NCBI GenBank assembly: GCA_035649895.1
Contig: DASRIS010000186.1
Span: 94-64,093 of the forward strand
Direction: 5' to 3'
Origin: Micromonosporaceae bacterium
GTDB taxonomy: Bacteria; Actinomycetota; Actinomycetes; Mycobacteriales; Micromonosporaceae
Length of the DNA: 64,000 nt
A program made the position numbers and the translations under genes. Shown piece by piece: positions 1 to 64,000 of this stretch. Every line of letters begins with the position of its first letter. The first letter of the stretch is position 1. Below the pieces are notes generated by a model. That model saw only the letters and a program-made list of their open reading frames with translations, did no database searches and was not told where the DNA came from.

Positions 1-980
1 AGGGACTGCGGCTGATGGACGCGGCGATGGCCGTGAAGCGTGGTGTGCCGGGTGCTGCGTTGCCCGAGCGTCGCGAGCGCCGGGTCCGGTCCGCGACCCG
101 GGTGCTGGACCGGCCGCTCGACGAGGTGCCGGCCCGATCGGATGTTGCCGTGGACAACTTCGTACCCGTGCCGCCGTTCTGGGGCGAGCGAATCGTGAAA
201 GGCATCCCGCTCGCGGACTACGCCGGCTACCTGGACGAGCGCGCCACCTTCCTCGGCCAGTGGGGTCTGCGCGGCTCCCGCGGCGGCACCGGGCCGTCCT
301 ATGAGGACCTCGTGGAGACCGAGGGCCGGCCGCGGCTGCGTTACTGGCTGGACCGGCTGGTCGCCGACCAGGTGCTGGAGGCGGCCGTGGTGTACGGCTA
401 CTTCCCCTGCTACAGCGAGGGCAACACCGTTGTGGTGCTGGACGAGAACGGGCACGCGGAGCGGGCGCGCTTCGAGTTCCCGCGGCAGCGGCGGGACCGG
501 CGGCTGTGCATCGCCGACTTCTTCCGGCCATCTACTCCGGACGGTGACCGGGACGTGATCGCGTTCCAGCTCGTGACCGTTGGGCAGCCGGTGAGCGAGT
601 ACACGGCGAAGCTGTTCGCGCGGAACGCGTACCGGGACTACCTTGAGGTGCACGGGCTGTCGGTGCAGCTGACCGAGGCGCTGGCCGAGTACTGGCACCG
701 TCGGGTGCGCAGCGAGCTGGCGCTGCCGGACGGGTCCACTGTGGCCGGCGACGACCCGGCCGACCTCGCCGGCATCCTGCGTACGGAGTACCGCGGCTGC
801 CGCTACTCGTTCGGCTACCCGGCCTGTCCTGACCTGGAGGACCGGGCGAAGGTAGCTGCGCTGCTCGACTCCGAGCGGGTCGGGGTGACCCTGTCCGAGG
901 AGTTCCAGCTGCACCCGGAGCAGTCAACGGACGCCCTGATCGTCCACCACCCGGAGGCGAACTACTTCAACGCCAAATGA
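1..980 (+). CDS. metH: Cobalamin-dependent methionine synthase, C-terminal AdoMet-binding reactivation domain; 5' end lies outside the window
   Basis: Frame is open from nt 3. Contains VPVPPFWGERIV, ERATFLGQWGL, YGYFPC, RYSFGYPACPDLEDR and ends HHPEANYF, typical of the MetH activation domain. Stop at 978-980. Confidence 0.85.
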   Translation, partial: GLRLMDAAMAVKRGVPGAALPERRERRVRSATRVLDRPLDEVPARSDVAVDNFVPVPPFWGERIVKGIPLADYAGYLDERATFLGQWGLRGSRGGTGPSYEDLVETEGRPRLRYWLDRLVADQVLEAAVVYGYFPCYSEGNTVVVLDENGHAERARFEFPRQRRDRRLCIADFFRPSTPDGDRDVIAFQLVTVGQPVSEYTAKLFARNAYRDYLEVHGLSVQLTEALAEYWHRRVRSELALPDGSTVAGDDPADLAGILRTEYRGCRYSFGYPACPDLEDRAKVAALLDSERVGVTLSEEFQLHPEQSTDALIVHHPEANYFNAK

Positions 981-1188
981 CCGCGGGCGACTGGACAGCC
1001 CCTGACGTTGCTATGCCCAGCGTCAGTCGTGCCCAGGTGAGCATCCGGCAACCCTCCTCGCCGCACTGCGCACACCGGCCGGTGGTCCGGTGCGGGTCGG
1101 CCGGCTCGTCATGCTGGCGGATGACCTGCTGCGCAGCCCACTGGATGGCGTCTGGGTCGACCAGCCCATAGTCAACGGCGACAGGCAT
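967..1188 (-). CDS. Small hypothetical protein (73 aa) with a CAQCGEEGC cysteine motif
   Basis: ATG start and mostly G/C third codon positions. Its 3' end overlaps the metH stop by 14 nt. No family recognised. Confidence 0.35.
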   Translation of the reverse strand: MPVAVDYGLVDPDAIQWAAQQVIRQHDEPADPHRTTGRCAQCGEEGCRMLTWARLTLGIATSGAVQSPAVIWR

Positions 1189-1385
1189 GTGGGTACGGCC
1201 TTTCTCCCGGTGGGATGCATGAGCGCCCAGGCCTCGTCGGCACCGGCCGCCCGCGCGGCTGGGGGGCGGAGCGCGGCACCCCTACCGTGCCCAGTCGGTG
1301 ACGCTAGATGCGGCTCGCGCGGCGGCGTTGCAAAGCTGCAACACCCGCGCGCCGGGAGAGGCGCTTCCCGGCGGCGGACCGGGCG

Positions 1386-2582
1386 CTACGCCACGCCGAC
1401 CCGCTCAGCCAGGCCGTGCAGCTCCGCCCCCGGCCGGGCGCTCAACGCCCTGACGGTCTCTCTGACGAACCTCGACGCCCTGACCCGCTGGGGCGCGGTG
1501 CGCTCGCCGATCAGCAGCATGCGGGCCGCCTCTTTGCTGCGCCCAAGCCGCGCCAGGGCCCGGCCCGTGTCGATGTAGAACAGCGACTGCCGCGCCGCTA
1601 CCGGGATCAGCAGCGGGTTGGTCGTCCGGGCGATGGCGACCGCCTGACCCGGGTCGCCACCGTCGGTGTCCATGCTCACGCGCCAGATCCTGACGTTCGT
1701 CGGGCCGAAGTACAGGCAGTGCGTGTCCGTCTCGCCGGTGCGCCCGGCCAGCTGCCCAGCCTCGGTCAGGTGTGTGGTCGCATCCTGCCGCAGACCGCGG
1801 GCGGCGTAGGCACCGGCCAGATGCAGCATGCCGAGCATCTCCAGCGCCCCGGCCTGGTCGGTGTGCTCGTCCATCTCGACCGCGTGCCGGTCGGCCAGGT
1901 GCAGCGCCCGCCGGTACGACCCGCACGCCACGGCGGCGCGGGACAAGGTGAAGCCGGAGAAGCCGCGCAACGTGGGGTCTTCGACGGCATCCGCTGCCTG
2001 GTGACCAAGGCGGGCCGCCATCCAGCTCTCGGCGACGTAGCCGACGCTGGACAGGCAGACGAAGGCGTCGTAGGCGACCTGGACGAGCAGGCGCAGGGCC
2101 GGCTCGCGGTCTGGGCCATGGGTGAGCGCGTGCAGCCCGCGGATAAGGTCGGGTAGCAGCCGCAGGGCGCCCGCGTAGTCGCACCGCAGGCGCACGGCCT
2201 GCTCGGTATCCGCTAGCCGCCCCAGCTCCGGCAGCGGCCGGGCTGCACAGGTGGCCGGCTCGTCAAGCTCGGCGTCGATCAGTGCCTCGCGGACCTGGCC
2301 GACGCCGGCCAGCGCCGCGGCGACCTCAGGGTCAGCGGAGCCGGCCGGTACGCCCGCCAGCTCCGCCGTCGAGCACTCCAGGGCAGCGGCGATCTCCGCC
2401 AGCACGAACCGGTTGTCGGCACTGGTGATGCCGCGCTCGATGCGGCTCCACGTCGACGGGTCCAGGCCAGCGCGGCTGGCCGCGTACCGGATGCTCCACC
2501 CGCGTAGCTGGCGGCGCTGGGCAATCCGCTCGCCGATGCTCGTGTCCGGGTTGAGGCGTCGTCGTGCCATCGGTGCTCCCAA
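1386..2582 (-). CDS. XRE-family helix-turn-helix regulator with a ~320 aa helical (TPR-like) C-terminal domain
   Basis: N-terminus IGERIAQRRQLRGWSIRYAASRAGLDPSTWSRIERG is a classic Cro/C1 HTH. The long alpha-helical C-terminus ends in FGPTNVRIWRV. Alternative start at 2570. Confidence 0.8.
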   Translation of the reverse strand: MGAPMARRRLNPDTSIGERIAQRRQLRGWSIRYAASRAGLDPSTWSRIERGITSADNRFVLAEIAAALECSTAELAGVPAGSADPEVAAALAGVGQVREALIDAELDEPATCAARPLPELGRLADTEQAVRLRCDYAGALRLLPDLIRGLHALTHGPDREPALRLLVQVAYDAFVCLSSVGYVAESWMAARLGHQAADAVEDPTLRGFSGFTLSRAAVACGSYRRALHLADRHAVEMDEHTDQAGALEMLGMLHLAGAYAARGLRQDATTHLTEAGQLAGRTGETDTHCLYFGPTNVRIWRVSMDTDGGDPGQAVAIARTTNPLLIPVAARQSLFYIDTGRALARLGRSKEAARMLLIGERTAPQRVRASRFVRETVRALSARPGAELHGLAERVGVA

Positions 2583-2714
2583 GGTAGAGGACTTGGGCGG
2601 ACGACCGACCGGCCGCTACCCCGGCCGAGCCGCCTAGGCCAACGGTAGCGGGGCCGCATGCGCGTGGTTCAGTAACCACCCTCGACGCACGCCGTCGCGG
2701 CTGTCCCTGCTTCT

Positions 2715-5435
2715 TCATACGGCGAGGGCTATCGCAATGATCCCTGTTCCGAGTCCGACGAACAGGGTGTCGTCAACGGCGACGCAGCTGGTTGCTTGGT
2801 GGTGAACCAGGATGGTAATGATCAGTTCGCCGGTGGCCGGGTCCCACAGCCGTACCGTCCGGTCGGCGCTGGCGGAGGCGAGCAGGGTCCGTCCGCCCAC
2901 GCTGACCGTGCACACGCCGAGGACCAAGCTGGTGTGGCCGGTGAGGGTGTGTTCCAGGGTGCCGGTGGCCGGGTCCCACAGTCGTACCGTCTGGTCGGCG
3001 CTGGCGGAGGCGAGCAGGGTCCGTCCGCCCACGCTGACCGTGCACACTCCGTTGACCCCGCTGGTGTGGCCGGTGAGGGTGTGTTCCAGGGTGCCGGTGG
3101 CCGGGTCCCACAGCCGTACCGTCCGGTCGTCGCTGGCGGAGGCGAGCAGGGTCCGTCCGCCCACGCTGACCGTGCACACCCCGCGGACCCCGCCGGTGTG
3201 GCCGGTGAGGATGGCGTACTCGGTCCGGGGCCCGACGGCGGCCCACCTGCCGCGGTAGCGGGCGGGGTGGTCGGCGGCGACGGGTGCTCCGAGGCGGTCG
3301 AGGACGGTGGTGATGCTGAACTGCTCAACCCGCTCGCGGGGCGTGGCATCGGTCGCGAGCGAGGTCAGGCGCAGCAGCCGGGCACGGGTGTGACCGGCCG
3401 CGCTGGTGGCCTCGTCGGCCATGGGTATCAGGCGGGCTAGGTCGGCGTGCAGCAGGTAGGCATCGTCGGCCAGCAGCGTGTCGATGAGTCTGGCCTGCGC
3501 GGCGTGCAGGGGCAAGGAGCGCAGCAGGTACCCGTCGGCCGCGCCCCACCCGCCGCCGCGGCCGTGAGCCATGAACGCTTCAGCGACCGCCCGCTGCTGG
3601 GCGGGTAGGTCTGCGGTGTCCAGCAGGGTGTCGTTAAGGGCCTGGTGGAACAGCCGGTAGACCGGCTCGGGGCTGCCGGGGCTGGACTCGATGAGGAAGT
3701 TCGCCGCCGCCGAGGCGAGGAACTGGCTGAGCTGGCTGGTGGAGACCGGCTCACCGAGAGCGGCCAGGGCGACCTGCCACAGTGGCACGCTCAGCCCGGG
3801 GGCCTGGGCGTGGGCCAGCGCGGTGAACGCGGCCAACGTCCACGCCGGCCCGGTGGACGCCAGCCGCTGCAGGTACGTCCGCAGCGCCTGCGGCACGTCC
3901 TCGGGGAACGCCACCCGGTCCGGGTCGACCGCCACGGTGTCGTGCAGGCCGTGGGCGCGGGAGGCCAGGCCCGCGACGAGGAAGTTGCTCTGGGCCACCG
4001 CGGCGATCCGCGCGGCAACCGGTCGGGCCACCGCCGGGTCGGCGTACGGGTTACCGGGGCGTTCATCCCCGCGCAGCTGCAGGGTGGCCAGGGCGTACGC
4101 GGCCAGGTCGTCCGGTTCGAAGTACTCCGGGGTGTCCAGGTCAACCAGGGTGATGCCGCCGCCGAACGCGTCCAGCAGGCTCCCGCCGTGGTCGAAGCGG
4201 CGGGTGGCCACCAGGACCTGCGCCCCGACCTCGGCGCACCGCTGCGCGATAGGTAGCACGACCGAGGCGATGATGGTCCGCGCGTCAGCCGGCGTGGTGG
4301 CCTCGTCAAGGGCATCAAGGACCAGGTTGCAGGCCCGCCCCGGGCGCGCCGCCAGCCACTGGTACAGGCTCTCGGCCAGGTCCTCGACCCGGTTGGGCAG
4401 CCGCAGCGCCGCGGCCCGGGCGACCTCCTCGGCAACCTCCAGCGCGGTCTTGCCCTTGACGTGCACCGCGCAGGCCACCGACCCGACCGTGGCGCACACC
4501 TGTCCGTCGGCGGGCATCCGCCGGCGGAACTGCGCGTCGGCCGTTGTGACGACCCGGCCCAGCACCGCCGACTTGCCCACCCCCGGTGACCCGGTCACCA
4601 CCAGCACCCGCCGGTCCCGCGGCGGCGCGTCCAACCAGCCCACGATGCGGGTCAGTGCCGCCCGCCGCCCCTGGAACCGGTGCCCGCGCTCACTGCGCCG
4701 GGTCACCCCCCGCGCGCGGGGGTCCCAGTGCCGGTCCGCCTCCACGTCCGCGGCCAGGGTCCATCCCCACGCCGCGTGCGCGACCTCACCGGCGTCGTCG
4801 ACACGCCACCCGGCCAGCACCGACAGCTTCGCCTCGGGCAAGGCCAGGTCGGCGTGGTGCAAGGTGACCGCGGTCGCGTCCCCTTTGTGTGCACCCCCCG
4901 CCTGGGTCTGCCCGACCAGGCCGACCACCCGCTGGTAGCGCAGCGACCACACGCCGGTGCCGCTGAACCCCCGCTCCACCACATACCGGGACTCGGTGTC
5001 CAGCCGCACGTACCCGTCGGCCAGCACCGCCCCCACCCGCCCGTGCGCGTCGTTGCCCTTCGGGAAGCTGGCCGGGAACCCAAACGCCCACCAGGGGTGA
5101 CCGAGCAGGTGCGCCGGCTGCGGGCACAGTATCGGCGCCGGCATCACCCCCACCGGCTCGGCGAGCTCCAGCACCGCCACGTCGACCTCAGCGTCCCAGG
5201 CGACGATCCTGGCCACGCGCACCCGCGGCACCGGGACCAGGTTCGCCTTGCGGAACGCCACCTCCAGCTGCCCCGGCTCGTCGCGGTACCTTGCGACCAC
5301 GTGGTCGCAGGTCAACACCTGCGTCGCGGCCACCAGCACGCCGGACCCGACCGGGCTGGCCGACGACGGCGCGTAGATCGCGACCGTCCACGGGTCTCGA
5401 TCCAACCCGACCACCGTCGGTTCAGGCATGGTCAC
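2715..5435 (-). CDS. Trypsin-like serine protease / STAND (NACHT-like) P-loop NTPase / WD40-repeat fusion protein (bacterial NLR-like)
   Basis: 906 aa. Protease triad contexts: GSGVLVAATQVLTCDHVV (His), EVDVAVLEL (Asp), ERGFSGTGVW (Ser). FQGRRAALTRIVGWL precedes Walker A VTGSPGVGKSAV; Walker B is NLVLDALDEA. A helical region follows, then 44-aa WD40 units TGHTxxVxGVCTVSVGGRTLLASASxDxTVRLWDPATG. GTG start at 5435 (alternative ATG at 5429). Confidence 0.85.
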   Translation of the reverse strand: MTMPEPTVVGLDRDPWTVAIYAPSSASPVGSGVLVAATQVLTCDHVVARYRDEPGQLEVAFRKANLVPVPRVRVARIVAWDAEVDVAVLELAEPVGVMPAPILCPQPAHLLGHPWWAFGFPASFPKGNDAHGRVGAVLADGYVRLDTESRYVVERGFSGTGVWSLRYQRVVGLVGQTQAGGAHKGDATAVTLHHADLALPEAKLSVLAGWRVDDAGEVAHAAWGWTLAADVEADRHWDPRARGVTRRSERGHRFQGRRAALTRIVGWLDAPPRDRRVLVVTGSPGVGKSAVLGRVVTTADAQFRRRMPADGQVCATVGSVACAVHVKGKTALEVAEEVARAAALRLPNRVEDLAESLYQWLAARPGRACNLVLDALDEATTPADARTIIASVVLPIAQRCAEVGAQVLVATRRFDHGGSLLDAFGGGITLVDLDTPEYFEPDDLAAYALATLQLRGDERPGNPYADPAVARPVAARIAAVAQSNFLVAGLASRAHGLHDTVAVDPDRVAFPEDVPQALRTYLQRLASTGPAWTLAAFTALAHAQAPGLSVPLWQVALAALGEPVSTSQLSQFLASAAANFLIESSPGSPEPVYRLFHQALNDTLLDTADLPAQQRAVAEAFMAHGRGGGWGAADGYLLRSLPLHAAQARLIDTLLADDAYLLHADLARLIPMADEATSAAGHTRARLLRLTSLATDATPRERVEQFSITTVLDRLGAPVAADHPARYRGRWAAVGPRTEYAILTGHTGGVRGVCTVSVGGRTLLASASDDRTVRLWDPATGTLEHTLTGHTSGVNGVCTVSVGGRTLLASASADQTVRLWDPATGTLEHTLTGHTSLVLGVCTVSVGGRTLLASASADRTVRLWDPATGELIITILVHHQATSCVAVDDTLFVGLGTGIIAIALAV
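2814..3209 (-). repeat. Three tandem 132-bp (44-codon) WD40 units, about 95 % identical at the DNA level, inside the NLR-like gene
   Basis: In register 2829/2961/3093, adjacent units differ at 7 of 132 nt (first pair) and 7 of the first 111 nt (second pair). The differences cluster in codons 5, 6, 8, 26 and 28 of the unit. Confidence 0.9.
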
Positions 5436-5444
5436 CCGCCGATG

Positions 5445-5783
5445 TTACTGGTGCGGGGTGTCACCGGAACCGCCAGCCCGATCCGGCTGCCAGGACAGCG
5501 TCACCTCGAAGTTTCCCTCCGTCGCCGCCTTCGCCACGAACCAGTTCGCCGTCCCGGTCACCTTCACCCCGAACTTGACCTCCACCCCGTCCGGGCTCAA
5601 CGCCCGCACCTGCCCCAGGACCGCCCGCGCCGCCGCCACCGCCGGTGCGACCGCCTCCTGCACCCTCCCCGCGATCTCGTCAAGCCCGGCCGGAACGAAC
5701 CCCTCCACCGGCTCGACCTCAAACCGCACCGTGGTGTCGTCATCCACCTCGTACGTCACGACCTGCACCCCGGCCACCGGCAC
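5445..5783 (-). CDS. trypco2-like (CU044_2847-family-like) small protein, partner of the protease-STAND gene
   Basis: 112 aa. VVTYEVDDDTTVRFEVEP ... VEVKFGVKVTGTANWFVAKAATEGNFEVTLSW matches the family signature as I recall it. Its stop lies 9 nt upstream of the next gene's start on the same strand. GGGAGG SD; start at GTG 5783 or GTG 5777. Confidence 0.7.
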   Translation of the reverse strand: MPVAGVQVVTYEVDDDTTVRFEVEPVEGFVPAGLDEIAGRVQEAVAPAVAAARAVLGQVRALSPDGVEVKFGVKVTGTANWFVAKAATEGNFEVTLSWQPDRAGGSGDTPHQ

Positions 5784-5950
5784 ATCCTCCCTACCGAACG
5801 TCGCTCACTCGTTAGAGGTAACGCCTGGCATCCCTCGCCGAAACGCCCTCGCCGCCACGATCCAACCATCCGCGCGCAGCACAGCAGCGCACCGCAGTCC
5901 GGAACCACCCAGACTTCGACCGGCGGCTGGGCCTGTTCGCGGCCGAGGCG

Positions 5951-6196
5951 GTGGCGCACGCCACACGGAAGGAGGAGAGCGAGGAGTTCCTGCTGCTACA
6001 CGGTGCGGTCGACGCCCACCGGCTGCGCCGGATGTCGGGCGCGCTGAAGGCGGCGGAGGCGGTGGCGCCGACCCGACCGCATGCCCGCGCACCTGAGCCA
6101 GCGACCGGTAACCTGCTGACCGGCGCGCCCATCGCGATCTTCGACCGGGTCCGGGACGCCGTGCGGGACTGGCGTGACAAGAACCCGGACGACTGA
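5951..6196 (+). CDS. Hypothetical ORF, possibly a remnant of a longer gene
   Basis: The frame is open from 5822 to 6196 with G/C-rich third positions, but the first usable start is GTG 5951. No family recognised. Confidence 0.25.
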   Translation: MAHATRKEESEEFLLLHGAVDAHRLRRMSGALKAAEAVAPTRPHARAPEPATGNLLTGAPIAIFDRVRDAVRDWRDKNPDD

Positions 6197-6378
6197 TCCG
6201 TTGGCGCAAGCCCAGGGCCGGGGAAGATGAGCGGCGGCTCTGCCAGCGGAGACAGCGCCTGCGCGACTGCGTGATGGCGTACCAGCTCAGGCTCGGTCTG
6301 GTCCATTCTGGACCGGACCGGGCCAGCGAGCAGGATGTCCGCACTGGCTACGCCCGCCACCAACCGACGGGGGACACG

Positions 6379-6871
6379 ATGGACCGGGCTCCAGAGCCAC
6401 CAGACGGCGACGAGCGGGAGGTACTGCTGGGCTGGCTGGCCTTCCAACCGCGACGCGCTCGCCGCCAAGTGCGCGGGGATGACCGCCGACCAGCTGGTGC
6501 TCGCCTCCGCACCACCGTCGGACCTGTCCCTGCTCGGCCTGGTCCGGCACATGACCGAGATGGAGCGGGTCTACCTGGTCTACGCGCTCGGCGGCGGCGA
6601 CCTCAGCCTGGTCTACTGCACCGACGACGCCCCGGACGCCGACATCGTGGGCCTGGACCCGTCGATGTCCGGCCCGTCAGTCGAATGCTGGCACCAGGAG
6701 CGGGCCAGCGCCGACGCGCTGCTCGCCGCCTGCGGGTCGCTGGACACCGCAGGCGCGGGCAACCGCCGCTCGGTCCGGTGGAATCTGGTCAAGTTGATCC
6801 AGGAGTACGCCCGCCACAACGGCCACGCCGATATCGTCCGGGAGCGCATCGACGGCGCAACCGGCGAGTGA
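6379..6871 (+). pseudogene. DinB/DUF664 (mycothiol-transferase-like) gene interrupted by a 1-nt frameshift near 6448
   Basis: Frame 1 reads MDRAPEPPDGDEREVLLGWLAFQ up to 6447. Frame 2 continues RDALAAKCAGMTADQL ... LVRHMTEMERVY ... LIQEYARHNGHADIVRE. Joined, they give a normal ~164 aa DinB-fold protein. Confidence 0.7.
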
Positions 6872-6975
6872 GCCGGGAGAGGCCCTATCTCAGAGGCGAG
6901 AGCTGAAGCAGCCTCTCCGCTGGTGAGCGAGGAGGTAGTCCCCGTACGGTGCGGTCCTCGCGTCTGCCGCGCTCG

Positions 6976-7353
6976 TCAGGCCGCCGCCGGCGGTATCGAC
7001 CGAACCGCCCGGATCACGTCATCGATGTTGACCAGGTTCGTCTTGACCCGGCCGGCGAGCAATGACTCGATGGCGCGCCGGATCAACACTGACGCCGGGA
7101 CGCCCTCGGCCTCGGCCGCCTCCTCTAGGCGCCGGTTGAGGTCTTCGGGCAGGCGCAGCGAGCGGACCACGTTGAGCGGGGTTCCCGGGTCGCCTGGCGG
7201 GGGCAGCAGCAGTGCCAGCTCGGCCTCCTGCTCCGCCGTGCCGGGAACGGGCGTCAGGGAGTGCAGGAGGTCGTTGACCTGATCGGGGGTCATATCGCGC
7301 AGGTCGGGACTGGTCAGCGCGTCGCGGAACTGGCGAAACTCGGCGTTACTCAT
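6976..7353 (-). CDS. Ribbon-helix-helix (CopG/BrnA-like) antitoxin candidate
   Basis: VVRSLRLPEDLNRRLEEAAEAEGVPASVLIRRAIESLL is an RHH motif. The ATG at 7351-7353 overlaps the upstream gene's TGA (ATGA). An alternative ATG lies at 7365. Confidence 0.65.
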   Translation of the reverse strand: MSNAEFRQFRDALTSPDLRDMTPDQVNDLLHSLTPVPGTAEQEAELALLLPPPGDPGTPLNVVRSLRLPEDLNRRLEEAAEAEGVPASVLIRRAIESLLAGRVKTNLVNIDDVIRAVRSIPPAAA

Positions 7354-7628
7354 TTGCTCTCCCACGACTCGAACTCCTTCCGCTCGTCGTCGGTCATGTC
7401 GCGGGCACCCGCGATCTCGACGTCGAAGCCCCGCGCCAGCCGCGTCATGACAACCAACAGGCGGCCGTCCTTCGTGCGCCCACAGATGTAGAGCATCGAC
7501 AGGACGTAGGGGTGGCGGACCGGGACCGGCCGCCGACGGTCGCCGTAGAGCACCTGCAGAACCTCGTACGGCTCGACGCTGTTACGGTCGAGCACGGCGA
7601 ACGCGGTCGACAACCACTCGTAGGGCAC
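7350..7628 (-). CDS. Putative toxin (BrnT/DUF497-like; tentative) of a toxin-first TA pair
   Basis: 92 aa. PYEVLQVLYG ... ICGRTKDGRLLVVMTRLARGFDVEIAGARDMTDDERKEF resembles the BrnT layout. GTG start without an SD. Translationally coupled to the RHH gene. Confidence 0.5.
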   Translation of the reverse strand: MPYEWLSTAFAVLDRNSVEPYEVLQVLYGDRRRPVPVRHPYVLSMLYICGRTKDGRLLVVMTRLARGFDVEIAGARDMTDDERKEFESWESK

Positions 7629-7634
7629 TCGATC

Positions 7635-7659
7635 AATGTACTACGAAATGAGCTACGAA
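7635..7659 (-). promoter_or_regulatory. -10-like TACATT 6 nt upstream of the toxin GTG, plus two direct CTACGAA repeats (12-nt period); candidate leaderless promoter/operator
   Basis: On the minus strand: TTCGTAGCTCATTTCGTAGTACATTgatcgaGTG. Repeats lie at 7641-7647 and 7653-7659 (plus-strand coordinates). Confidence 0.3.
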
Positions 7660-7737
7660 CCGGTATCGCCAAGATCAAAGACCTGGTACTGCTGTCTACC
7701 GTCCGGGATGTCGGCGGGTGTGGCAGCGGCGGCGGGC

Positions 7738-7846
7738 TCAGGCGAGGGCCCGGTCCACCGCGTCGGGGAAGAGGACCCGCTCCAGCACCAGGTGCACCAG
7801 CCCCACGGTCGCCGCCCGCTCACCCAGCTCGCTTGGCACGATTCGC
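7738..7846 (-). pseudogene. Orphan copy of the last 36 codons plus stop of the ROK regulator gene
   Basis: 7735-7846 aligns with 8370-8481 (about 92 % identity). It translates to RIVPSELGERAATVGLVHLVLERVLFPDAVDRALA*, against ...VLSPEAVDRALA* in the intact gene. Confidence 0.8.
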
Positions 7847-7854
7847 TTTGGAAT

Positions 7855-8288
7855 TCATTGATTCTCTTCGAGCCTAGTGTTGCTGCGGACGGTCTCGCGA
7901 TCGATCTCGGCCTGCTCGCGCGCGATGCGGCGGGCAGTGTCGTTGATGGCGGCCTCGGCGCGGTCCAGCCGCTGCTGTGAGCGGACCAGCGCGGCGCGGG
8001 CGAGCTCCAACGCCTCTGTGCTGCGGTCGACGTGCTGTTCTGCGGCTACACGCAGACGGCGGCTGCGCTCATCGAGCTCCTCCTGCCGTTTGACGAGCCA
8101 GCACTCGCGGGCGTCGGCGATCGTCTCCCGTCGTTGGCGAGCGTCTCGCGTTCGTCGGCGGCCCGGTCCCGTCTGTCGGCGGCGTGCTCTCGCTCGACGA
8201 GCCTGCGCTCGTGGCCAGCCACCAGGCGCTCGCAACCCTCCAGCGTCTGCTCCTGTTGGGCACGCGGCTTCTGCTTGCGGTCGGTCAC
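7855..8288 (-). pseudogene. Arg/Asp/Glu-rich coiled-coil protein gene, apparently frameshifted near 8127
   Basis: GGAG SD plus GTG 8288 gives MTDRKQKPRAQQEQ...ADERETLANDG. The coiled coil continues in another frame as ETIADARECWLVKRQEELDERSRRL...RLEENQ*, with the stop at 7855. Confidence 0.55.
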
Positions 8289-8372
8289 GGCTGCACTCCG
8301 TGCTACGCATGGCTGCTTGCGTCTGTATCACCCAGGCTACCAACGAGATGAGCCACGAGCCCGCGGTCCGGC

Positions 8373-9545
8373 TCAGGCGAGGGCCCGGTCCACCGCTTCG
8401 GGTGAGAGCACCCGCTCCAGCACCAGGTGCACCAGGCCCACGGTCGCCGCGCGCTCGCCCAGCTCGCTCGGCACGATCCGCAGCCCCTCGGTGCTGCGGC
8501 CCAGCGTGACGTGGCGTACCCGGGATGCGACGGTCTCCACGACGGAGGGCAGGGCGCCGATGGTGCCGCCGAGCACGAGCGTGCGCGGGTTGGTCAGCGC
8601 GATCAGCGCGGCCAGCACGCTGCCGACCCGGCGCGCGGCCGCCCGCAGCGCGGCCCGCACCGCCGGGTCCCGGCGCAGGGCCCGCTCGGCCAGGTCGTCC
8701 AGGCAGGTCACGCCGGCGGGGCGGAGCCGGGCCAGCAGGGCATGACCTGAGGCGTACGCGGCGAGGCAGCCCAGCCGCCCGCAGCGGCACTCCGGCCCGC
8801 CCCGGCTGACCGTGACGTGCCCGATGTCCCCGGCGGCGCCGTCGTCGCCACCGAGGCTGCGGCCGTCGACCACGAGCCCGGCCCCGATGCCGCTGGCCCA
8901 CTTGACGCCGAGCAGCGTGGCGCCAGCATGCCGGGTCGCCTCGCCGAGCACCAGCGCCCGCGCGTCGTTCTCCAGCACCAGCGGCACCGGCCACTGCTCC
9001 CGCAGCCGCTCCAGCAGCGGGTAGCTCTCCCAGCCCGGCATCGTCGTGGTCGGCCCGGTCAGCCCGGTCGCCGGGGAGACCGGCCCGGGCAGGCCGACCC
9101 CGACCCCGATGAGCCGCTCCCCGCGACCCCGGGAGAGCAGGGTACGGGCCAGCGTCACCAGCGCCCGTACGGTCCGGTCGGGCGGCGTGCTCGGGACGTC
9201 CAGGCGTACCCCGGCGCAGCGCAGCTCGGCACCTGGCACGCCGGTCACGGCGACCCGGCCATGGGTGTGCCCGACGTCGATGGTGAGCACCACCATGTGC
9301 CGGTCGTCGAAGCGGATCAGCTCGGCCGGGCGCCCGCCGAGCGAGGCGCCCACCCCGGCCGCGTAGACCAGCCCGTGCCGGAACAGCGGCCCCAGCCGGT
9401 CCAGCAGGGTGGGGCGGGACATCCCGGTGGCCTCGATCAGCTGCTGGCGGGTCCAGGCCGGGCGCGAGCGGATCAGCGCCAGCAGGTGTCCCGAGGTCGC
9501 GCCCTGCAACGGCCGCGGCGGGCCGGGTTTCGGCGTGTCGGTCAC
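8373..9545 (-). CDS. ROK-family transcriptional regulator (N-terminal wHTH plus sugar-kinase-like domain)
   Basis: HLLALIRSRPAWTRQQLIEATGMSRPTL, then VLTIDVGHTHGRVAV, GVGLPGPV and CRCGRLGCLAAYASG (ROK zinc motif). Confidence 0.85.
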   Translation of the reverse strand: MTDTPKPGPPRPLQGATSGHLLALIRSRPAWTRQQLIEATGMSRPTLLDRLGPLFRHGLVYAAGVGASLGGRPAELIRFDDRHMVVLTIDVGHTHGRVAVTGVPGAELRCAGVRLDVPSTPPDRTVRALVTLARTLLSRGRGERLIGVGVGLPGPVSPATGLTGPTTTMPGWESYPLLERLREQWPVPLVLENDARALVLGEATRHAGATLLGVKWASGIGAGLVVDGRSLGGDDGAAGDIGHVTVSRGGPECRCGRLGCLAAYASGHALLARLRPAGVTCLDDLAERALRRDPAVRAALRAAARRVGSVLAALIALTNPRTLVLGGTIGALPSVVETVASRVRHVTLGRSTEGLRIVPSELGERAATVGLVHLVLERVLSPEAVDRALA

Positions 9546-9577
9546 TGTGCCCCATTGACAGCTCGAGCGGCGGGCTG

Positions 9578-9610
9578 AGAACTTGTGTCAGCTAGTTTGA
9601 CAAAAGTTCT
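9578..9610. promoter_or_regulatory. 13-nt inverted repeat (12/13 match) in the ROK / ABC-operon divergent intergenic region; candidate operator
   Basis: AGAACTTGTGTCA (9578-9590), 7-nt spacer, TGACAAAAGTTCT (9598-9610). It lies 26 nt upstream of the ATG at 9636. Confidence 0.4.
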
Positions 9611-9635
9611 GCCATGACACATCCAGGGAGCCTCG

Positions 9636-10976
9636 ATGACGAACAGTTCCTGGTACGGCCCGAGAGTCAGCCGGCGCGCCGCGTTGGGCCTCGGCCTCGG
9701 TGTGGCGGCAGCGCCGGCCTTGGCCGCCTGTGGTGGCGTGTCCACCTCGGGCGCGGACGGCGGCAGCGGATCCGTCAGCTTCCTATGCACCCAGTTCGCC
9801 CCGGTCGAGGAGCGGCAGCGCTTCGAGCAGATCCTGAGCAACCGGGTGACCACCGCCAAGGTCGCCTACAACACGGCCGACGGCGGGGTGTTCGCATCCA
9901 CCATCCAGTCCCAGGTCGAGGCGGGCAAGGTGCAGGTCGGCCTGGTCGGCGGCCTGCACGGCGAGCTCGCCCCGCACGCCAGCCGCCTCACCGACCTCGA
10001 CGACCTGGTCACCGCGCTGGCCGACCGGGGCATCGAGGCCGACCTGACCGACCTCAGCAAGCTCGGCGGCAACGCCGCCAAGTACATACCGTGGATGCAG
10101 GCCTCCTACGTCGTCGCGGTCAACAAGAAGGCGCTGCAGTGGCTGCCCAGCGGCGCCGACCCGCAGAAGCTCACCTACGACCAGCTGCTGGCGTGGGCGG
10201 CGGCGGCCAAGGCCGGCAACGGCGGCAAGGCCGTCCTCGGCATCCCGGCCGGGCCGAAGGGGCTCTACCACCGGTTCTTCCAGGGCTTCCTGCTGCCCAG
10301 CTTCACCGGCGGGCAGATCACCACGTTCCGCAGCCCGGAGGCCGTGCAGGCCTGGCAGTACATGAAGGAGCTGTGGGCCAACACGACCCCGGCCTCCACC
10401 AACTACGACTTCATGCAGGAGCCGCTGCAGCGCGGCGAGGTGCTCATCGCCTGGGACCACGTGGCCCGCCTGGTCAACGCGCCGAAGGAGAAGCCGGACG
10501 ACTGGCTGATGGTGCCCGCGCCACGGGGCCCGAAGGGACTGGGCTACCTGCTCGTCGTGGTGGGCCTCGGCATCCCCCGCGGCGCCCCCGACGTGGACAA
10601 GGTCAAGGAGGTCATCAAGGCCCTCACCAACCCGGACACCCAGCTGGACGTGCTGCGCCAGAACGCGTTCTTCCCGACCGTCAAGGCCACGCTCCCCAGC
10701 GACCTGCCGCCGAACATCTCCCTGGAGGCCGCGGCCGTGCAGGCCCAGCAGGGCGCCAGCGAGGCGGTCCTGTCGCTGCCGCCGGTGGGCCTGGGCGCCA
10801 AGGACGGGGAGGTCTCGCAGATCTTCAAGAACACGTTCAAGGAGATCTGCCTCGACCGCAAGCCGGTGCCGCAGGTGCTCGACGCGCAGGCCAAGCAGCT
10901 CAACACGATCCTGGACCAGCTGAAGGTCCCGTGCTGGAAGCCGGACCCCGCCGGTCAGACCTGCAAGGTGATGTGA
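9636..10976 (+). CDS. ABC transporter sugar-binding lipoprotein (family-1 solute-binding protein)
   Basis: Tat-like/lipoprotein signal RRAALGLGLGVAAAPALAACGG. GGGAG SD. Size and composition fit a carbohydrate SBP. Confidence 0.85.
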   Translation: MTNSSWYGPRVSRRAALGLGLGVAAAPALAACGGVSTSGADGGSGSVSFLCTQFAPVEERQRFEQILSNRVTTAKVAYNTADGGVFASTIQSQVEAGKVQVGLVGGLHGELAPHASRLTDLDDLVTALADRGIEADLTDLSKLGGNAAKYIPWMQASYVVAVNKKALQWLPSGADPQKLTYDQLLAWAAAAKAGNGGKAVLGIPAGPKGLYHRFFQGFLLPSFTGGQITTFRSPEAVQAWQYMKELWANTTPASTNYDFMQEPLQRGEVLIAWDHVARLVNAPKEKPDDWLMVPAPRGPKGLGYLLVVVGLGIPRGAPDVDKVKEVIKALTNPDTQLDVLRQNAFFPTVKATLPSDLPPNISLEAAAVQAQQGASEAVLSLPPVGLGAKDGEVSQIFKNTFKEICLDRKPVPQVLDAQAKQLNTILDQLKVPCWKPDPAGQTCKVM

Positions 10977-11839
10977 TGCCCCGGGCCCGTCGGCGCCGGG
11001 CACGCCTGCCCACGCCGATCCTGCTGATCGCGCCCTCGCTGGTCTTCATGACCGCCTTGTTCGCGTGGCCGCTGGTCGTCGGCGTCGCGCAGGCGTTCAC
11101 CGGGGTCGACGGGCCCACCCTCAGCCACGCGCAGCGCATGCTCGACGACCCGTACTTCTGGCCGGCCGCGCGCAACACCGTGCTGCTGATCGTGGTCCTG
11201 ATCCCGCTGCAGTTCGCGTTCGCCCTCACCATGGCGCTGGTGCTGCGCGAGCGGCCGAGGTTCTCCGGCCTCTACTTCTACATCTGGGTGGTCCCGCTGG
11301 CCATCAGCGACCTGGCCGCCGGCCTGGTCTGGCTGTCCATCTTCACCGACCGGGGCTACCTCAACTCGGTGCTGGACCGGCTGGGCGTCGAGCCCTACTC
11401 GTGGCTGTCCTACGAGCACCCGACGACGGTCTTCCTCGCCGTGCTCATCGCCGAGCTGTGGCGGGCGACGTCGCTGGTCTTCGTCATCATCGTGGCCGGC
11501 CTGCAGGGCATCCCGCAGGACTACGACGAGGCGGCGGCGGTCTTCGGCGCCACCTACTGGCAGCGGCTGCGCCACGTCATCCTGCCGCAGCTGCGGCCCA
11601 GCCTCCAGGTGGCGATGATCCTGCGCACGATCCTGGCCTTCCAGACCTTCGCGGTGGCGCAGGCGCTGGCCGGGCGGGACTTCCCGCTGCTGGTCGGGGA
11701 GACCTACCACTGGTACAACACCCTCCAGAACGCCAACGTCGCGGCGGTCATCGCCCTGGTCGTGCTCGGGGCCTCGATGGTCACCTCAGTGGCGTACCTG
11801 CGGCTGCTGCGCGACCGCACCACGGAGGTGGCGACATGA
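10976..11839 (+). CDS. Carbohydrate ABC transporter permease (MalF/UgpA-like)
   Basis: Six hydrophobic segments. EAA-type loop DYDEAAAVFGATYWQRLRHVILPQLRP. Its ATG shares one nt with the upstream TGA. Confidence 0.85.
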   Translation: MPRARRRRARLPTPILLIAPSLVFMTALFAWPLVVGVAQAFTGVDGPTLSHAQRMLDDPYFWPAARNTVLLIVVLIPLQFAFALTMALVLRERPRFSGLYFYIWVVPLAISDLAAGLVWLSIFTDRGYLNSVLDRLGVEPYSWLSYEHPTTVFLAVLIAELWRATSLVFVIIVAGLQGIPQDYDEAAAVFGATYWQRLRHVILPQLRPSLQVAMILRTILAFQTFAVAQALAGRDFPLLVGETYHWYNTLQNANVAAVIALVVLGASMVTSVAYLRLLRDRTTEVAT

Positions 11840-11858
11840 GCGCGACGGAGGTGACGGC

Positions 11859-12737
11859 ATGAGCGCGCCCGCCGCGGTGCGCCGCCCGCCCGCGCCGGCG
11901 GCCACCGCGCCGCCCCGGCCGCGCCGGTCCAGCCGGCGCCGCAAGGCGGTGCTGCTCCAGCTCGCGTGCCTGGCCATCACGGCCTTCATGGGGGTGCCGC
12001 TCTACCTCATCACGCTGGCTGCGCTGTCCAGCCGGGCGGCGCTCAACCGGTTCCCGCTGTCGCTGCTGCCTACCGATCTCTCCACCGAGACGATGTCCCG
12101 GTTCCTCGACTCCACCGGGGTCGTCCCGGGCTTTGTCAACTCGCTCATCGTCGGCCTGTCCACACTGGTCTTCGCGCTGCTGGTCGGGGTGCCGGCCGGC
12201 TACGCGCTGTCCCGCTACGCGTTCCGCGGGCGCGACCCGTACCAGCTGTTCCTGCTGCTGACCCGGGCGCTGCCGATCGTGGTGCTGTCGGTGCCGCTGG
12301 CAAAGGTCTTCCTCACCACCAACCTCTACGACACGACGTACGCGGTGACGCTGCTGCACACGGCGCTGGCGCTGCCCACCACCGTGCTGATCACCGCGGC
12401 GGTGTTCGTCTCGGTCCCGCGCGACCACGAGGAGGCCGCGGCCGTCCTCGGTGCCAACGCGGCCCAGGCGTTCGTCCGGGTCGTGCTGCCGCAGGCGCTG
12501 CCGGGCATCGCGGCCTCGGCCATGTTCACCTTCGTCATGTCGTGGAACGAGGTGCTCGGCGCCGCGATCCTGACCCTCAACCAGCGCACGCTGCCGGCGC
12601 AGGTGCTGGCCACGCTGGCCGACTCACCGTTGGCGTACCGGTTCGCCGGCGGCCTGGCGCTGGTCCTGCCCGCGCTGGTCTTCATCGCGGTGATGCGCAA
12701 GTACCTGGTCAACATGTGGGGGACGACCCTGCGATGA
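11859..12737 (+). CDS. Carbohydrate ABC transporter permease (MalG/UgpE-like)
   Basis: EAA loop DHEEAAAVLGANAAQAFVRVVLPQALPG and multiple TM segments. Confidence 0.85.
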   Translation: MSAPAAVRRPPAPAATAPPRPRRSSRRRKAVLLQLACLAITAFMGVPLYLITLAALSSRAALNRFPLSLLPTDLSTETMSRFLDSTGVVPGFVNSLIVGLSTLVFALLVGVPAGYALSRYAFRGRDPYQLFLLLTRALPIVVLSVPLAKVFLTTNLYDTTYAVTLLHTALALPTTVLITAAVFVSVPRDHEEAAAVLGANAAQAFVRVVLPQALPGIAASAMFTFVMSWNEVLGAAILTLNQRTLPAQVLATLADSPLAYRFAGGLALVLPALVFIAVMRKYLVNMWGTTLR

Positions 12738-12756
12738 GCGACGCGGAGGGGCCGGC

Positions 12757-13884
12757 ATGGCCGACATCGTGATCAGCGAGCTGGTGAAGACCTACCCCGG
12801 TGGCCAGGTGCGGGCCACCGACGACGTGTCGCTGACCGTCGCCGACGGCGAGTTCGTCGTGCTGGTCGGGCCGAGCGGCTGCGGCAAGACCACGCTGCTG
12901 CGGATGGTGGCCGGGCTGGAGACCCCGGACAACGGCAGCATCGCCATCGCCGGTCGGGACGTCACCGACCTGCCACCCCGGCAGCGCAACATCTCCATGG
13001 TGTTCCAGTCCTACGCGATCTTCCCGCACATGCGGGTGCGCCATAACATCGGGTTCGGCCTGCGCATGCGCAAGGTGCCCGCGGCGCAGGTCAACGAGCG
13101 GGTGCGCCGGGCCGCCGAGGTGCTGGAGCTCACCGACTACCTGGACCGCTACCCGGCCCAGCTCTCCGGCGGCCAGCGCCAGCGGGTCGCGGTGGCCCGG
13201 GCCATCGTCGTCGACACCGGCGTGCTGCTGATGGACGAGCCGCTGTCCAACCTGGACGCCCTGCTGCGGCTGCAGTTCCGCGCCGAGCTGAAGAAGATCG
13301 TGCGCCAGATCGGCACCACCACCCTCTACGTCACCCACGACCAGGCCGAGGCGATGTCCCTGGGCGACCGGGTCGCGGTGATGCGCGGCGGGCGCATCGC
13401 CCAGATCGGGCCGCCCCTTGAGGTGTACGACCGGCCGAGCGAGCGCTTTGTCGGCGGGTTCCTCGGCTCGCCGCCGATGAACTTCTTCCCGGCCGTGGTG
13501 CGCCGCGCCGACGGCGGCGCCCGGCTCTGGGTCGGTGACCAGGTGCTGGCGGCACCTGCGCACCTGGCCACGTACGATGGGCGTGAGGTGACTGTCGGGT
13601 TGCGGGCGGAGAACATTGACGTGGCCACGGCCGCCGGGGACGGGCCGGCGGGCGGTGGGCCTGCGAGCGGCGGGTCGGCCGGTGGGCCGGTGCGGGCCAC
13701 CGTCGAGGTGGTGGAGCCGACCGGCGCGTCGGTGCTGCTGACCGTGCGGCTCGAGGGCCACGAGCTCAAGGTGCAGGCGCCGCCCGGGTACCAGGTGGAG
13801 CCGGACAGCCCGGTGTGGCTGCGATGCCGGCCGGAGAGCCTGCGCTTCTACGACGCCGAGACCGCGCTGGCACTGGTCTCGTGA
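12757..13884 (+). CDS. ABC transporter ATP-binding protein (MalK/UgpC-type)
   Basis: Walker A GPSGCGKTT, signature LSGGQRQRVAVARA, Walker B LLMDEPLSNLD, and a C-terminal TOBE-like regulatory domain. Confidence 0.9.
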   Translation: MADIVISELVKTYPGGQVRATDDVSLTVADGEFVVLVGPSGCGKTTLLRMVAGLETPDNGSIAIAGRDVTDLPPRQRNISMVFQSYAIFPHMRVRHNIGFGLRMRKVPAAQVNERVRRAAEVLELTDYLDRYPAQLSGGQRQRVAVARAIVVDTGVLLMDEPLSNLDALLRLQFRAELKKIVRQIGTTTLYVTHDQAEAMSLGDRVAVMRGGRIAQIGPPLEVYDRPSERFVGGFLGSPPMNFFPAVVRRADGGARLWVGDQVLAAPAHLATYDGREVTVGLRAENIDVATAAGDGPAGGGPASGGSAGGPVRATVEVVEPTGASVLLTVRLEGHELKVQAPPGYQVEPDSPVWLRCRPESLRFYDAETALALVS

Positions 13885-15263
13885 TGGTCACCGGCAACGT
13901 CTCCGCCGAGCTGATGGCCGCGCGTGCCGCGTACATCCTGCGCGCCAACGACCTGGGGGAGCTCACCACCGCCGCGCCCCGGCTCTACCCGCACCTGTGG
14001 AGCTGGGACGCGGCGTTCGTGGCGGTCGGGCTCGCCACCATCTCGGTGCCGCGGGCCATCGCCGAGCTGCGCACGCTGCTGCGCGCCCAGTGGCGTACGG
14101 GCATGCTGCCGCACATCGTGTTCGGCCCGGACACCAGCTACTTCCCCGGCGCCGACGTGTGGGACTCGGCCCGGGCCGACGCCGCGCCGCGGGGCGTGGC
14201 GACCTCGGGCATCTGCCAGCCGCCGGTGCACGCGGTCGCGGTGCGCCGCATCCTCGACGCCGGCCGGCGCAACGGTGGCGCGGACCAGCTCGCGGCCGAG
14301 CAGTTCGTGGCCGGGACGTTCGACCAGTGGCTGGCGTGGTACCGCTGGCTGGCCACCGCCCGGGACCCGGCCCGGCGCGGGCTCATCGAGATCTATCACA
14401 GCTGGGAGTCCGGCATGGACAACTCCCCGCGGTGGGACCTCGCCTACGCCAACGTCGTGCCAGGAGCGGACCTGCTCACCCGGCCCCGGCATGACGTGCA
14501 CCACGTCACCGACGCCGGGCAGCGCCCCACCGACGCCGACTACCGCCGCTACCTGTGGCTGGTCCACCAGATGAGGTCGGTCGGGTACGACGACGACCTG
14601 GTGCGGGACACTGTGGACTTCCGGATGACCGACGTGTTCATGTCGGCCATCGCGGCGGTTGCCGCCGAGGAGCTGGCCGGGGTGGGGGAGGAGCTGGGCA
14701 GGCTGCCGGAGGCCAGGGAGCTGCGCGGCCTCGCCGACCGGTTCCGGGCCGGCGTGCTCTCCACCGTCTCGGCCCGCACCGGGCTCGCCCGCGACCAGGA
14801 CCTGCGCACCGGGGCCTGGCTCGAGGTGGACAGCGTCGCTGGCTTCGCGGCGCTGCTGTGCGGCGGCGATGAGGCCGTGGTCGAGCGCCAGCTGCGGCTG
14901 CTGGCCGGTCCACAGTGGTGCGGCCACCCGGGGCTGCGCTTCGCGGTGCCCCCGTCGGCGCCGCCGGGCTCGCCGGGGTTCGCCCCACGCACCTACTGGC
15001 GCGGTCCACAGTGGCCGATGATGAACTGGCTGCTCTGGTGGGCACTGGAGCGGCAGCGCCCAGGCGGTGACCTGGCCGCGCAGATCCGTTCGGAGGCCCT
15101 GCGCCAGCTCGCCGACCTCTCCTTCGGCGAGTACTACGAGCCGTTCACCGGTGAGCCGCTCGGCAGCACGCAGCAGTCGTGGAGCGCTGCCGTGGCGCTG
15201 GACTGGCTGCTGTGCCCGCAGGACCAGCCGGCGCTGGCCGGAGCCGGCTCGGCGGGCCGCTGA
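13884..15263 (+). CDS. GH63-family glycoside hydrolase resembling mycobacterial glucosylglycerate hydrolase (GgH)
   Basis: LYPHLWSWDAAFVAVGLA, GICQPPVHAVAV, YHSWESGMDNSPRWD, YWRGPQWPMMNWLL and EYYEPFTGEPLGSTQQSWSAA match GgH as I recall it. Its ATG overlaps the upstream TGA. Confidence 0.7.
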   Translation: MVTGNVSAELMAARAAYILRANDLGELTTAAPRLYPHLWSWDAAFVAVGLATISVPRAIAELRTLLRAQWRTGMLPHIVFGPDTSYFPGADVWDSARADAAPRGVATSGICQPPVHAVAVRRILDAGRRNGGADQLAAEQFVAGTFDQWLAWYRWLATARDPARRGLIEIYHSWESGMDNSPRWDLAYANVVPGADLLTRPRHDVHHVTDAGQRPTDADYRRYLWLVHQMRSVGYDDDLVRDTVDFRMTDVFMSAIAAVAAEELAGVGEELGRLPEARELRGLADRFRAGVLSTVSARTGLARDQDLRTGAWLEVDSVAGFAALLCGGDEAVVERQLRLLAGPQWCGHPGLRFAVPPSAPPGSPGFAPRTYWRGPQWPMMNWLLWWALERQRPGGDLAAQIRSEALRQLADLSFGEYYEPFTGEPLGSTQQSWSAAVALDWLLCPQDQPALAGAGSAGR

Positions 15264-15349
15264 GCCTCGCCCCCGGGCCGTGCCGCGGAGCCCGCGCCGC
15301 TGCGCCTCAGCCGGGCGCGGCGGGCATGATCCCCGGAGCGTGCGGGTAG

Positions 15350-16081
15350 ATGGGTGCCATGCCACCGCCTGTCAGCTCATCCCGGGCAGCCCGGCTCGCC
15401 GCGCTCGTCGTCGCGCTCGTCGTCGGTGCCGCCTGCTTTGTCGGAGGCACCGACGGCACCGACGGCACCGACCAGGGTGCGCCGGGCGCCCCCCGGCCGG
15501 ACGCGACCGAGTTCGCCCAGGACCTGCAGGGCGCGGCCGGCAGCGCCCAGGAGTACTGGCAGGCGCAGTTCGCCTCCGCCGGCCGCCGGTTCCAGCCGAT
15601 CCGGCGGATCATCCCGTACCGCCAGGAGGGCGAGGTGGAGTGCGGCGGGACGCCGCTACCGCGCAACAACGCGGTCTACTGCTCGGCCGGCGACTTCATG
15701 GCCTACGACGTGAACTGGGCCGCGGTGGCGTTCACCAAGCTCGGCGACGCGTTCGTCTACTACCTGCTCGGCCACGAGTACGCCCACGGCATCCAGGTGC
15801 GGCTCGGCGTGCGCTACGAGTACACCATCCAGCAGGAGCTGCAGGCCGACTGCATGGCCGGGGCCTACATCGGCGACTCGGTCCGGCAGGGCCAGCTGAA
15901 GCTGGAGGAGGGCGACCTGGAGGAGCTGCGCACCGGGCTCATCGCGGTCGGGGACGACCCGGACCAGCCCTGGTTCGCCCCTGGGGCGCACGGCACGGCC
16001 GAGGAGCGCACGGACGCGTTCTTCGCCGGGTACGAAGGCTCGCTGGCCCCGTGCAAGCTGCCCCTGACCGGGCGGCGCTGA
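15350..16081 (+). CDS. Secreted/lipoprotein neutral zinc metallopeptidase (YpfJ-like)
   Basis: Signal/lipobox ALVVGAAC. HExxH in YYLLGHEYAHGIQ with downstream QELQADCMAG. Confidence 0.75.
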   Translation: MGAMPPPVSSSRAARLAALVVALVVGAACFVGGTDGTDGTDQGAPGAPRPDATEFAQDLQGAAGSAQEYWQAQFASAGRRFQPIRRIIPYRQEGEVECGGTPLPRNNAVYCSAGDFMAYDVNWAAVAFTKLGDAFVYYLLGHEYAHGIQVRLGVRYEYTIQQELQADCMAGAYIGDSVRQGQLKLEEGDLEELRTGLIAVGDDPDQPWFAPGAHGTAEERTDAFFAGYEGSLAPCKLPLTGRR

Positions 16082-16125
16082 CCGCGCCGGGTGCGGCGGT
16101 CGCGGGTCCCGGCACACTGACCGAT

Positions 16126-16782
16126 ATGGGCCAGCTGGCGGCGGTGCTGTTTGACATGGACGGCACGCTGGTCGACAGCGAGAAGGTGTGGGACGTCGCG
16201 CTGGCCGAGCTGGCCGGGCACTACGGCGGGCGGCTCTCGGCCGCCGCCCGGGCCAGCATGGTCGGCACCAGCATGGTGGAGTCCATGACTATCCTGCACG
16301 ACGACCTGGCCCAGCCGTGGCGGGACCCGGACGCCAGTACCGCCTGGCTGGAGGCGCGGGTACGGCAGCTGTTCGTCGCCGGGCTGCTGTGGCGGCCCGG
16401 CGCCCGCGAGCTGCTCGCCGAGGTGCGTGCGGCCGGCCTGCCGACCGCCCTGGTCACCGCCACCCGCCGGCACCTGGTCGAGGTGGCGCTCACCACGATC
16501 GGGGTGGCCAACTTCGACGTGGTGGTCTGCGGGGACGACGTGGGCCGGACCAAACCGCACCCGGAGCCGTACCGGACGGCGGCGGCGCTGCTCGGCGTAC
16601 CCGTTGCGGAGTGCGTCGCGGTCGAGGACTCGCCGACCGGGGTGGCCAGCGCCCGCGCGGCCGGCGCGGTGGTGCTGGCGGTCCCCTGCGAGCTGGACCT
16701 GTCCGGCCTGGACGGGGTGGTGCACGTGCCGAGCCTGACCGAGGTCACCGTCGCCGACCTGCGCCGGCTGGTCTCCGGCTGA
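16126..16782 (+). CDS. HAD-superfamily hydrolase (subfamily IA)
   Basis: Motif I AVLFDMDGTLVDSE, motif II LVTAT, motif IV VAVEDSPTGVASARAAG. Confidence 0.8.
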   Translation: MGQLAAVLFDMDGTLVDSEKVWDVALAELAGHYGGRLSAAARASMVGTSMVESMTILHDDLAQPWRDPDASTAWLEARVRQLFVAGLLWRPGARELLAEVRAAGLPTALVTATRRHLVEVALTTIGVANFDVVVCGDDVGRTKPHPEPYRTAAALLGVPVAECVAVEDSPTGVASARAAGAVVLAVPCELDLSGLDGVVHVPSLTEVTVADLRRLVSG

Positions 16783-16873
16783 CCGGCCACCCCGGCTGAC
16801 CCGGCCCCGCCCCGGCCGCCCGGCTGACGCGGCCGGTCCCCCTGGCGGGACGGCGCCCGGCCGGCGCGTGCAT

Positions 16874-16900
16874 GGTGGGGGTGGCATCGCCACCCCCACC
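16874..16900. terminator. Perfect 12-bp GC-rich hairpin between convergent genes (candidate bidirectional terminator)
   Basis: GGTGGGGGTGGC-atc-GCCACCCCCACC, located between the HAD stop (16782) and the permease stop (16921). Confidence 0.5.
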
Positions 16901-16920
16901 ACCCCCCGTTGCGCGGGCCG

Positions 16921-19473
16921 TCACTCGTAGGCGATCGCCTGCAACACGTCGACCCGGGCGGCCCGGATCGCCGGAAGCACCGCAGCGACCACACCGACAA
17001 CGGCGGCCAGCGCGACATACGTACCCATCTGGGCCCAGGGAAATGCAAGTTCCGTGATCCCCTCGTCGTTCAGCGCCCGGACCACCGAGGTGCCCAGGCC
17101 CGTGCCGACCGCCACGCCGAGCAGCGCCCCGAAGACCGAGATCACCACCGACTCGACCGTGACCATCCGCATCACCTGGCCCCGGCGCAGCCCGATCGCC
17201 CGCAGCAGGCCGAGCTCGCGGGTGCGCTCCAGCACCGACAGCGCCAGGGTGTTGACGATGCCGAGGATGGCGATCAGGATCGCCAGCGCCAGCAGAACCT
17301 GGATCATGATGAGTATGGTGTCCAGCTGGGCCGTCTGCTGCCGGACGAACGCGGAGCGGTCGGCGGCCGACACCTCGGGGCTGTCCGCCAGCAGCGCCTC
17401 GATGTTCGGCAGCACCCCGGCCACCGTGGCTCCCGGCGCGAGCTGGATGAACGCCTGCGCCGGCTGCGGCACCCGGAAGTCGCGCGCGGCGCTCTCCGGC
17501 AGGAAGACCCCGCTCAGCAGGTCGGACTCGGCGAAGACCCCGGCCACCGTGTACGTGCGCGCGTCGCCGCGGGACAGCTGCACAGCGAGCCGGTCACCGG
17601 CCCGGACCTTCAGCGACGAGGCGGTCTCCGCGTCGAGGACCAGCTGGTCGTCGCCGAGCGTACCCAGGCTGCCCTGGACCGGGACGAGGCCGAAGATGTC
17701 GCGGGTCGCGGGGAGGTCGTGCACCGCGACCACGAACTGGGAGTCGCCGGCGACCACCGCCTGGTCGGCGTAGAAGGCGGACACCTTCGCCACTCCTGGT
17801 GTGGCGGCCGCGCGGCCCAGCACCTGCGCGTCGAACGTCGGCGGCAGCGGGCCGGTCTGCTCCCCGGCCACGAAGATCTCCGCCTGTACGGAGTCCCGGG
17901 CCAGCTTGTCGAAGCTCTCCGTCACCGAGGACAGGATCACGCTGACCCCGGTGACCAGGGCGATGCCGACCATCAGGGCGGCTGCGGTGATCGCGGTGCG
18001 GCGCGGGTTTCGGCCGGAGTTGAGCCGGCCCAGCTTGCCCGGCACCGACCAGGAGAACAGCCGGCCGAGCACGGAGACCACCGGGCGGGCCAGCACCGGG
18101 GTCAGCAGCGCGACGCCGACGAACGAGACGAGCACGCCGGCGAGCACTGTCCACAGTGTCGCGTCCCCGGCGTTGCCGGACAGGCCCACGCCGAGGGCTG
18201 CCCCGCCGGCGGCCAGCACGGCGGTGCCGGCCACGGTGACGCGGGTCAGCGGCCGGTCCGGGGTGGCGGCGTCGTGCATCGCGGCCACCGGGGCGACCCG
18301 TGACGCGCGTACCGCTGGCAGCAGCGCCGCGACGACGGTCACCAGCAGGCCGACGGCGAACGCCGAGACCACCGCCGCTGCCGGCACCCCGACGCCGACC
18401 AGCTCCAGCCCGCCGCCGCCGAGCCGGCCGATGGCCCACGCCAGCAGCGCGCCGACGCCGACGCCGGCGGCCAGGCCCAGCACCGAGGCGAGCAGGCCGA
18501 TGACGAGTGCCTCCAGCAGCACCGAGCCGACCATCTGGCGGCGACCCGCGCCGATCGCGCGCATCAGGGCCAGCTCGCGGGTGCGCTGCGCCACGATGAT
18601 CGAGAACGTGTTGAGGATGAGGAAGACGCCGACGAACAGCGCGACCCCGGCGAAGCCGAGCAGGACGTAGTTGAAGAACTTCAGGGCCTCCTTGAACTCG
18701 GCGCTGGACTGGGCGGCCAGCTCGGTGCCGGTCTTGACCACGTACCCCTTGCCAAGGGCGGCGGCTACCCGGTCGCGTACCTGCTCCGGGGTGACACCGT
18801 CAGCCGCGCGCACCTCCACGCTGGTGAAGACGTTGGGCTCGCCGAGCATCAGCTCCTGGGCCACTGGTGTGGCGAACGCCACGGTCTGCACCCCGCCGAT
18901 CGTGTCCCGGCCCTGGCTGTAGCCGAAGATGCCGACCAGCGTGAAGGTCCGCTTGGGCTGCAGGGTCAGCACGCCGACTCGGTCGCCGACCCTGATCCCG
19001 GCCGCCTTGGCCAGCGCCGCGTTGACCGCGATCTCGTCCGGCGCGGTCGGGCCGCGCCCCTCGCGCAGCTGTACGAGCTGCGACTCACCGGTCCAGTTCA
19101 GACCGAGCCGGGGCGGCCCGAAGGAGGTGACGACCTTGCCGTTGGCGCCGATCACCCGGGCGCCGTCGGCGGATGCGACGCCGGTCGCGTCGGCGACGCC
19201 CGGCACCGACCTGACCCGCTCGACCACGTCCGCGGGCATGTTGGTGAGCACCTGCTCGCCCTCGGTCTCCGCGAGCGCCACCTTCGGCTCGCCGCTGACC
19301 TCCACGTCGGTGGCTGAGTAGACGGTGGAGAAGATGCCGTCGAAGCTGCGCCCCAGCGTGTCGGTGAGCACGAAGGCGCCGGAGACGAACATCACGCCCA
19401 GCACGACGGCGAGGCCCGACAGGACCAGGCGCAGCTTGCGGGCGAGCAGGCTGGACAGGGTGGCGCGCAGCAT
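16921..19473 (-). CDS. ABC transporter permease with two FtsX/MacB-type modules (850 aa)
   Basis: Starts MLRATLSSLLARKLRLVLSGLAVVLGVMFVSG. Two FtsX-like 4-TM blocks each follow a large extracytoplasmic region. ATGA overlap with the ATPase stop. Confidence 0.85.
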   Translation of the reverse strand: MLRATLSSLLARKLRLVLSGLAVVLGVMFVSGAFVLTDTLGRSFDGIFSTVYSATDVEVSGEPKVALAETEGEQVLTNMPADVVERVRSVPGVADATGVASADGARVIGANGKVVTSFGPPRLGLNWTGESQLVQLREGRGPTAPDEIAVNAALAKAAGIRVGDRVGVLTLQPKRTFTLVGIFGYSQGRDTIGGVQTVAFATPVAQELMLGEPNVFTSVEVRAADGVTPEQVRDRVAAALGKGYVVKTGTELAAQSSAEFKEALKFFNYVLLGFAGVALFVGVFLILNTFSIIVAQRTRELALMRAIGAGRRQMVGSVLLEALVIGLLASVLGLAAGVGVGALLAWAIGRLGGGGLELVGVGVPAAAVVSAFAVGLLVTVVAALLPAVRASRVAPVAAMHDAATPDRPLTRVTVAGTAVLAAGGAALGVGLSGNAGDATLWTVLAGVLVSFVGVALLTPVLARPVVSVLGRLFSWSVPGKLGRLNSGRNPRRTAITAAALMVGIALVTGVSVILSSVTESFDKLARDSVQAEIFVAGEQTGPLPPTFDAQVLGRAAATPGVAKVSAFYADQAVVAGDSQFVVAVHDLPATRDIFGLVPVQGSLGTLGDDQLVLDAETASSLKVRAGDRLAVQLSRGDARTYTVAGVFAESDLLSGVFLPESAARDFRVPQPAQAFIQLAPGATVAGVLPNIEALLADSPEVSAADRSAFVRQQTAQLDTILIMIQVLLALAILIAILGIVNTLALSVLERTRELGLLRAIGLRRGQVMRMVTVESVVISVFGALLGVAVGTGLGTSVVRALNDEGITELAFPWAQMGTYVALAAVVGVVAAVLPAIRAARVDVLQAIAYE

Positions 19474-20231
19474 CACGCCACCGCCGCCGGGTCGAGCACG
19501 TCCAGCCGCTTCATGGTGTCCAGGACCGTCTCGGCCGTGGGGTCGGCCAGCTCGGCCACCACCTGGCCGTCGGCGAGGAAGACCACCCGGTCGGCGTACG
19601 AGGCCGCGTTCGGGTCGTGGGTCACCATCACCACGGTCTGGCCGAAGTCGCGGACCGAGCGGCGCAGGAAGCCGAGCACCTCCGCCCCGGAGCGGGAGTC
19701 GAGGTTGCCGGTCGGCTCGTCGGCGAAGACCACCTGTGGCCGGGCGACCAGCGCGCGGGCACAGGCCACCCGCTGCTGCTGCCCGCCGGAGAGCTGGGCC
19801 GGGCGGTGGCCCAGCCGGTCGCGTAGGCCGACCGTGTCGATGACCAGGTCGAACCATGCCGGGTCCGGCTTGCGCCCGGCGATGGCCAGCGGCAGCAGGA
19901 TGTTCTCCTTGGCGCTGAGCGTGGGCAGCAGGTTGAACTGCTGGAAGACGAAGCCGACCGCCTCGCGGCGCAGCCGGGTCAGCTTCGTGTCGCTGAGGCC
20001 GGCCAGCGGCGTGTCGCCGACGTAGACCTCGCCGCGGGTGACCGTGTCCAGGCCGGCCAGGCAGTGCATGAGCGTGGACTTGCCGGAGCCGGAGGGGCCC
20101 ATGATGGCGGTGAACTGGCCGCGGGCAAGCTCGACGCTGACCCCCCGCAAGGCGGCCACCTGGGCCTCACCCGCGCCGTACACCTTCCACACGTCCACCG
20201 CGCGAGCGGCGGGCGGCGCTACCGTCGTCAC
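19473..20231 (-). CDS. ABC transporter ATP-binding protein (MacB/LolD-type)
   Basis: AAGGAGG SD 5 nt before GTG 20231. Walker A GPSGSGKST, signature LSGGQQQRVACARA, Walker B VFADEPTGNLD. Confidence 0.9.
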   Translation of the reverse strand: MTTVAPPAARAVDVWKVYGAGEAQVAALRGVSVELARGQFTAIMGPSGSGKSTLMHCLAGLDTVTRGEVYVGDTPLAGLSDTKLTRLRREAVGFVFQQFNLLPTLSAKENILLPLAIAGRKPDPAWFDLVIDTVGLRDRLGHRPAQLSGGQQQRVACARALVARPQVVFADEPTGNLDSRSGAEVLGFLRRSVRDFGQTVVMVTHDPNAASYADRVVFLADGQVVAELADPTAETVLDTMKRLDVLDPAAVA

Positions 20232-20418
20232 CGAAGTCCTCCTTGTCTGGGCCGGCCGGACAGCCCCGGCCGGCGACCCCATCGTCTCCGGTGCACGCCA
20301 GCCCCGGCGTCGGCCCGCGGTCGGATCCGGCCGCCCATTCTGGGCTGGGGGAGCGCCCCTACCCGCAGTCAGGGTTGCCCCTGACCGGCAGCACCCGGCG
20401 GCGGATGCCGGCTCGCCC

Positions 20419-21090
20419 TCAGGCACCGGGCCGCACCAGCCCGGTCTCGTACGCCAGGACGACCGCCTGTACCCGGTCGCGCAGCCCCAGCTTGGTCAGC
20501 ACGTGCCCGACGTGCGTCTTGATGGTGGTCTCGCTCACCGACAGCGCACGGGCGATCTCCGCGTTGGACAGCCCACGCGCCACCTGGGTGAGCACCTCCC
20601 GCTCCCGCTCGGTGAGCACGTCCAGGATGCGCGGGGCGGTGGCGTTCGGGTCGGGCAGGGCCCCGGCGAACTGGTCGAGCAGGCGTCTGAGGATGCGCGG
20701 GGCCACCACCGCCTCGCCCGCGGCCACGGTGCGGATCGCGGTGACCAGGTCATCGGCTGGGACGTCCTTGGCCAGGAACCCGCTCGCCCCGGCCCGCAGC
20801 GCGCCGACCACGTACTCGTCGAGGTCGAAGGTGGTGAGGATCAGCACCCGGACCGGCAGCCGGGCGTCCACGATCGCGCGGGTGGCCGCGACCCCGTCCA
20901 TGCGCGGCATCCGGATGTCCATCAGCACCACGTCCGGCAGCAGGCGCCGGGCGAGGTCCACCGCCTCGGCCCCGTCCCCGGCCTCGCCGACCACGTCGAG
21001 GTCGTCCTCGGCGCCGAGGACCATCCGGAACCCGGTCCGCAGCAGCGGCTGGTCGTCGGCGAGCAGGATGCGTACGGGTCGATGGGTCAC
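20419..21090 (-). CDS. NarL/LuxR-family response regulator
   Basis: RILLADDQPLLRTG ... VVLMDIRMPRMDG receiver, then LTEREREVLTQVARGLSNAEIA HTH. GTG start at 21090. Confidence 0.9.
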   Translation of the reverse strand: MTHRPVRILLADDQPLLRTGFRMVLGAEDDLDVVGEAGDGAEAVDLARRLLPDVVLMDIRMPRMDGVAATRAIVDARLPVRVLILTTFDLDEYVVGALRAGASGFLAKDVPADDLVTAIRTVAAGEAVVAPRILRRLLDQFAGALPDPNATAPRILDVLTEREREVLTQVARGLSNAEIARALSVSETTIKTHVGHVLTKLGLRDRVQAVVLAYETGLVRPGA

Positions 21091-21094
21091 CGGC

Positions 21095-22249
21095 TCACCC
21101 GCCCGCCGCCGCGCCGTCGAGCTGGTCGGCGGGGATCGTCGCGACCACCCGGAACCCGCCGCCGGGGCGGGGGCCGGTGCGCAGCGTGCCGCCGTAGAGG
21201 GCGACCCGTTCCCGCATGCCGAGCAGCCCGTGGCCGACCTGCTCCCCATCCGGCGGGGGCCCGTGCCCGGTGTCGCACACCTCCAGCGTCAGGCGGCCGT
21301 CGGCGACGCCGAGCCGTACCTCGGCGGCTGCCGCGCCGGCGTGCTTGAGGGTGTTGGTCAGCGCCTCCTGCACGATGCGGTAGACGGTCAGCGCCACGCC
21401 CGGGTCCAGCGGCCGGGGGTCACCCTCGATCCGCAGCGTCACCGGCAGCCCGGCCTCGCGGACCTGCTCGACCAGCGCGGCGATGGTGCCGAGCCCGGGC
21501 TGCGGAGCCAGCTCAGCCGCTGGCTCCGCCTCGGTGCGCAGCACGGAAAGCAGGCGGCGCAGCTCGCGCAGGGTGGTGCGGCCGGTCTCCTCGATCGTGG
21601 TGAGCGCCTCGTCCGCCGCGTCCGGGTCGCGGCGCAGCACCCGGCGCGCCCCGGTGGCCAGGACGCCCATCACGCTGACGTGGTGGGCGACGACGTCGTG
21701 CAGCTCCCGGGCGATGCGCCGGCGCTCCTGGGCGACTGCCTGCTCGGCGCGCGAGCGCAGGTGCTCCTCTGCCGTCCGCGCCCGTACCCGCAGCGCCGCC
21801 GCGTACGCCCGCTGGTTGCGCACGGTCCGGCCGACCAGGAAGCAGACCACCGCGAGCAGCGCGTTGAAGGTCACCAGGTAGCCCGCGGCGACGCCCGGCC
21901 AGGCACCGGCTGCGCCGGCGGCCAGCGGCGGCGCCAACATCAGCAGCGTGGCCAGCACCGCCCGGCGTGCCGGCAGCCGGGCGGCGGCGGTGTAGGTCAG
22001 CATGCCCGCGGCGCTCCAGACCAGGGCCGCCGGCAAGGACTGCGGCCACAGCTCGCGGAGGCCGGCCAGCCACAGCAGCATCCCGACCGCGTAGAGGACG
22101 AGCGCCAGCAGGGCGTCGGCGAGCAGCGGCCGGCGCCGCAGCGCCTCGGCCAGCCAGGGCCTGCCGCCTGCCGCCCGTCCGCTGCCGCCTGCCGCCCGCT
22201 GGCCGCCGGCCGCCACGGACCCGCCGCTTGCCCGCGGCTCGCCGGTCAT
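21095..22249 (-). CDS. Sensor histidine kinase (HisKA_3/DesK-NarX type), membrane-embedded N-terminus
   Basis: Several N-terminal TM segments without a large extracytoplasmic loop. H-box RRIARELHDVVAHHVS. HATPase motifs LTNTLKHAGA and DTGHG. The start is uncertain (22249 or 22336). Confidence 0.85.
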   Translation of the reverse strand: MTGEPRASGGSVAAGGQRAAGGSGRAAGGRPWLAEALRRRPLLADALLALVLYAVGMLLWLAGLRELWPQSLPAALVWSAAGMLTYTAAARLPARRAVLATLLMLAPPLAAGAAGAWPGVAAGYLVTFNALLAVVCFLVGRTVRNQRAYAAALRVRARTAEEHLRSRAEQAVAQERRRIARELHDVVAHHVSVMGVLATGARRVLRRDPDAADEALTTIEETGRTTLRELRRLLSVLRTEAEPAAELAPQPGLGTIAALVEQVREAGLPVTLRIEGDPRPLDPGVALTVYRIVQEALTNTLKHAGAAAAEVRLGVADGRLTLEVCDTGHGPPPDGEQVGHGLLGMRERVALYGGTLRTGPRPGGGFRVVATIPADQLDGAAAGG

Positions 22250-22359
22250 GCAGCGACGGTAGCCCGGACCTGGCCACCGATCCTCACCCCAGGCGGCAAC
22301 CAGGCTCCACCCGGCGGTGGATGCCCTACTCATCAACAGTGCTCATCACGGCGCGCCCA

Positions 22360-23334
22360 TCAACGGCGCGGAGCCCTGACGGCCGCGGCAGGCTCAGCCA
22401 GGGCGGGCTCAGCCAGGTCCTCGGGCGCGACCGGGTCACCGGACCCGGCTGAGCGCTCGGGGAACGGCGGCGGGGTGCCGCCGAACGCGGGACAGTGCGC
22501 CTGGTGGGCGCACCAGCCGCACAGCCGGCTCGGCCGGGGACGGAAGTCGCGGGTCTGCCCCGACCGCTCGATGGCCCGCCACAACGCGAGCAGCGTGCGC
22601 TCGAACCGGAGCAGCTCATCGGCGCTTGGGACGTAGTCGCACACCTCCGCGTCCTTGAGGTAGAGCAGGCGCAGCACCCGTGGCACCACCCCGCGCACCC
22701 GCCACAGCACCAGGGCGTAGAACTTCAGCTGGAACAGGGCCTGCGCCTCGAACGCCTCGCGCGGCGCGCCGCCGGACTTGTAGTCCACGACCCGGAGCTC
22801 ACCGGTCGGGGACACGTCGAGCCGGTCCACATAGCCCCGGATGACCAGCTGGCCGTCGACAGTGGTCTCGACCAGGTGCTCGCGCTGCGCCGGCTCGATG
22901 CGCCGCGGGTCCTCCACCGCGAAGTAGCCGTCCAGCAGCTCCCGGGCGGAGGTGAGCAGCTCAACCTGCTCCTCGGCCGCGAACACGGTGGCCAGCTCGG
23001 GCTCGGCCTCGGCGAGCCGGGCCCACTGCGGCTCCACCAGGTCGGCCGCGACCGGCGGGGTCCGCTGCGGGGCCGGTAGGTCGAACAGCCGCTCCAGCAC
23101 CGCGTGCACCAGCGTGCCGCGCACCTGGTCCGCCGAGGGCTGCTCGGGCAGCTTGTCGATGGTGCGGAAACGGTAGAGCAGGGGGCAGGTCTTGAAGTCT
23201 GCCGCGCGGGATGGGGAGAGCGTGGGGAGCGCGGGCGCCGGCCCGGCCTGCGTCCGCCTTGTCTCCCGGGGCAGGGCCTCCTGGGGCACGGCCTTGTGGG
23301 AAAGCTCCGTCTCCTGGGACAGCTCCACCGTCAT
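22360..23334 (-). CDS. RecB-family PD-(D/E)XK nuclease with a C-terminal Cys cluster (Rv2119-like position)
   Basis: LSPSRAADFKTCPLLYRFR, GTLVHAVLE, VDRLD...VVDYKSG and C-terminal CGWCAHQAHCPAFGG. Confidence 0.75.
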   Translation of the reverse strand: MTVELSQETELSHKAVPQEALPRETRRTQAGPAPALPTLSPSRAADFKTCPLLYRFRTIDKLPEQPSADQVRGTLVHAVLERLFDLPAPQRTPPVAADLVEPQWARLAEAEPELATVFAAEEQVELLTSARELLDGYFAVEDPRRIEPAQREHLVETTVDGQLVIRGYVDRLDVSPTGELRVVDYKSGGAPREAFEAQALFQLKFYALVLWRVRGVVPRVLRLLYLKDAEVCDYVPSADELLRFERTLLALWRAIERSGQTRDFRPRPSRLCGWCAHQAHCPAFGGTPPPFPERSAGSGDPVAPEDLAEPALAEPAAAVRAPRR

Positions 23335-23396
23335 GCCATGAGGCTAGGTGACGGGTACGACATCGGAGCCCGTGGCGGGGTCCGTAGCATCGGGGC

Positions 23397-24545
23397 GTGG
23401 CTGACCGCCAGAGCGGATCCCGCGCACCCCGCCGGCCCGGCGTACCGCTGGGTCGGGTGCTGGGCGTGCCGGTCTTTCTGCACGCCTCGTGGCTGCTGCT
23501 CGCCCTGCTGGTCACCGTCAGCTACGGCCAGCTGGTCCAGCGTTCGCGCGACCTGTCGGCCGAGGCGGCGTACGCATTCGGCTTCCTCTTCGTGCTGTGC
23601 CTGGTCTTCTCGGTGCTGCTGCACGAGCTGGGCCATGCGGTGACCGCCCGCTGGTTCGGGGTGCGGGTCCGCGGCATCACGCTGGAGCTGCTCGGTGGCT
23701 ACACCGAGATGGAGGGCGAGGCGCCGCGCCCGGGCGTGGAGCTGGTCGTCGCCCTCTCCGGCCCGGCGGTGTCCCTGGTCCTCGGGGTGGCCGCAGCCGG
23801 CGCCGCAGCGGTGCTGCCGGGTGACACCCTGGCCCGCGAGCTGGCGTTCCAGCTGGCGGTCAGCAACATCCTGGTGGCGGTGTTCAACGTGCTGCCCGGG
23901 CTGCCGCTGGACGGCGGGCGCGCGCTGCGCGCGGCGGTGTGGGCGCTCAGCCATGACCGGCACCTCGGCACGCGGGTGGCCGGCTGGGTCGGCCGGGTGG
24001 TCGCGACCGCCTTCCTCGCCTTGGCGGTCCTGCTCTACACCGCCGGCGGCCTGGCGCCGTTCGGCATGCTGTTCATGCTGCTGGTGGCGTTCACGCTGTG
24101 GCAGGGCGCGAGCGCGGCGATCCGGCTCGCCCGGATCAGCTCCCGGTTCCCGCTGATCGACCTGCGCCAGCTGACCCGGCCGGTGTTCCAGGTGCCTACC
24201 GGCACGCCGCTGGCCGAGGCGCAGCGGCGTGCCGCCGAGGAGGGCCGCGGCAACGCTGCACTGGGCGTGGCCGACTCGGCTGGTCGCCTGGTCGCCCTGG
24301 TCAACGCTGCTGCCGCCGCCGCGGTGCCGGCCGACCGCCGCCCGTGGGTGCCGGTCGACTCGGTCGCCGCCAACGTGGCCGGCATGGGGGCCATCCCGAT
24401 CGAGCTGGCGGGTGAGGCGGTGATCGAGGCGGTCCGCGCCCAACCGAGCAGTGACTACCTGGTCACCTCCGGCGGGGACGTGGTCGGCGTCCTGCGCCTG
24501 GCGGACCTGGCACGGCTGCTCGAGGCGCGGGGACCGGCCCGGTGA
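23397..24545 (+). CDS. M50 site-2 protease family metalloprotease with a C-terminal CBS pair
   Basis: HELGHAVTAR HExxH, NVLPGLPLDGGR motif, multiple TM segments and a CBS-like C-terminus. Confidence 0.85.
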   Translation: MADRQSGSRAPRRPGVPLGRVLGVPVFLHASWLLLALLVTVSYGQLVQRSRDLSAEAAYAFGFLFVLCLVFSVLLHELGHAVTARWFGVRVRGITLELLGGYTEMEGEAPRPGVELVVALSGPAVSLVLGVAAAGAAAVLPGDTLARELAFQLAVSNILVAVFNVLPGLPLDGGRALRAAVWALSHDRHLGTRVAGWVGRVVATAFLALAVLLYTAGGLAPFGMLFMLLVAFTLWQGASAAIRLARISSRFPLIDLRQLTRPVFQVPTGTPLAEAQRRAAEEGRGNAALGVADSAGRLVALVNAAAAAAVPADRRPWVPVDSVAANVAGMGAIPIELAGEAVIEAVRAQPSSDYLVTSGGDVVGVLRLADLARLLEARGPAR

Positions 24546-24615
24546 CCGGGACAGGGCGTCGGCCAGCCAGCGGCAGAACCACCCCGGGTGACCGGGCGCA
24601 GATCATCGTTCCGCC

Positions 24616-24691
24616 TCAAGATCGCGATCGCGGCGTCAGATGTGCAGTGCGAGTGCGACTGCACATCTGACGTCTACGATCGCAATCTTGA
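24616..24691. repeat. 76-nt imperfect palindrome (long hairpin) in the 313-bp M50-trmI intergenic region
   Basis: TCAAGATCGCGATCGCGGCGTCAGATGTGCAGT - gcgagtgcg - ACTGCACATCTGACGTCTACGATCGCAATCTTGA. Inner 15-bp perfect stem, small internal loop, outer 15-bp stem with one mismatch. Confidence 0.7.
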
Positions 24692-24795
24692 CCGCGGCGC
24701 GGCCACGTCGACAGAGGACATATCGGAAATACGCCTATGTGGTATGAGCTAAGGTCCCTGGCCTCCGCAGCCTCCATGCCGGGGTACGTGCGTAG

Positions 24796-26417
<1,622 letters not shown>

Positions 26418-26552
26418 AGCACACCCTGCCGGATAGCCGACACCTCGTGCTCGCGGGGGCAGCCCGGCGTCCGCCTTGTCGGGACACTCAAGATTGTAGA
26501 TATAACGCATTTCACCACAGTGACCGCGGTCTCGCTGGCTTCGGCGGGAAGG

Positions 26553-26819
26553 TCAGCTGTCCGGCTGGCTCTCGGGCCTTACGTGGATGCACTCGCCGGG
26601 GCAGTCGCGCGCCGCGTCCAGAACCTCCAGCCGCAGGTGCTTGGGCACGTCCGTACGGCTGCCTGCGGTGGTGAGCAGCTCGCCGTCGCGGTCCTTGACA
26701 TAGGCCAGGCCGTCCACGTCGAACTCGAAGACCTCGGGGGCGTACTGGACGCAGAGACCGTCGCCGGTGCATAGGTCTTGGTCGATCCAGACCCGTAGTC
26801 CCGGCTGCTGCTCAGTCAC
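26553..26819 (-). CDS. Single-cluster ferredoxin
   Basis: RVWIDQDLCTGDGLCVQYAPEVF ... ARDCPGECIHV (CxxxxxC...CP pattern). Confidence 0.8.
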   Translation of the reverse strand: MTEQQPGLRVWIDQDLCTGDGLCVQYAPEVFEFDVDGLAYVKDRDGELLTTAGSRTDVPKHLRLEVLDAARDCPGECIHVRPESQPDS

Positions 26820-26945
26820 GCATTCGACCGTACCCCAGCGGGTTCCGTCGTTAACGATGCGGTAGACCCGGTGTCGGGTGGGGTACGAGGCGGCGGTCAG
26901 CAGTTAGGGTTGACACACGACATTTAGCCCCCGGGGAGGTGGGAC

Positions 26946-28712
26946 GTGGCACGTAGCGAGGACGCGGATGCTCGCGCCGCGCGGTGGGAGCGAGAGGCCC
27001 ACGATCTCTCCACACAGGTCGCGTTCCTGCAAGAGGAGCTGGCTCTGGTGCGGCGCAAGCTGACAGAGAGCCCGCGCCACGTGCGGCAGCTCGAGGAACG
27101 GCTGGCCGCCACCCAGACGCAGCTCGCTCGCCTGACGGAGAACAACGAGCGGCTCGTGGCCACGCTCAAGGAGGCGCGTGCCCAGATCGTCACCCTCAAG
27201 GAGGAGATTGACCGGCTGGCACAGCCGCCCAGCGGCTACGGCGTGTTCCTGGAACGCCACGAGGACGGCACTGTCGACGTCTTCACCGGGGGGCGCAAGC
27301 TTCGGGTCGCCGTGTCGCCAGCGGTCGACGTCGAGGCGCTACGGCGGGGCCAGGAGGTCCTGCTCAACGACGCGCTGAACATCGTGGACGCGGTCGGCTT
27401 CGAGCGGGCCGGGGACGTCGTGATGCTCAAGGAGATCCTCGACGGGGGCGACCGCGCCCTGGTCATCTCGCACGCCGACGAGGAGCGCATCGTCCACCTC
27501 GCCGACACCCTCATCGACACGCCGCTGCGGGCCGGGGACTCGCTGCTGATCGAGGCGCGCTCGGCGTACGCGTACGAGCGGGTGCCCAAGAGCGAGGTCG
27601 AGGAGCTGGTGCTGGAGGAGGTGCCCGACGTCGGCTACCGCGACATCGGCGGCCTGGACCGGCAGATCGAGCAGATCCGCGACGCGGTCGAGCTGCCGTT
27701 CCTGCACGCCGACCTGTTCCGGGAGCACAGGCTGCGCCCGCCCAAGGGCGTGCTGCTGTACGGCCCGCCCGGCTGCGGCAAGACGCTGATCGCCAAGGCC
27801 GTCGCCAACTCGCTGGCCAAGCAGATGGCGGCCCGCCGGGGTGAGGAGAAGCACACCAGCTACTTCCTCAACATCAAGGGCCCGGAGCTGCTCAACAAGT
27901 ACGTCGGCGAGACCGAGCGGCATATCCGGCTGATCTTCCAGCGGGCACGGGAGAAGGCCGGCGAGGGTACGCCGGTCATCGTGTTCTTCGACGAGATGGA
28001 CTCGGTTTTCCGCACCCGCGGCTCCGGGGTCTCCTCGGACGTGGAGAACACCATCGTCCCGCAGCTGCTGAGCGAGATCGACGGGGTCGAGGGCCTGGAG
28101 AACGTCATCGTGATCGGGGCGTCCAACCGGGAGGACATGATCGACCCGGCGATCCTGCGCCCCGGCCGGCTGGACGTGAAGATCAAGATCGAGCGGCCCG
28201 ACGCCGAGGCGGCCAAGGACATCTTCTCCAAGTACATCCTCGCCGACCTGCCACTGCACGCCGACGACCTGGCCGAGCACGGCGGCTCGGCGGAGGCGTG
28301 CGTGGCCGCCATGATCCAGGCGGCGGTCCTGCGGATGTACTCGGAGACCGAGGAGAACCGGTTCCTGGAGGTCACCTACGCCAACGGGGACAAGGAGGTC
28401 CTGTACTTCAAGGACTTCAACTCCGGCGCCATGATCCAGAACATCGTGGACCGCGCCAAGAAGATGGCGATCAAGGAGTTCCTCGCCACCCAGCGTAAGG
28501 GTCTGCGCCTACAGCACCTGCTGGAGGCGTGCCTCGACGAGTTCCGGGAGAACGAGGACCTGCCCAACACCACCAACCCCGACGACTGGGCCCGCATCTC
28601 CGGCAAGAAGGGCGAGCGCATCGTCTACATCCGTACGCTCGTCTCCGGCGGCAAGGGCACCGAGTCGGGCCGCTCCATCGACACGGTCACCAACACCGGC
28701 CAGTACCTATGA
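26946..28712 (+). CDS. arc: Proteasome-associated AAA ATPase Mpa/ARC
   Basis: N-terminal coiled coil, [19 protein letters not shown] Walker [11 protein letters not shown] Walker B, C-terminal ...TNTGQYL docking motif. GGAGG SD plus GTG. Confidence 0.95.
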
Positions 28713-28722
28713 CCCCGGGCAC

Positions 28723-28754
28723 GGCAGCGGCGTGGCGCGGGCCGCGCCGCTGCC
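28723..28754 (+). terminator. 14-bp GC-rich hairpin 10 nt after the arc stop (terminator/attenuator candidate, no U-tract)
   Basis: GGCAGCGGCGTGGC-gcgg-GCCGCGCCGCTGCC (one G-U pair). Confidence 0.4.
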
Positions 28755-28835
28755 TCACCTATCTGGCCCCTGCGCCGCAACAGAGCGCCAGCGGATGCAG
28801 GCCGTTCGTACCCGAGACCGTCTAGGCTCGACGAC

Positions 28836-30353
28836 ATGAGCGTGCGGCGGGTAATGGGCACCGAGGTCGAGTACGGCATCTCCGTCCCGGGGCAGCCCGG
28901 TGCCAACCCGATGGTGACATCGTCCCAGGTGGTCAACGCGTACGGTGCCCGCCCGGAGCTGACCCGGGGCGGGCGGGCGCGCTGGGACTACGAGGAGGAG
29001 TCGCCGCTGCGTGACGCGCGCGGCTTCACCTACTCCGGCGCGGCGTACGACCCGGCCGAGGCCCTGGCCGACGAGGACCTGGGCCTGGCCAACGTGATCC
29101 TCACCAACGGCGCCCGGCTGTACGTCGACCACGCCCACCCGGAGTACTCGACCCCCGAGGTCACCAACCCCCGGGACCTGGTGCTGTGGGACAAGGCTGG
29201 CGAGCACGTGATGGCCGAGGCGTCGCGGCGGGCCGCGACCATCCCCGGCAGCCACCAGATCCACCTCTACAAGCACAATACCGACAACAAGGGCGTAAGC
29301 TACGGCGCCCACGAGAACTACCTGATGCGGCGGCAGACCCCGTTCACCGACATCGTCACGCACCTGACGCCGTTCTTCGTCACCCGGCAGATCGTCTGCG
29401 GCGCCGGGCGGGTGGGCATCGGCCAGGACGGCTCCACCCCTGGCTACCAGATCTCGCAGCGCGCCGACTTCTTCGAGGTCGAGGTGGGCCTGGAGACCAC
29501 GCTCAAGCGCCCGATCATCAACACCCGCGACGAGCCGCACGCCGACGCCGACAAGTACCGCCGCCTGCACGTCATCATCGGCGACGCCAACCTGTCGGAG
29601 ATCTCCACCTACCTCAAGGCCGGCACCACCTCGCTCATCCTCACGATGATCGAGGAGAAGGCGCTCACCCCCGACCTCAGCATCGCCGACCCGGTCGCCG
29701 AGCTCAAGGCGGTCAGCCACGACCACAGCCTGCGGCACCTGATGCGGCTGCGGGACGGGCGCCGGCTCACCGCCCTCGACCTGCAGTGGGCGTACTTCGA
29801 GCGGGCCAGGTCCTTTGTGGACGACCGGTACGGCGCCGACCTGGACGAGGTCACCGCCGACGTGCTGGAGCGCTGGGAGAGCGTGCTGGACCGGCTCAGC
29901 CGTGACCCCATGCTCTGCGCCGGCGAGCTGGACTGGGTGGCGAAGCTGCGGCTGCTAGAGGGCTACCGCGAGCGGGAGCAGCTGGAGTGGGCCTCCCCGA
30001 AGCTCGCCCTGGTCGACCTCCAGTACGCCGACGTGCGCCAGGAGAAGGGCCTCTACCACCGGCTGGTCGCCCGGGGCGCGATGCGCACGCTCTTCGACGA
30101 GGCGCGGGCCCGTGCCGCGATGGTCACCCCGCCGGAGGACACCCGCGCCTACTTCCGCGGACGCTGCCTGGCCCAGTACGGCTCCGAGGTGGTCGCGGCC
30201 AGCTGGGACTCGGTGATCTTCGATGTCGGCCGGGAGTCGCTGGTCCGGGTGCCGATGATGGAGCCCGAACGGGGGACCAAGGCGCACGTGGGCGCGCTGT
30301 TCGACCGGTGCCCCAGCGCAAAGGACCTGCTGGAGGCGATCACGTCGGGCTGA
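28836..30353 (+). CDS. dop: Pup deamidase/depupylase Dop
   Basis: [38 protein letters not shown] and [22 protein letters not shown], paralogous to PafA downstream. Confidence 0.9.
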
Positions 30354-30418
30354 CCCGCGGGTCCGTCGTACCGTCGGAGTAGGGTTTCGGGGCAACGCAA
30401 GTAGGAGGAGGGCGAGGG

Positions 30419-30637
30419 ATGGCTACCCGTGACGGCTCAGGCCAGTCGCAGTCCGGCAAGGCCCGCCGGGACCAGGACATCGACGAGGCGCCCGCGCCCG
30501 AGGCTAACCCCGAGGTCGCCGAGCGTCATGAGCAGCTGACGGAGGATGTGGACGACCTGCTCGACGAGATCGACTCCGTGCTGGAGGAGAACGCCGAGGA
30601 GTTTGTCCGGGGCTACGTGCAGAAGGGCGGTCAGTAG
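30419..30637 (+). CDS. pup: Prokaryotic ubiquitin-like protein Pup (ends GGQ, so needs Dop deamidation)
   Basis: 72 aa. [45 protein letters not shown]. Confidence 0.95.
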
Positions 30638-30701
30638 CCGCTCCGGCCGCGTCGCGGCGTATGGTGTTCCACCGGCTGATCCAACACCTGAAGGGACGCA
30701 C

Positions 30702-31541
30702 GTGGCAGCGGTTCATGACTCATTCGGTCGTCTCCCGGCGGTGTTCACCACGCCGGGGACGTCGTCCTTCACCGAGTTTCTGAGCCTGGCCGCGCCCGAG
30801 CTGCTGCCCGGGCGCCGGCCCCTGCCGCCTGGGACGGCGGCGCAGGTGGCCCCGCACGCCACCACGATCGTGGCGATCTCGTGTGCCGGCGGCGTGGTCA
30901 TGGCCGGTGACCGCCGGGCCACCATGGGCAACCTCATCGCCAGCCGGGACATCGAGAAGGTGCACCCCGCGGACGCGTACTCGCTGGTCGGCATCGCGGG
31001 CACGGCCGGTGTCGGCATCGAGATGATACGGCTCTACCAGGTCGAGCTGGAGCACTACGAGAAGATCGAGGGCGCGATGCTCTCGCTGGACGGCAAGGCC
31101 AACCGGCTCGCCACGATGATCCGCAACAACCTCGGCGCCGCGTTGCAGGGCCTCGCCGTGATCCCGCTGTTCGCCGGGTTCGACCTGGACGCGCAGGACC
31201 CGGCCGTGGCCGGGCGTATCTTCAGCTTCGACGTGGCCGGCGGCGTCTACGAGGAGAAGGGGTACGACGCCATCGGCTCGGGCTCGCTGTTCGCCCGTTC
31301 GGCGCTGAAGAAGCGGCACCGGCCCGGGATGAGCGTGGACGACACGGTCCGGCTGGCGGTGGAGGCGCTCTACGACGCCGCCGACGACGACACCGCAACC
31401 GGCGGCCCGGACCTGACCCGCCGCATCTACCCGGTGGTGATGACGGCGACGGCCGAGGGCACCAGCCGGGTCGCCGAGGAGCAGTGCGCAGCCATCACCG
31501 AGTCCGTAGTCGCCGGCCGGATGGACAACCCGGGCGGGTGA
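30702..31541 (+). CDS. prcB: Proteasome beta subunit PrcB (with propeptide)
   Basis: Propeptide ending APHA, then [21 protein letters not shown] (active-site Thr). AAGGGA plus GTG 30702 is the chosen start. Confidence 0.9.
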
Positions 31542-31623
31542 CGCCCGCTGCCCATCCGTCCCTGCCCACCGCCACACCTGTCCGTCCGTCCCGCCCTCGA
31601 CCGTCCAAAGGAGACCGCCCGCC

Positions 31624-32616
31624 GTGGCCATGCAGTTCTACGCGTCGCCCGAGCAGATCATGCGCGACCGTGCGGAGTACGCCCGCAAGGGCATCGGTCG
31701 TGGTCGCAGCGTTGTGGTGCTGAGCTACGTCGGTGGTGTGCTCTTCGTCGCGGAGAACCCGTCGATCGCGCTGCACAAGGTCAGTGAGATCTACGACCGG
31801 ATCGGGTTCGCGGCGGTCGGCCGGTACAACGAGTTCGAGAACCTGCGCGCGGCCGGGGTGCGCATGGCGGACCTGCGCGGGTACTCCTACGACCGGCGCG
31901 ACGTCACCGGGCGCGCCCTGGCCAACGCGTACGCCCAGACGCTCGGTGCGCTCTTCAGCGAGCAGGGCAAGCCGTTCGAGGTGGAGATCTGCGTCGCCGA
32001 GGTGGGTCCGGCGCCGCAGCGCGACGAGCTCTACCGGCTCACCTACGACGGCTCGGTGCAGGACGAGCCCGGGTTCATGGCGATGGGGGGCCAGGCCGAG
32101 GCGATCGCCGGCGGGCTGCGCGCCCAGCACCGGTCTGACCTGTCCCTCGGCGAGGCGCTCAAGCTCGCGGTGACCGCGCTGGCCAGCGTCGGCGGGGACG
32201 GGGGCGCGCCGCGTACGATCCCGGCCACGCAGCTGGAGGTGGCGATCCTCGACCGGCAGCGCACCGGCCGCACGTTCCGGCGGATCAGCGGTGCGGCACT
32301 GGCCGGGCTGCTCGACGGTGGGGCGACCGCCGACGCGGCCCCCGCTGCGGTGGAGGCGGACACCGCGGTGGAGGCGGGCACCGCCGCCACGCCGGAGCCC
32401 GCCGCGACATCGCCGGGCAAGCCAGAGCCGGAGACCTCAGCCGGCTCCGGCCCGGAGCAGACGGCGGCCTCCCCCACCGCGGACGAGGCCACTACCGCGG
32501 ATGAGGCCTCCACCGCGGACGAGGCAACTACCTCGGCAGATGAGCCGGCGGCCGGGTCGGGCGCGACCAACGGCGGGCCGGCGGCAACAGACGGTCCGGC
32601 GGTTGACGGCCGGTAG
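31624..32616 (+). CDS. prcA: Proteasome alpha subunit PrcA with a ~98 aa acidic Ala/Thr/Pro-rich C-terminal extension
   Basis: [41 protein letters not shown]. The conserved core ends near [15 protein letters not shown] (residue ~232). Confidence 0.9.
32479..32532 (+). repeat. 3 x 18-bp tandem repeat ([18 protein letters not shown]) in the PrcA tail
   Basis: gcggacgaggccactacc / gcggatgaggcctccacc / gcggacgaggcaactacc. Confidence 0.8.
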
Positions 32617-32698
32617 CCGGCGCCCGGCCGGTACAACACCGAAAAACGGGCCGGCCGGCCCCCGGCCAGAGACCCCCTACGGCGGTTAGTGTCTGTTC

Positions 32699-34057
32699 AT
32701 GGACCGGCGCATTTTCGGGCTCGAGACCGAGTACGGGGTCACCTGCACGTACCGTGGGCAGCGGCGGCTGTCGCCCGACGAGGTCGCGCGGTACCTCTTC
32801 CGGCGGGTCGTCTCGTGGGGGCGCTCAAGCAACGTCTTCCTGCGTAACGGCGCCCGGCTCTACCTGGACGTCGGCTCCCACCCGGAGTACGCCACCCCGG
32901 AGTGTGACTCGGTGACCGACCTGGTGGTCCACGACCGGGCCGGGGAGCGGATCCTGGAGGGGCTGCTCGTCGACGCCGAGAAGCGGCTGCACGACGAGGG
33001 CATCGCCGGGGAGATCTACCTGTTCAAGAACAACACCGACTCAGCTGGCAACTCATACGGCTGCCACGAGAACTACCTGGTGTCGCGGCACGGTGAGTTC
33101 GGGCGCCTGGCGGACGTGCTGATCCCGTTCCTGGTCACCCGCCAGCTGACCTGCGGCGCCGGCAAGGTGCTGCAGACCCCGCGCGGGGCGGTCTACTGCC
33201 TGTCCCAGCGGGCCGAGCACATCTGGGAGGGCGTCTCCAGCGCGACCACCCGCAGCCGCCCGATCATCAACACCCGCGACGAGCCGCACGCCGACGCGGA
33301 GCGGTACCGGCGGCTGCACGTGATCGTCGGCGACTCCAACATGAACGAGGTGACCACGCTGCTGAAGGTCGGCAGCGCCGACATCGTGCTGCGCATGATC
33401 GAGGCCGGCGTGGTGATGCGCGACCTGTCGCTGGAGAACCCGATCCGGGCCATCCGGGAGGTCTCCCACGACATCACCGGCCGGCGCAAGGTGCGGCTGG
33501 CCAACGGCAAGGAGGCCAGCGCGCTCGAGATCCAGCAGGAGTACTTCGCCAAGGCCAGCGAGTTCATCGAGCGCCGCGGCAGCGACCAGGTCGCCAAGCG
33601 GGTGGTCGACCTGTGGGGGCGGACCCTGCAGGCGGTGGAGAGCGGGGACCTGCGCGGGGTCGAACGGGAGATCGACTGGGTGACGAAGCTGCGGGTGCTC
33701 GAGTCGTACCAGCGCCGCCATGACCTGCCGCTGTCCCACCCCCGGCTGGCCCAGATGGACCTGGCCTACCACGACCTGCGCCGCGGCCGTGGTCTCTACG
33801 GCCTGCTGGAGCGGCGGGGGGCGGTCGACCGCATCGCCACCGACCTGGAGATCTTCGAGGCGAAGGAGACGCCGCCGCAGACCACCCGGGCCCGGCTGCG
33901 GGGCGAGTTCATCCGCCACGCGCAGGAGCGCCGGCGTGACTTCACCGTCGACTGGGTACACCTCAAGCTCAACGACCAGGCGCAGCGTACGGTGCTGTGC
34001 AAGGATCCGTTCCGGGCGTACGACGAACGGGTGGAACGGCTCATCGCGAGCATGTGA
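32699..34057 (+). CDS. pafA: Pup-protein ligase PafA
   Basis: [62 protein letters not shown]. Confidence 0.92.
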
Positions 34058-34092
34058 AGGCCCGTGGCGCCCGCGCGGAGGGAGCGCTGGCG

Positions 34093-34314
34093 ATGAACAA
34101 GCCTGATACAAGCGAGCGCAGGCAGGCGCCGGAGGAGGTGTCCGAGCGCAGCTACACCGAGGCTCGGATGGGCTGGTCGCAGCGCCGCCGCGAGAAGATC
34201 GTCGCGGAGATCGAGCGGAACCGGCGCGGTGACCACAAGGTCCCCACCTGGGTGCTGGCGCTGGTGCTCGTCGCCTTCGTAGCCGTCTGGGCTGCGGTGA
34301 TCGCCCTCTCCTGA
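34093..34314 (+). CDS. Small membrane-anchored hypothetical protein (73 aa, C-terminal TM)
   Basis: ATG 34093. Charged N-terminus, then PTWVLALVLVAFVAVWAAVIAL. Confidence 0.45.
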   Translation: MNKPDTSERRQAPEEVSERSYTEARMGWSQRRREKIVAEIERNRRGDHKVPTWVLALVLVAFVAVWAAVIALS

Positions 34315-34389
34315 GCCGCCGGCGAGCACGCGCGGCGGGGCTGGCCCTGGGCTACCCGGCCGCCGCCCACCCGTGTGCCGGGCAGCCGC

Positions 34390-35520
34390 CTATCTCGGCG
34401 GGTTACCTGCGGCTCTCGGCGGGTTACCTGCGGCCAGCAGCGTTGCGGCGTGCCGGCCGGCCGCCGCGGCGGCCAGGAAGTAGGCCGGGTCGTCGTCCAG
34501 CCCCCGGCCCATGGTGGACAGCGGCACCGGTGCCGCCCGCAGCGCCGCGTCCAGCCCGCAGGTCGGCACCCGTACGACCCGGTGGCGGGCCGCCAGCGGG
34601 GCGAGTGTGGCCTCCACCGCGGTCGCCAGCTCGGCGTCGATGCCGTCGGGCACCACCAGGTCGGCTCGGGCGAGCGCCACCCGCCCGTACGCCGTGAGGC
34701 TGTGGTGGGAGAGCCCCCGGTGCCGGGGGCGCGGGTCAGCGGCTGAGAGGCGCAGCGACCCGACCGGCCGGCCGCCCAGTGCGGCGGTTGCGTTGACCGC
34801 CTCGCCGACGGCGACGCCGGAGAAGCCCCAGCGGGTGCCGCTGCCGAGGTTGCCGGGGCCCTGGGCGACGACCGCCACGTCCGCCGCGAGCACCAGCCTG
34901 GCCGCCAGAAGCCCACTGTGGACTGTCGTGGCCTCCAGGTCGCCGCCGAACGCCTGGCCTACCGTCACCGTGCCGGCCAGCTGCCCGCGCAGCCCGTCCA
35001 GGGTCCGGGAGAACCAGGCGGGCAGGGCCGCGCCGTCGGTCATGACATAGGCGACCCGGGCGTCCGGCGCGTCGGCGTGCACCCCGGCCAGCACCGCCGG
35101 CAGCGCCGAGTGCAGGTCTGCCGTGACCACCGGCAGCCCGGCCAGGTCGTCCGCGTCGGCGAGCAGCTCGTGGTGCGGCGAGGACTGCTCCTCGACGCCG
35201 CGTACGACCGCCTGTAGTGGGGTGTACCTGGCCTTGACCAGGTGGCCGCCGTCCCGGCCGAGCGCCGCGGACTCCGGGTCAGGCGGCAACCGGTCGGGCA
35301 GGGCGACCACCAGGGCGTACCCGCCGGTGCCCAGGCCGAGCGCCTGCGCGCCGATGTTGAGCAGCACCCGGTCGCCCTCGCCGGGCTCGCCGACGAGCGC
35401 CGGGTAGGCCAGCGCCCGTACCGGGCCGTCGGGCAGGGCCACGTCCAGCTCGACCGCGCCGTGCCAGCGGCGGCGCAGCGCCGTCACCGTACCTGCCCGC
35501 CACCGCACCACGGCGGCCAC
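34390..35520 (-). CDS. Conserved hypothetical protein, DUF3866-like (assignment from memory)
   Basis: 376 aa. VVRWRAGTVTALRRRW ... GHLVKARYTPLQ ... resembles DUF3866 proteins as I recall them. Confidence 0.55.
   Translation of the reverse strand: MAAVVRWRAGTVTALRRRWHGAVELDVALPDGPVRALAYPALVGEPGEGDRVLLNIGAQALGLGTGGYALVVALPDRLPPDPESAALGRDGGHLVKARYTPLQAVVRGVEEQSSPHHELLADADDLAGLPVVTADLHSALPAVLAGVHADAPDARVAYVMTDGAALPAWFSRTLDGLRGQLAGTVTVGQAFGGDLEATTVHSGLLAARLVLAADVAVVAQGPGNLGSGTRWGFSGVAVGEAVNATAALGGRPVGSLRLSAADPRPRHRGLSHHSLTAYGRVALARADLVVPDGIDAELATAVEATLAPLAARHRVVRVPTCGLDAALRAAPVPLSTMGRGLDDDPAYFLAAAAAGRHAATLLAAGNPPRAAGNPPR
34394..34435 (-). repeat. 2 x 21-bp tandem duplication at the 3' end of the DUF3866-like gene (AAGNPPR x2)
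   Basis: ctcggcgggttacctgcggct / ctcggcgggttacctgcggcc (20/21 identical). Confidence 0.85.
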
Positions 35521-35680
35521 GCTAGCCCACCGGACCGGGACGAGCCGGTGGGGACCCGCTCCTCGCGCCCGCTACGGCTCGCGTCCCGCCAGCCCCGGCA
35601 TCAGCGAGGTAGCCGGACCACCCTGCAAAACGCACCGGAACGTCTCGGCGTTGCCATGCGCACACCAGTACGGACGCTGC

Positions 35681-35686
35681 TAGGTT
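35681..35686 (+). promoter_or_regulatory. -10-like TAGGTT 6 nt upstream of the pafB GTG (possible leaderless transcript)
   Basis: TAGGTTcgacacGTG. No SD sequence precedes the start. Matches the actinobacterial TANNNT -10 consensus. Confidence 0.3.
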
Positions 35687-35692
35687 CGACAC

Positions 35693-36874
35693 GTGTCGCG
35701 CAACCGTACCGAGCGCCTCGTCAACCTGGTCATCTGCCTGTTGTCGACGCGCCGGTTCCTGACCGCAGCACAGATCGCCGCGACTGTCCCGGGGTACGAG
35801 CACGACGCGTCGGACCCGCGTGAGCACGACGCGTTCCAGCGCAAGTTCGAGCGGGACAAGGCCGAGCTGCGCGAGCTCGGGGTGCCGCTGGAGACGGGCA
35901 CGTCCAGCGTCTTCGACGCCGAGCCCGGCTACCGGGTCGCGCCCCGGGAGTACGCGCTGCCCGACATCCCGCTGGAGCCGGACGAGACGGCCGCGGTGGG
36001 CATCGCCGCCCGGCTGTGGCGCCACGCCGGCCTGGCCGCCGCGGCCTCCTCGGGCCTGGCCAAGCTGCGCGCGGCCGGGATCGACGTCGACCCGGACGCC
36101 ACCCTGGGCGTGGAGCCGGTGGTCACCGTTGACAACGCGTTCGAGCCGCTGACCGCCGCCGCCCGGGAGCGCCAGCCGGTGACGTTCGACTACCGGGCAC
36201 CGGAGCAGGACGCGTCCCGCACGCGCCGCCTTCAGCCGTGGGGCGTGGTGTGCTGGCGGGGTCGGTGGTACGTGGTCGGCCACGACGTCGACCGGGCGGC
36301 GGCGCGCTGCTTCCGGCTCTCCCGGATCGTCGGCCGGGTGCGGCGGGCCGGGCGCCCGCACTCGTTCACCCCGCCGGCAGGTCTCGACCTGCTCAGCTAC
36401 GTCGCCCGCTGGTCGGGCACTGTCGAGCGGACGAACACGGCCGTCGTGCTGGCCCAGTCCGGCCGGGCGGCCGGCGTACGGCGCTGGGCCCAGGAGGTCA
36501 CCCCCACCCCCGACGGCGACCGGCTGACCCTGCGGTACGCCGACCCGGAGGGGCTCGCCTCGTGGCTGGTCGGCTACGGCGCGGACGTGGTCGTCCTGGA
36601 CCCGCCCGAGGTGCGCGACGCGGTCGTCGCGCGGCTGCGCCAGATCTGGGCCGCGCACCAGCCCGCCGACGCCCCGCCGCATCAGCCCAGCACCGCCGCA
36701 CCACACCAGTCCGGTCGCGCCTCGCCACATGCGCTCGGCGGCGTCCCGTCGTACCAGCCTGGCAGCGTGCCGTCGTACCAGCCCGGCGGCGTGCCGTCGC
36801 GCGAGCCCGGCAGCGCCCCACCGACCGCCGGGCGGGCCGCGCCGCCGGCCGAGACCGCCGTCGTGGGCCGGTGA
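35693..36874 (+). CDS. pafB: PafB (HTH-WYL regulator) with a Pro-rich repeat-containing C-terminal extension
   Basis: RTERLVNLVICLLSTRRFLTAAQIAATVPGY, followed by a WYL-type domain (WGVVCWRGRWYVVGHD). Confidence 0.85.
   Translation: MSRNRTERLVNLVICLLSTRRFLTAAQIAATVPGYEHDASDPREHDAFQRKFERDKAELRELGVPLETGTSSVFDAEPGYRVAPREYALPDIPLEPDETAAVGIAARLWRHAGLAAAASSGLAKLRAAGIDVDPDATLGVEPVVTVDNAFEPLTAAARERQPVTFDYRAPEQDASRTRRLQPWGVVCWRGRWYVVGHDVDRAAARCFRLSRIVGRVRRAGRPHSFTPPAGLDLLSYVARWSGTVERTNTAVVLAQSGRAAGVRRWAQEVTPTPDGDRLTLRYADPEGLASWLVGYGADVVVLDPPEVRDAVVARLRQIWAAHQPADAPPHQPSTAAPHQSGRASPHALGGVPSYQPGSVPSYQPGGVPSREPGSAPPTAGRAAPPAETAVVGR
36737..36808 (+). repeat. 3 x 24-bp tandem repeat in the pafB 3' region (GGVPSYQP/GSVPSYQP/GGVPSREP)
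   Basis: ggcggcgtcccgtcgtaccagcct / ggcagcgtgccgtcgtaccagccc / ggcggcgtgccgtcgcgcgagccc. Confidence 0.85.
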
Positions 36875-37833
36875 CCACGCCGCGCGCCTCGGCGGACCGG
36901 CTGGGCCGGCTGCTCAACCTAGTGCCGTACCTGCTGGCCCGGCCAGGGATCGCGGTGGACGAGGCGGCGGCGGACCTGGGCGTGACCAGCCGGCAGCTGC
37001 GCGAGGACCTGGAGCTGCTGTGGGTCTGCGGGCTGCCGGGCTACGGGCCGGGCGACCTGATCGACATGGCCTTTGACGGCGACCGGGTCACGATCACCTA
37101 CGACGCCGGCATCGACCGGCCGCTGCGGCTGACCCCGGACGAGGCCCTGGCGCTGGTGGTGGCGCTGCGGATGCTGGTGGAGACGCCGGGGCTGGACAAC
37201 CGGGACGCGGTCGGGCGGGCTCTGGCGAAGATCGAGTCGGCGGCGGGGGAGCTGGCCGACGCGCCGGTGGCGGTCCGCCTGCCCGGCGACGCGGACCGGC
37301 TGGACACCATCCGCGCGGCCGTGCAGCGCCGATGCGCGCTGCGGATCACGTACTACACCGCCGCGAGGGACGAGACCCGAGACCGGGTGGTCGACCCGAT
37401 GCGGGTGCTGGTGGTCGGCGGCCGGGCCTACCTGGAGGCGTGGTGCCGTACCGCGGCAGCGGTGCGGCGGTTCCGGGTGGACCGCATCGACGGTCTCACG
37501 GAGCTGGACGAGCCCGCGGCGCCGCCACCGCAGGCCCGGCCGACGGACGTCAGCGACGGCATCTTCCGGCCGGGCGCCGACCTGCCCCTGGTGACGCTGC
37601 GGGTGGGGCGCTCGGCGCGCTGGGTTACCGAGTACTACCCGTGCGAGTCGGTCCGGGAGGCCTCACCCGATGCCTGGCTGGTGTCGCTTCGCGTGACCGA
37701 CCTGGCCTGGGCGCGCCGGCTGGTGCTCGGGCTCGGCCCGGACGTGGCCGTGGTCGCCCCGCCGGAGCTGGTCGCCGGGGTACAGGACGCGGCCGGTGCC
37801 GCGCTCGCTGCGTACGGCCACGAGCCGGGTTAG
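36871..37833 (+). CDS. pafC: PafC (HTH-WYL regulator, PafB partner)
   Basis: GTGA overlap with the pafB stop. ADRLGRLLNLVPYLLARPGIAVDEAAADLGVTSRQLREDLELLWVCGLPGYGPGDLID. Confidence 0.85.
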   Translation: MTTPRASADRLGRLLNLVPYLLARPGIAVDEAAADLGVTSRQLREDLELLWVCGLPGYGPGDLIDMAFDGDRVTITYDAGIDRPLRLTPDEALALVVALRMLVETPGLDNRDAVGRALAKIESAAGELADAPVAVRLPGDADRLDTIRAAVQRRCALRITYYTAARDETRDRVVDPMRVLVVGGRAYLEAWCRTAAAVRRFRVDRIDGLTELDEPAAPPPQARPTDVSDGIFRPGADLPLVTLRVGRSARWVTEYYPCESVREASPDAWLVSLRVTDLAWARRLVLGLGPDVAVVAPPELVAGVQDAAGAALAAYGHEPG

Positions 37834-37843
37834 GCTGCGGTCC

Positions 37844-38122
37844 GTGGTGTGGTGGATCGTCGTCGGCCTGGTGCTCGCCGGGCTGGCGCTGCTGGCCCTG
37901 GTGGGCATGTCGGTGGTCTCCCGGCTGGGTCCGCTGCGCCGGGCACAGACCGGCCTGCAACGGCGGGCGCAGGCGGCCCAGGAGCTGCAGGGCACCGCGG
38001 AGGCGCTGCAGGTGCGGATGGCCGCGCTGCAGGAGCGGACCAGGCGCCGCGGCGACGACGACGCTGCCGGGCCGGCCTGGGCCGCGGACGGAGCTGAGCC
38101 GGCGCCGCGCAGGTCCGGCTGA
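37844..38122 (+). CDS. Small hypothetical membrane protein (N-terminal TM plus coiled-coil-like tail)
   Basis: VVWWIVVGLVLAGLALLALVGMSVV, then QRRAQAAQELQGTAEALQVRMAALQERT. The start codon is uncertain (GTG 37844/37847). Confidence 0.4.
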   Translation: MVWWIVVGLVLAGLALLALVGMSVVSRLGPLRRAQTGLQRRAQAAQELQGTAEALQVRMAALQERTRRRGDDDAAGPAWAADGAEPAPRRSG

Positions 38123-38223
38123 GGCCGCCCGGTCGAGACTTCAGCAACCGACCGGCGACCGGCGCCACGCGCGCACGTACGATGGGGGTCGTTGCTCCCG
38201 TCACCGCACCACAGGAGGCCTCC

Positions 38224-38487
38224 ATGGGCGCCCTCAAGCCGTGGCACATCATCGTCCTGGTGGTGGTGCTGATCCTTCTCTTCGGCGCCAAGCGGCTGCC
38301 GGATGCCGCCCGGGCGCTGGGCCGCTCGCTGCGCATCATCAAGGCCGAGACCCGGGGGCTCGCCGATGATGACCTGAACGAGAAGGCGGACGCCCAGACG
38401 GCCCGCGCGCCGCTGCCGCAGGTGCCGGACAGCCAGCCCTCGCCGAAGCCGACCGTAGACCCGGTGCAGCGGGTCCGCGACAACTAA
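38224..38487 (+). CDS. tatA: Twin-arginine translocase subunit TatA
   Basis: MGALKPWHIIVLVVVLILLFGAKRLPDAARALGRSLRIIK. AGGAGG SD. Confidence 0.9.
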   Translation: MGALKPWHIIVLVVVLILLFGAKRLPDAARALGRSLRIIKAETRGLADDDLNEKADAQTARAPLPQVPDSQPSPKPTVDPVQRVRDN

Positions 38488-38499
38488 GCCTGACCGCTC

Positions 38500-39501
38500 G
38501 TGGCCTTCGGCCTGCGTCGGCGGGGACCGACCAACTTCCAGCGCGCCGCCGACGGCTCGATGACGCTCATCGAGCACCTGCGCGAGCTGCGCAGCCGGCT
38601 GTTCAAAGCCAGCCTCGGCGTCGTCATCGGCCTGGGCATCGGCATCTTCTTCGCCCAGCCGGTGCAGGAGTTCATCAACGCGCCGTACTGCAACTTCAAG
38701 GGCGCCGTGGACTGCGAGTTCAACGCCACCTCGCCGGTCGACCCGTTCCTGCTCACGCTCAAGATCGGCCTGTACGTGGGCCTGCTGCTGTCCTCACCGG
38801 TCTGGCTCTACCAGCTGTGGGCCTTCATCGCCCCGGGCCTGCACCGGCACGAGCGCCGCTACACCTACCTGTTCACCGCCCTTGCCGTGCCGCTCTTCGC
38901 CGCCGGCGCGTTCCTCGCGTTCTTCGTGGTCACCAAGAGCCTGGTGTTCTTCCTGGGCATGGCCTCCGACTACGAGATCAACGTCGACCTGACCGGCTAC
39001 TTCGACTTCGTCACCGGGGTCATGCTGCTGTTCGGGCTGGCCTTCGAGTTCCCGCTCGCGCTGCTCATGCTCAACTTCGCCGGCATCCTCAGTGCCCGGC
39101 GCATGCTCGGCTGGTGGCGACCGGCGATCTTCCTGATGTTCGTCTTCGCCGCGGTGGTGACCCCGACGCCGGACCCGTTCGGCATGACCGCCCTGGCGCT
39201 GGCGATGGCCCTGCTCTACTTCGCCGCGGTGGGCGTGTCGTTCGTCAACGACCGCCGGCGCGCGCGAGCGCAGCCGGACTACTCCGGCCTGTCCGACGAC
39301 GAGGTCTCCCCGCTGGACCACGCGCCGGAGCGGGTGGGCGCCGCCGAGCCGGTCGAGCCGCCGGCGCCGGTGGAGCCGCCCGAGCCGGTGGCCGGGCCGG
39401 CGCCGCTCGCCGTCCGCTACGACGCCCCGGGCGGCGCAGGATCATCGAGCCTCCCGGACGACTCGAGCCTCGCCGCACGGCGGTACGACGACACGACCTG
39501 A
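38500..39501 (+). CDS. tatC: Twin-arginine translocase subunit TatC
   Basis: MTLIEHLRELRSRLF, YQLWAFIAPGL, FEFPL and FAAVVTPTPDPF motifs with six TM segments. Confidence 0.9.
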   Translation: MAFGLRRRGPTNFQRAADGSMTLIEHLRELRSRLFKASLGVVIGLGIGIFFAQPVQEFINAPYCNFKGAVDCEFNATSPVDPFLLTLKIGLYVGLLLSSPVWLYQLWAFIAPGLHRHERRYTYLFTALAVPLFAAGAFLAFFVVTKSLVFFLGMASDYEINVDLTGYFDFVTGVMLLFGLAFEFPLALLMLNFAGILSARRMLGWWRPAIFLMFVFAAVVTPTPDPFGMTALALAMALLYFAAVGVSFVNDRRRARAQPDYSGLSDDEVSPLDHAPERVGAAEPVEPPAPVEPPEPVAGPAPLAVRYDAPGGAGSSSLPDDSSLAARRYDDTT

Positions 39502-39579
39502 TTGCCGTACGGTCATCGCCGTGACCGAGCGCATCGAGCAGAGTGAGGGCCCAGCGGGCGCGGCTGGGCGGGCACTGCC

Positions 39580-40494
39580 GTGACCGCAGCGCAGCCCGGG
39601 CCGGTGGCCGTGCTCGCCAACCCGACGGCCGGCCGCGGCCGGCTGCGGGAGCTGCTTCCCGTCCTGCTGGACCGGCTGCGAGACCAGGAGCACGAGGTGC
39701 GCCTGCTGGACGCCGCCACCCGGGACGAGGCGGCTGCGGCCTGTGTGGCGGCGGTCGCCGAAGGCGCTGGCGCGCTGGTCGTGCTGGGCGGGGACGGCAC
39801 GGTCCACCTCGCGTTGCAGGCCGTCGCCGGCACGCCGGTGCCGCTGGGCATCGTGCCGACCGGCACCGGCAACGACTTCGCGGTCAACGTCGGCCTGCCG
39901 GAGCAGCCGGTGCCGGCCGTCGACGCGCTCGTGCGGGCGCTGCGGGACGGCACCACGCGCCGGGTCGACCTCGGCCGGCTGACCGACAGCACCGGTGGCC
40001 ACCGCTGGTTCGGCGCGGTCTTCGCCGCCGGCTTCGACGCCATCGTCAACGAACGCGCCAACGCCATGCGCTGGCCCCGGGGCCCGCGCCGCTACGAGCT
40101 CGCGATCTTCCTGGAGCTGCTGCGGCTGCGCCCGCGGCGCTACCGGCTGTGGCTGGACGGGGTCCTGCACGAGCTGGACGGGGTGCTGATCGCGGTGGGC
40201 AACACGCCCAGCTACGGCGGGGGCATGCGGATCTGTCCCGACGCCGACCCTACCGACGGCATCCTCGACATCCTGGTCGGCGGGCGGTTCACCCGGACCG
40301 CGCTGGTGCGGATCACCCCGAAGGTGTGGGACGGCTCGCACGTGCACCATCCGCTGGTCACCCAGCACCGGGCGGTCAAGGTGGAGATCGACGCCGAAGG
40401 GATCACCGGGTACGCCGACGGGGAGCGGGTGGGCCCGCTCCCCGTCACGGTCGTCAGCGCACCCGGCGCGCTGACCGTGCTCAGCGCGCGCTGA
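39580..40494 (+). CDS. Diacylglycerol/lipid kinase family protein (DAGK catalytic domain)
   Basis: VLANPTAGRGR, LVVLGGDGTVH and GIVPTGTGNDFA motifs. Confidence 0.85.
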   Translation: MTAAQPGPVAVLANPTAGRGRLRELLPVLLDRLRDQEHEVRLLDAATRDEAAAACVAAVAEGAGALVVLGGDGTVHLALQAVAGTPVPLGIVPTGTGNDFAVNVGLPEQPVPAVDALVRALRDGTTRRVDLGRLTDSTGGHRWFGAVFAAGFDAIVNERANAMRWPRGPRRYELAIFLELLRLRPRRYRLWLDGVLHELDGVLIAVGNTPSYGGGMRICPDADPTDGILDILVGGRFTRTALVRITPKVWDGSHVHHPLVTQHRAVKVEIDAEGITGYADGERVGPLPVTVVSAPGALTVLSAR

Positions 40495-40545
40495 CCAGCG
40501 CACCAGCTGTGTGCTCAGCGCGGCAGCGCGTACCAGGTGTGGCTC

Positions 40546-40803
40546 TCAGCCCTGCTTGGGCTCGCCCGTCTGGGCCTCGATGGTCCTGCGCTGCGGCTCG
40601 TCCTGGCCCGCCCGCACGGTGATCTTGCGCGGCTGCTCCACCGGCTTGGTCACGTTCCTGATGCGGATCTTGAGCAGGCCGTGGTCCGCGTCGGCCTCGA
40701 CCTGGTCGCCGCCGACGCCGTCGGGCAGCTGGAAGCTACGGCGGAACGCGCCGTAGCGCAGCTCCCGGACCAGCACCTTGCCTCGGGTGTTCTCCCAGGG
40801 CAT
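40546..40803 (-). CDS. Truncated Hsp20/alpha-crystallin-domain protein (C-terminal half only)
   Basis: 85 aa. VRELRYGAFRRSFQLPDGVGGDQVEADADHGLLKIRI corresponds to the last beta-strands of an ACD. The N-terminal half is absent. Its ATG overlaps the upstream HAD stop (ATGA). Confidence 0.5.
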   Translation of the reverse strand: MPWENTRGKVLVRELRYGAFRRSFQLPDGVGGDQVEADADHGLLKIRIRNVTKPVEQPRKITVRAGQDEPQRRTIEAQTGEPKQG

Positions 40804-41543
40804 CAGCCGTGATCTGAGTCACATCGGGTGAGAGCGAGGACCCCGGCCAGCCCGTTCACCTCGCCCGGCCCGCCGGGCGGCAGGACGAGCACCGTGCAGC
40901 CGGCGGCCACCGCCCCGGCGTCGGCCGGGCTGTCGCCCACCATCAGGACCCGGTCCGGCGGTACGCCCAGCGCCGCGCACGCGTACCGGAAGATCGCGGC
41001 GTCGGGCTTGGTGCGCCCGACCTCGTAGGACAGCGCCCAGGCGTCGACCAGCTCGGCCAGGCCCCAGCCGGCCGCGAGCGTGCGCACGTCGAAGCCGATG
41101 TTGCTGACCACGCCGACCGGCAGCCCCGCCGCCCGCAGCGCGCGCAGGGTCGGCAGCGTGTCGGCGTACAGGCGCCAGCCCTGCGGGCAGTGCAGCCGGG
41201 CGTAGAGCGCCTCGGGCAGCCCGTCGATGCCGCAGCCCACGGACTCGGCCAGCCCGGTGTACGCGGCCCGGTGGGCGCCCGGGTCGAGGTCCCGCTCGGC
41301 CCACACCTCGATCAGGTGCGGGGGCACCCGCCGCGGCGGCGGCCCGCCGGCCCGGCCGGCGGCGACCAGCCGGTCGGCCAGGGCCGTGGCCCGGATGGGG
41401 TCCAGGCCCACCCCGCACTCCTGGGCAGCCCGGTACACCCAGTCGACCGCGTCCTCGACCTGGGCGAGCGTGCCGTGCAGGTCGAACAGGACGGCCTCGA
41501 CCGGGCGGGCGGGAAGGGGGTCGTCCGGCACGCCGTGCACCAT
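40803..41543 (-). CDS. HAD-superfamily hydrolase
   Basis: AVLFDLHGTLA (motif I), VGVVSNIG (motif II), LMVGDSPADAG (motif IV). Confidence 0.75.
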   Translation of the reverse strand: MVHGVPDDPLPARPVEAVLFDLHGTLAQVEDAVDWVYRAAQECGVGLDPIRATALADRLVAAGRAGGPPPRRVPPHLIEVWAERDLDPGAHRAAYTGLAESVGCGIDGLPEALYARLHCPQGWRLYADTLPTLRALRAAGLPVGVVSNIGFDVRTLAAGWGLAELVDAWALSYEVGRTKPDAAIFRYACAALGVPPDRVLMVGDSPADAGAVAAGCTVLVLPPGGPGEVNGLAGVLALTRCDSDHG

Positions 41544-41585
41544 ACCGAGAGGCGGACCGGCCGGTTCGTCACCTAGCCTTGCAGA

Positions 41586-44324
41586 ATGAGCAGCCCCGCC
41601 GAGCGGTACGTCGCGGCCCGCCGGCGGGCGGCCGACGCGGCGCGCCTGCCCGCGCTCGCCGAGTTCGCCGCCGACCTGGGGTTCGCCATGGACCCCTTCC
41701 AGCGCGACGCGTGTGCGGCGCTGGAGCGCGGCAGCGGGGTGCTCGTGTGCGCCCCGACCGGCGCCGGCAAGACCGTGGTCGGCGAGTTCGCCGTACACCT
41801 GGCGCTGGCGCAGGGGCGCAAGTGCTTCTACACCACCCCGATCAAGGTGCTGTCCAACCAGAAGTTCCACGACCTTGTCCAGCGGTACGGCCCGGCCCGG
41901 GTGGGCCTGCTCACCGGGGACAACTCCATCAACGGGGACGCGCCGGTGGTCGTGATGACCACCGAGGTCCTGCGCAACATGCTCTACGCCGGCTCGGCCA
42001 CGCTGGCCGGGCTGTCCTATGTGGTCATGGACGAGGTTCACTACCTTGCGGACCGGTTCCGCGGCGCGGTCTGGGAGGAGGTCATCATCCACCTGCCGGT
42101 GGCGGTGACCCTGGTGTCCCTGTCCGCGACCGTCTCCAACGCCGAGGAGTTCGCCGACTGGCTGGTCACCGTCCGCGGCGAGACCGAGGTGGTGGTGACC
42201 GAGCACCGGCCCGTGCCGCTGTGGCAGCACATGCTGGTCGGGCGGCGGATGTTCGACCTGTTCCACGACGCGGAGGCGGCGTCAAAGCACGACGTGCACC
42301 CGGAGCTGCTGCGCTACACCCGCGAGGTGCTGCGCCGGGTCGAGGGCGACAGCCAGTACGGCGCCCGCGGCCGCTCCAGCCGGACCCGCCGGTGGCCCGT
42401 GCCGTCCCGGCCGGACGTGGTCGAGCGCCTGGACCGGGAGGGGCTGCTGCCGGCGATCCTGTTCATCTTCAGCCGGGCCGGCTGCGACGCGGCGGTGCAT
42501 CAGTGCCTGGCGGCCGGGCTGCGGCTGACCACGCCGGACGAGCGGGCGGAGATCCGGCGGGTGGTGGAGAGCCGCATCGCCCAGATCCCCGGCGAGGACC
42601 TGTCCGTGCTCGGCTACTGGGAGTGGCTCGACGGCCTGGAGCGGGGGCTGGCCGCGCACCACGCCGGGCTGCTGCCGGCCTTCAAGGAGGTGGTGGAGGA
42701 GCTGTTCGTCCGCGGCCTGGTCAAGGCGGTCTTCGCCACCGAGACCCTGGCGCTGGGCATCAACATGCCGGCCCGGTGCGTGGTCCTGGAGCGGCTGGTC
42801 AAGTTCAACGGCGAGGCCCACGTCGACCTCACCCCGGGCGAGTACACCCAGCTCACCGGGCGGGCCGGGCGGCGCGGCATAGACGTGGAGGGCCACGCCG
42901 TGGTGGTGTGGGCCCCGGAGGTCGACCCGCGCCACGTCGCCGGGCTCGCGTCCACCCGCACCTACCCGCTGCGGTCCAGCTTCCGGCCGTCGTACAACAT
43001 GGCGGTCAACCTGGTCGGCTCGGTCGGCACCCGCCGCGCCCGGGAGCTGCTGGAGAGCTCCTTCGCGCAGTTCCAGGCCGACCGCTCGGTGGTCGGCATC
43101 GCCCGGCAGGTGCAGCGCAACGTCGAGACCATGGCCACCTACGAGACCGAGTACGCCTGCCACCTCGGCGACTTCGCCGACTACTTCCGGGTCCGGGTGG
43201 CCATCGCCGAGCGGGAGCGGGCGCTGGCCCGCCAGGGTGCGGTGCAGCGCCGGGCCGAGGCGGTCGCCTCGCTGGAGAGGCTGCGGGTCGGCGACGTGAT
43301 CGTGGTGCCCTCCGGCCGCCGGGCGGGCCTCGCGGTGGTCCTCGACCCGGGCACCGGCGGCTTCGGCGACCCGCGCCCGTTGCTGCTCACCGAGGACCGC
43401 TGGGCCGGGCGGGTGGCGAGCGTGGACTTCACCTCCGCGGTCGAGCCGCTGACCCGCGTACGCGTACCCAAGCACTTCAACCACCGCTCGCCGGCGGAGC
43501 GGCGCGACCTGGCCGCGGCCCTGCGCACGGCGGGCCTGGCGCCCGGGGCCCGGCGCAAGGCCAGCCGGGGGCGGGGCGAAGACGCGGTGCTGCTGTCGCT
43601 GCGCGAGGAGCTGCGCGGCCACCCGTGCCACCGCTGCGCCGACCGGGAGGAGCACGCCCGGTGGGCCGAGCGGCGGTGGCGGCTGGAGCGCGACACCGAG
43701 AGCCTGCGCGGCAAGGTGGCCAGCCGTACCGGGTCCCTGGCGCGCACGTTCGACCGGGTGTGCGCCCTGCTCGCCGCGCGGGGGTACCTGACCGCCAGCG
43801 GCGAGGTGACCGACGCGGGCCGGATGCTCGCCCGGATCTGGACCGAGGCCGACCTGCTGGTCGCCGAGTGCATCCGGCGCGGCGTGTGGGCCGGCCTGTC
43901 CCCGCCGGAGCTGGCCGCGGCCGTCTCCGGCGTGCTCTACGAGGCCCGGCGGGAAGGCGACGACCGGGTCTCCACGCCACGCGGCCCGGTCGCCGACGCG
44001 ATCGAGGAGACCATCAAGATCTGGACCGAGCTGGAGGCCGACGAGTCGTCGCGCGGGCTGGAGCTCACCCGCGAGCCCGACGCCGGCTTCGTCTGGCCGA
44101 TGTACCGCTGGGCCCGCGGCGAGCCGCTCGCCAAGGTGCTGGCCAGCGGCGCCCAGCTGGACGGCGAGATGCCGGCCGGCGACTTCGTCCGGTGGGCCCG
44201 GCAGGTGGTGGACCTGCTCGGGCAGGTGGCCGAGGCGGCTGGCAGCTCGGCCGCGCTGCGCGCGAACGCGCGCGCCGCCGTCGACGCCGTCCGCCGCGGC
44301 ATCCTGGCCTACCGCGACGTGTGA
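41586..44324 (+). CDS. helY: Ski2-like DEAD/DEAH-box helicase HelY
   Basis: VCAPTGAGKTVVGEFA, VVMDEVHYL, SATVSN, helicase C-domain motifs (QLTGRAGRRGID) and a C-terminal DSHCT-like region. Rv2092c position. Confidence 0.9.
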   Translation: MSSPAERYVAARRRAADAARLPALAEFAADLGFAMDPFQRDACAALERGSGVLVCAPTGAGKTVVGEFAVHLALAQGRKCFYTTPIKVLSNQKFHDLVQRYGPARVGLLTGDNSINGDAPVVVMTTEVLRNMLYAGSATLAGLSYVVMDEVHYLADRFRGAVWEEVIIHLPVAVTLVSLSATVSNAEEFADWLVTVRGETEVVVTEHRPVPLWQHMLVGRRMFDLFHDAEAASKHDVHPELLRYTREVLRRVEGDSQYGARGRSSRTRRWPVPSRPDVVERLDREGLLPAILFIFSRAGCDAAVHQCLAAGLRLTTPDERAEIRRVVESRIAQIPGEDLSVLGYWEWLDGLERGLAAHHAGLLPAFKEVVEELFVRGLVKAVFATETLALGINMPARCVVLERLVKFNGEAHVDLTPGEYTQLTGRAGRRGIDVEGHAVVVWAPEVDPRHVAGLASTRTYPLRSSFRPSYNMAVNLVGSVGTRRARELLESSFAQFQADRSVVGIARQVQRNVETMATYETEYACHLGDFADYFRVRVAIAERERALARQGAVQRRAEAVASLERLRVGDVIVVPSGRRAGLAVVLDPGTGGFGDPRPLLLTEDRWAGRVASVDFTSAVEPLTRVRVPKHFNHRSPAERRDLAAALRTAGLAPGARRKASRGRGEDAVLLSLREELRGHPCHRCADREEHARWAERRWRLERDTESLRGKVASRTGSLARTFDRVCALLAARGYLTASGEVTDAGRMLARIWTEADLLVAECIRRGVWAGLSPPELAAAVSGVLYEARREGDDRVSTPRGPVADAIEETIKIWTELEADESSRGLELTREPDAGFVWPMYRWARGEPLAKVLASGAQLDGEMPAGDFVRWARQVVDLLGQVAEAAGSSAALRANARAAVDAVRRGILAYRDV

Positions 44325-44403
44325 GCCCGGGCCAGTTTCAGGCCGGCTCCATGATCCGCCGGTTGTGTATGCTCCGGCCTGTCGACCCGTCGGGGAGGGG
44401 CAG

Positions 44404-45705
44404 ATGCCTGCTGAGGTGCACCACTTCACGTACGGGCTGATCACCCCGGTGCTGTCCTTCGCCTTCTCCGTGCTGGGCTCGCTGCTGGCGCTGAGCTGCA
44501 CGGCCCGGGCCCGGAGCCTGCGCGAGCCGGCCCGCCGGGCGCGCTGGCTGCTGCTGGCCGCGTGGGCGCTGGGCGGCACCGGCATCTGGGTCATGCACTT
44601 CACCGCGATGCTCGGCTTCAGCGTGCCGAGCTCCCTGGTGCGCTACGACGTGCCGCTGACCACGGCCAGCTTCGTGGCCGCGGTGACGATGGTCGGCGTC
44701 GGCCTGTTCATCGCGGGCATGGGCCGCCCATCCATCCTCAAGACCCTCCTCGGCGGGGTGCTGACCGGGTCCGGCGTCGCGGCCATGCACTACATCGGCA
44801 TGGCCGCCATGCGCGTCAACGGAGACATCCGGTACGACCGGGACCTGGTGGCGGCGTCGGTGGCGATCGCGGTGGTCGCCGCCACGGTCGCGCTGTGGTT
44901 CACGGTCACCCTGCAGCGGCCCGCCGCGCTCTTCGCGGCGGCGCTGACCATGGGGGTGGCGGTCAACGGCATGCACTTCACCGGCATGGCCGGGCTCCGG
45001 GTGCACCTGCACACCCAGCCCGCCGCCACCGAGGTTGCGGGAGCCAGCGCGCTGACCTTCCTCGGCCCGATGATGCTCTTCGTCGCCGTGGTCGTCATCG
45101 TCCTGGTCTCCGCCCAGCTGCGCGCCGCCGACGTGGAGGCCCGGTGGTCCTACCCGGGCATGGGCGGGCACGGGCCGGCCGACGCCGGCCCCAGGCCACC
45201 CGAGCCCGCCGGCTCCGGTGCTGGTGGCGGCCTGCCGGGCCGGGGAGCCGGCACCGGCCACCCGCACGCGGGCCGGAGAGCGCGCGGCGCAGGCCCCGCC
45301 GGCCCGGGTGATGCTGGTGCCGGCCGAGGGCGTGGCCCAGGTGGCTCGCGAAGGCAGGGCAAGGGGCAGGGCCTGGACCGGGGGCGCCGGCCCGACGGCG
45401 GGTTGGTAGGGGGAGCAGGCGGTGCGGCGGGCCCGGCCGGGGGCGGGCTTGCGGCCGCCTTCCCGTCCGCGCCGGCGCGGGGCGCGTCCCCTGGTGGACC
45501 AGGGGGCAGGCCGCCCGTTGGGGAGGCCGGCGGCCGTCGCTTCGACCCCTGGGGCGGCGGCGAGGCTTACGACAGCCGCGGCGGCGGCGGGGCGCCGCAG
45601 CACGGGCCCCCGGCCCGGTCCAACGGGTACGGCCTTCCGCCCGACCCGCGCGACCGGCGGCCCGGCGACGGCTGGGGTGGCGACCCGCCCCGCGGAAGGC
45701 GCTGA
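44404..45705 (+). CDS. MHYT-domain membrane protein with a ~190 aa Gly/Pro/Arg-rich disordered tail
   Basis: Three MHxT-type motifs in TM helices (WVMHFTAMLG, AAMHYIGMAAM, NGMHFTGMAG). No recognisable output domain. Confidence 0.8.
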   Translation: MPAEVHHFTYGLITPVLSFAFSVLGSLLALSCTARARSLREPARRARWLLLAAWALGGTGIWVMHFTAMLGFSVPSSLVRYDVPLTTASFVAAVTMVGVGLFIAGMGRPSILKTLLGGVLTGSGVAAMHYIGMAAMRVNGDIRYDRDLVAASVAIAVVAATVALWFTVTLQRPAALFAAALTMGVAVNGMHFTGMAGLRVHLHTQPAATEVAGASALTFLGPMMLFVAVVVIVLVSAQLRAADVEARWSYPGMGGHGPADAGPRPPEPAGSGAGGGLPGRGAGTGHPHAGRRARGAGPAGPGDAGAGRGRGPGGSRRQGKGQGLDRGRRPDGGLVGGAGGAAGPAGGGLAAAFPSAPARGASPGGPGGRPPVGEAGGRRFDPWGGGEAYDSRGGGGAPQHGPPARSNGYGLPPDPRDRRPGDGWGGDPPRGRR

Positions 45706-45803
45706 CGGCCGCCGAGCCCCCGGGCGCGACCCGCCCCGCCGGAGGCGCCGACGGCCGCGAAGCCCAAGGCGGCACTGTCAGAAAGCCAAGGGCGGCACGG
45801 TCA
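45680..45803. repeat. Two short degenerate direct-repeat pairs across the MHYT stop / exonuclease stop intergenic region
   Basis: A ~40-nt unit at 45680-45719 recurs at 45726-45765 (~85 % identity). GCCCAAGGCGGCACTGTCA (45762-45780) recurs as GCCAAGGGCGGCACGGTCA (45785-45803). Confidence 0.6.
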
Positions 45804-46730
45804 CCGGCGGGCCGCGGTGGCGGCGTCGGTCAGCGCGTCGAGGAGCCGCCGCACCGGTCCGGCCAGGTTGTGCCGCTCGGCGAGCCCCATGAGCCGCTCC
45901 GGGTGCGCCGGACCCGCGCCCACCGCTGCGTCCACATCGGGCAGTGCCACGTCGCGGACGACCTGCACGACGTCTCGGGCGACCGCGAGGTAGCCGCCGG
46001 CCGCCGCCAGCTTGGCGCGCAGCCCGGACGCGAACGGCTGCTCCGGGTCGTCCACCGCCGCCAGCAGCGCCGGCAGGTCGCCGAAGCGGGTGACCAGCCG
46101 GGCCGCGGTCTTCTCGCCGACGCCGGGCACGCCCGGCAGCCCGTCGCTCGGGTCCCCGCGCAGCGTGGCGAAGTCGGCGTAGCCGGCCGGCGGGACCCCG
46201 TACCGGTCGGTCACCGCGGCGGCGTCGAGCACCTCCAGCTTTGCCACGCCACGCCCGCAGTAGAGCAGCCGGACCGGCTTGGCGTCGTCCACCAGCTGGA
46301 TGAGGTCGCGGTCCCCGGAGACCACCTCGACCGGCCCGGGCTCGCGGGTGGCGAGCGTGCCGAGCACGTCGTCGGCCTCGTACCCGGCCGCGCCGAAGGC
46401 CGGCACGCCGAGCGCGTCCAGGACCTCGCGGATGACCGGCACCTGCGGCACCAGCCCGGCCGGCACCTCCTCGCCGCCGGCCGGGGCGAGCCGGTGCGCC
46501 TTGTAGGACGGGACCAGCGCCACCCGCCACGCCGGCCGCCAGTCCTCGTCCAGGGCGCAGACCACCCGGCCCGGCCGGCGGGTGCGCACCAGCGTGGCGA
46601 GCATGTCCAGGAAGCCGCGGACCGCGTTGACCGGGGAGCCGTCAGGGGCGCGGGCGGCCGACTCCGGGATGCCGTGGTACGCCCGGAAGTACAGGCTCGG
46701 CGCGTCCACGGCCAGCAGCGGTGAGCTCAC
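45801..46730 (-). CDS. 5'-3' exonuclease (Pol I N-terminal/FEN-like; Rv2090 position)
   Basis: LLAVDAPSLYFRAYHG, SYKAHR, VSGDRDLIQL, DGLPGVPGVGEKTAARL (H3TH). Confidence 0.85.
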   Translation of the reverse strand: MSSPLLAVDAPSLYFRAYHGIPESAARAPDGSPVNAVRGFLDMLATLVRTRRPGRVVCALDEDWRPAWRVALVPSYKAHRLAPAGGEEVPAGLVPQVPVIREVLDALGVPAFGAAGYEADDVLGTLATREPGPVEVVSGDRDLIQLVDDAKPVRLLYCGRGVAKLEVLDAAAVTDRYGVPPAGYADFATLRGDPSDGLPGVPGVGEKTAARLVTRFGDLPALLAAVDDPEQPFASGLRAKLAAAGGYLAVARDVVQVVRDVALPDVDAAVGAGPAHPERLMGLAERHNLAGPVRRLLDALTDAATAARR

Positions 46731-46906
46731 CCCCGCAGCCTGGCACACCGGCCGGCGGCGCAGGCACGGCGGTGCCCACCGGTGCGGCGGCGTGGCCGGC
46801 ACCGCCGCTGGCCTGCCGCACCGTGGCCGGGGCCAGCGGTGGCCGACTGCTGGGCCGGGTGGGCGACCCGCGGGCCCACGGGGAGTGACCGACCGGCTGT
46901 GCGGCG

Positions 46907-48127
46907 GTGGCCAGCAGGCACTTGGCTATGCTGTCCGGCGTGCAAGCGTCGACCGGCCGCCCGCCGCGCATCGGCATGGTGGTGATCAGCCAGTACGAGT
47001 CCGACCCGAGGGTGCGCCGGCAGGCCGAGGCGCTGGCCGGGCGCGGCGACGAGGTGACCGTGGTGGCCCTGCACGCGCAGGACCGCCCCGAGGTGGACAC
47101 CGTCGACGGGGTGCGGGTGGTGCACCTGCCGGTGCGCAAGTACCGCGGCGACTCCACAAAGGAGTACCTGTCGCTCTACGGCGGCTTCACGGCCCGGGCC
47201 ACCGCCTGGCTGAGCCGCCGCCCGCGGGCCTTCGACCTGGTGCAGGCGCACTCGATGCCGGAGGCGCTGGCGTTCTCCGCGCTCGTGCCGCGCCTAGCCG
47301 GGGTGCCGGTGCTGCTCGACGTGCACGACCTGACCTCGCAGCTGTTCGCCTCGAAGTTCGCCCACCGCCGGGGCCTGATGGCCGGGGTACGGGCCAGCGA
47401 ACGCGCCGCGCTGCGCTTCGCCACCGAGGTGCTCACCGTGCATGAGCCGTACGCGAGGATGCTGCGGCAGTGGACCCACCGGCCGGTGACCACGGTGATG
47501 AACTGCCCCGACGAGCGGGTCTTCCCGCCGCCCCGGTGGCGCGGCTGGGACCCGGCCGGTGAGGTGCGCTTCAGCTACCACGGGCTGGTCGCGCCGCGGC
47601 ACGGGCTGGTCGCCGCGGTGGAGGCCCTGGCCGAGGTGCGCCGGGAGCTGCCCGGCGCCCGCTTCCAGGTGCGCGGCGCGGGCGACGGGGTGGCGGAGCT
47701 GGCGGCCCGGGTCGCCGCGCTGGGCCTCACCGGAGCCGTCGACCTGCCCACCTCGCTGCTGGACCTGCCGCAGATCGTGGCCGAGATCGACCGGGTGCAC
47801 ATCGGGCTGGTGCCGAGCCAGCGCGACCCCTGGACCGACGAGGTGCTGCCCACCAAGCTGCTGGAGTACGCGGCCATGGGCATCCCGGTCATCACGTTCC
47901 GCAACCCGGTCATCGAGCAGTACTTCCCGCCCGACTCGGTCACCTACGTCGACCCGGCCAACGCTGAGACGCTGCGGGAGGCCATGCTCGCCCTGGCCCG
48001 TGACCCGGAGCAGGCGCGCAAGCAGGCCGAGCGGGCCGGCGAGGTGATGCGCACGCTGAGCTGGCGGAACCAGCGGGAGATCTACTTCGGGGTGGTCGAC
48101 CGCCTGGTGGCCGGCCGGCGTGGCTGA
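46907..48127 (+). CDS. Glycosyltransferase family 4
   Basis: RIGMVVISQYESDPRVRRQAEALAGRGDEV N-domain. C-domain has the EX7E-like region PTKLLEYAAMGIPVIT. Confidence 0.8.
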   Translation: MASRHLAMLSGVQASTGRPPRIGMVVISQYESDPRVRRQAEALAGRGDEVTVVALHAQDRPEVDTVDGVRVVHLPVRKYRGDSTKEYLSLYGGFTARATAWLSRRPRAFDLVQAHSMPEALAFSALVPRLAGVPVLLDVHDLTSQLFASKFAHRRGLMAGVRASERAALRFATEVLTVHEPYARMLRQWTHRPVTTVMNCPDERVFPPPRWRGWDPAGEVRFSYHGLVAPRHGLVAAVEALAEVRRELPGARFQVRGAGDGVAELAARVAALGLTGAVDLPTSLLDLPQIVAEIDRVHIGLVPSQRDPWTDEVLPTKLLEYAAMGIPVITFRNPVIEQYFPPDSVTYVDPANAETLREAMLALARDPEQARKQAERAGEVMRTLSWRNQREIYFGVVDRLVAGRRG

Positions 48128-49811
48128 AACGGTCGCCATGGCAGAGGCTGGCGACGTGGCTGGACGGGGTGGCGGGGCCGCGCCCCCCGACGCGGCGGGG
48201 CCCGGCGGGGCCGGGCGCCCCAGTGCGGCGGGGCCCGGCGGGGCCGGGCCCCCCGACGCGACAGGGCCGGGTGGCGGGGGCAGGCGCCCCGGCGTGGTAC
48301 GGGCCGGCCTGCTGTCGATGGTCGCGCTGGTCGCGCTCGGGGCGACCAGGCTGGTGCACGGCTCCCTGGTCAGCCGGGCCACCGACACCGAGACGTACGG
48401 CCTCGTCGGCTCGCTCATCGCGCTCACCACGATCGCCAGCCTGCTGCTGCCGGCCGGGGTCGCCAGCGCCGCGTCCCGGTTCATCCCGTTCGCCCAGGGC
48501 CAGGGGGAGCCGGCGCAGGCCCGTGGCGTACACCGGTTCCTCAGCCGCATCGGCCTGCCCGGCGCGCTCGCCCTGGGCCTGGGCGCCGGGCTCGGGGCGG
48601 CGCTGGCCTTCCCGCTCGACGCCGGCCAGGTCGCCGAGGTGGTCGCGCTCGCGGTGGCATTCTCCGTCTACAGCGTCGACAAGGCCACCCTGTACGGCTT
48701 CGGCCGGGTCGGCCCGTACGTCCGGCTGGAGCTGGCCTCCTCGGCGCTGATCCTGCTCGCCACGGGCGTGGTGCTGGCCACCGGCGCCGGCACCTACCTG
48801 CTGCCGCTGGCGCTGGGGTACGCCGCCTTCGCCCTGGGCGCCCGCTGGGTGCTGCGGGCGGACCTGCGCGGTGACCGGGCACCGGCCCGGTCGCTGGACC
48901 GGCGGGAGGTGCTCCGCTACGTGGCCCTGGCCTGCGTGGGCACGCTGGCCAGCCAGGGCTTCCTGCAAGGCACCCAGCTGCTGGCCAACGCGTTCGCCGC
49001 GCCGGCCGAGGTGGGCTACTTCGCCGCGGCGGTGACCCTGGTCGCGCCGATGTACTTCCTCCCGCGCGCGCTCGGCCTGGCCCTGTTCCCGGCGATGTCG
49101 CGGGCGCACGGCGCGGGCGACGTCGCCGAGGTGCGCCGCCAGGCGGACGTGTCCACCCGGGCCCTGCTGCTGGTGCTGGCCCCGTTCTTCGCGGCGGGCA
49201 TCCTGCTCGCCCGGGAGGCGCTCACCCTCTTCGGTAGCGCCCGCTACGCCCCTGGCGCACCGGTGCTGCAGCTCATGCTGGCCGCCACGTTCTGCGCAGT
49301 GGTCGCCGTCGCCGCGGTGAACAGCTTGTCCAGCGGGCGGCACGTGCACGTGCCGGTGTCCTCCGCGGTGGCCGGCTGCCTGACCGGGCTGGCCACGGTC
49401 GCGCTGGTCGGGCGCCCGCTGGGCGCCGCAGGGGTGGGCCTGGGCTACCTCGCCGGCACTACGGTGACCGCGGGTGGTCCGGTCACCGTCGCCTGGCGGC
49501 TGTACCGCATGCGGTGGCGGGGACCGGTGCTGCGGGCCCTCGGCTGCGTCCTGGCGGCGCTCGTCGCGGGCGCCGTGCTGGCCCGCCTGGACCTGACCGC
49601 CACCGCGCGGACCTGGCTCGACGTGGCGGCGGCGCTGGTCGCCGCGGGGGCCGGCGGGGCGCTGGCCGGCGGGCCGCTGCGCGCGGTGCTGCGCGACGCC
49701 CGCCGCCCCGGCGGGAACCCGGCAGCGCAGCCGGCACCAGCAGCGCCGGCAGCGGCAGCGGAGCCAGCCGGCGCCGCCGCACGCCGTACGGAGAAGAACG
49801 TCACTGAATGA
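48120..49811 (+). CDS. Polysaccharide flippase-like multi-TM protein (MOP/Wzx-like)
   Basis: About 12-14 hydrophobic segments after a Pro/Gly/Ala-rich N-terminal repeat. Located in the glycan cluster. The start overlaps the GT4 stop. Confidence 0.65.
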   Translation: MAETVAMAEAGDVAGRGGGAAPPDAAGPGGAGRPSAAGPGGAGPPDATGPGGGGRRPGVVRAGLLSMVALVALGATRLVHGSLVSRATDTETYGLVGSLIALTTIASLLLPAGVASAASRFIPFAQGQGEPAQARGVHRFLSRIGLPGALALGLGAGLGAALAFPLDAGQVAEVVALAVAFSVYSVDKATLYGFGRVGPYVRLELASSALILLATGVVLATGAGTYLLPLALGYAAFALGARWVLRADLRGDRAPARSLDRREVLRYVALACVGTLASQGFLQGTQLLANAFAAPAEVGYFAAAVTLVAPMYFLPRALGLALFPAMSRAHGAGDVAEVRRQADVSTRALLLVLAPFFAAGILLAREALTLFGSARYAPGAPVLQLMLAATFCAVVAVAAVNSLSSGRHVHVPVSSAVAGCLTGLATVALVGRPLGAAGVGLGYLAGTTVTAGGPVTVAWRLYRMRWRGPVLRALGCVLAALVAGAVLARLDLTATARTWLDVAAALVAAGAGGALAGGPLRAVLRDARRPGGNPAAQPAPAAPAAAAEPAGAAARRTEKNVTE

Positions 49812-49957
49812 AACGGTCTGCGTAATGCGGTGCTTTTGGTCCCTTGCCGGGGCGGTGGTAGGTTTCGGTACGCCGCTGCCGGGCAATGCGAGCCAGCGGA
49901 TGGGTCGGAGCGGGCCGTCCACGACGCCGTGTGCTTTCGTCCATCGAGGAGAAACCG

Positions 49958-51676
49958 ATGTCGTCTGATCAGCTGGCCGTGGCGCGCGCCCCCCAGGCTG
50001 GCCGCGAAGGCCGTGGCGGCGGGGTCTCCGCGCTGCTCGGCACCGTCATTCTCGGGCTGGTCGGCGTGCTGCTGGTCGAGGTCCTCTTCGAGGCGTGGGT
50101 CCAGCACCTGCAAGGCTCGTTCACGTACGGTCCGGACGACCGGCGGGTCATCACGCTGCCCGACTGGCCCAAGAACCTCAAGAACGGGCTCTACCTCACG
50201 CTGCTCGCGCTCACCGTGGTGAAGGTGGCGGTGGACCGGTCCTGGCGGCGGTTCCTCACCGCGGCCGACATCGCGATCGCCGTACTCGGCGTGCTGATGG
50301 TCGTCGCCGGCGTGCTCGGGGGGTCGCGCGCGACGCTGGTCGGCGAGGCGCTGTTCGTCTACTTCCGCGGCGTCATCGTCTTCTACGCCTGGCGTGCGGT
50401 GAGCCCGCAGTGGCGGCGGGTCCGGCCCCTGCTGTGGGTGCTCGGGGTCGTCCTGGTGCTCAACTCCTTGATGGCGCTCGTCCAGATGGTCGTCGGCCCG
50501 CCGGCCTACGAGGAGATCGGCTGGCTGGAGATGACCTGGTCGGCGATCTACCGGGCGCACGGCTTCGTGGACCACCCCAACCACCTCGGGCACCTGCTGG
50601 GCGTCGCGATGCTGGGCCTGCTGGCCTGGTCCGTGGCCCGTCCCGGCCTGCCCCGCAAGTGGTGGTGGCTGTTCGGGCTCTTCGCGGTGGCGCTGTCGGC
50701 GACCCAGTCCCGCGAGGCGACCCTCGGCTTCCTCGCCGGCGCGGTGCTCATCGGGCTGCTGCGCCGCGGCCGGTGGCGTCCGGTGGTGGCGACCATCGTG
50801 GTGGTCTCGCTGCTGACCGCCGGGCAGCTCGCGCTGCGCCCGAAGAACCGCGCCGAGCTCCAGCGCCGGCTGGCGGGCGTGTTCAGCGCGTTCGAGGTGC
50901 CCAGCGGCGAGGAGGGCGAGGACTACTGCGTCGAAGGCACCGTGACCGACACCGAGGACTGCACCAACCGCATCCCGCAGCGCGAGATCCGCGCGCTCTA
51001 CGCGCAGCAGGGCATCCGCATCCTGGGCGGCAGCCCGCTGCTGGGCTTCGGGGTGGGCCAGTTCGGCGGCATCGTGGCCGAGAAGGACGACCCGAACTGG
51101 AACATGGACCCGAGGTTCGGGCCGGGCGGCTTTGACATGCACGGCTCGACCCAGAAGCAGGTCGACTCGTTCTGGCTGCACCTGATGGTCGAGGTTGGCC
51201 TGCTCGGGCTGATGGCGTACCTGGTCTGGCTGTTCCTGCTCGTGCTGCCGATACTGCGGCGGCTGCCGATGCGCAACCTGCTGGTGGGGCGTGGCCCGCC
51301 GGCCGCCCCGGGGGCGCAGGTGCACCCGGTGGCGTACTGGGCTCCCGCGACGCTCTTCTTCGCCGTGCTGGTAGCGTTCCTGTCGCCGGCGCTGGAGGAC
51401 CCGCTCTTCCCGCCGCTGCTGTTCACGGTGCTCGGGCTCGCGTGGGTGCTGCTCAACCGCGGGGAGCTGGTCTCGCCGGGCCCGGCGCCCGACCCGGACC
51501 AGACCGGCTCGGGCCGGGCCGACCTGGGCCAGGTGGGCGCTCCTGAGACGCAGCGTCCGCTGCCCGACGAGCCGGCCCGGCCGGCAGGCGATGCGGTCCG
51601 GCTGGCCGGGCGCCCGCCAGGCGGGAGCGACCTCGGCAGTGACCTGACGAGCGCCCACCGGGCGCGAGGGGAGTAA
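49958..51676 (+). CDS. O-antigen ligase/polymerase family (Wzy_C-domain) membrane protein
   Basis: GAGGAG SD plus ATG 49958. SATQSREATLGFLAG loop and HGSTQKQVDSFWLHLMVEVGLLGL (H..N/S..L..xExGxxG-type motif). Confidence 0.75.
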   Translation: MSSDQLAVARAPQAGREGRGGGVSALLGTVILGLVGVLLVEVLFEAWVQHLQGSFTYGPDDRRVITLPDWPKNLKNGLYLTLLALTVVKVAVDRSWRRFLTAADIAIAVLGVLMVVAGVLGGSRATLVGEALFVYFRGVIVFYAWRAVSPQWRRVRPLLWVLGVVLVLNSLMALVQMVVGPPAYEEIGWLEMTWSAIYRAHGFVDHPNHLGHLLGVAMLGLLAWSVARPGLPRKWWWLFGLFAVALSATQSREATLGFLAGAVLIGLLRRGRWRPVVATIVVVSLLTAGQLALRPKNRAELQRRLAGVFSAFEVPSGEEGEDYCVEGTVTDTEDCTNRIPQREIRALYAQQGIRILGGSPLLGFGVGQFGGIVAEKDDPNWNMDPRFGPGGFDMHGSTQKQVDSFWLHLMVEVGLLGLMAYLVWLFLLVLPILRRLPMRNLLVGRGPPAAPGAQVHPVAYWAPATLFFAVLVAFLSPALEDPLFPPLLFTVLGLAWVLLNRGELVSPGPAPDPDQTGSGRADLGQVGAPETQRPLPDEPARPAGDAVRLAGRPPGGSDLGSDLTSAHRARGE

Positions 51677-51680
51677 AGCG

Positions 51681-52718
51681 GTGTCGGACGCGGTCGCCCT
51701 GGTCGGCTTCGGGTACTGGGGCCCCAACCTGGCGCGCAACCTGCAGACCCTGGCCGGTGCGCGCTGGCGGTACCTGGTCGACGCGTCGGCCGAGCGCCGC
51801 GCGCGGGCCAGCATGCTCTACCCGCAGGTGCGGGTCGTCGGCGACCTGGCGGAGGTGCTCGCCGACGAGGAGGTCGGCGCGGTGGTGGTCGCCACCCCGG
51901 CGGCCAGCCACGCCCCGCTCGCCCGCCGCCTGCTCGAGGCGGGCCGGCACGTGCTGGTGGAGAAGCCGCTCGCGTTGTCTACTGTGGACGCCGTCGGCCT
52001 GGCCCGGCTGGCGGACGAGCGCAGGCGCACGCTGATGGTCGGGCACACCTTCGAGTACGTGCCCGCGGTGCTGACGATGAAGCAGCTCATCGAGGCCGGC
52101 GAGATCGGCGACGTGCTCTACCTGCACTCGCAGCGACTCAACCTGGGACGCATCCAGAGCGACATCAACGCCTTCTGGTCCATCGGGCCGCACGACGTGT
52201 CCATCGCCAACTTCCTCGTCGGCGCCGGCCCGCAGTGGGTCTCCGCCCACGGCGCCCGCTACCTGCACGAGGCTGTGGAGGACGTGACGTTCGTGACCGC
52301 CGGCTACCCGGGCGGCGTACTGGCCCACATGCACGTCAGCTGGCTCGACCCGAGCAAGACCCGGCGGACCACGGTGGTGGGCAGCCGCAAGATGCTCGTC
52401 TACGACGACATGGACACCGACGGCAGGCTGAAGGTGTTCGACAAGGGCGCGGACCGGCTGGACCCGGACGCGTACGGCGCCTGGCAGTACCGGCTGCGCG
52501 ACGGTGCGATGTACGTGCCGCGGCTGGAGATGGCCGAGCCGCTCGCCGAGGAGCTGCGCCACTTCCTGGAGTGCGTGGACACGGGCCGCCGGCCCCGCAG
52601 CGACGGCTGGAACGGCGCCCAGGTCGTCGCCGTGCTGGAGGCGGTCGACGAGTCGCTGCGCGGCAAGGGGGCGCAGGTGGCGGTGCCGGAGGTACGTGTG
52701 CCCGAGGTACAACAGTGA
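51681..52718 (+). CDS. Gfo/Idh/MocA NAD-dependent sugar oxidoreductase (WbpB/WlbA-like)
   Basis: VALVGFGYWGPNLARNL Rossmann motif, HVLVEKPLA, MVGHTFEY. Confidence 0.85.
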   Translation: MSDAVALVGFGYWGPNLARNLQTLAGARWRYLVDASAERRARASMLYPQVRVVGDLAEVLADEEVGAVVVATPAASHAPLARRLLEAGRHVLVEKPLALSTVDAVGLARLADERRRTLMVGHTFEYVPAVLTMKQLIEAGEIGDVLYLHSQRLNLGRIQSDINAFWSIGPHDVSIANFLVGAGPQWVSAHGARYLHEAVEDVTFVTAGYPGGVLAHMHVSWLDPSKTRRTTVVGSRKMLVYDDMDTDGRLKVFDKGADRLDPDAYGAWQYRLRDGAMYVPRLEMAEPLAEELRHFLECVDTGRRPRSDGWNGAQVVAVLEAVDESLRGKGAQVAVPEVRVPEVQQ

Positions 52719-53425
52719 CCGAGGTCGGCCTGGACGTGCAGGTCAGCCCGCTGTCGGTGGTGGCGGCGGGAGTGCGGCTCGGAGCCGGCTCGGTCGTCGA
52801 GGAGCTGTGCCTCGTCGGCCGGCACGGCCCAGCCGCGCCCGTACCGCCCGGCGGCGACGCGGGGGCGGACGGCGCTCCGCACACCGTCATCGGCGAGCGC
52901 GCCACGATCCGCAGCCACACCGTCATCTACGCCGGCAACCGCATCGGCGCCCGGTTCCAGACCGGCCACCACGTCCTGCTGCGCGAGGCGAACACGATCG
53001 GCGACAACGTCTCGGTCGGCTCGCTGAGCGTCGTCGAGCACCACGTGACCATCGCCGACCGGGTACGCATCCACTCCCAGTGCTTCATCCCGGAGTTCTC
53101 CGTGCTGGAGGAGGAGGCCTGGATCGGCCCCCGGGTGACGCTGACCAACGCGCCGTTCCCGCAGTGCCCGGACGTGTCCAGCTGCATGCGCGGCGTGCAC
53201 ATCGGCCGGGCCGCCCGGATCGGCGCCAACGCCACCCTGCTGCCCGGGGTACGCATCGGCGAGCGGGCGCTCATCGGCGCCGGCGCGGTGGTGACCCGCG
53301 ACGTCGCACCGGGCGCCGTGGTGGCCGGACCGGCCGCGCGCCAAGTCAAGACTATCGATGACCTACTGTGCCCGGTGGGGCTGGACCACCGTCCGTACCC
53401 GCCGCTGACCCCTACCCCGGAGTAG
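52715..53425 (+). CDS. Left-handed beta-helix (hexapeptide) N-acetyltransferase (WbpD/WlbB-like)
   Basis: Repeated [LIV]G-x4 hexapeptide units (IGARFQTG, IGDNVSVG, IADRVRIH, IGPRVTLT, IGANATLL, IGERALIG). GTGA overlap with the upstream stop. Confidence 0.8.
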   Translation: MTEVGLDVQVSPLSVVAAGVRLGAGSVVEELCLVGRHGPAAPVPPGGDAGADGAPHTVIGERATIRSHTVIYAGNRIGARFQTGHHVLLREANTIGDNVSVGSLSVVEHHVTIADRVRIHSQCFIPEFSVLEEEAWIGPRVTLTNAPFPQCPDVSSCMRGVHIGRAARIGANATLLPGVRIGERALIGAGAVVTRDVAPGAVVAGPAARQVKTIDDLLCPVGLDHRPYPPLTPTPE

Positions 53426-53428
53426 AAC

Positions 53429-54556
53429 ATGGCGAAGATCCCGCTCGTCGACGTCAAGGCCAGCTACGAGCGCCACCGGGGCGCGATCGACGCGGCCATC
53501 CGCGAGGTGCTCGAGACCACGGCGTTCATCCAGGGCCCGGCGCTGCGGGAGTTCGAGGAGGCGTTCGCGCGGTTCTGCGGCGCCCGGCACGCAATCGGCG
53601 TCGGCTCCGGCACCGCAGCGCTGCACCTGGTCCTGCACGCGCTCGGGGTCGGTCCGGGCGACGTGGTCGCGGTGCCCTCGCACACGTTCATCGCCACCGT
53701 CGAGCCGGTCACCTGGCTCGGTGCGACACCCCGGTTCATCGAGGTCGACCCGGACACCGGCGCGATGGACCCGGCCGCGCTGCGCGCCGGCATCGACGGG
53801 GTGAAGGTCGTCATGCCGGTGCACATCCACGGCCGCCCCGCCGACCTGGCCGGGATCTGCGCGGTCGCCGCCGACGCCGGCGTGCCGGTGGTCGAGGACG
53901 CGGCCCAGGCCCAGGGCGCCGAGCTGGTCAACCCCGACGGCACGGTGGTGCGCGCCGGGTCGTACACGCTGGTGGGTTGCTTCTCCTTCTATCCGGGCAA
54001 GAACCTGGGCGCCTTCGGCGACGCGGGCGCGGTCACCACCAACGACGACGACCTGGCCGGGCGGGTACGGATGCTGCGCGACCACGGCCGGACCACCAAG
54101 TACGAGCACGTCATGGTCGGCTACGCGCACCGCATGGACACCCTCCAGGCGGCCGTACTCAGCGCGAAGCTGCCCAGCCTCGACGCCGACAACGCCCGCC
54201 GCCGCGAGATCGCCGCCGGCTACACGGCCCGGCTGTCCGGCGTGGGGGACCTGCGGCTGCTCGCCGACCCGGCCGAGCGGGTCAGCATCTACCACCACTA
54301 CGTGGTGCGCACCGCCCACCGAGACGCGCTGCTCAAGCACCTGCAGGCCAACGGGGTCGGCGCCGGCGTGCACTACCCGATCCCGGTGCACCTGCAGCCG
54401 GCGTACGCGTCCCTCGGCCACCAGCGCGGCGACCTGCCGGCCACCGAGGCGTTCGCCGACGAGTGCCTGTCCCTGCCGATCTACGCCGAGCTCACCGACG
54501 AGCAGATGGAGCGGGTGGCGGCAGAGGTCACCGCATACTTCTCCCAGGCGGCATGA
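53429..54556 (+). CDS. DegT/DnrJ/EryC1-family PLP-dependent sugar aminotransferase (WbpE/WlbC-like)
   Basis: FEEAFARFCGARHAIGVGSGTAALHL and SFYPGKNLGAFGDAGAV (PLP-Lys context). Confidence 0.9.
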   Translation: MAKIPLVDVKASYERHRGAIDAAIREVLETTAFIQGPALREFEEAFARFCGARHAIGVGSGTAALHLVLHALGVGPGDVVAVPSHTFIATVEPVTWLGATPRFIEVDPDTGAMDPAALRAGIDGVKVVMPVHIHGRPADLAGICAVAADAGVPVVEDAAQAQGAELVNPDGTVVRAGSYTLVGCFSFYPGKNLGAFGDAGAVTTNDDDLAGRVRMLRDHGRTTKYEHVMVGYAHRMDTLQAAVLSAKLPSLDADNARRREIAAGYTARLSGVGDLRLLADPAERVSIYHHYVVRTAHRDALLKHLQANGVGAGVHYPIPVHLQPAYASLGHQRGDLPATEAFADECLSLPIYAELTDEQMERVAAEVTAYFSQAA

Positions 54557-55560
54557 GCGAGCGCCCGTTGCGGGTGCTCGCGGTCACCAACCTGTGGCCC
54601 GAGCGGGGCAGCTTCCGCGGCGTGTTCGTCAAGGAGCAGGTGGAGGCGGTACGCGACCTCGGCCACCAGGTCGAGGTCGAGGTCGTCGCCCAGTCGCGGG
54701 GCACGGCCGACTACCTGCTCGCCGCGCCGCGGGTCTGCCACCGGGTACGCACCGGCGGCTACGACCTGGTCCACGTCCACTATGGGCTGACCGCGCTCGC
54801 CGCCCGGTTCGCCTTCGGCGTGCCGAAGGTGCTCTCGCTCTACGGCAGCGACGTCAACGTGGGCTGGCAGCGCCTGGCCACGAGCCTCGGCAAGGGCGGG
54901 GTCGCCGCGCGCGTCTACCCGTCCCGCCGGCTCGCCGAGGCCGCCGGCGACCCGGCCGGCTATGTGGTGCCCAACGGCGTGGACTTCGGGGTGTTCGCCC
55001 CGGTGGACCGGGCCGCGGCGCGGGCGGCGCTGGGCATCGGCGCCGACGACCGGGTGGTGCTCTTCGGCGCGGCGCCGGACAACCCGGTGAAGGGCTACGA
55101 CGTCTTCACCGACGTGCTGGCGGAGGTCCGCCGCCGCGGCGTCGACGCGCGCGAGCTGGTGCTCGCCCAGCCGGGCCAGACCCGCGCCGAGGTGGCCCGG
55201 CGCTTCGCCGCCGCTGACGTGCTGCTCGTGACGTCCCGCCAGGGCACCGAGAGCGGCCCCCTGGTGGTGAAGGAGGCCGCGGTGATGGGGCTTCCGGTGG
55301 TCAGTGTGGACGTTGGGGACGTGCCCGAGATCCTCGCGGAGGTCACGCCGTCGGTGGTGGTGGGCTTCCCGGAGCCGTGGGGCACGCCCGGCGCCCGGGC
55401 TGAGCTGGTCCGCCAGCTGGCCGACGCGACGGCCGGCCTGCTCGCGGCGCCGACGCGGTCCGACGGGCGGGAGCGGTGCGGCTTCCTGGACGCGCGGGCG
55501 GTGGCCCGGCAGCTGGTAGACGTCTACCTCGAGGTGCTCAAGCTGATGCGCCCCGCGTAA
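54553..55560 (+). CDS. Glycosyltransferase family 4
   Basis: RVLAVTNLWPERGSFRGVFVKEQVEA. C-terminal SRQGTESGPLVVKEAAVMGLPVVS (EX7E-like). ATGA overlap. Confidence 0.8.
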   Translation: MSERPLRVLAVTNLWPERGSFRGVFVKEQVEAVRDLGHQVEVEVVAQSRGTADYLLAAPRVCHRVRTGGYDLVHVHYGLTALAARFAFGVPKVLSLYGSDVNVGWQRLATSLGKGGVAARVYPSRRLAEAAGDPAGYVVPNGVDFGVFAPVDRAAARAALGIGADDRVVLFGAAPDNPVKGYDVFTDVLAEVRRRGVDARELVLAQPGQTRAEVARRFAAADVLLVTSRQGTESGPLVVKEAAVMGLPVVSVDVGDVPEILAEVTPSVVVGFPEPWGTPGARAELVRQLADATAGLLAAPTRSDGRERCGFLDARAVARQLVDVYLEVLKLMRPA

Positions 55561-55637
55561 CAGGCAGACCGTCGGGTGGGCTGTCAGCCGTGCGCAGCTG
55601 ACCGCCGCCGTACGCGGGGTCTTCAAGAGCGATCGAC

Positions 55638-55700
55638 TGATCATTGGACGCCTACCGAGAAAACCTTGGGCGTGTATTCACGGTGGGTGTCCAATGATCA
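55638..55700. repeat. Perfect 12-bp inverted repeat with a 39-nt spacer in a lower-GC convergent intergenic region
   Basis: TGATCATTGGAC (55638-55649) ... GTCCAATGATCA (55689-55700). A nested ACGCC/GGCGT pairing lies inside. Confidence 0.6.
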
Positions 55701-55761
55701 CGGCCACCGGTTCCAAGGGCGTCTGGACCGACCGCGAAACTGCGGTGTGAGCCCGCTGGGC

Positions 55762-56991
55762 TTACGGGGAGTATGGCCAGATGAGGGCCAGGTAGCCGCC
55801 GAACCAGGCGGACGCGACAGCGAGCAGGCCGATGACGGCGACCAGGTTACGCACCCGCATCCGGCCGGCCGCCAGCGCGACCGGCAGCAACAGCGTGAAC
55901 GCGGGCATCATGTGCCGCGGGTTGGTGTGGTAGTAGCCGGTGCCGCCGGCGGTGGTGACGACGATGACCACCGAGTAGAGCAGCAGCGGCCACGGCTGGC
56001 GGTCCAGCACGCCGAGCACGAGCAGCACCGCGACGACCGCGAGCACCAGCGTCACGACGTACGGCGCGGCCATCACGTCGCCGCTGGTCAGCACGGCGTT
56101 CATGGTGTTGACGGTGTAACGGCCACCGTCGAACGAGGACCCCCAGATCTCGCCCTGCACGTAGAACCACCCGTCGGCGCGGCCCAGCCGGTAGCCGACC
56201 CAGGCCAGGAACCCCAGCCAGCCCAGCGGTGCTATCGCGGCGCCCACCCAGGGCCGCCAGCCGTCCTGCCGGCGCCAGATCGCGATGAGCGCGGCGAGCC
56301 CGACCGCGACGATGAGCGCCACCGCGTTCGGGCGGGTCAGCCCGGCCAGCACGCACAGGCCGCCAGCGGTGAGCCAGCGCCGGGTGAGCATCGCGTAGAG
56401 GGTCCAGGACGCGATGGCGGTGAACAGCGCCTCGGTGTACCCCATCGACTGGACCACGGCGTGCGGCACGGCGCCCCACAGCAGCGCCAGCGCGATGCCG
56501 GCGCGGCGGCCGTACAGGTGGTTGCCGACGGCGAAGATGCCCCAGGCGGCCACCAGGCTCGCCAGCCAGGTGATGATGAGGCCGGCGGTGGGCACCGAGA
56601 CCGGCAGCACCGCGGCGACCGAGCGCATCAGCGTCGGGTAGACCGGGAAGAACGCCAGGTTGGTGGTCATCGGCTGGCCGTCCGCCCCGATCGGGATGGA
56701 CTCGTGGTAGCCGTTCTCGGCGATGCCGATGTACCACGACGCGTCGTACCGCTCGCCGAGCAGCCACCACACGTCCTGGCCGCGCTGGCGGGCCCACAGC
56801 CAGAGGAAGAGGACGCCGGAGAGGCGTAGGGCGGCGTAGCCGAGGATGGCCGGGGCCGCCAGCCGCAGGGAGGCGGCCAGGGCCGGCCCCCAGCGCCTGG
56901 GACCGGAGCCGTCGTCTGCCGGGCCCGGCTCCTGCGGCGGTGGTGCGGGGCTGGTCTGGTCCGAGTCCGTGGCCAGGGTGGACACCGTCAT
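55762..56991 (-). CDS. Polytopic membrane glycosyltransferase (GT-C fold, PIG-V/PMT-like mannosyltransferase; tentative)
   Basis: YDASWYIGIAENGY and LAFFPVYPTLM motifs, followed by more than 8 TM segments. Confidence 0.6.
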   Translation of the reverse strand: MTVSTLATDSDQTSPAPPPQEPGPADDGSGPRRWGPALAASLRLAAPAILGYAALRLSGVLFLWLWARQRGQDVWWLLGERYDASWYIGIAENGYHESIPIGADGQPMTTNLAFFPVYPTLMRSVAAVLPVSVPTAGLIITWLASLVAAWGIFAVGNHLYGRRAGIALALLWGAVPHAVVQSMGYTEALFTAIASWTLYAMLTRRWLTAGGLCVLAGLTRPNAVALIVAVGLAALIAIWRRQDGWRPWVGAAIAPLGWLGFLAWVGYRLGRADGWFYVQGEIWGSSFDGGRYTVNTMNAVLTSGDVMAAPYVVTLVLAVVAVLLVLGVLDRQPWPLLLYSVVIVVTTAGGTGYYHTNPRHMMPAFTLLLPVALAAGRMRVRNLVAVIGLLAVASAWFGGYLALIWPYSP

Positions 56992-56993
56992 CG

Positions 56994-57704
56994 TCAGTGC
57001 GGGCGGCGGGCGACGGCGAAGACGGACTGGCCGAACGGTGGGCGCACCAGGGTCTCGGCCGCCTTGGTGACCGGCAGGACCAGGGTGTCGTACCACTTGA
57101 CCATCGGGCCCTCTTTGGGGGTGAGCTTGAACACTGAGGTGGCCATGTAGTAGCCGATGAGGCCCAGCGCGTTGGCGTAGTGAATCCGCTCGATGACCAT
57201 GCCGGCGTCGGTGAGCGCGGCGGACAGCGTCTTGCGGGTGTAGCGGCGCACGTGACCGGTTGCGACGTCCACCGGCCCGAGGGCGAACGGGAACGCGGGG
57301 ACGATCAGCACCACCGCACCGCCGGGGCGCACCAGGCGGGCCATGCTGCGCAGCGCGGTGACATCGTCGTCGATATGCTCAAGCACGTTGTACGACACGG
57401 CCGCGGTGTGGTTGCCCTCCTCGCTGGTTGGCAGCAGCATCTGCCGGACCTCGATGCCCGGGTACGGCGACAGCCGCTCCTTCAGCGCGAGCAGCCGGTC
57501 GTGGTCGGCCTCGGTGGCCGTGAACCGCGGAACGCGTTCGGCCCACTCCAGCGCGTAGTCGCCGAGGCCGCTGCCGATCTCGATCGGGTCATCGCCCAGG
57601 TACGGCACCGCAAGCTCCACAAACCATCGACGGTGGTTGACTGCGGTGGCCAACCCCTCGAGCACCTCGGACTGGATCTGCTGGTCGCCGTTGATGTCTG
57701 CCAT
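56994..57704 (-). CDS. Class I SAM-dependent methyltransferase
   Basis: IEIGSGLGDYALEWA (motif I), VSYNVLEHIDDD, PGGAVVLIVP. The start is uncertain (57704 ATG or 57776 TTG). Confidence 0.75.
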   Translation of the reverse strand: MADINGDQQIQSEVLEGLATAVNHRRWFVELAVPYLGDDPIEIGSGLGDYALEWAERVPRFTATEADHDRLLALKERLSPYPGIEVRQMLLPTSEEGNHTAAVSYNVLEHIDDDVTALRSMARLVRPGGAVVLIVPAFPFALGPVDVATGHVRRYTRKTLSAALTDAGMVIERIHYANALGLIGYYMATSVFKLTPKEGPMVKWYDTLVLPVTKAAETLVRPPFGQSVFAVARRPH

Positions 57705-57839
57705 AGCCTCGGATTCCGCCTCGTGCCGCGGGAGCCCGACCACCACCCGGGCGGGGACCCAGCGATAGTACGACAAGATCGTCTAATTGTCGCCCCGGCC
57801 TGGTGCCCCCGCAGGCCGTGCCCTGGTTAGGCTGTCGGG

Positions 57840-58964
57840 GTGGACGGCGCCGACCTCTACCCACCGGAGCGCCTCGACGCGGCCCAGCGGGCCACTGCGG
57901 CGGCTGGCCTGGACGCGCTGCTCATACCGCCGAGTGCAGACCTACGTTACCTGACCGGCTACCACGCGCACGCGCTGGAGCGGCTCACCCTGCTGGTGCT
58001 GCCGGCGCAGGGGGAGCCGACGCTGGTCGTGCCGCGGCTGGAGCGGCCCGCGGCCGAGGCCTCGCCCGCCCCGGCCACCGGCGTACGCATCGTGGACCAC
58101 GCCGACGGCACCGACCCGTACCCGCTGGTTGTCGCCGCGCTCGGCGGCGCCGGTGCTGGCGCGGGAGTGCTGGGGCTGGGCAACCGGATGTGGGCCGAGC
58201 AGGTGCTGGCGCTGCGGGAGGCGCTGCCCGGCGCCCGGCAGCGGCTGGCCGGGCAGGTGCTGCGCGGGCTGCGGATGCGTAAGTCACCGGCTGAGGTGGC
58301 GGCCCTGCGCGAGGCGGGCGCGGCGATCGACACGGTGCACTCGCGGATGGGCCAGTGGCTGCTCCCGGGCCGCACCGAGGCGGAGGTTGCCGCGGACATC
58401 GCCGGCGCGATCCGCGACGCCGGACACTCCACAGTGGACTTCGTGGTCGTGGCATCCGGGCCGAACGGGGCGAGCCCGCACCACGGGACCTCCGACCGCG
58501 TGGTGGAGGCCGGCGACCCGGTGGTGGTGGACATCGGCGGCACCATGCCGTCGGGCTACTGCTCCGACTCCACCCGCACCTACCTGGCCGGCGGCCCGGC
58601 GCCGGCCGGCTTCACGGCGTACTACGCGGCGCTGCGCGAGGCCCAGGCAGCGGCGGTGGCCGCGGTGCGCCCGGGGGTCACCTGCGCGGCCGTGGACGCC
58701 GTCGCCCGCGACCTGCTCACCGAGGCCGGGTACGGCGAGGCGTTCCTGCACCGCACCGGGCACGGCATCGGGCTCGACGGCCACGAGGACCCGTACCTGG
58801 TGGCAGGCAACGACCTGCCGCTCGAGCCGGGGATGACCTTCTCCATCGAGCCGGGTGTCTACCTGGCCGGCCGGCACGGCGCCCGGATCGAGGACATCGT
58901 CGCCTGCACGGAGACCGGCGTGGAGCGGCTCAACACGGTCTCCACCGAGCTGGTCACGCTCTGA
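57840..58964 (+). CDS. M24-family Xaa-Pro dipeptidase (PepE/PepQ-like; Rv2089c position)
   Basis: VVVDIGG, HRTGHGIGLDGHEDPY, FSIEPGVY and ARIEDIV metal-ligand motifs. Confidence 0.85.
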   Translation: MDGADLYPPERLDAAQRATAAAGLDALLIPPSADLRYLTGYHAHALERLTLLVLPAQGEPTLVVPRLERPAAEASPAPATGVRIVDHADGTDPYPLVVAALGGAGAGAGVLGLGNRMWAEQVLALREALPGARQRLAGQVLRGLRMRKSPAEVAALREAGAAIDTVHSRMGQWLLPGRTEAEVAADIAGAIRDAGHSTVDFVVVASGPNGASPHHGTSDRVVEAGDPVVVDIGGTMPSGYCSDSTRTYLAGGPAPAGFTAYYAALREAQAAAVAAVRPGVTCAAVDAVARDLLTEAGYGEAFLHRTGHGIGLDGHEDPYLVAGNDLPLEPGMTFSIEPGVYLAGRHGARIEDIVACTETGVERLNTVSTELVTL

Positions 58965-59012
58965 CGCACCCGCGGCGGCTGCGTGGCACCGCCAGCCAGC
59001 CAGCGCCGCCGG

Positions 59013-59297
59013 TCAGATGGTCAGGTGCACTCCGAGTACGTCCTTGATGTGCGCCGGTCCGGACCTGTCGAGCTGCTTGGTGCCCGTCTTGACCTGGTGC
59101 AACGCGGTGCCGAGGCGGCCCGGTGCGGACTCGTAGACCTGCTGCGCACTGCCCCGGAAGATGGCCAGCTTGTTGGAGCGCTCAGCGAGGCCGACCAGGT
59201 GCGCGCCGATCAGCTTCTGGCACGAGGCGCACGGGGTGAGGTTCTCCGTACCGGTCGCTCCTCCCCGGTGGGCACCGTCCGCCGGCCCATCGACCAA
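59013..59297 (-). CDS. Small hypothetical protein with a PCASC motif
   Basis: Strong G/C third-position bias across 59013-59297. No SD. Candidate TTG 59297 or GTG 59336. No family recognised. Confidence 0.4.
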   Translation of the reverse strand: MVDGPADGAHRGGATGTENLTPCASCQKLIGAHLVGLAERSNKLAIFRGSAQQVYESAPGRLGTALHQVKTGTKQLDRSGPAHIKDVLGVHLTI

Positions 59298-59358
59298 CGT
59301 GTAAATATCTGGGTACGCTGGGCTGCCGGCCCGCACCGGCCCCGAAGGGAGCGCGACA

Positions 59359-60267
59359 GTGTCCGTGCTGTACGTGACGGACCTGGACGGGACCCTGCTC
59401 GACCGCACAGACCGGGTAGCCCCCGAGACGGTGGAGATCGTCAACAGTCTCGTCGCGGAGGGGCTGTGGTTCACGGTCGCTACCGCACGGGCGCCGCGGT
59501 CCGCGTTGCCACTGCTGGCCGGGCTGGACCTCCGGCTGCCGCTGGTGTTCATGAACGGCGCGCTCATCATCGACCCGGCCAGTGGCCAGACGGTCAGCCG
59601 CAACGTGCTGGCCGCCGGGTCCGCCCGGCGCGTCCTGGACCGCTACCTCGCCCACGGCCTGCGCCCCTTCGTGCACACCCTGGGCCCAGCTGGCGAGCAG
59701 CGCGTCCACTACCAAGGGATCGGTAACGCGTGCGAGGAGGAGTACCTCAGCTCGCGCCTGGCGGCCGGGGACGACCGGTTCCGCCTGGTGCGTGACTTCG
59801 ACGCGGCGCTCGACGAGGCGGTCCTGTCCCTGAACGTCATGGACCACCTGCACCGGCTGGACCCGCTCGCCCAGGCGCTCGGCGCTGACCCGGACGTCTT
59901 CACCCACTTCGGACCGTCGATCCGCCGGCCCAGCTTCGCCTGGCTGGAGGTCTGCCACCCCCGTTCCAACAAGGGCGAGGCGGTGCGGTTCGTCAAGGAG
60001 CACGTCGGCGCCGACCGGCTCGTCTGCTTCGGTGACAACACCAACGACGTGGAGATGTTCGTCGCCGCCGACGAGAGCTACGCGGTGGCCAACGCCCACC
60101 CGAGGACCAGGAGCGCGGCGAGCGGTGTCATCGGGGCCAACGACGCGCACGGCGTCGCGGTCTACCTGCAGACGGCGGTACGGCAGGCACGGGCTGCGCC
60201 GGGCGCTGTCACGCGGTCCGGCCGGGCAGCCTGTTCAGCATCCACCGGTGACCGAACGGGTCAATGA
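59359..60267 (+). CDS. Cof-type HAD-IIB phosphatase
   Basis: LYVTDLDGTLLD (motif I), TVATAR, FGDNTNDVEMF (motif IV). AAGGGAG SD plus GTG. Confidence 0.8.
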   Translation: MSVLYVTDLDGTLLDRTDRVAPETVEIVNSLVAEGLWFTVATARAPRSALPLLAGLDLRLPLVFMNGALIIDPASGQTVSRNVLAAGSARRVLDRYLAHGLRPFVHTLGPAGEQRVHYQGIGNACEEEYLSSRLAAGDDRFRLVRDFDAALDEAVLSLNVMDHLHRLDPLAQALGADPDVFTHFGPSIRRPSFAWLEVCHPRSNKGEAVRFVKEHVGADRLVCFGDNTNDVEMFVAADESYAVANAHPRTRSAASGVIGANDAHGVAVYLQTAVRQARAAPGAVTRSGRAACSASTGDRTGQ

Positions 60268-60649
60268 CCACGGCGACGCGGCCGTACGGCTGGTCGACCG
60301 GCTCGCGCTCCACCTCGGCGCCGTGCTCGCGGGCCCGGCGGACCGTGGCGTCCACGTCGTCGACCTGCGCGTGGATGGTGTGGCTGAAGGTGCGCCCGGC
60401 CCCAGTGGCGGCGGGTGGCTGCACCGGCACCTCCGTGCTGCCCTCGGAGATCATGAGCACGCCGTCGCCGAGGCCGACCTCGGCGTGGCCGATCGAGCCG
60501 TCCGGCATCACGTACGGCTCGCCCCGCCGGTGCGCGCCGAGGACGTCCACGTACCAGTCGATCGCGCGCCGGGCGTCGTGCACCGCGATGTAGGGCGTCA
60601 GCGCCGGCGGCCACGCGATGCCGGCGTCACTGCTGGCTGTCTCGGTCAT
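60209..60649 (-). CDS. VOC/glyoxalase-fold protein (PhnB-like)
   Basis: GGAGGAG SD plus ATG 60649. LTPYIAVHDARRAIDWYVDVLGA, GHAEV, DPFGHRWML. Confidence 0.8.
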   Translation of the reverse strand: MTETASSDAGIAWPPALTPYIAVHDARRAIDWYVDVLGAHRRGEPYVMPDGSIGHAEVGLGDGVLMISEGSTEVPVQPPAATGAGRTFSHTIHAQVDDVDATVRRAREHGAEVEREPVDQPYGRVAVVIDPFGHRWMLNRLPGRTA

Positions 60650-60704
60650 CTCTCCTCCAGGTGCCTCTCTGCCCGACCTTACGACCATCGCCGACAACGG
60701 TCGC

Positions 60705-60731
60705 GGTACCAGACAGACCGGTACCAGACAG
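60705..60731. promoter_or_regulatory. Direct repeat GGTACCAGACAG x2 (15-nt period) in the VOC / ABC-exporter intergenic region
   Basis: GGTACCAGACAG occurs at 60705-60716 and 60720-60731, about 200 nt upstream of GTG 60927. Confidence 0.3.
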
Positions 60732-60926
60732 GGAGGCCAGGACTGCCGCTACGGCACGGTCTGGCTCGCTCTCGGCCAGCATCGGCGCCGGGACCGGGCA
60801 AGGTGGCTCGCCGTCTACCCGGCGATGCTCGCCCCGGTCGTGGTGGACATTCGGGCCGGGTGCCAGCCGGCTGCAAGCGGGCCGGTGTAGATCTGGTGGA
60901 AAACGACCATCGACGAGGAGGGTGCA

Positions 60927-62972
60927 GTGTCGCAATCGTCTAGCAGGCGGATGCGAACGAGCGCCAGCAGGGGAGACCGGCGTGCCCGGCGGGGCGGGTC
61001 GGACGAGCAGCCGGAGAAGCCGGTATCGGCGCCGCCTGACGCTGCGTTCCCTGAGCTGATGGAAGAGCGGCCCACCGGTTCTGGATCGATGCGCCGGATG
61101 CCCCGGCTGTGCTGGACCGCCGTCTGTCTGGTGTGGGCCGCCGGTCGCCGCGAGTTTCTGGCCTCGTTGGTCCTGCGTGTCCTCACGGGCGGGCTTCTCG
61201 GCGCGATCCTGCTACTCGGCGGCGGCATGCTAGCCAGTGTGCTGGCCGCCGATCGGGGCACCGCCGGTCTCGGCGAGGCCGTGCCCCGAGTGGTGCCGTT
61301 GATGCTCGCCATCGCCCTTAGCGCAGTGTTCGGCGCCGTGTCCCGGGAGCTGCACACCATTCTCGGCGGGCTGGTCGAACGGTACACGCAGGAACAGGTG
61401 GTAGCGGTCACCGCGGCGGTGGAGCTGGAGGTGTTCGAGGCGCCGATCTTCCACGACCGGCTCCTCCGGGCCGCCACCGGTGGCCAGCAGCGCCCGACAC
61501 AGATCGTCGAGGGCCTGCTCGGACTGGTCGGCGCGGTGGTAGGTATCGTCGGGACAAGCGTTGCCTTGCTGGCCCTGCAACCGTGGCTGGTCCCAGTGAC
61601 GATCGTGGCTGCGGTACCGCTGCTGGTCGCAGTCACCAGGGGCGGCGAGATACTGTTCGGGTTCTCCTGGTCGGTAACCGCCATGGAGCGGGAACGGGCC
61701 TACCTGTACCACCTGCTCACCACGAAGGAGCCGGCCAAGGAGGTGCGCGCCTTTGGCTTGGGGAGCTTCCTGCGCGCCCGCCACGCCCAGCTGCATGCAG
61801 ACTACCTGGCCGACCTGAGGCGTACCGCGTGGCGGCGGCTGTGGGTGTCGTTGCGGGGGACCGTGCTGATGCTGCTGGTGTTGGGTGCCGCGATAACCGG
61901 ACTGCTGTGGCTGAGCGTCAGTGGCCGGATGGACCTGGCCGTGGCAGGCGTTGCCCTCGCCGCCACGGTCGTGTTCGCCGAGCGCCTCACCAATGGTGTC
62001 ATGAGCGCCGGCCGGCTCTACGAGGCGGCGCGCTTCATCGAGGACTTTACGTCGTTTGTTGCGCTGAAGGCGGTTGTCGAGGCGCGGCGAGCCCGCCGGG
62101 CCGCCCCGGCCGGCTTCTCGACGCTGCGCGTCGAGGGCGTGAGCTTCACGTACCCGGCCGGGCACCAACCCGCGCTGCGCGACGTCACGATGGAGATCGT
62201 CCGGGGACAGGTCGTGGCTCTGGTGGGGGAGAACGGGTCGGGAAAGACCACACTGGCGAAGCTGCTGTGCCGGCTGTATCGGCCGCAGCTCGGGCGCATC
62301 CTCTGGGACGGAGTCGACATCGCCGATGTGGACGCCGACGGGCTGCGCGACTCCGTCGCGGTGATCTTTCAAGACTTCGTTCGGTACGCGTTGACGGCAC
62401 GGACCAATATCGGCGTGGGTCGCCACATCCGGCTGGACGACGAGACCTCCGTCCTGACCGCGGCCAAGCACGCGGGCGCAGACCAGTTCCTGGCGGCGCT
62501 GCCAGCCGGGTACGACACGATTCTTAGCGCGGAGTACGAGGGTGGCAAGGACCTGTCCGTCGGTCAGTGGCAGCGGGTGGCCCTCGCCCGCGCGTTCTTC
62601 CGCGATGCTCCGTTCATCATTCTGGACGAACCGACGGCCGCGCTCGACGCCCGTGCTGAGCACGACCTGTTCGAGGCGATCAGGTCACTGTGCCACGGAC
62701 GGTCGGTGCTGCTGGTCTCGCACAGGTTCTCCAGTGTCCGCTCGGCCGACCACATATACGTCCTCGACGCCGGACGCATCATCGAACACGGCACCCACGA
62801 CGAGCTGATGACCTCGGCAGGCCGCTATGCCGAGCTGTTCACCCTGCAGGCATCGGCCTACCTGGCCCAGGGCGACGGACCCCGGCCGGACCGCTCCAAC
62901 GGCAACGGGGCCCAGAGCAGCGGATCTGGACCAGCATACTTTGGCCTGCGTCAAGACCCGGCCAGCCAGTAG
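60927..62972 (+). CDS. Fused TMD-NBD ABC exporter (type I exporter half-transporter)
   Basis: GAGGAGGG SD plus GTG. Six TM segments. Walker A GENGSGKTT, signature LSVGQWQRVALARA, Walker B FIILDEPTAALD. Confidence 0.85.
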   Translation: MSQSSSRRMRTSASRGDRRARRGGSDEQPEKPVSAPPDAAFPELMEERPTGSGSMRRMPRLCWTAVCLVWAAGRREFLASLVLRVLTGGLLGAILLLGGGMLASVLAADRGTAGLGEAVPRVVPLMLAIALSAVFGAVSRELHTILGGLVERYTQEQVVAVTAAVELEVFEAPIFHDRLLRAATGGQQRPTQIVEGLLGLVGAVVGIVGTSVALLALQPWLVPVTIVAAVPLLVAVTRGGEILFGFSWSVTAMERERAYLYHLLTTKEPAKEVRAFGLGSFLRARHAQLHADYLADLRRTAWRRLWVSLRGTVLMLLVLGAAITGLLWLSVSGRMDLAVAGVALAATVVFAERLTNGVMSAGRLYEAARFIEDFTSFVALKAVVEARRARRAAPAGFSTLRVEGVSFTYPAGHQPALRDVTMEIVRGQVVALVGENGSGKTTLAKLLCRLYRPQLGRILWDGVDIADVDADGLRDSVAVIFQDFVRYALTARTNIGVGRHIRLDDETSVLTAAKHAGADQFLAALPAGYDTILSAEYEGGKDLSVGQWQRVALARAFFRDAPFIILDEPTAALDARAEHDLFEAIRSLCHGRSVLLVSHRFSSVRSADHIYVLDAGRIIEHGTHDELMTSAGRYAELFTLQASAYLAQGDGPRPDRSNGNGAQSSGSGPAYFGLRQDPASQ

Positions 62973-63000
62973 GAGCAGACGACGACCGCGCTTCCGCCGG

Positions 63001-64000
63001 TCACCGCGGGTCGCCGGCCCGGGTTAGCGGCTCGTCAAGCGTCCTCAGCGCGTCGACTGACCTGGCCGCCCATCGAGATAGGCCGAGGTCGCGGAAGAGC
63101 GAGAGGCAGGTACGGTACAGCGACCGTACCTGTGTCTGGTTGTCGAGCGACCGGTGCAGCGACGCGAGATCGTACGTGGTGAAGGCAACGCCGACTGGGT
63201 CGTCCATCTCGCGGAACACGGCGAGGCCACACTGAAGACTCTTCAGCGCTGCGTCGGTGCTGCCCCGCTCACGTTCGGCCGCAGCCAGAGCGCGGCTGGC
63301 CATAGCGCCGCCACGCCAGTCGCCATGCTCACGGAAGACCCGGAGAGCGGCATCCAGATGCGCGGCGCTGTCGTCCACGCGCCCCTGTCCGCGTTCGGCA
63401 TATCCGAGGAAGAGCAGCGTGTACGCCTCCGACATCCAGTCACACTGGTCCCGGAAGACCGGAAGACACTGGTCGAGCGCGACTGTGGCCTCCGCATACC
63501 GGCCGTGTTGCTGGTACGCGAACCCCAGCGCACGTCGCGTGTACGCCAGCCACAGCTGGTCGCCCTTGTTGGCGAAGATGTCGCTCACCTGCGCGTAACA
63601 CTCGACGGCCTCGGGGAGCTGCTCCAGGGCGACCAGCACGCTGCCCATGCTGAACAGCGCCGCAGCCTGCCAGCCGAGGTGGCCGATGTCACGGAAGAGG
63701 CGCAGGCTCTCGCCCAGCGTATGGCGGGCGGCGTCCAGCCGGCCCTGTGCCCGGTATATGTTGCCCAGACCTGCCAACATCATCGAGCGCCAGCGGTGGT
63801 CGTCGAGCTCGTTGAGGATCGTGCTGCAGGCTTCCAGGTCCGCGACGACCGCACCCCACGGATCGGTCCTTCCGTGAAGGACGGCCGGCTCGCCGTCAAC
63901 GGTCAATGACAGCCGGTCGCCGGGGCGTTGGGCGGCGATGAGCGCCGCCTCCCTGGTCATCAACCAGTCGTCCCAGTGCGACCACAGCTCGAAAGACGTG
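63001..64000 (-). CDS. TPR-repeat protein, C-terminal part; the ORF continues beyond the window
   Basis: About seven 40-aa TPR-like units (e.g. GLGNIYRAQGRLDAARHTLGESLRLFRDIG). The frame stays open to nt 64000. Confidence 0.7.
   Translation of the reverse strand, partial: TSFELWSHWDDWLMTREAALIAAQRPGDRLSLTVDGEPAVLHGRTDPWGAVVADLEACSTILNELDDHRWRSMMLAGLGNIYRAQGRLDAARHTLGESLRLFRDIGHLGWQAAALFSMGSVLVALEQLPEAVECYAQVSDIFANKGDQLWLAYTRRALGFAYQQHGRYAEATVALDQCLPVFRDQCDWMSEAYTLLFLGYAERGQGRVDDSAAHLDAALRVFREHGDWRGGAMASRALAAAERERGSTDAALKSLQCGLAVFREMDDPVGVAFTTYDLASLHRSLDNQTQVRSLYRTCLSLFRDLGLSRWAARSVDALRTLDEPLTRAGDPR

Follow-up and report, generated by a model that had tools for sequence, protein, structure and literature searches.

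A Trypco1-trypsin/STAND/WD40 gene pair of Actinomycetota as a candidate protease-gated cell-death module

Introduction

The closest described system was reported in 2025 by Evans et al. (10.1101/2025.11.14.688446), who found that the Trypco2 protein “Pepco”, encoded beside a trypsin-Avs4, is a preassembled β-barrel toxin. In Streptomyces subrutilus, the SsPepco gene lies immediately upstream of that of the trypsin-STAND protein SsAvs4. SsPepco forms SDS-resistant β-barrels of 9-10 subunits and is activated by C-terminal cleavage, SsAvs4 cutting it after Ile97; toxicity of the pair depends on both the catalytic Ser and Pepco. The same study also describes effector-independent defence proteases that possibly cleave host or phage targets. 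In the only experimentally tested analogues, Pepco-Avs4 and MBL-Avs2/4, the stimuli are portal and terminase proteins of phages.

Kaur et al. 2020 (PMC7159879) described Trypco1 and Trypco2 as mutually exclusive neighbours of trypsin-like peptidases, grouped small partners of this kind with adaptor or effector-associated elements, and tied these systems to multicellularity. Because the two are mutually exclusive in this position, equivalent roles for Trypco1 and Trypco2 would fit. A 2026 survey of STAND proteins (10.64898/2026.01.04.697583) classed many such clades as defence-associated and includes bacterial Apaf-1-like proteins in which an N-terminal protease replaces the CARD. Our literature search found no experiments on any Trypco1 or trypsin-STAND-WD40 system, which was counted against the protease-gated cell-death reading presented below. 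A sequence-only reading of the locus studied here had stated that no protease-armed member of this architecture was characterised; Evans et al. have made that statement outdated, and it holds only for the narrower Trypco1 plus WD40 version.

Results

A conserved two-gene locus

The window, i.e. the whole 64,000-nucleotide stretch of Micromonosporaceae DNA under analysis, contains two ORFs on the minus strand. The upstream ORF (5445..5783, 112 aa, GTG start) encodes a small protein of the Trypco1/CU044_2847 family and, after 9 nt, the second ORF (2715..5435, 906 aa, GTG start) encodes a fusion of a trypsin-like protease, a STAND NTPase, a helical arm and a WD40 region. Both ORFs, their spacing and all the motifs quoted in the sequence-only reading, in the order given there, were found at this place. 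Public gene calls start each gene two codons further downstream, at GTG 5777 for the small gene (110 aa) and ATG 5429 for the large one (904 aa). With a GGGAGG Shine-Dalgarno sequence 8 nt before it, GTG 5777 is probably the real start of the Trypco1 gene. The gap of 9-15 nt between the paired genes suggests co-translation.

The pairing is conserved, as had been anticipated: a homolog of the large protein is adjacent in 73 of 80 Trypco1 loci. In 68 of these it follows Trypco1 directly in the same orientation, and in the other 5 the two genes are divergent neighbours. One further locus has a different trypsin-NB-ARC protein, bringing loci with an adjacent trypsin-STAND gene to 74/80, while at five (L016, L046, L023, L025 and L075) Trypco1 has no adjacent protease. 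The 80 loci are from Actinomycetota, mostly filamentous genera, the exception being a 1-kb contig binned in a Bacteroidota MAG, which is probably contamination. The locus is a genuine two-gene module consisting of an NLR/Apaf-1-like ATPase with its own protease and a small partner. It belongs to a large family already named in Pfam and NCBIfam, the sister family of which was studied experimentally in 2025, and is an ordinary addition rather than a discovery.

The small protein is Trypco1

The small protein matches Pfam Trypco1 (PF19493) at 3.8e-20 (72.7 bits, cutoff 24.6; profile positions 2-97 of 98) and NCBIfam CU044_2847_fam (NF041216) at 8.7e-19 (68 bits, cutoff 23). It had been labelled “trypco2 / CU044_2847”. 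The second half of that label stands; the first was rejected, as Trypco2 (PF19631) gives no match to the small protein even at E<=10 and Trypco1 is the sole match. The NCBIfam name CU044_2847 is thus the counterpart of Trypco1 and not of Trypco2. For comparison, SsPepco scores 5e-18 on Pfam Trypco2. Homology between the two families was undetectable by hhalign (probability of 0.4% using shallow profiles and 1.5% using a deeper profile), testing for circular permutation gave a negative result, and none of 61 divergent Trypco1 members matches Pfam Trypco2, all 61 matching Trypco1 only.

Like SsPepco and SsAvs4, the pair is actinobacterial and places a protein of ~110-117 aa upstream, on the same strand, of a STAND protein with an N-terminal trypsin-like protease. 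The two small proteins also share amphipathic β-strands, a single helix and a disordered C-terminal tail rich in Pro and charge, which in Trypco1 (~110 aa) is short. An AlphaFold2 model of the Trypco1 monomer, of low confidence (pLDDT 60) and without a PDB match, predicts a β-hairpin (residues 7-23), a long helix (34-60), a second β-hairpin (66-97) and a disordered 14-aa tail beyond the near-invariant Trp98. Its strands are strongly amphipathic (μH ~0.95, equal to SsPepco). However, the N-terminus is formed by a β-hairpin and the helix is internal, with no N-terminal amphipathic helix in the model, whereas the helix of SsPepco is N-terminal. The C-terminal signature of the small protein spans residues 69-98, and the core ends in Trp rather than carrying a conserved cleavage-site Ile, Ile making up 0.5% of tail residues. 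W98 is invariant among 36 close homologs and at least 90% conserved among the 61 divergent ones, and a Trp closes the core in 80/80 loci; Trp98, followed by x-Pro in close relatives, is the sole conserved feature. Some tails are just 3-6 residues long. The lack of Trypco2 homology, of an Ile site and of an N-terminal amphipathic helix, these very short tails, and the low-confidence model without a PDB match were all counted against a protease-gated cell-death reading.

Trypco1 could instead act as an adaptor, chaperone or protease inhibitor, released for example on activation, with the protease itself cleaving host or phage proteins. Its lack of sequence relationship to the pore-forming Trypco2, the missing Ile site and the very short tails of some members are in keeping with this, as are the effector-independent, maybe host- or phage-cleaving, defence proteases of Evans et al. 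(10.1101/2025.11.14.688446) and the listing of small partners with adaptor or effector-associated elements in Kaur et al. (PMC7159879). But the strict one-to-one pairing, with Trypco1 and Trypco2 excluding each other, points to equivalent roles of the two; strongly amphipathic strands and a near-invariant C-terminal Trp boundary would be typical of a membrane-active peptide that undergoes processing rather than of an inhibitor; and the five loci without an adjacent protease would be odd for a dedicated inhibitor. We consider a role as adaptor, chaperone or inhibitor unlikely.

An Apaf-1-like STAND protein armed with an N-terminal protease

Residues ~17-200 of the large protein (4836..5387, minus strand) form an S1 (chymotrypsin-fold) serine protease that matches Trypsin_2 over the whole profile (1-144/144; 3e-14, 54.4 bits, cutoff 27.6). 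Conservation was read from an alignment of 46 homologs of the large protein with 47-64% identity, in which the catalytic residues His45 (5301-5303), Asp85 (5181-5183) and Ser158 (4962-4964; all minus strand) are invariant; the protease motifs are LTCDHVV (residues 41-47), DVAVLEL (85-91) and GFSGTGVW (156-163). The modelled domain superposes on the Staphylococcus epidermidis Esp protease with a TM of 0.70 and an rmsd of 3.2 Å. Its best match in the PADLOC defence library is Avs1b (2.6e-12), to the protease of which it is locally similar, over residues 25-146 only (~120 residues). No full-length match to Avs1-Avs4 (AVAST) was found, Avs1b reaching 40-43 bits against a cutoff of 1500, and PADLOC recognised the protease domain and called no system; this domain-only recognition was also counted against the cell-death reading. 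The protein differs from SsAvs4 in that the PADLOC and NCBIfam Avs models match the protease domain only, and in that an Apaf-1-like scaffold bearing WD40 repeats takes the place of the portal-sensing helical repeat domain of Avs4. The N-terminal protease is on balance probably active and would occupy the CARD position of an Apaf-1-like sensor. While the CARD of Apaf-1 recruits a caspase, here a trypsin-fold serine protease is directly fused, which also sets it apart from the caspase-like variants highlighted in the 2026 STAND survey.

The linker that follows, together with the pre-P-loop segment (residues 219-257; 4665..4781, minus strand), contains 12 residues invariant in the 46 homologs (W223, G224, W225, D230, H236, W237, P239, R242, G243, F254, G256 and R257) and is modelled with low confidence (pLDDT 41-71 across residues 210-250). 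The STAND P-loop NTPase (residues ~253-440; 4116..4679, minus strand) matches AAA_16 (5.6e-8, 33.9-35.2 bits, cutoff 32.6) and, just over cutoff, AAA_22. It carries the pre-P-loop motif FQGRRAALTRIVGWL at residues 254-268, the Walker A motif GSPGVGKS (residues 282-289; 4569-4592) and the Walker B motif LVLDALDEA (residues 371-379; 4299-4325), both on the minus strand, in which G282, G285, G287, K288, S289, D374, D377 and E378 (GxxGxGKS, DxxDE) are invariant in the 46 homologs. NPHP3_N scores 26.3 bits on the sub-sequence and 24.2 on the full-length protein (cutoff 24.8), NACHT 15.6 (26.7) and nSTAND1 22.2 (27.1), and one homolog is named “NACHT and WD repeat domain-containing protein” at NCBI. 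We take the DALDE Walker B and the sub-threshold NPHP3_N and NACHT matches to resemble NACHT more. NB-ARC is absent among Pfam matches to the large protein at E<=1, and searching PDB sequences with a profile or with the single sequence returned no Apaf-1, CED-4 or R-protein. Membership in NB-ARC/AP-ATPases by sequence was rejected, similarity to Apaf-1 being structural only.

The AlphaFold model, which is confident (pLDDT 85, pTM 0.75), has alternating β/α secondary structure in the NTPase region, then an all-helical arm (residues ~441-725; 3261..4115, minus strand; helices at 441-712) that is the positional equivalent of the WHD/HD2 region of Apaf-1. Against the PDB, the model matches full-length Apaf-1 best (E 2e-21), along with the human apoptosome and Drosophila Dark; the alignment with Apaf-1 is full-length (~740 columns), the TM-score of only 0.31-0.35 being due to domain arrangement. 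The modelled fold is Apaf-1-like, with the same module order of NTPase, helical arm and WD40 sensor. The order protease, STAND NTPase, helical region and WD40 proposed from sequence is borne out by HMMs, conservation in the 46 homologs, the model and the Apaf-1 match. HMM scores for Trypsin_2, AAA_16, WD40 and, in the small protein, Trypco1 and CU044_2847 lie far above chance level, and the STAND/NLR-like logic of the large protein is supported.

A hypervariable WD40 array, with four blades in this copy

The WD40 region (residues 726-906; 2715..3260, minus strand) was defined by HMM (3.5e-25, 87.8 bits), model and tandem repeat. Three canonical 44-aa blades (3075-3206, 2943-3074 and 2811-2942, minus strand) are followed by a degenerate composite closing blade, the last of four, in which model confidence is below 50. 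In the DNA, a tandem repeat at 2829-3210 has a period of 132 nt, 2.9 copies and 94% identity. In the window and in orthologs alike, variation among the units falls at positions 5, 6, 8, 26 and 28, flanking the GH dipeptide and the Asp of the B-C turn, on a homogenised scaffold. In fungal NACHT-WD40 NLRs (HET-E/HET-D/NWD), a NACHT-like NTPase likewise precedes WD40 repeats that are nearly identical in DNA, vary at few surface positions and differ in number; these proteins are, however, eukaryotic, have HET or other N-terminal effector domains and lack a small partner gene.

Complete orthologs from isolate genomes are mostly 1335-1415 aa long (~1350), compared with 906 aa here, which implies about 14 blades (direct unit counts reach 13), i.e. 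two propellers as in Apaf-1. Four blades cannot make a normal closed propeller, which usually has about 7, and together with the unmatched Pfam NB-ARC they distinguish this copy from Apaf-1. The WD40 assignment made from sequence is supported, but WD40 ligand binding as proposed may fail in the form encoded here. The four blades were also counted against the cell-death reading. Either contraction of the allele or collapse during assembly may explain this copy, whose own functionality is uncertain; collapse is possible because 94%-identical 132-nt repeats lie on a short-read contig.

That the window copy is unfaithful or non-functional, having gone from ~14 to 4 blades by assembly collapse or genuine contraction, has in our estimate a little under an even chance. 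Besides the shorter protein, the repeat identity and the poorly modelled final blade, the same locus is present on a MEGAHIT k141 contig, a contig end truncates 10/69 homologs, 8 inside the first one to three blades, and most of the complete ORFs measuring 865-1156 aa belong to short-read MAGs, where repeat identity is 73-83%. On the other hand, the reading frame is unbroken and the conserved C-terminal closing blade of the family is kept, two public records of the locus give an identical 904-aa protein (though they may share source data), and shorter forms of 1013-1286 aa also occur in some isolate genomes. This question touches the fidelity of the copy alone and is compatible with the protease-gated cell-death reading of the family.

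Genomic context

Enrichment near defence genes was not found, either in the window or among 118 flanking genes at 16 isolate loci. This lack of a defence-island context was counted against the cell-death reading. The neighbours in the window are a metH fragment, a mycothiol S-transferase, a ROK regulator and a sugar ABC transporter, with a Pup-proteasome cluster 20 kb away, a core-chromosome setting; in the 16 isolates the flanks are mostly housekeeping genes.

Such surroundings would also suit a main role outside phage defence, be it programmed cell death during development or under stress, or kin/non-self recognition, in multicellular filamentous actinomycetes. Such a role would parallel the fungal NACHT-WD40 heterokaryon-incompatibility NLRs, HET-E/NWD, which the homogenised, surface-variable arrays described here presumably resemble. 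The mainly filamentous Actinomycetota hosts of Trypco1 loci and the combination of homogenised repeats with hypervariable surface positions are consistent with it, as is the link to multicellularity drawn by Kaur et al. (PMC7159879). Yet the only tested analogues sense phage portal and terminase proteins, many such clades are defence-associated in the 2026 STAND survey (10.64898/2026.01.04.697583), and a host-parasite arms race would likewise yield hypervariable sensor surfaces. Defence and developmental or recognition roles are not mutually exclusive; as the main role, we regard a non-defence one as quite improbable.

Discussion

We slightly favour the view that the pair is a two-gene, protease-gated cell-death module, of the abortive-infection type, of filamentous Actinomycetota. 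The large protein would be an Apaf-1-like STAND sensor whose C-terminal WD40 propeller(s) detect the ligand. A foreign, probably phage, protein would bind the hypervariable top face of the propeller and release autoinhibition, leading to NTP-dependent oligomerisation. The oligomer would cluster the protease domains and thereby activate them, and the protease would cut the co-translated Trypco1 near its C-terminus, the proposed site lying just after Trp98. Once cleaved, Trypco1 would act as a toxin, damaging membranes and killing the infected cell or arresting it.

We infer cleavage and toxicity of Trypco1, and the role in defence, from the Trypco2/Pepco-SsAvs4 system. That the small protein may be substrate or effector, as the sequence-only reading had suggested, is what was demonstrated for that analogous pair (10.1101/2025.11.14.688446). 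Other systems offer partial parallels. In protease-bearing Avs1/Avs2/Avs4 with an MBL-fold effector, an N-terminal trypsin-like protease similarly licenses a separately encoded latent toxin, as may be the case here, but the partner is an MBL nuclease rather than Trypco1 and the sensor domain differs. In bacterial gasdermin systems, a pore-former is freed of a short inhibitory peptide at its C-terminus by a sensor-linked protease, a likely analogue of the proposed cut; gasdermin, however, has an unrelated fold of ~250 aa, compared with ~110 aa for Trypco1, and oligomerises after cleavage, and no gasdermin match to Trypco1 was found in Pfam or PADLOC.

More tentatively, and with rather less than even probability, Trypco1 might be a second, independently evolved protease-licensed toxin, with a hairpin-helix-hairpin core and cleavage at Trp, wired to an Apaf-1-like double-propeller “apoptosome” with a repeat-shuffled top face. 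If true, the family would be a direct prokaryotic counterpart of the cascade of sensor oligomer, protease and pore, endowed with an NLR-style hypervariable receptor repertoire.

The two genes and their pairing across genomes

The two ORFs proposed by the sequence-only reading are real, and every motif that it had quoted is present at the expected relative position. The large gene (2715..5435, minus strand) encodes 906 aa, the small gene (5445..5783, minus strand) 112 aa, and a gap of 9 nt separates them. Public calls start both genes two codons later, at ATG 5429 for the large gene (904 aa) and at GTG 5777 for the small gene (110 aa), the latter preceded at 8 nt by a GGGAGG site; numbering here follows the 906- and 112-aa ORFs. 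Scans for sigma-70 promoters and intrinsic terminators were uninformative in this 72% GC DNA. The small protein matches Trypco1 in Pfam (3.8e-20) and CU044_2847_fam in NCBIfam (8.7e-19). It is therefore a Trypco1 protein and not, as had been suggested, a Trypco2 protein, a label that we reject since Pfam Trypco2 is not matched even at E<=10.

Scanning one genome per species with a Trypco1 profile yielded 80 loci, all in Actinomycetota except for one 1-kb contig in a Bacteroidota MAG. As had been predicted, the two genes are conserved neighbours: in 68 of the 80 loci Trypco1 is followed directly, on the same strand, by a homolog of the large protein, and in five the homolog is adjacent but divergent. 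Hundreds of homologs share this architecture. The pair is a genuine, well-conserved module of Trypco1 and a trypsin-STAND-WD40 protein, the STAND part being Apaf-1-like by predicted fold. The five divergent pairs (L003, L009, L012, L022 and L028, around 5300-10310) come from Micromonospora, Pseudosporangium and Actinoplanes genomes and are spaced by about 75-250 nt by ORF calls; co-translation of Trypco1 and the large gene is therefore not obligatory. Elsewhere, Trypco1 adjoins a distinct Trypsin_2 + NB-ARC protein (1/80; L036:6727-9555) or other neighbours (5/80), including a giant, 1617-aa Tubulin_2-containing protein (L016:5119-9972) and a TPR-GGDEF protein (L046:6204-9920). These three neighbours suggest that Trypco1 is exchanged between sensor types. 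The last locus is an uninformative 1-kb contig (L029; CAZXRU010000070.1, 1015 nt), in which a typical actinobacterial Trypco1 appears in an "uncultured Fluviicola sp." (Bacteroidota) MAG, probably through binning contamination and not horizontal transfer.

In the window, the large gene is followed after 132 nt, on its own strand, by an HTH_31 (XRE-type) gene of 398 aa with a long helical C-terminal domain (1386-2582, minus strand). This HTH_31 gene was rejected as a third component, its homologs being found near the pair in two loci only (L011 and L026). HTH and/or BTAD Pfam matches occur in two database homologs of the large protein, P0151 and P0171, possibly as fusions or merged gene calls.

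Domains and predicted fold of the large protein

The proposed protease, NTPase and WD40 parts are all recognised by Pfam: Trypsin_2 over its full profile (residues 30-173, 3e-14), AAA_16 (residues 253-380, 5.6e-8) and WD40 (3.5e-25). An alignment of 46 sequences of 47-64% identity shows no variation at the predicted catalytic triad (His45, Asp85 and Ser158), at the Walker A positions G282/G285/G287/K288/S289 or at the Walker B positions D374/D377/E378. When the NTPase region was scanned as a sub-sequence, AAA_16, AAA_22 and NPHP3_N were barely above their cutoffs, nSTAND1 and NACHT fell under theirs, and NB-ARC was not found. Defence models of PADLOC and NCBIfam (Avs1b, LmuA, RT-protease) match the protease domain and no part beyond it.

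In the confident AlphaFold2 model (pLDDT 85, pTM 0.75), a beta-rich protease domain (residues 17-191) is joined by a poorly ordered linker of high conservation (210-250) to an alpha/beta NTPase (about 253-440); the all-helical arm (441-712) and the WD40 strands (727-904) follow. Its top Foldseek match in the PDB is full-length murine Apaf-1 (E 2e-21, about 740 aligned columns), followed by the human apoptosome and then Drosophila Dark; the protease domain superposes on Staphylococcus epidermidis Esp (TM 0.70). When the PDB was searched by sequence, with the two modules (protease and NTPase) and an NTPase profile as queries, nothing meaningful came up, a lone PspA match being a low-complexity helical artefact. 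Together, the fold matches argue that the large protein is, as modelled, an Apaf-1-like STAND protein carrying a serine protease at the position where Apaf-1 has its CARD; its exact clade may be NACHT-like or AP-ATPase. A 2026 STAND survey (10.64898/2026.01.04.697583) noted, and did not test, Apaf-1 orthologs in bacteria that have beta-propeller sensors and, at the N-terminus, caspase-like proteases.

Few stretches of the protein are as conserved as the protease-NTPase linker (window 4665-4781, minus strand; residues 219-257), in which W223-G224-W225, D230, H236-W237, P239, R242-G243, F254, G256 and R257 are invariant; its model confidence is low (pLDDT 41-71). The linker may serve in autoinhibition or self-processing.

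A repeat-built WD40 array of uncertain length

In the window, three 44-aa WD40 units arise from a 132-nt repeat at 94% identity and are followed by a degenerate closing blade. The units differ, mostly non-synonymously, at positions 5, 6, 8, 26 and 28, which flank the GH dipeptide and the B-C turn Asp. Orthologs with homogenised repeats vary most at these positions as well, examples being L008, L043, L057 and L011, the last with 13 units, each of exactly 44 aa, at 91% identity in DNA. In WD40 propellers, these five positions are the canonical ones for contacts at the top face. This pattern of variability resembles that of fungal NACHT-WD40 NLRs, and the recurrent hypervariable positions point to a ligand-binding place.

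The window copy of the large gene may be unfaithful. Complete orthologs in isolate genomes have 1335-1415 aa, a length that corresponds to about 14 blades; the shorter complete forms, of 865-1156 aa, derive largely from short-read MAGs, and the second public record of the window locus is a MEGAHIT k141 contig. The four blades may thus be a product of assembly collapse or of a genuine contraction. A contig end truncates 10 of 69 homologs, in eight cases within the first one to three blades. Near-identical WD40 repeat DNA, found in the window at 2811-3206 (minus strand) and in L001, L002, L017, L026, L034, L042 and L067, seems to break or shorten short-read assemblies. Metagenome-derived blade counts for such sensors are unreliable, which calls for caution in sensor mining.

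Trypco1 and its relation to Trypco2

Trypco1 and Trypco2 were named by Kaur et al. (2020; PMC7159879), who described conflict systems in which the two adjoin trypsin-like peptidases and exclude one another. Evans et al. (2025; 10.1101/2025.11.14.688446) pooled both families as "Pepco" and characterised one member, SsPepco, encoded upstream of the trypsin-STAND protein SsAvs4 in Streptomyces subrutilus. SsPepco forms SDS-resistant 9-10-mer beta-barrels; SsAvs4 clips a 2-kDa C-terminal tail off it after the conserved Ile97; SsPepco truncated exactly at Ile97 is lethal; and both the catalytic Ser and an N-terminal helix of amphipathic character are needed for toxicity (10.1101/2025.11.14.688446). 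The supplement of that study labels SsPepco as Trypco2, in agreement with our Pfam match (5e-18). Hence the earlier statement that nothing of this kind had been characterised is outdated for the class and holds for the Trypco1/trypsin-STAND-WD40 sub-type, on which our literature search found no experimental work.

An exhaustive search brought Trypco1 to 1,625 clusters at 50% identity, from which a deeper profile (Neff 4.6) was built. Homology to Trypco2 found no support in any of four comparisons: hhalign probability was 0.4% with shallow profiles, <=0.35% with relaxed local alignment and circular-permutation duplicates, and 1.5% with the deeper profile, and 0/61 divergent Trypco1 members matched Pfam Trypco2. 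At the sequence level, Trypco1 is thus not detectably related to Trypco2.

The two families are alike in size, in beta-strands of strong amphipathicity (muH about 0.95 for each), in a disordered tail and in an identical genomic position relative to the protease gene. From these likenesses we propose, by analogy, that Trypco1, too, would be a membrane toxin licensed by proteolysis, with the cut at or just past Trp98. The Trypco1 core terminates in Trp in 80/80 loci. The tails that follow have 5-24 residues (median 10; 19% Pro, 21% charged), and Pro occupies P2' in 51 of the 63 parsed, being lost among distant members. Differences exist too. In SsPepco a helix at the N-terminus precedes the strands, whereas Trypco1 is predicted, at low confidence (pLDDT 60), to form a hairpin (7-23), a helix (34-60), a second hairpin (66-97) and a tail; the conserved Ile of Pepco tails is missing, the core closing in Trp instead. 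A fold search with the monomer model, too poor for interpretation, gave nothing under E=1. Alternatively, Trypco1 may be an adaptor or inhibitor.

Genomic context

Near the pair, the window holds a metH fragment, a mycothiol S-transferase, a ribbon-helix-helix protein preceded by a small ORF, a ROK regulator and a sugar ABC transporter, with a Pup-proteasome cluster and a HelY-like helicase farther along. At 26946-34057 (plus strand), this cluster combines two genes of the Pup-ligase family (Dop/PafA) with an Mpa/ARC-type proteasomal AAA ATPase, a pair of ~330-aa ORFs lying between them; the cluster places the window in conserved core chromosome. No tRNA genes or integration hallmarks were found anywhere in the window. 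The small overlapping ORFs at 7350-7628 and 6976-7365 (both minus strand), of 92 aa without a Pfam match and 129 aa with a ribbon-helix-helix, resemble a toxin-antitoxin pair. Two further ORFs, 20243-22636 (plus strand, 797 aa) and 55762-57096 (minus strand, 444 aa), have gene-like GC3 and lack Pfam matches at 1e-5.

The flanks in 16 isolate genomes, with 118 likely genes, hold mainly transporters, hydrolases and regulators by Pfam. PADLOC gave scattered matches only: one type IIG RM/DrmMI-like and a few mad3, mad8 and AriA, which may reflect generic domains. The predicted enrichment near defence genes did not appear, neither the window nor the 16 isolate loci showing a clear defence-island signal, a weak negative as no baseline was computed. 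A function unrelated to phages is a less likely alternative for the module.

Discussion

We lean slightly towards a chain in which the propeller would sense a ligand, sensing would lead to NTP-dependent oligomerisation of the large protein, oligomerisation would activate the protease, and C-terminal processing would turn Trypco1 into a toxin. This is no new kind of system, because both parts are already named in Pfam and NCBIfam, homologs number in the hundreds, the association was described in 2020 and the sister module was dissected biochemically in 2025. Trypco1 itself is a large family of putative function without detectable homology to the characterised Trypco2, and the pooling of both as "Pepco" is therefore an assumption.

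Follow-up and report, generated by a model that had tools for sequence, protein, structure and literature searches.

Near-identical WD40 units with hypervariable codons in a candidate NLR-like conflict module of a member of the Micromonosporaceae

Genes and domains of the locus

The window, which is the whole 64-kb stretch of DNA analysed here, belongs to a contig of a metagenome-assembled genome (MAG) of a member of the Micromonosporaceae. It contains a minus-strand gene for a protein that combines a trypsin-like protease, a STAND NTPase and an array of WD40 units, and directly upstream of it a gene for a small Trypco1/Pepco-type protein (Table 1). An alternative start of the larger gene, the ATG codon at 5429, would yield a protein of 904 aa. 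Since the GC3 of this reading frame equals 0.92 and its product has hundreds of homologues (829 in a protein database search), the overlapping ORFs, e.g. 2773–3246, 2796–3440, 2812–3258 and 2822–3349, were rejected as by-products of the 73% G+C content.

Table 1. Features of the locus (window coordinates; aa, residues of the 906-aa protein)
Feature	Coordinates	Strand	Description
Trypsin-like protease / STAND NTPase / WD40 gene	2715..5435	-	906 aa from GTG; NCBI HZN20349.1
Trypco1 / Pepco-type protein, 112 aa	5445..5783	-	Putative protease-activated pore-forming effector
Trypsin-like serine protease domain	4917..5348	-	aa 30-173; Pfam Trypsin_2 E 3e-14
STAND P-loop NTPase domain	4131..4679	-	aa ~253-435; Pfam AAA_16, AAA_22, NPHP3_N
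Helical arm, NTPase to propeller	3300..4130	-	aa ~436-712; nearly all helical in AF2 model, aligned with Apaf-1
Conserved strand ahead of unit 1	3237..3257	-	aa 727-733, RWAAV; strand E727-733 in model
WD40 unit 1	3078..3209	-	aa 743-786; hypervariable G6 G7 R9 / D27 R29
Unit 1 hypervariable codons	3192-3194, 3189-3191, 3183-3185, 3129-3131, 3123-3125	-	
WD40 unit 2	2946..3077	-	aa 787-830; hypervariable S6 G7 N9 / A27 Q29
Unit 2 hypervariable codons	3060-3062, 3057-3059, 3051-3053, 2997-2999, 2991-2993	-	
WD40 unit 3	2814..2945	-	aa 831-874; hypervariable S6 L7 L9 / A27 R29
Degenerate terminal WD40 unit	2718..2813	-	aa 875-906, ILVHHQATSCVAVDDTLFVGLGTGIIAIALAV; C-terminus conserved family-wide

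Pfam matches in the 906-aa protein are Trypsin_2, AAA_16 and WD40, and its AF2 model has a pLDDT of 83.9. The best fold match in PDB found by Foldseek is full-length Apaf-1 (E 6.9e-21, 786 columns), and this match covers the NTPase region; a sequence search of PDB matched the WD40 part but not the NTPase, Apaf-1 being reached by the fold search. The putative catalytic triad H45, D85 and S158 (in the motif GFSGTG) is invariant or nearly so across 41 homologues, which suggests a catalytically competent serine protease. The NTPase carries the Walker A motif GSPGVGKS and the Walker B motif LVLDALDEA, in which G282, P284, G285, G287, K288, S289, D374, D377 and E378 are invariant in the same set of 41 proteins. 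Residues W731 and A732 of the strand preceding unit 1 are also invariant across homologues, and this strand may help to close the propeller. Screening with the PADLOC and NCBIfam models of Avs 1–4 gave no full-length match, and no named defence family was assigned. The match to Avs1b covers only the protease (aa 25–146) and is weak (39.7 bits versus the cut-off of 1500). Identity with LmuA-type proteins or Avs1b was rejected, given that the similarity in both collections is weak and limited to the protease domain.

The upstream gene stops about 10 nt short of the start of the protease-STAND gene, and its product matches Pfam Trypco1 (E 3.8e-20) and the NCBIfam CU044_2847 family (E 8.7e-19). 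A Trypco1 gene lies directly upstream also in the family loci L001–L004, L021, L023 and L024 and is absent in L022. Other neighbours vary among the loci; the downstream HTH_31 gene (1386–2582) was rejected as a component of the system, being kept in the sister strain only and not in other family loci. The Trypco1 homologues share an invariant ...NFEVTL(S/K/T)W segment followed by a variable tail of Gly, Pro and charged residues. PMC7159879 introduced Trypco1 and Trypco2 as conflict-system components linked to trypsin. A Pepco protein (= Trypco1/2) is encoded upstream of the trypsin-STAND protein SsAvs4, and its cleavage after Ile97 produces a toxic beta-barrel (10.1101/2025.11.14.688446).

Repeat structure and length of the WD40 array

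The array consists of three 132-bp (44-codon) units with ~94% mutual identity, occupying window positions 2814–3209 on the minus strand. Tandem Repeats Finder reported a repeat at 2829–3210 (period 132, 2.9 copies, 94% matches, no indels, score 687), in good agreement with the ~95% identity given in the first-pass annotation of this DNA. A 48-nt segment of the scaffold occurs in three exact copies in the window versus 0 expected from shuffled sequences. The mean inter-unit identity over codons 1–39 is 0.87 for protein and 0.94 for nucleotide sequences. Unit 3 diverges in its last five codons (ELIIT vs TLEHT).

Units 1 and 2 differ at seven nucleotides, five of them in the replaced codons 6, 9, 27 and 29 and two synonymous (codons 10 and 32). 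Seven differences also separate units 2 and 3 over codons 1–39: five in the replaced codons 7, 9 and 29, and two synonymous. Thus all amino-acid changes between the units are in codons 6, 7, 9, 27 and 29. The first-pass annotation had given the same counts for both pairs, the same residue triplets (GG-R / SG-N / SL-L and D-R / A-Q / A-R) and the same confinement to five unit positions. Its position numbers (5, 6, 8, 26 and 28) are one too low, and its restriction of the comparison of units 1 and 2 to the first ~111 nt was misplaced: a limit of ~111–117 nt applies to comparisons with unit 3, whose last five codons are divergent.

A degenerate fourth unit, overlooked earlier, follows unit 3 and ends the protein. 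The family consensus of this unit ends with ...IPVHHxAxAxxxxxxxLxVGLxxGxLxIxL, and in the AlphaFold model it forms strands at 882–887, 890–895 and 898–904.

The assembled array thus has three canonical units and one terminal unit (3+1), while the mode in the family is 13+1. This falls short of closed propellers, which have at least seven units in general, 10–11 or more in reactive HET alleles and 14 in the bacterial family. Given the family norm, the MAG source, the relatives' contigs that break in the array and the finding of in-frame short arrays with a terminal unit in metagenome assemblies only, unit number and order were probably affected by shortening during assembly. We consider it fairly probable that the true array comprises about 10–14 near-identical units collapsed to 3+1, perhaps with chimeric units among those retained. 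In that case the hypervariable signature would be real, but not the number and order of the units, nor all of the "inter-strain" difference. Collapse of near-identical repeats in short-read assembly had been named as a risk in the first-pass annotation and, for an array so far below the family norm from a MAG, has probably occurred.

Several observations support such a collapse. The source contig of the window is labelled "MAG TPA", the sister contig (L001) has a MEGAHIT k141 name, and the 132-bp unit is about as long as reads and k-mers. An exact scan of GTDB genomes for the 48-nt scaffold segment found one further MAG contig (L005, MEGAHIT k141) encoding an 89%-identical orthologue, and this contig ends in the array after two units. 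In the protein database, the sister contig is the only relative at 99% identity; the next ones, at most 69% identical (P0122, P0123 and P0161), carry a partial annotation and break off inside a WD40 unit. Homologues from the JGI metagenome scan are all at most 55% identical, and four JGI contigs of the family stop within arrays, two of them having unit identity of 0.82–0.85. Contigs of at least 1 Mb carry arrays of about 9–13 units at the DNA level, barring one decayed copy, whereas in-frame arrays of at most six units that retain the terminal unit come from metagenome or MAG contigs only. Most multi-unit short arrays have unit identity of about 0.8–0.9; unit counts in arrays with indels (e.g. 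L015) were read by eye. A long-read study of Podospora provides a precedent, as short-read assemblies of these fungal arrays were too short, "omitting or creating repeats" (PMC12222747). On the other hand, the 3+1 structure is seen in two independent assemblies, the ORF is in frame and retains the conserved context of the first unit as well as the terminal unit, and any exact match between assembled units is shorter than 141 nt, so that the assembled sequence itself gives an unambiguous final-k graph.

In a comparison with an orthologue from a related strain, as proposed in the first-pass annotation, the two assembled arrays differ in unit content. Contig L001 is ~99.9% identical to the window over roughly 14.6 kb of flank, and 16 of the 30 substitutions between them lie inside the 396-bp array (P = 5e-18), all in or beside hypervariable codons. 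Unit 2 accounts for 12 of the 16, and the remaining four are in codons 7 and 9 of unit 3. Unit 3 of L001 is chimeric, its codons 1–9 matching unit 2 and its codons 10–44 unit 3 of the window. For the block DW-R/N-R of L001, with its private synonymous markers, neither assembled array offers a donor, in line with collapse of a longer array. As both contigs are assemblies of the short-read type, the differences between the arrays could partly or wholly be assembly chimeras.

Alternatively, the allele may be truly contracted, unequal crossing-over having removed about ten units and left 3+1. We regard this as unlikely, though several facts are consistent with it. Both assemblies have the same count, and an in-register deletion preserves the frame. 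Four-blade fragments of WRAP dimerise into an 8-bladed propeller (crystal structure 6R5Y), and four-blade PkwA forms dimers in solution (PMC6805158). The protease, the NTPase and Trypco1 are intact in the window, and a genuinely truncated copy, L022, exists on a 4.7-Mb contig. However, L022 has neither Trypco1 nor the terminal unit and so resembles a decayed copy more than an in-frame contraction. Moreover, contigs of at least 1 Mb yielded no short array in frame, the same count in two strains demands independent events, and unit blocks without donors point to unseen units. If the 3+1 array is genuine, a single chain would be unable to close a normal 7-bladed propeller, and the protein may be inactive.

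It is improbable that the 3+1 array is real and, in addition, that the differences between the near-identical strains truly stem from hypervariable blocks exchanged like cassettes. Were both true, a bacterial NLR sensor would be re-specified on the timescale of strains, and a minimal four-blade WD40 sensor would close, as an 8-bladed propeller, only when two protomers pair in the STAND oligomer. Sensing would then be coupled to oligomerisation in a manner not described for NLRs. More generally, near-identical repeat arrays in MAGs are likely mis-sized; therefore repeat numbers and unit orders taken from MAGs are unfit for evolutionary or structural inference.

Selection on the hypervariable codons and their structural position

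In the window units, codons 6, 7, 9, 27 and 29 show 15 non-synonymous and no synonymous changes (dN 0.70), whereas the remaining 34 scaffold codons show no non-synonymous and five synonymous ones (dN 0, dS 0.057). These statistics are based on three units; counting L001, there are five distinct ones. Such a per-site comparison within units had been suggested in the first-pass annotation, and the contrast is the same in longer arrays: dN equals 0.46 vs 0.039 in the 13-unit array of L003, and 0.32 vs 0.012 in the 11-unit array of L004. When the 44 positions were ranked by within-array entropy in 27 independent homologous arrays, these five positions together occupied ranks 1–4 and 7, the chance of which is 1.9e-5.

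The location of these codons is likewise distinctive. According to the WD40 top-face hot-spot rule (PMC3419727), residues R1, R1-2 and D-1 mediate contacts on this face of the propeller. The motif V8-N9-G10-V11 identifies position 9 as R1 and position 7 as R1-2, and position 27 is D-1, as it immediately precedes Asp28; by sequence, positions 7, 9 and 27 thus correspond to the canonical hot spots. In the AlphaFold model, onto which mapping had also been proposed earlier, the D-A loop contains positions 6 and 7, position 9 lies where strand A begins, and the B-C turn contains positions 27 and 29. Both the rule and the loop positions agree with the top-face location that the first-pass annotation had ascribed to the variable residues.

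A young repeat whose recent duplicates drift at random, with no diversification of a sensor, is a very improbable explanation of this pattern. The repeats of highly repetitive prokaryotic WD40 proteins have indeed been attributed to recent duplication (PMC5587647), and the window has just three units. But neutral drift would not be expected to leave the scaffold codons free of replacements while every change in the other five is non-synonymous, nor to select the same five positions in 27 other arrays, nor to coincide with structural binding hot spots. Hypervariable near-identical repeats are already known in bacterial NLR-like WD40/TPR proteins (10.1101/2020.01.06.895854; PMC5587647).

Mutagenesis by a diversity-generating retroelement (DGR), as in the C-type-lectin sensors of other conflict systems with trypsin and Trypco1/2 neighbours, was rejected as scarcely credible, since the substitutions occur at all bases (GGG to TTG, CGC to CTC, GAC to GCC) and are not adenine-templated, the variable blocks reappear as cassettes between units, and a Pfam scan of 43 of the 44 ORFs considered in the 64-kb window (all except the 81-aa ORF at 5951–6196) found no reverse transcriptase.

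Proposed function and related systems

The protease-STAND-WD40 architecture, the match to Apaf-1 and the Trypco1/Pepco gene upstream identify the locus as a putative bacterial NLR-like conflict module. We propose, with a probability of about three in four, that the units serve as the sensor repeats in an NLR-like module of two genes (Trypco1/Pepco plus protease-STAND-WD40) that acts in conflict or phage defence in a filamentous actinobacterium, and that they are diversified by repeat recombination.

By analogy with homologues and the literature, such a module would operate as follows. A foreign or danger ligand would be bound by the WD40 propeller via R1-2, R1, D-1 and their neighbours (positions 6, 7, 9, 27 and 29), and binding would free the STAND NTPase to oligomerise. 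Oligomerisation would switch on the N-terminal trypsin-like protease, which in turn would cut the C-terminal tail off the Trypco1/Pepco protein encoded next to it; the probable site, predicted from a conserved motif, follows the invariant residue Leu96 (NFEVTL|SW). The cut protein would form a membrane-permeabilising beta-barrel and cause cell death. Recombination or gene conversion between the units would keep them nearly identical, and the same exchange would reshuffle the short hypervariable blocks, thereby allowing a rapid change of specificity.

Under this interpretation, the locus would be a clean bacterial case of the repeat-shuffling route to new specificities, known above all from fungal NLRs. 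Its sensor is joined to a protease/Pepco cell-death module whose biochemistry was recently established with another sensor. Provided that the differences between strains are genuine, loci of this kind could mark arms races under way in soil actinobacteria and would also be natural libraries of WD40 binders.

The analogy with fungal HET-E/NWD proteins drawn in the first-pass annotation holds: the units belong to an NLR-like STAND protein and vary at top-face hot spots. In the HNWD/NWD NLRs of Podospora anserina (HET-E, HET-D and HET-R), as in the window, a STAND NTPase is followed by highly identical WD40 units varying at a few top-face positions under diversifying selection; the fungal units are reshuffled between alleles, and their short-read assemblies are too short. 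The fungal proteins differ in that they combine a HET death domain at the N-terminus with a NACHT domain and units of 42 aa, and their reactive alleles require at least 10–11 repeats, whereas the window has a bacterial host, 44-aa units, a trypsin-like N-terminus, a separate Trypco1/Pepco gene and an assembled array of 3+1.

The effector half of the module is closest to SsPepco-SsAvs4 from Streptomyces subrutilus (10.1101/2025.11.14.688446). There, too, a Trypco gene lies immediately upstream of a trypsin-STAND gene, and a conserved hydrophobic residue of SsPepco precedes a short disordered C-terminal tail, as in the Trypco1 protein of the window. SsAvs4, however, senses a phage portal protein, while the sensor considered here is a near-identical WD40 array of a protein below the thresholds of the Avs models.

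Apaf-1 and the bacterial Apaf-1-like STAND proteins (PMC13581612) share with the window protein the order of NTPase, helical arm and C-terminal WD40 sensor. In the bacterial proteins a protease replaces CARD; it is caspase-like in that study (PMC13581612) and trypsin-like here. The blades of Apaf-1 are divergent rather than near-identical, and the number of units is 14 in the window family and four in the window copy.

The DGR-diversified STAND/CLec "antigen sensors" of multicellular bacteria (10.1101/2023.09.22.558884) also combine STAND, trypsin-like peptidases, Trypco1/2 and a hypervariable sensor; they diversify a C-type-lectin fold by reverse-transcriptase mutagenesis, in contrast to the WD40 repeat recombination proposed here.

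The top sequence and structure matches of the repeat region are WRAP (Npun_R6612) and PkwA (Thermomonospora curvata), which also have near-identical WD40 blades and come from multicellular bacteria. They differ in their N-terminal parts (a Ser/Thr kinase in PkwA), and the sources on them report no Trypco1 partner. The 14 blades of WRAP form two 7-bladed propellers.

The WD40 protein and its repeat array

The ORF that holds the array has 906 codons and a third-position G+C of 0.92 (73% G+C for the window), and its product is identical to NCBI HZN20349.1 ("MAG TPA: ... Micromonosporaceae bacterium"). At 2829-3210 Tandem Repeats Finder reported 2.9 copies of a 132-nt period, 94% matching and free of indels. 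The window contains exactly three occurrences of a 48-nt scaffold segment, which 100 shuffles never produced. Units 1 and 2 differ by 7 nucleotides, corresponding to four replaced codons (6, 9, 27 and 29) and two synonymous changes; in codons 1-39, units 2 and 3 also differ by 7 nucleotides, with three replaced codons (7, 9 and 29) and two synonymous changes. The first-pass annotation described these differences correctly, but its position numbers were off by one codon; it listed the three canonical units but left the degenerate terminal unit unmentioned.

Pfam detected a WD40 domain in the 906-aa protein in addition to the domains listed in the table. Alignment with 40 homologues showed the putative protease triad H45/D85/S158, Walker A (G282..K288 S289) and Walker B (D374..D377 E378) to be invariant or nearly so. 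The AlphaFold2 model has a mean pLDDT of 83.9. Full-length Apaf-1 (3sfz) is its top PDB fold match (E 6.9e-21 over 786 aligned columns); next come WD40 propellers, including actinobacterial PkwA and WRAP-derived designer proteins.

Features of the WD40 locus and its surroundings (window coordinates unless marked aa)
Feature	Position	Strand	Remarks
MetH activation-domain ORF	15-980	+	
HTH_31 (XRE-type) gene	1386-2582	-	398 aa, long C-terminal extension; directly downstream of WD40 gene
WD40 gene	2715-5435	-	contains the array
Trypsin_2	aa 30-173	-	Pfam
AAA_16/AAA_22/NPHP3_N	aa ~253-390	-	Pfam
WD40 unit 1	3209-3078	-	coding orientation: LTGHTGGVRGVCTVSVGGRTLLASASDDRTVRLWDPATGTLEHT
WD40 unit 2	3077-2946	-	coding orientation: ...SGVNG...ADQ...
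WD40 unit 3	2945-2814	-	coding orientation: ...SLVLG...ADR...GELIIT
Degenerate terminal WD40 unit	2813-2718	-	directly after unit 3
Trypco1 (CU044_2847 family) gene	5445-5783	-	adjoins WD40 gene upstream, gap ~10 nt
DinB/mycothiol-S-transferase-like gene	6335-6871	+	beside ribbon-helix-helix pair
Ribbon-helix-helix gene	6976-7365	-	overlaps 92-aa ORF; conserved in sister contig
92-aa ORF	7350-7628	-	conserved in sister contig
ROK-family gene	8373-9545	-	
Complete Pup-proteasome cluster	26946-34057		Mpa/ARC-type AAA ATPase, two Pup-ligase family genes (Dop/PafA type), two proteasome subunits

Variation at the hypervariable codons

Four independent lines (selection, recurrence in the family, structure and strain comparison) favour the proposal of the first-pass annotation that the array is a hypervariable sensor. 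In pairwise comparisons of the three units, the five variable codons (6, 7, 9, 27 and 29 of 44) show 15 non-synonymous and no synonymous differences (dN 0.70), whereas the other 34 codons show no non-synonymous and five synonymous differences (dS 0.057). A similar contrast is seen in the 13-unit and 11-unit arrays of two other family loci (L003 and L004, respectively). Within-array entropy, computed over 27 homologous arrays whose units share a mean identity of at least 0.68, is highest at positions 27, 7, 9 and 6 (1.4-1.75 bits) and equals 1.07 bits at position 29; the chance of the five chosen positions all falling in the top seven of 44 is 1.9e-5.

WD40 proteins have three interaction hot spots on their top face, R1-2, R1 and D-1 (PMC3419727). 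Here the motif V8-N9-G10-V11 assigns R1 to position 9 and R1-2 to position 7, while D-1 is position 27, preceding Asp28. By the strand limits in unit 1 of the model (A 750-758, B 761-768, C 772-777, D 782-788), the D-A loop holds positions 6 and 7, strand A has position 9 at its start, and the B-C turn contains positions 27 and 29.

The contig of a near-identical sister strain (L001; ENA ERZ27257760, k141_1155330) aligns with window positions 195-15414 at 99.5% identity. With the decayed end (195-360) left out, there are 30 substitutions, 16 of them inside the array (binomial P 5e-18 for the excess), at or beside hypervariable codons of units 2 and 3. The L001 units, written as residues at 6, 7, 9 / 27, 29, are GG-R/D-R, DW-R/N-R and SG-N/A-R. 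Its unit 3 equals codons 1-9 of window unit 2 joined to codons 10-44 of window unit 3, and in its unit 2 codons 5 and 8 bear synonymous markers private to that unit. Since all synonymous differences among the window (2946-3209) and L001 units (codons 5, 8, 10 and 32) are adjacent to a hypervariable codon or at most three codons away from one, the comparison suggests that units exchange short blocks rather than change by single bases or independent point mutations.

Elsewhere in the alignment, homology with L001 (15236-16186) decays at window 195-360 (28 mismatches in ~165 bp) and ends at 195, past which the window has the MetH activation-domain ORF and L001 a different, 578-aa gene. This break beside the module could be a strain-specific breakpoint of recombination or else a chimeric join. 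The ROK-family gene contains a 15-bp in-frame indel between the two strains at ~9241.

Number of repeat units

We consider it probable (about 0.6) that the array is under-assembled and that the true number of units exceeds three plus the terminal one. The 120 best full-length homologues most often have 13 canonical units and a conserved terminal unit, and are typically 1250-1480 aa long. A second homologue search used only the non-repeat part, avoiding bias to long arrays. It yielded in-frame arrays that range continuously from 0 to 6 units plus a terminal unit, all on metagenome or MAG contigs (including L015); unit identity in the multi-unit members is mostly ~0.8-0.9. The closest relatives beyond the sister contig all stop inside the array: an 89% identical orthologue from MAG SMAG_U557 (MEGAHIT k141) and three proteins annotated as partial, P0122 (69%), P0123 (64%, from a draft Plantactinospora genome) and P0161. 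Four JGI family contigs likewise stop inside the array, two of them with unit identities of 0.82-0.85.

On contigs of at least 1 Mb, arrays have ~9-13 units at the DNA level and several are frameshifted, the one truly short copy being L022 (4.7-Mb contig_272), which has two units and lacks both the terminal unit and the upstream Trypco1 gene. For the fungal counterparts, a long-read study found short-read assemblies to be consistently too short and to omit or create repeats (PMC12222747). Finally, two blocks, DW-R/N-R of L001 and SL-L of the window, each lack a donor in the opposite assembly and therefore argue for unseen units.

Against under-assembly, both assemblies agree on three units plus one, and at k=141 the assembled sequence contains no internal ambiguity. 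A real contracted allele is the less likely explanation, although real truncations do occur, as L022, apparently a decayed copy, shows. By analogy with short het alleles, such an allele could be inert (PMC12222747); alternatively, two copies of its product could form an 8-bladed ring in the way that 4-blade WRAP fragments pair (PMC6805158).

Several family members on contigs of at least 9.6 Mb (L021, Dactylosporangium cerinum; L023, Dactylosporangium sp. CA-139066; L024, Phytohabitans rumicis) are frameshifted inside the array, with 9-13 units persisting in the DNA, which reflects either frequent pseudogenisation or sequencing indels in repeats.

The Trypco1 partner and the surroundings

Trypco1 is also directly upstream in the sister contig and in 6 of the 7 other family loci examined; beyond this pairing it is absent from the neighbourhoods of these loci, and the other neighbours differ between them. 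Trypco1 and Trypco2 were defined as domains that accompany trypsin-like peptidases in the NTP-dependent conflict systems of multicellular prokaryotes (PMC7159879). A 2025 preprint renamed them Pepco and studied a Streptomyces pair, in which the phage-ligand-activated trypsin-STAND SsAvs4 removes a ~2-kDa Pepco C-terminal tail after a conserved Ile, and truncated Pepco acts as a toxic beta-barrel pore (10.1101/2025.11.14.688446). In the Trypco1 proteins paired with the WD40 family, ...NFEVTL(S/K/T)W is invariant and precedes a short Gly/Pro/charged tail that varies, a sequence pattern compatible with Pepco-type cleavage. From the observed parts of the module we infer that the WD40 propeller would act as the sensor, sensing would cause STAND oligomerisation and thereby protease activation, and the protease would cleave Trypco1, with Leu96 as the predicted last residue before the cut, leading to membrane damage.

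The locus presents no new mechanism. High internal conservation of WD40/TPR repeats in bacterial NLR-like proteins, and its likely link to rapid diversification, were noted earlier (10.1101/2020.01.06.895854). Variation at predicted hot-spot sites has been noted in highly repetitive WD40 proteins of prokaryotes (PMC5587647), bacterial Apaf-1-like STANDs with a WD40 sensor and N-terminal protease are catalogued (PMC13581612), and the Trypco/Pepco module is described and partly characterised (PMC7159879; 10.1101/2025.11.14.688446). What the locus adds is one member joining all these features and a strain pair that, provided both assemblies are correct, displays cassette-level change on an almost identical background.

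Pfam searches of 43 of the 44 window ORFs examined (all except an 81-aa ORF at 5951-6196) turned up neither a reverse transcriptase nor any further STAND or WD40 gene. The surroundings are housekeeping: a sugar ABC transporter, a two-component system, the Pup-proteasome cluster, TatA/TatC and a HelY-like helicase. Around the module, HTH_31, the DinB/MST-like gene and a probable RHH toxin-antitoxin pair form a small accessory islet; the 92-aa ORF of this pair has no Pfam match, and the arrangement looks like a toxin-antitoxin pair. The HTH_31 gene is probably not part of the module, because it is kept in the sister strain only and not in other family loci. The Pup-proteasome cluster, with WYL/WCX (PafBC-like) and TatA/TatC genes downstream, marks the region as core chromosome.
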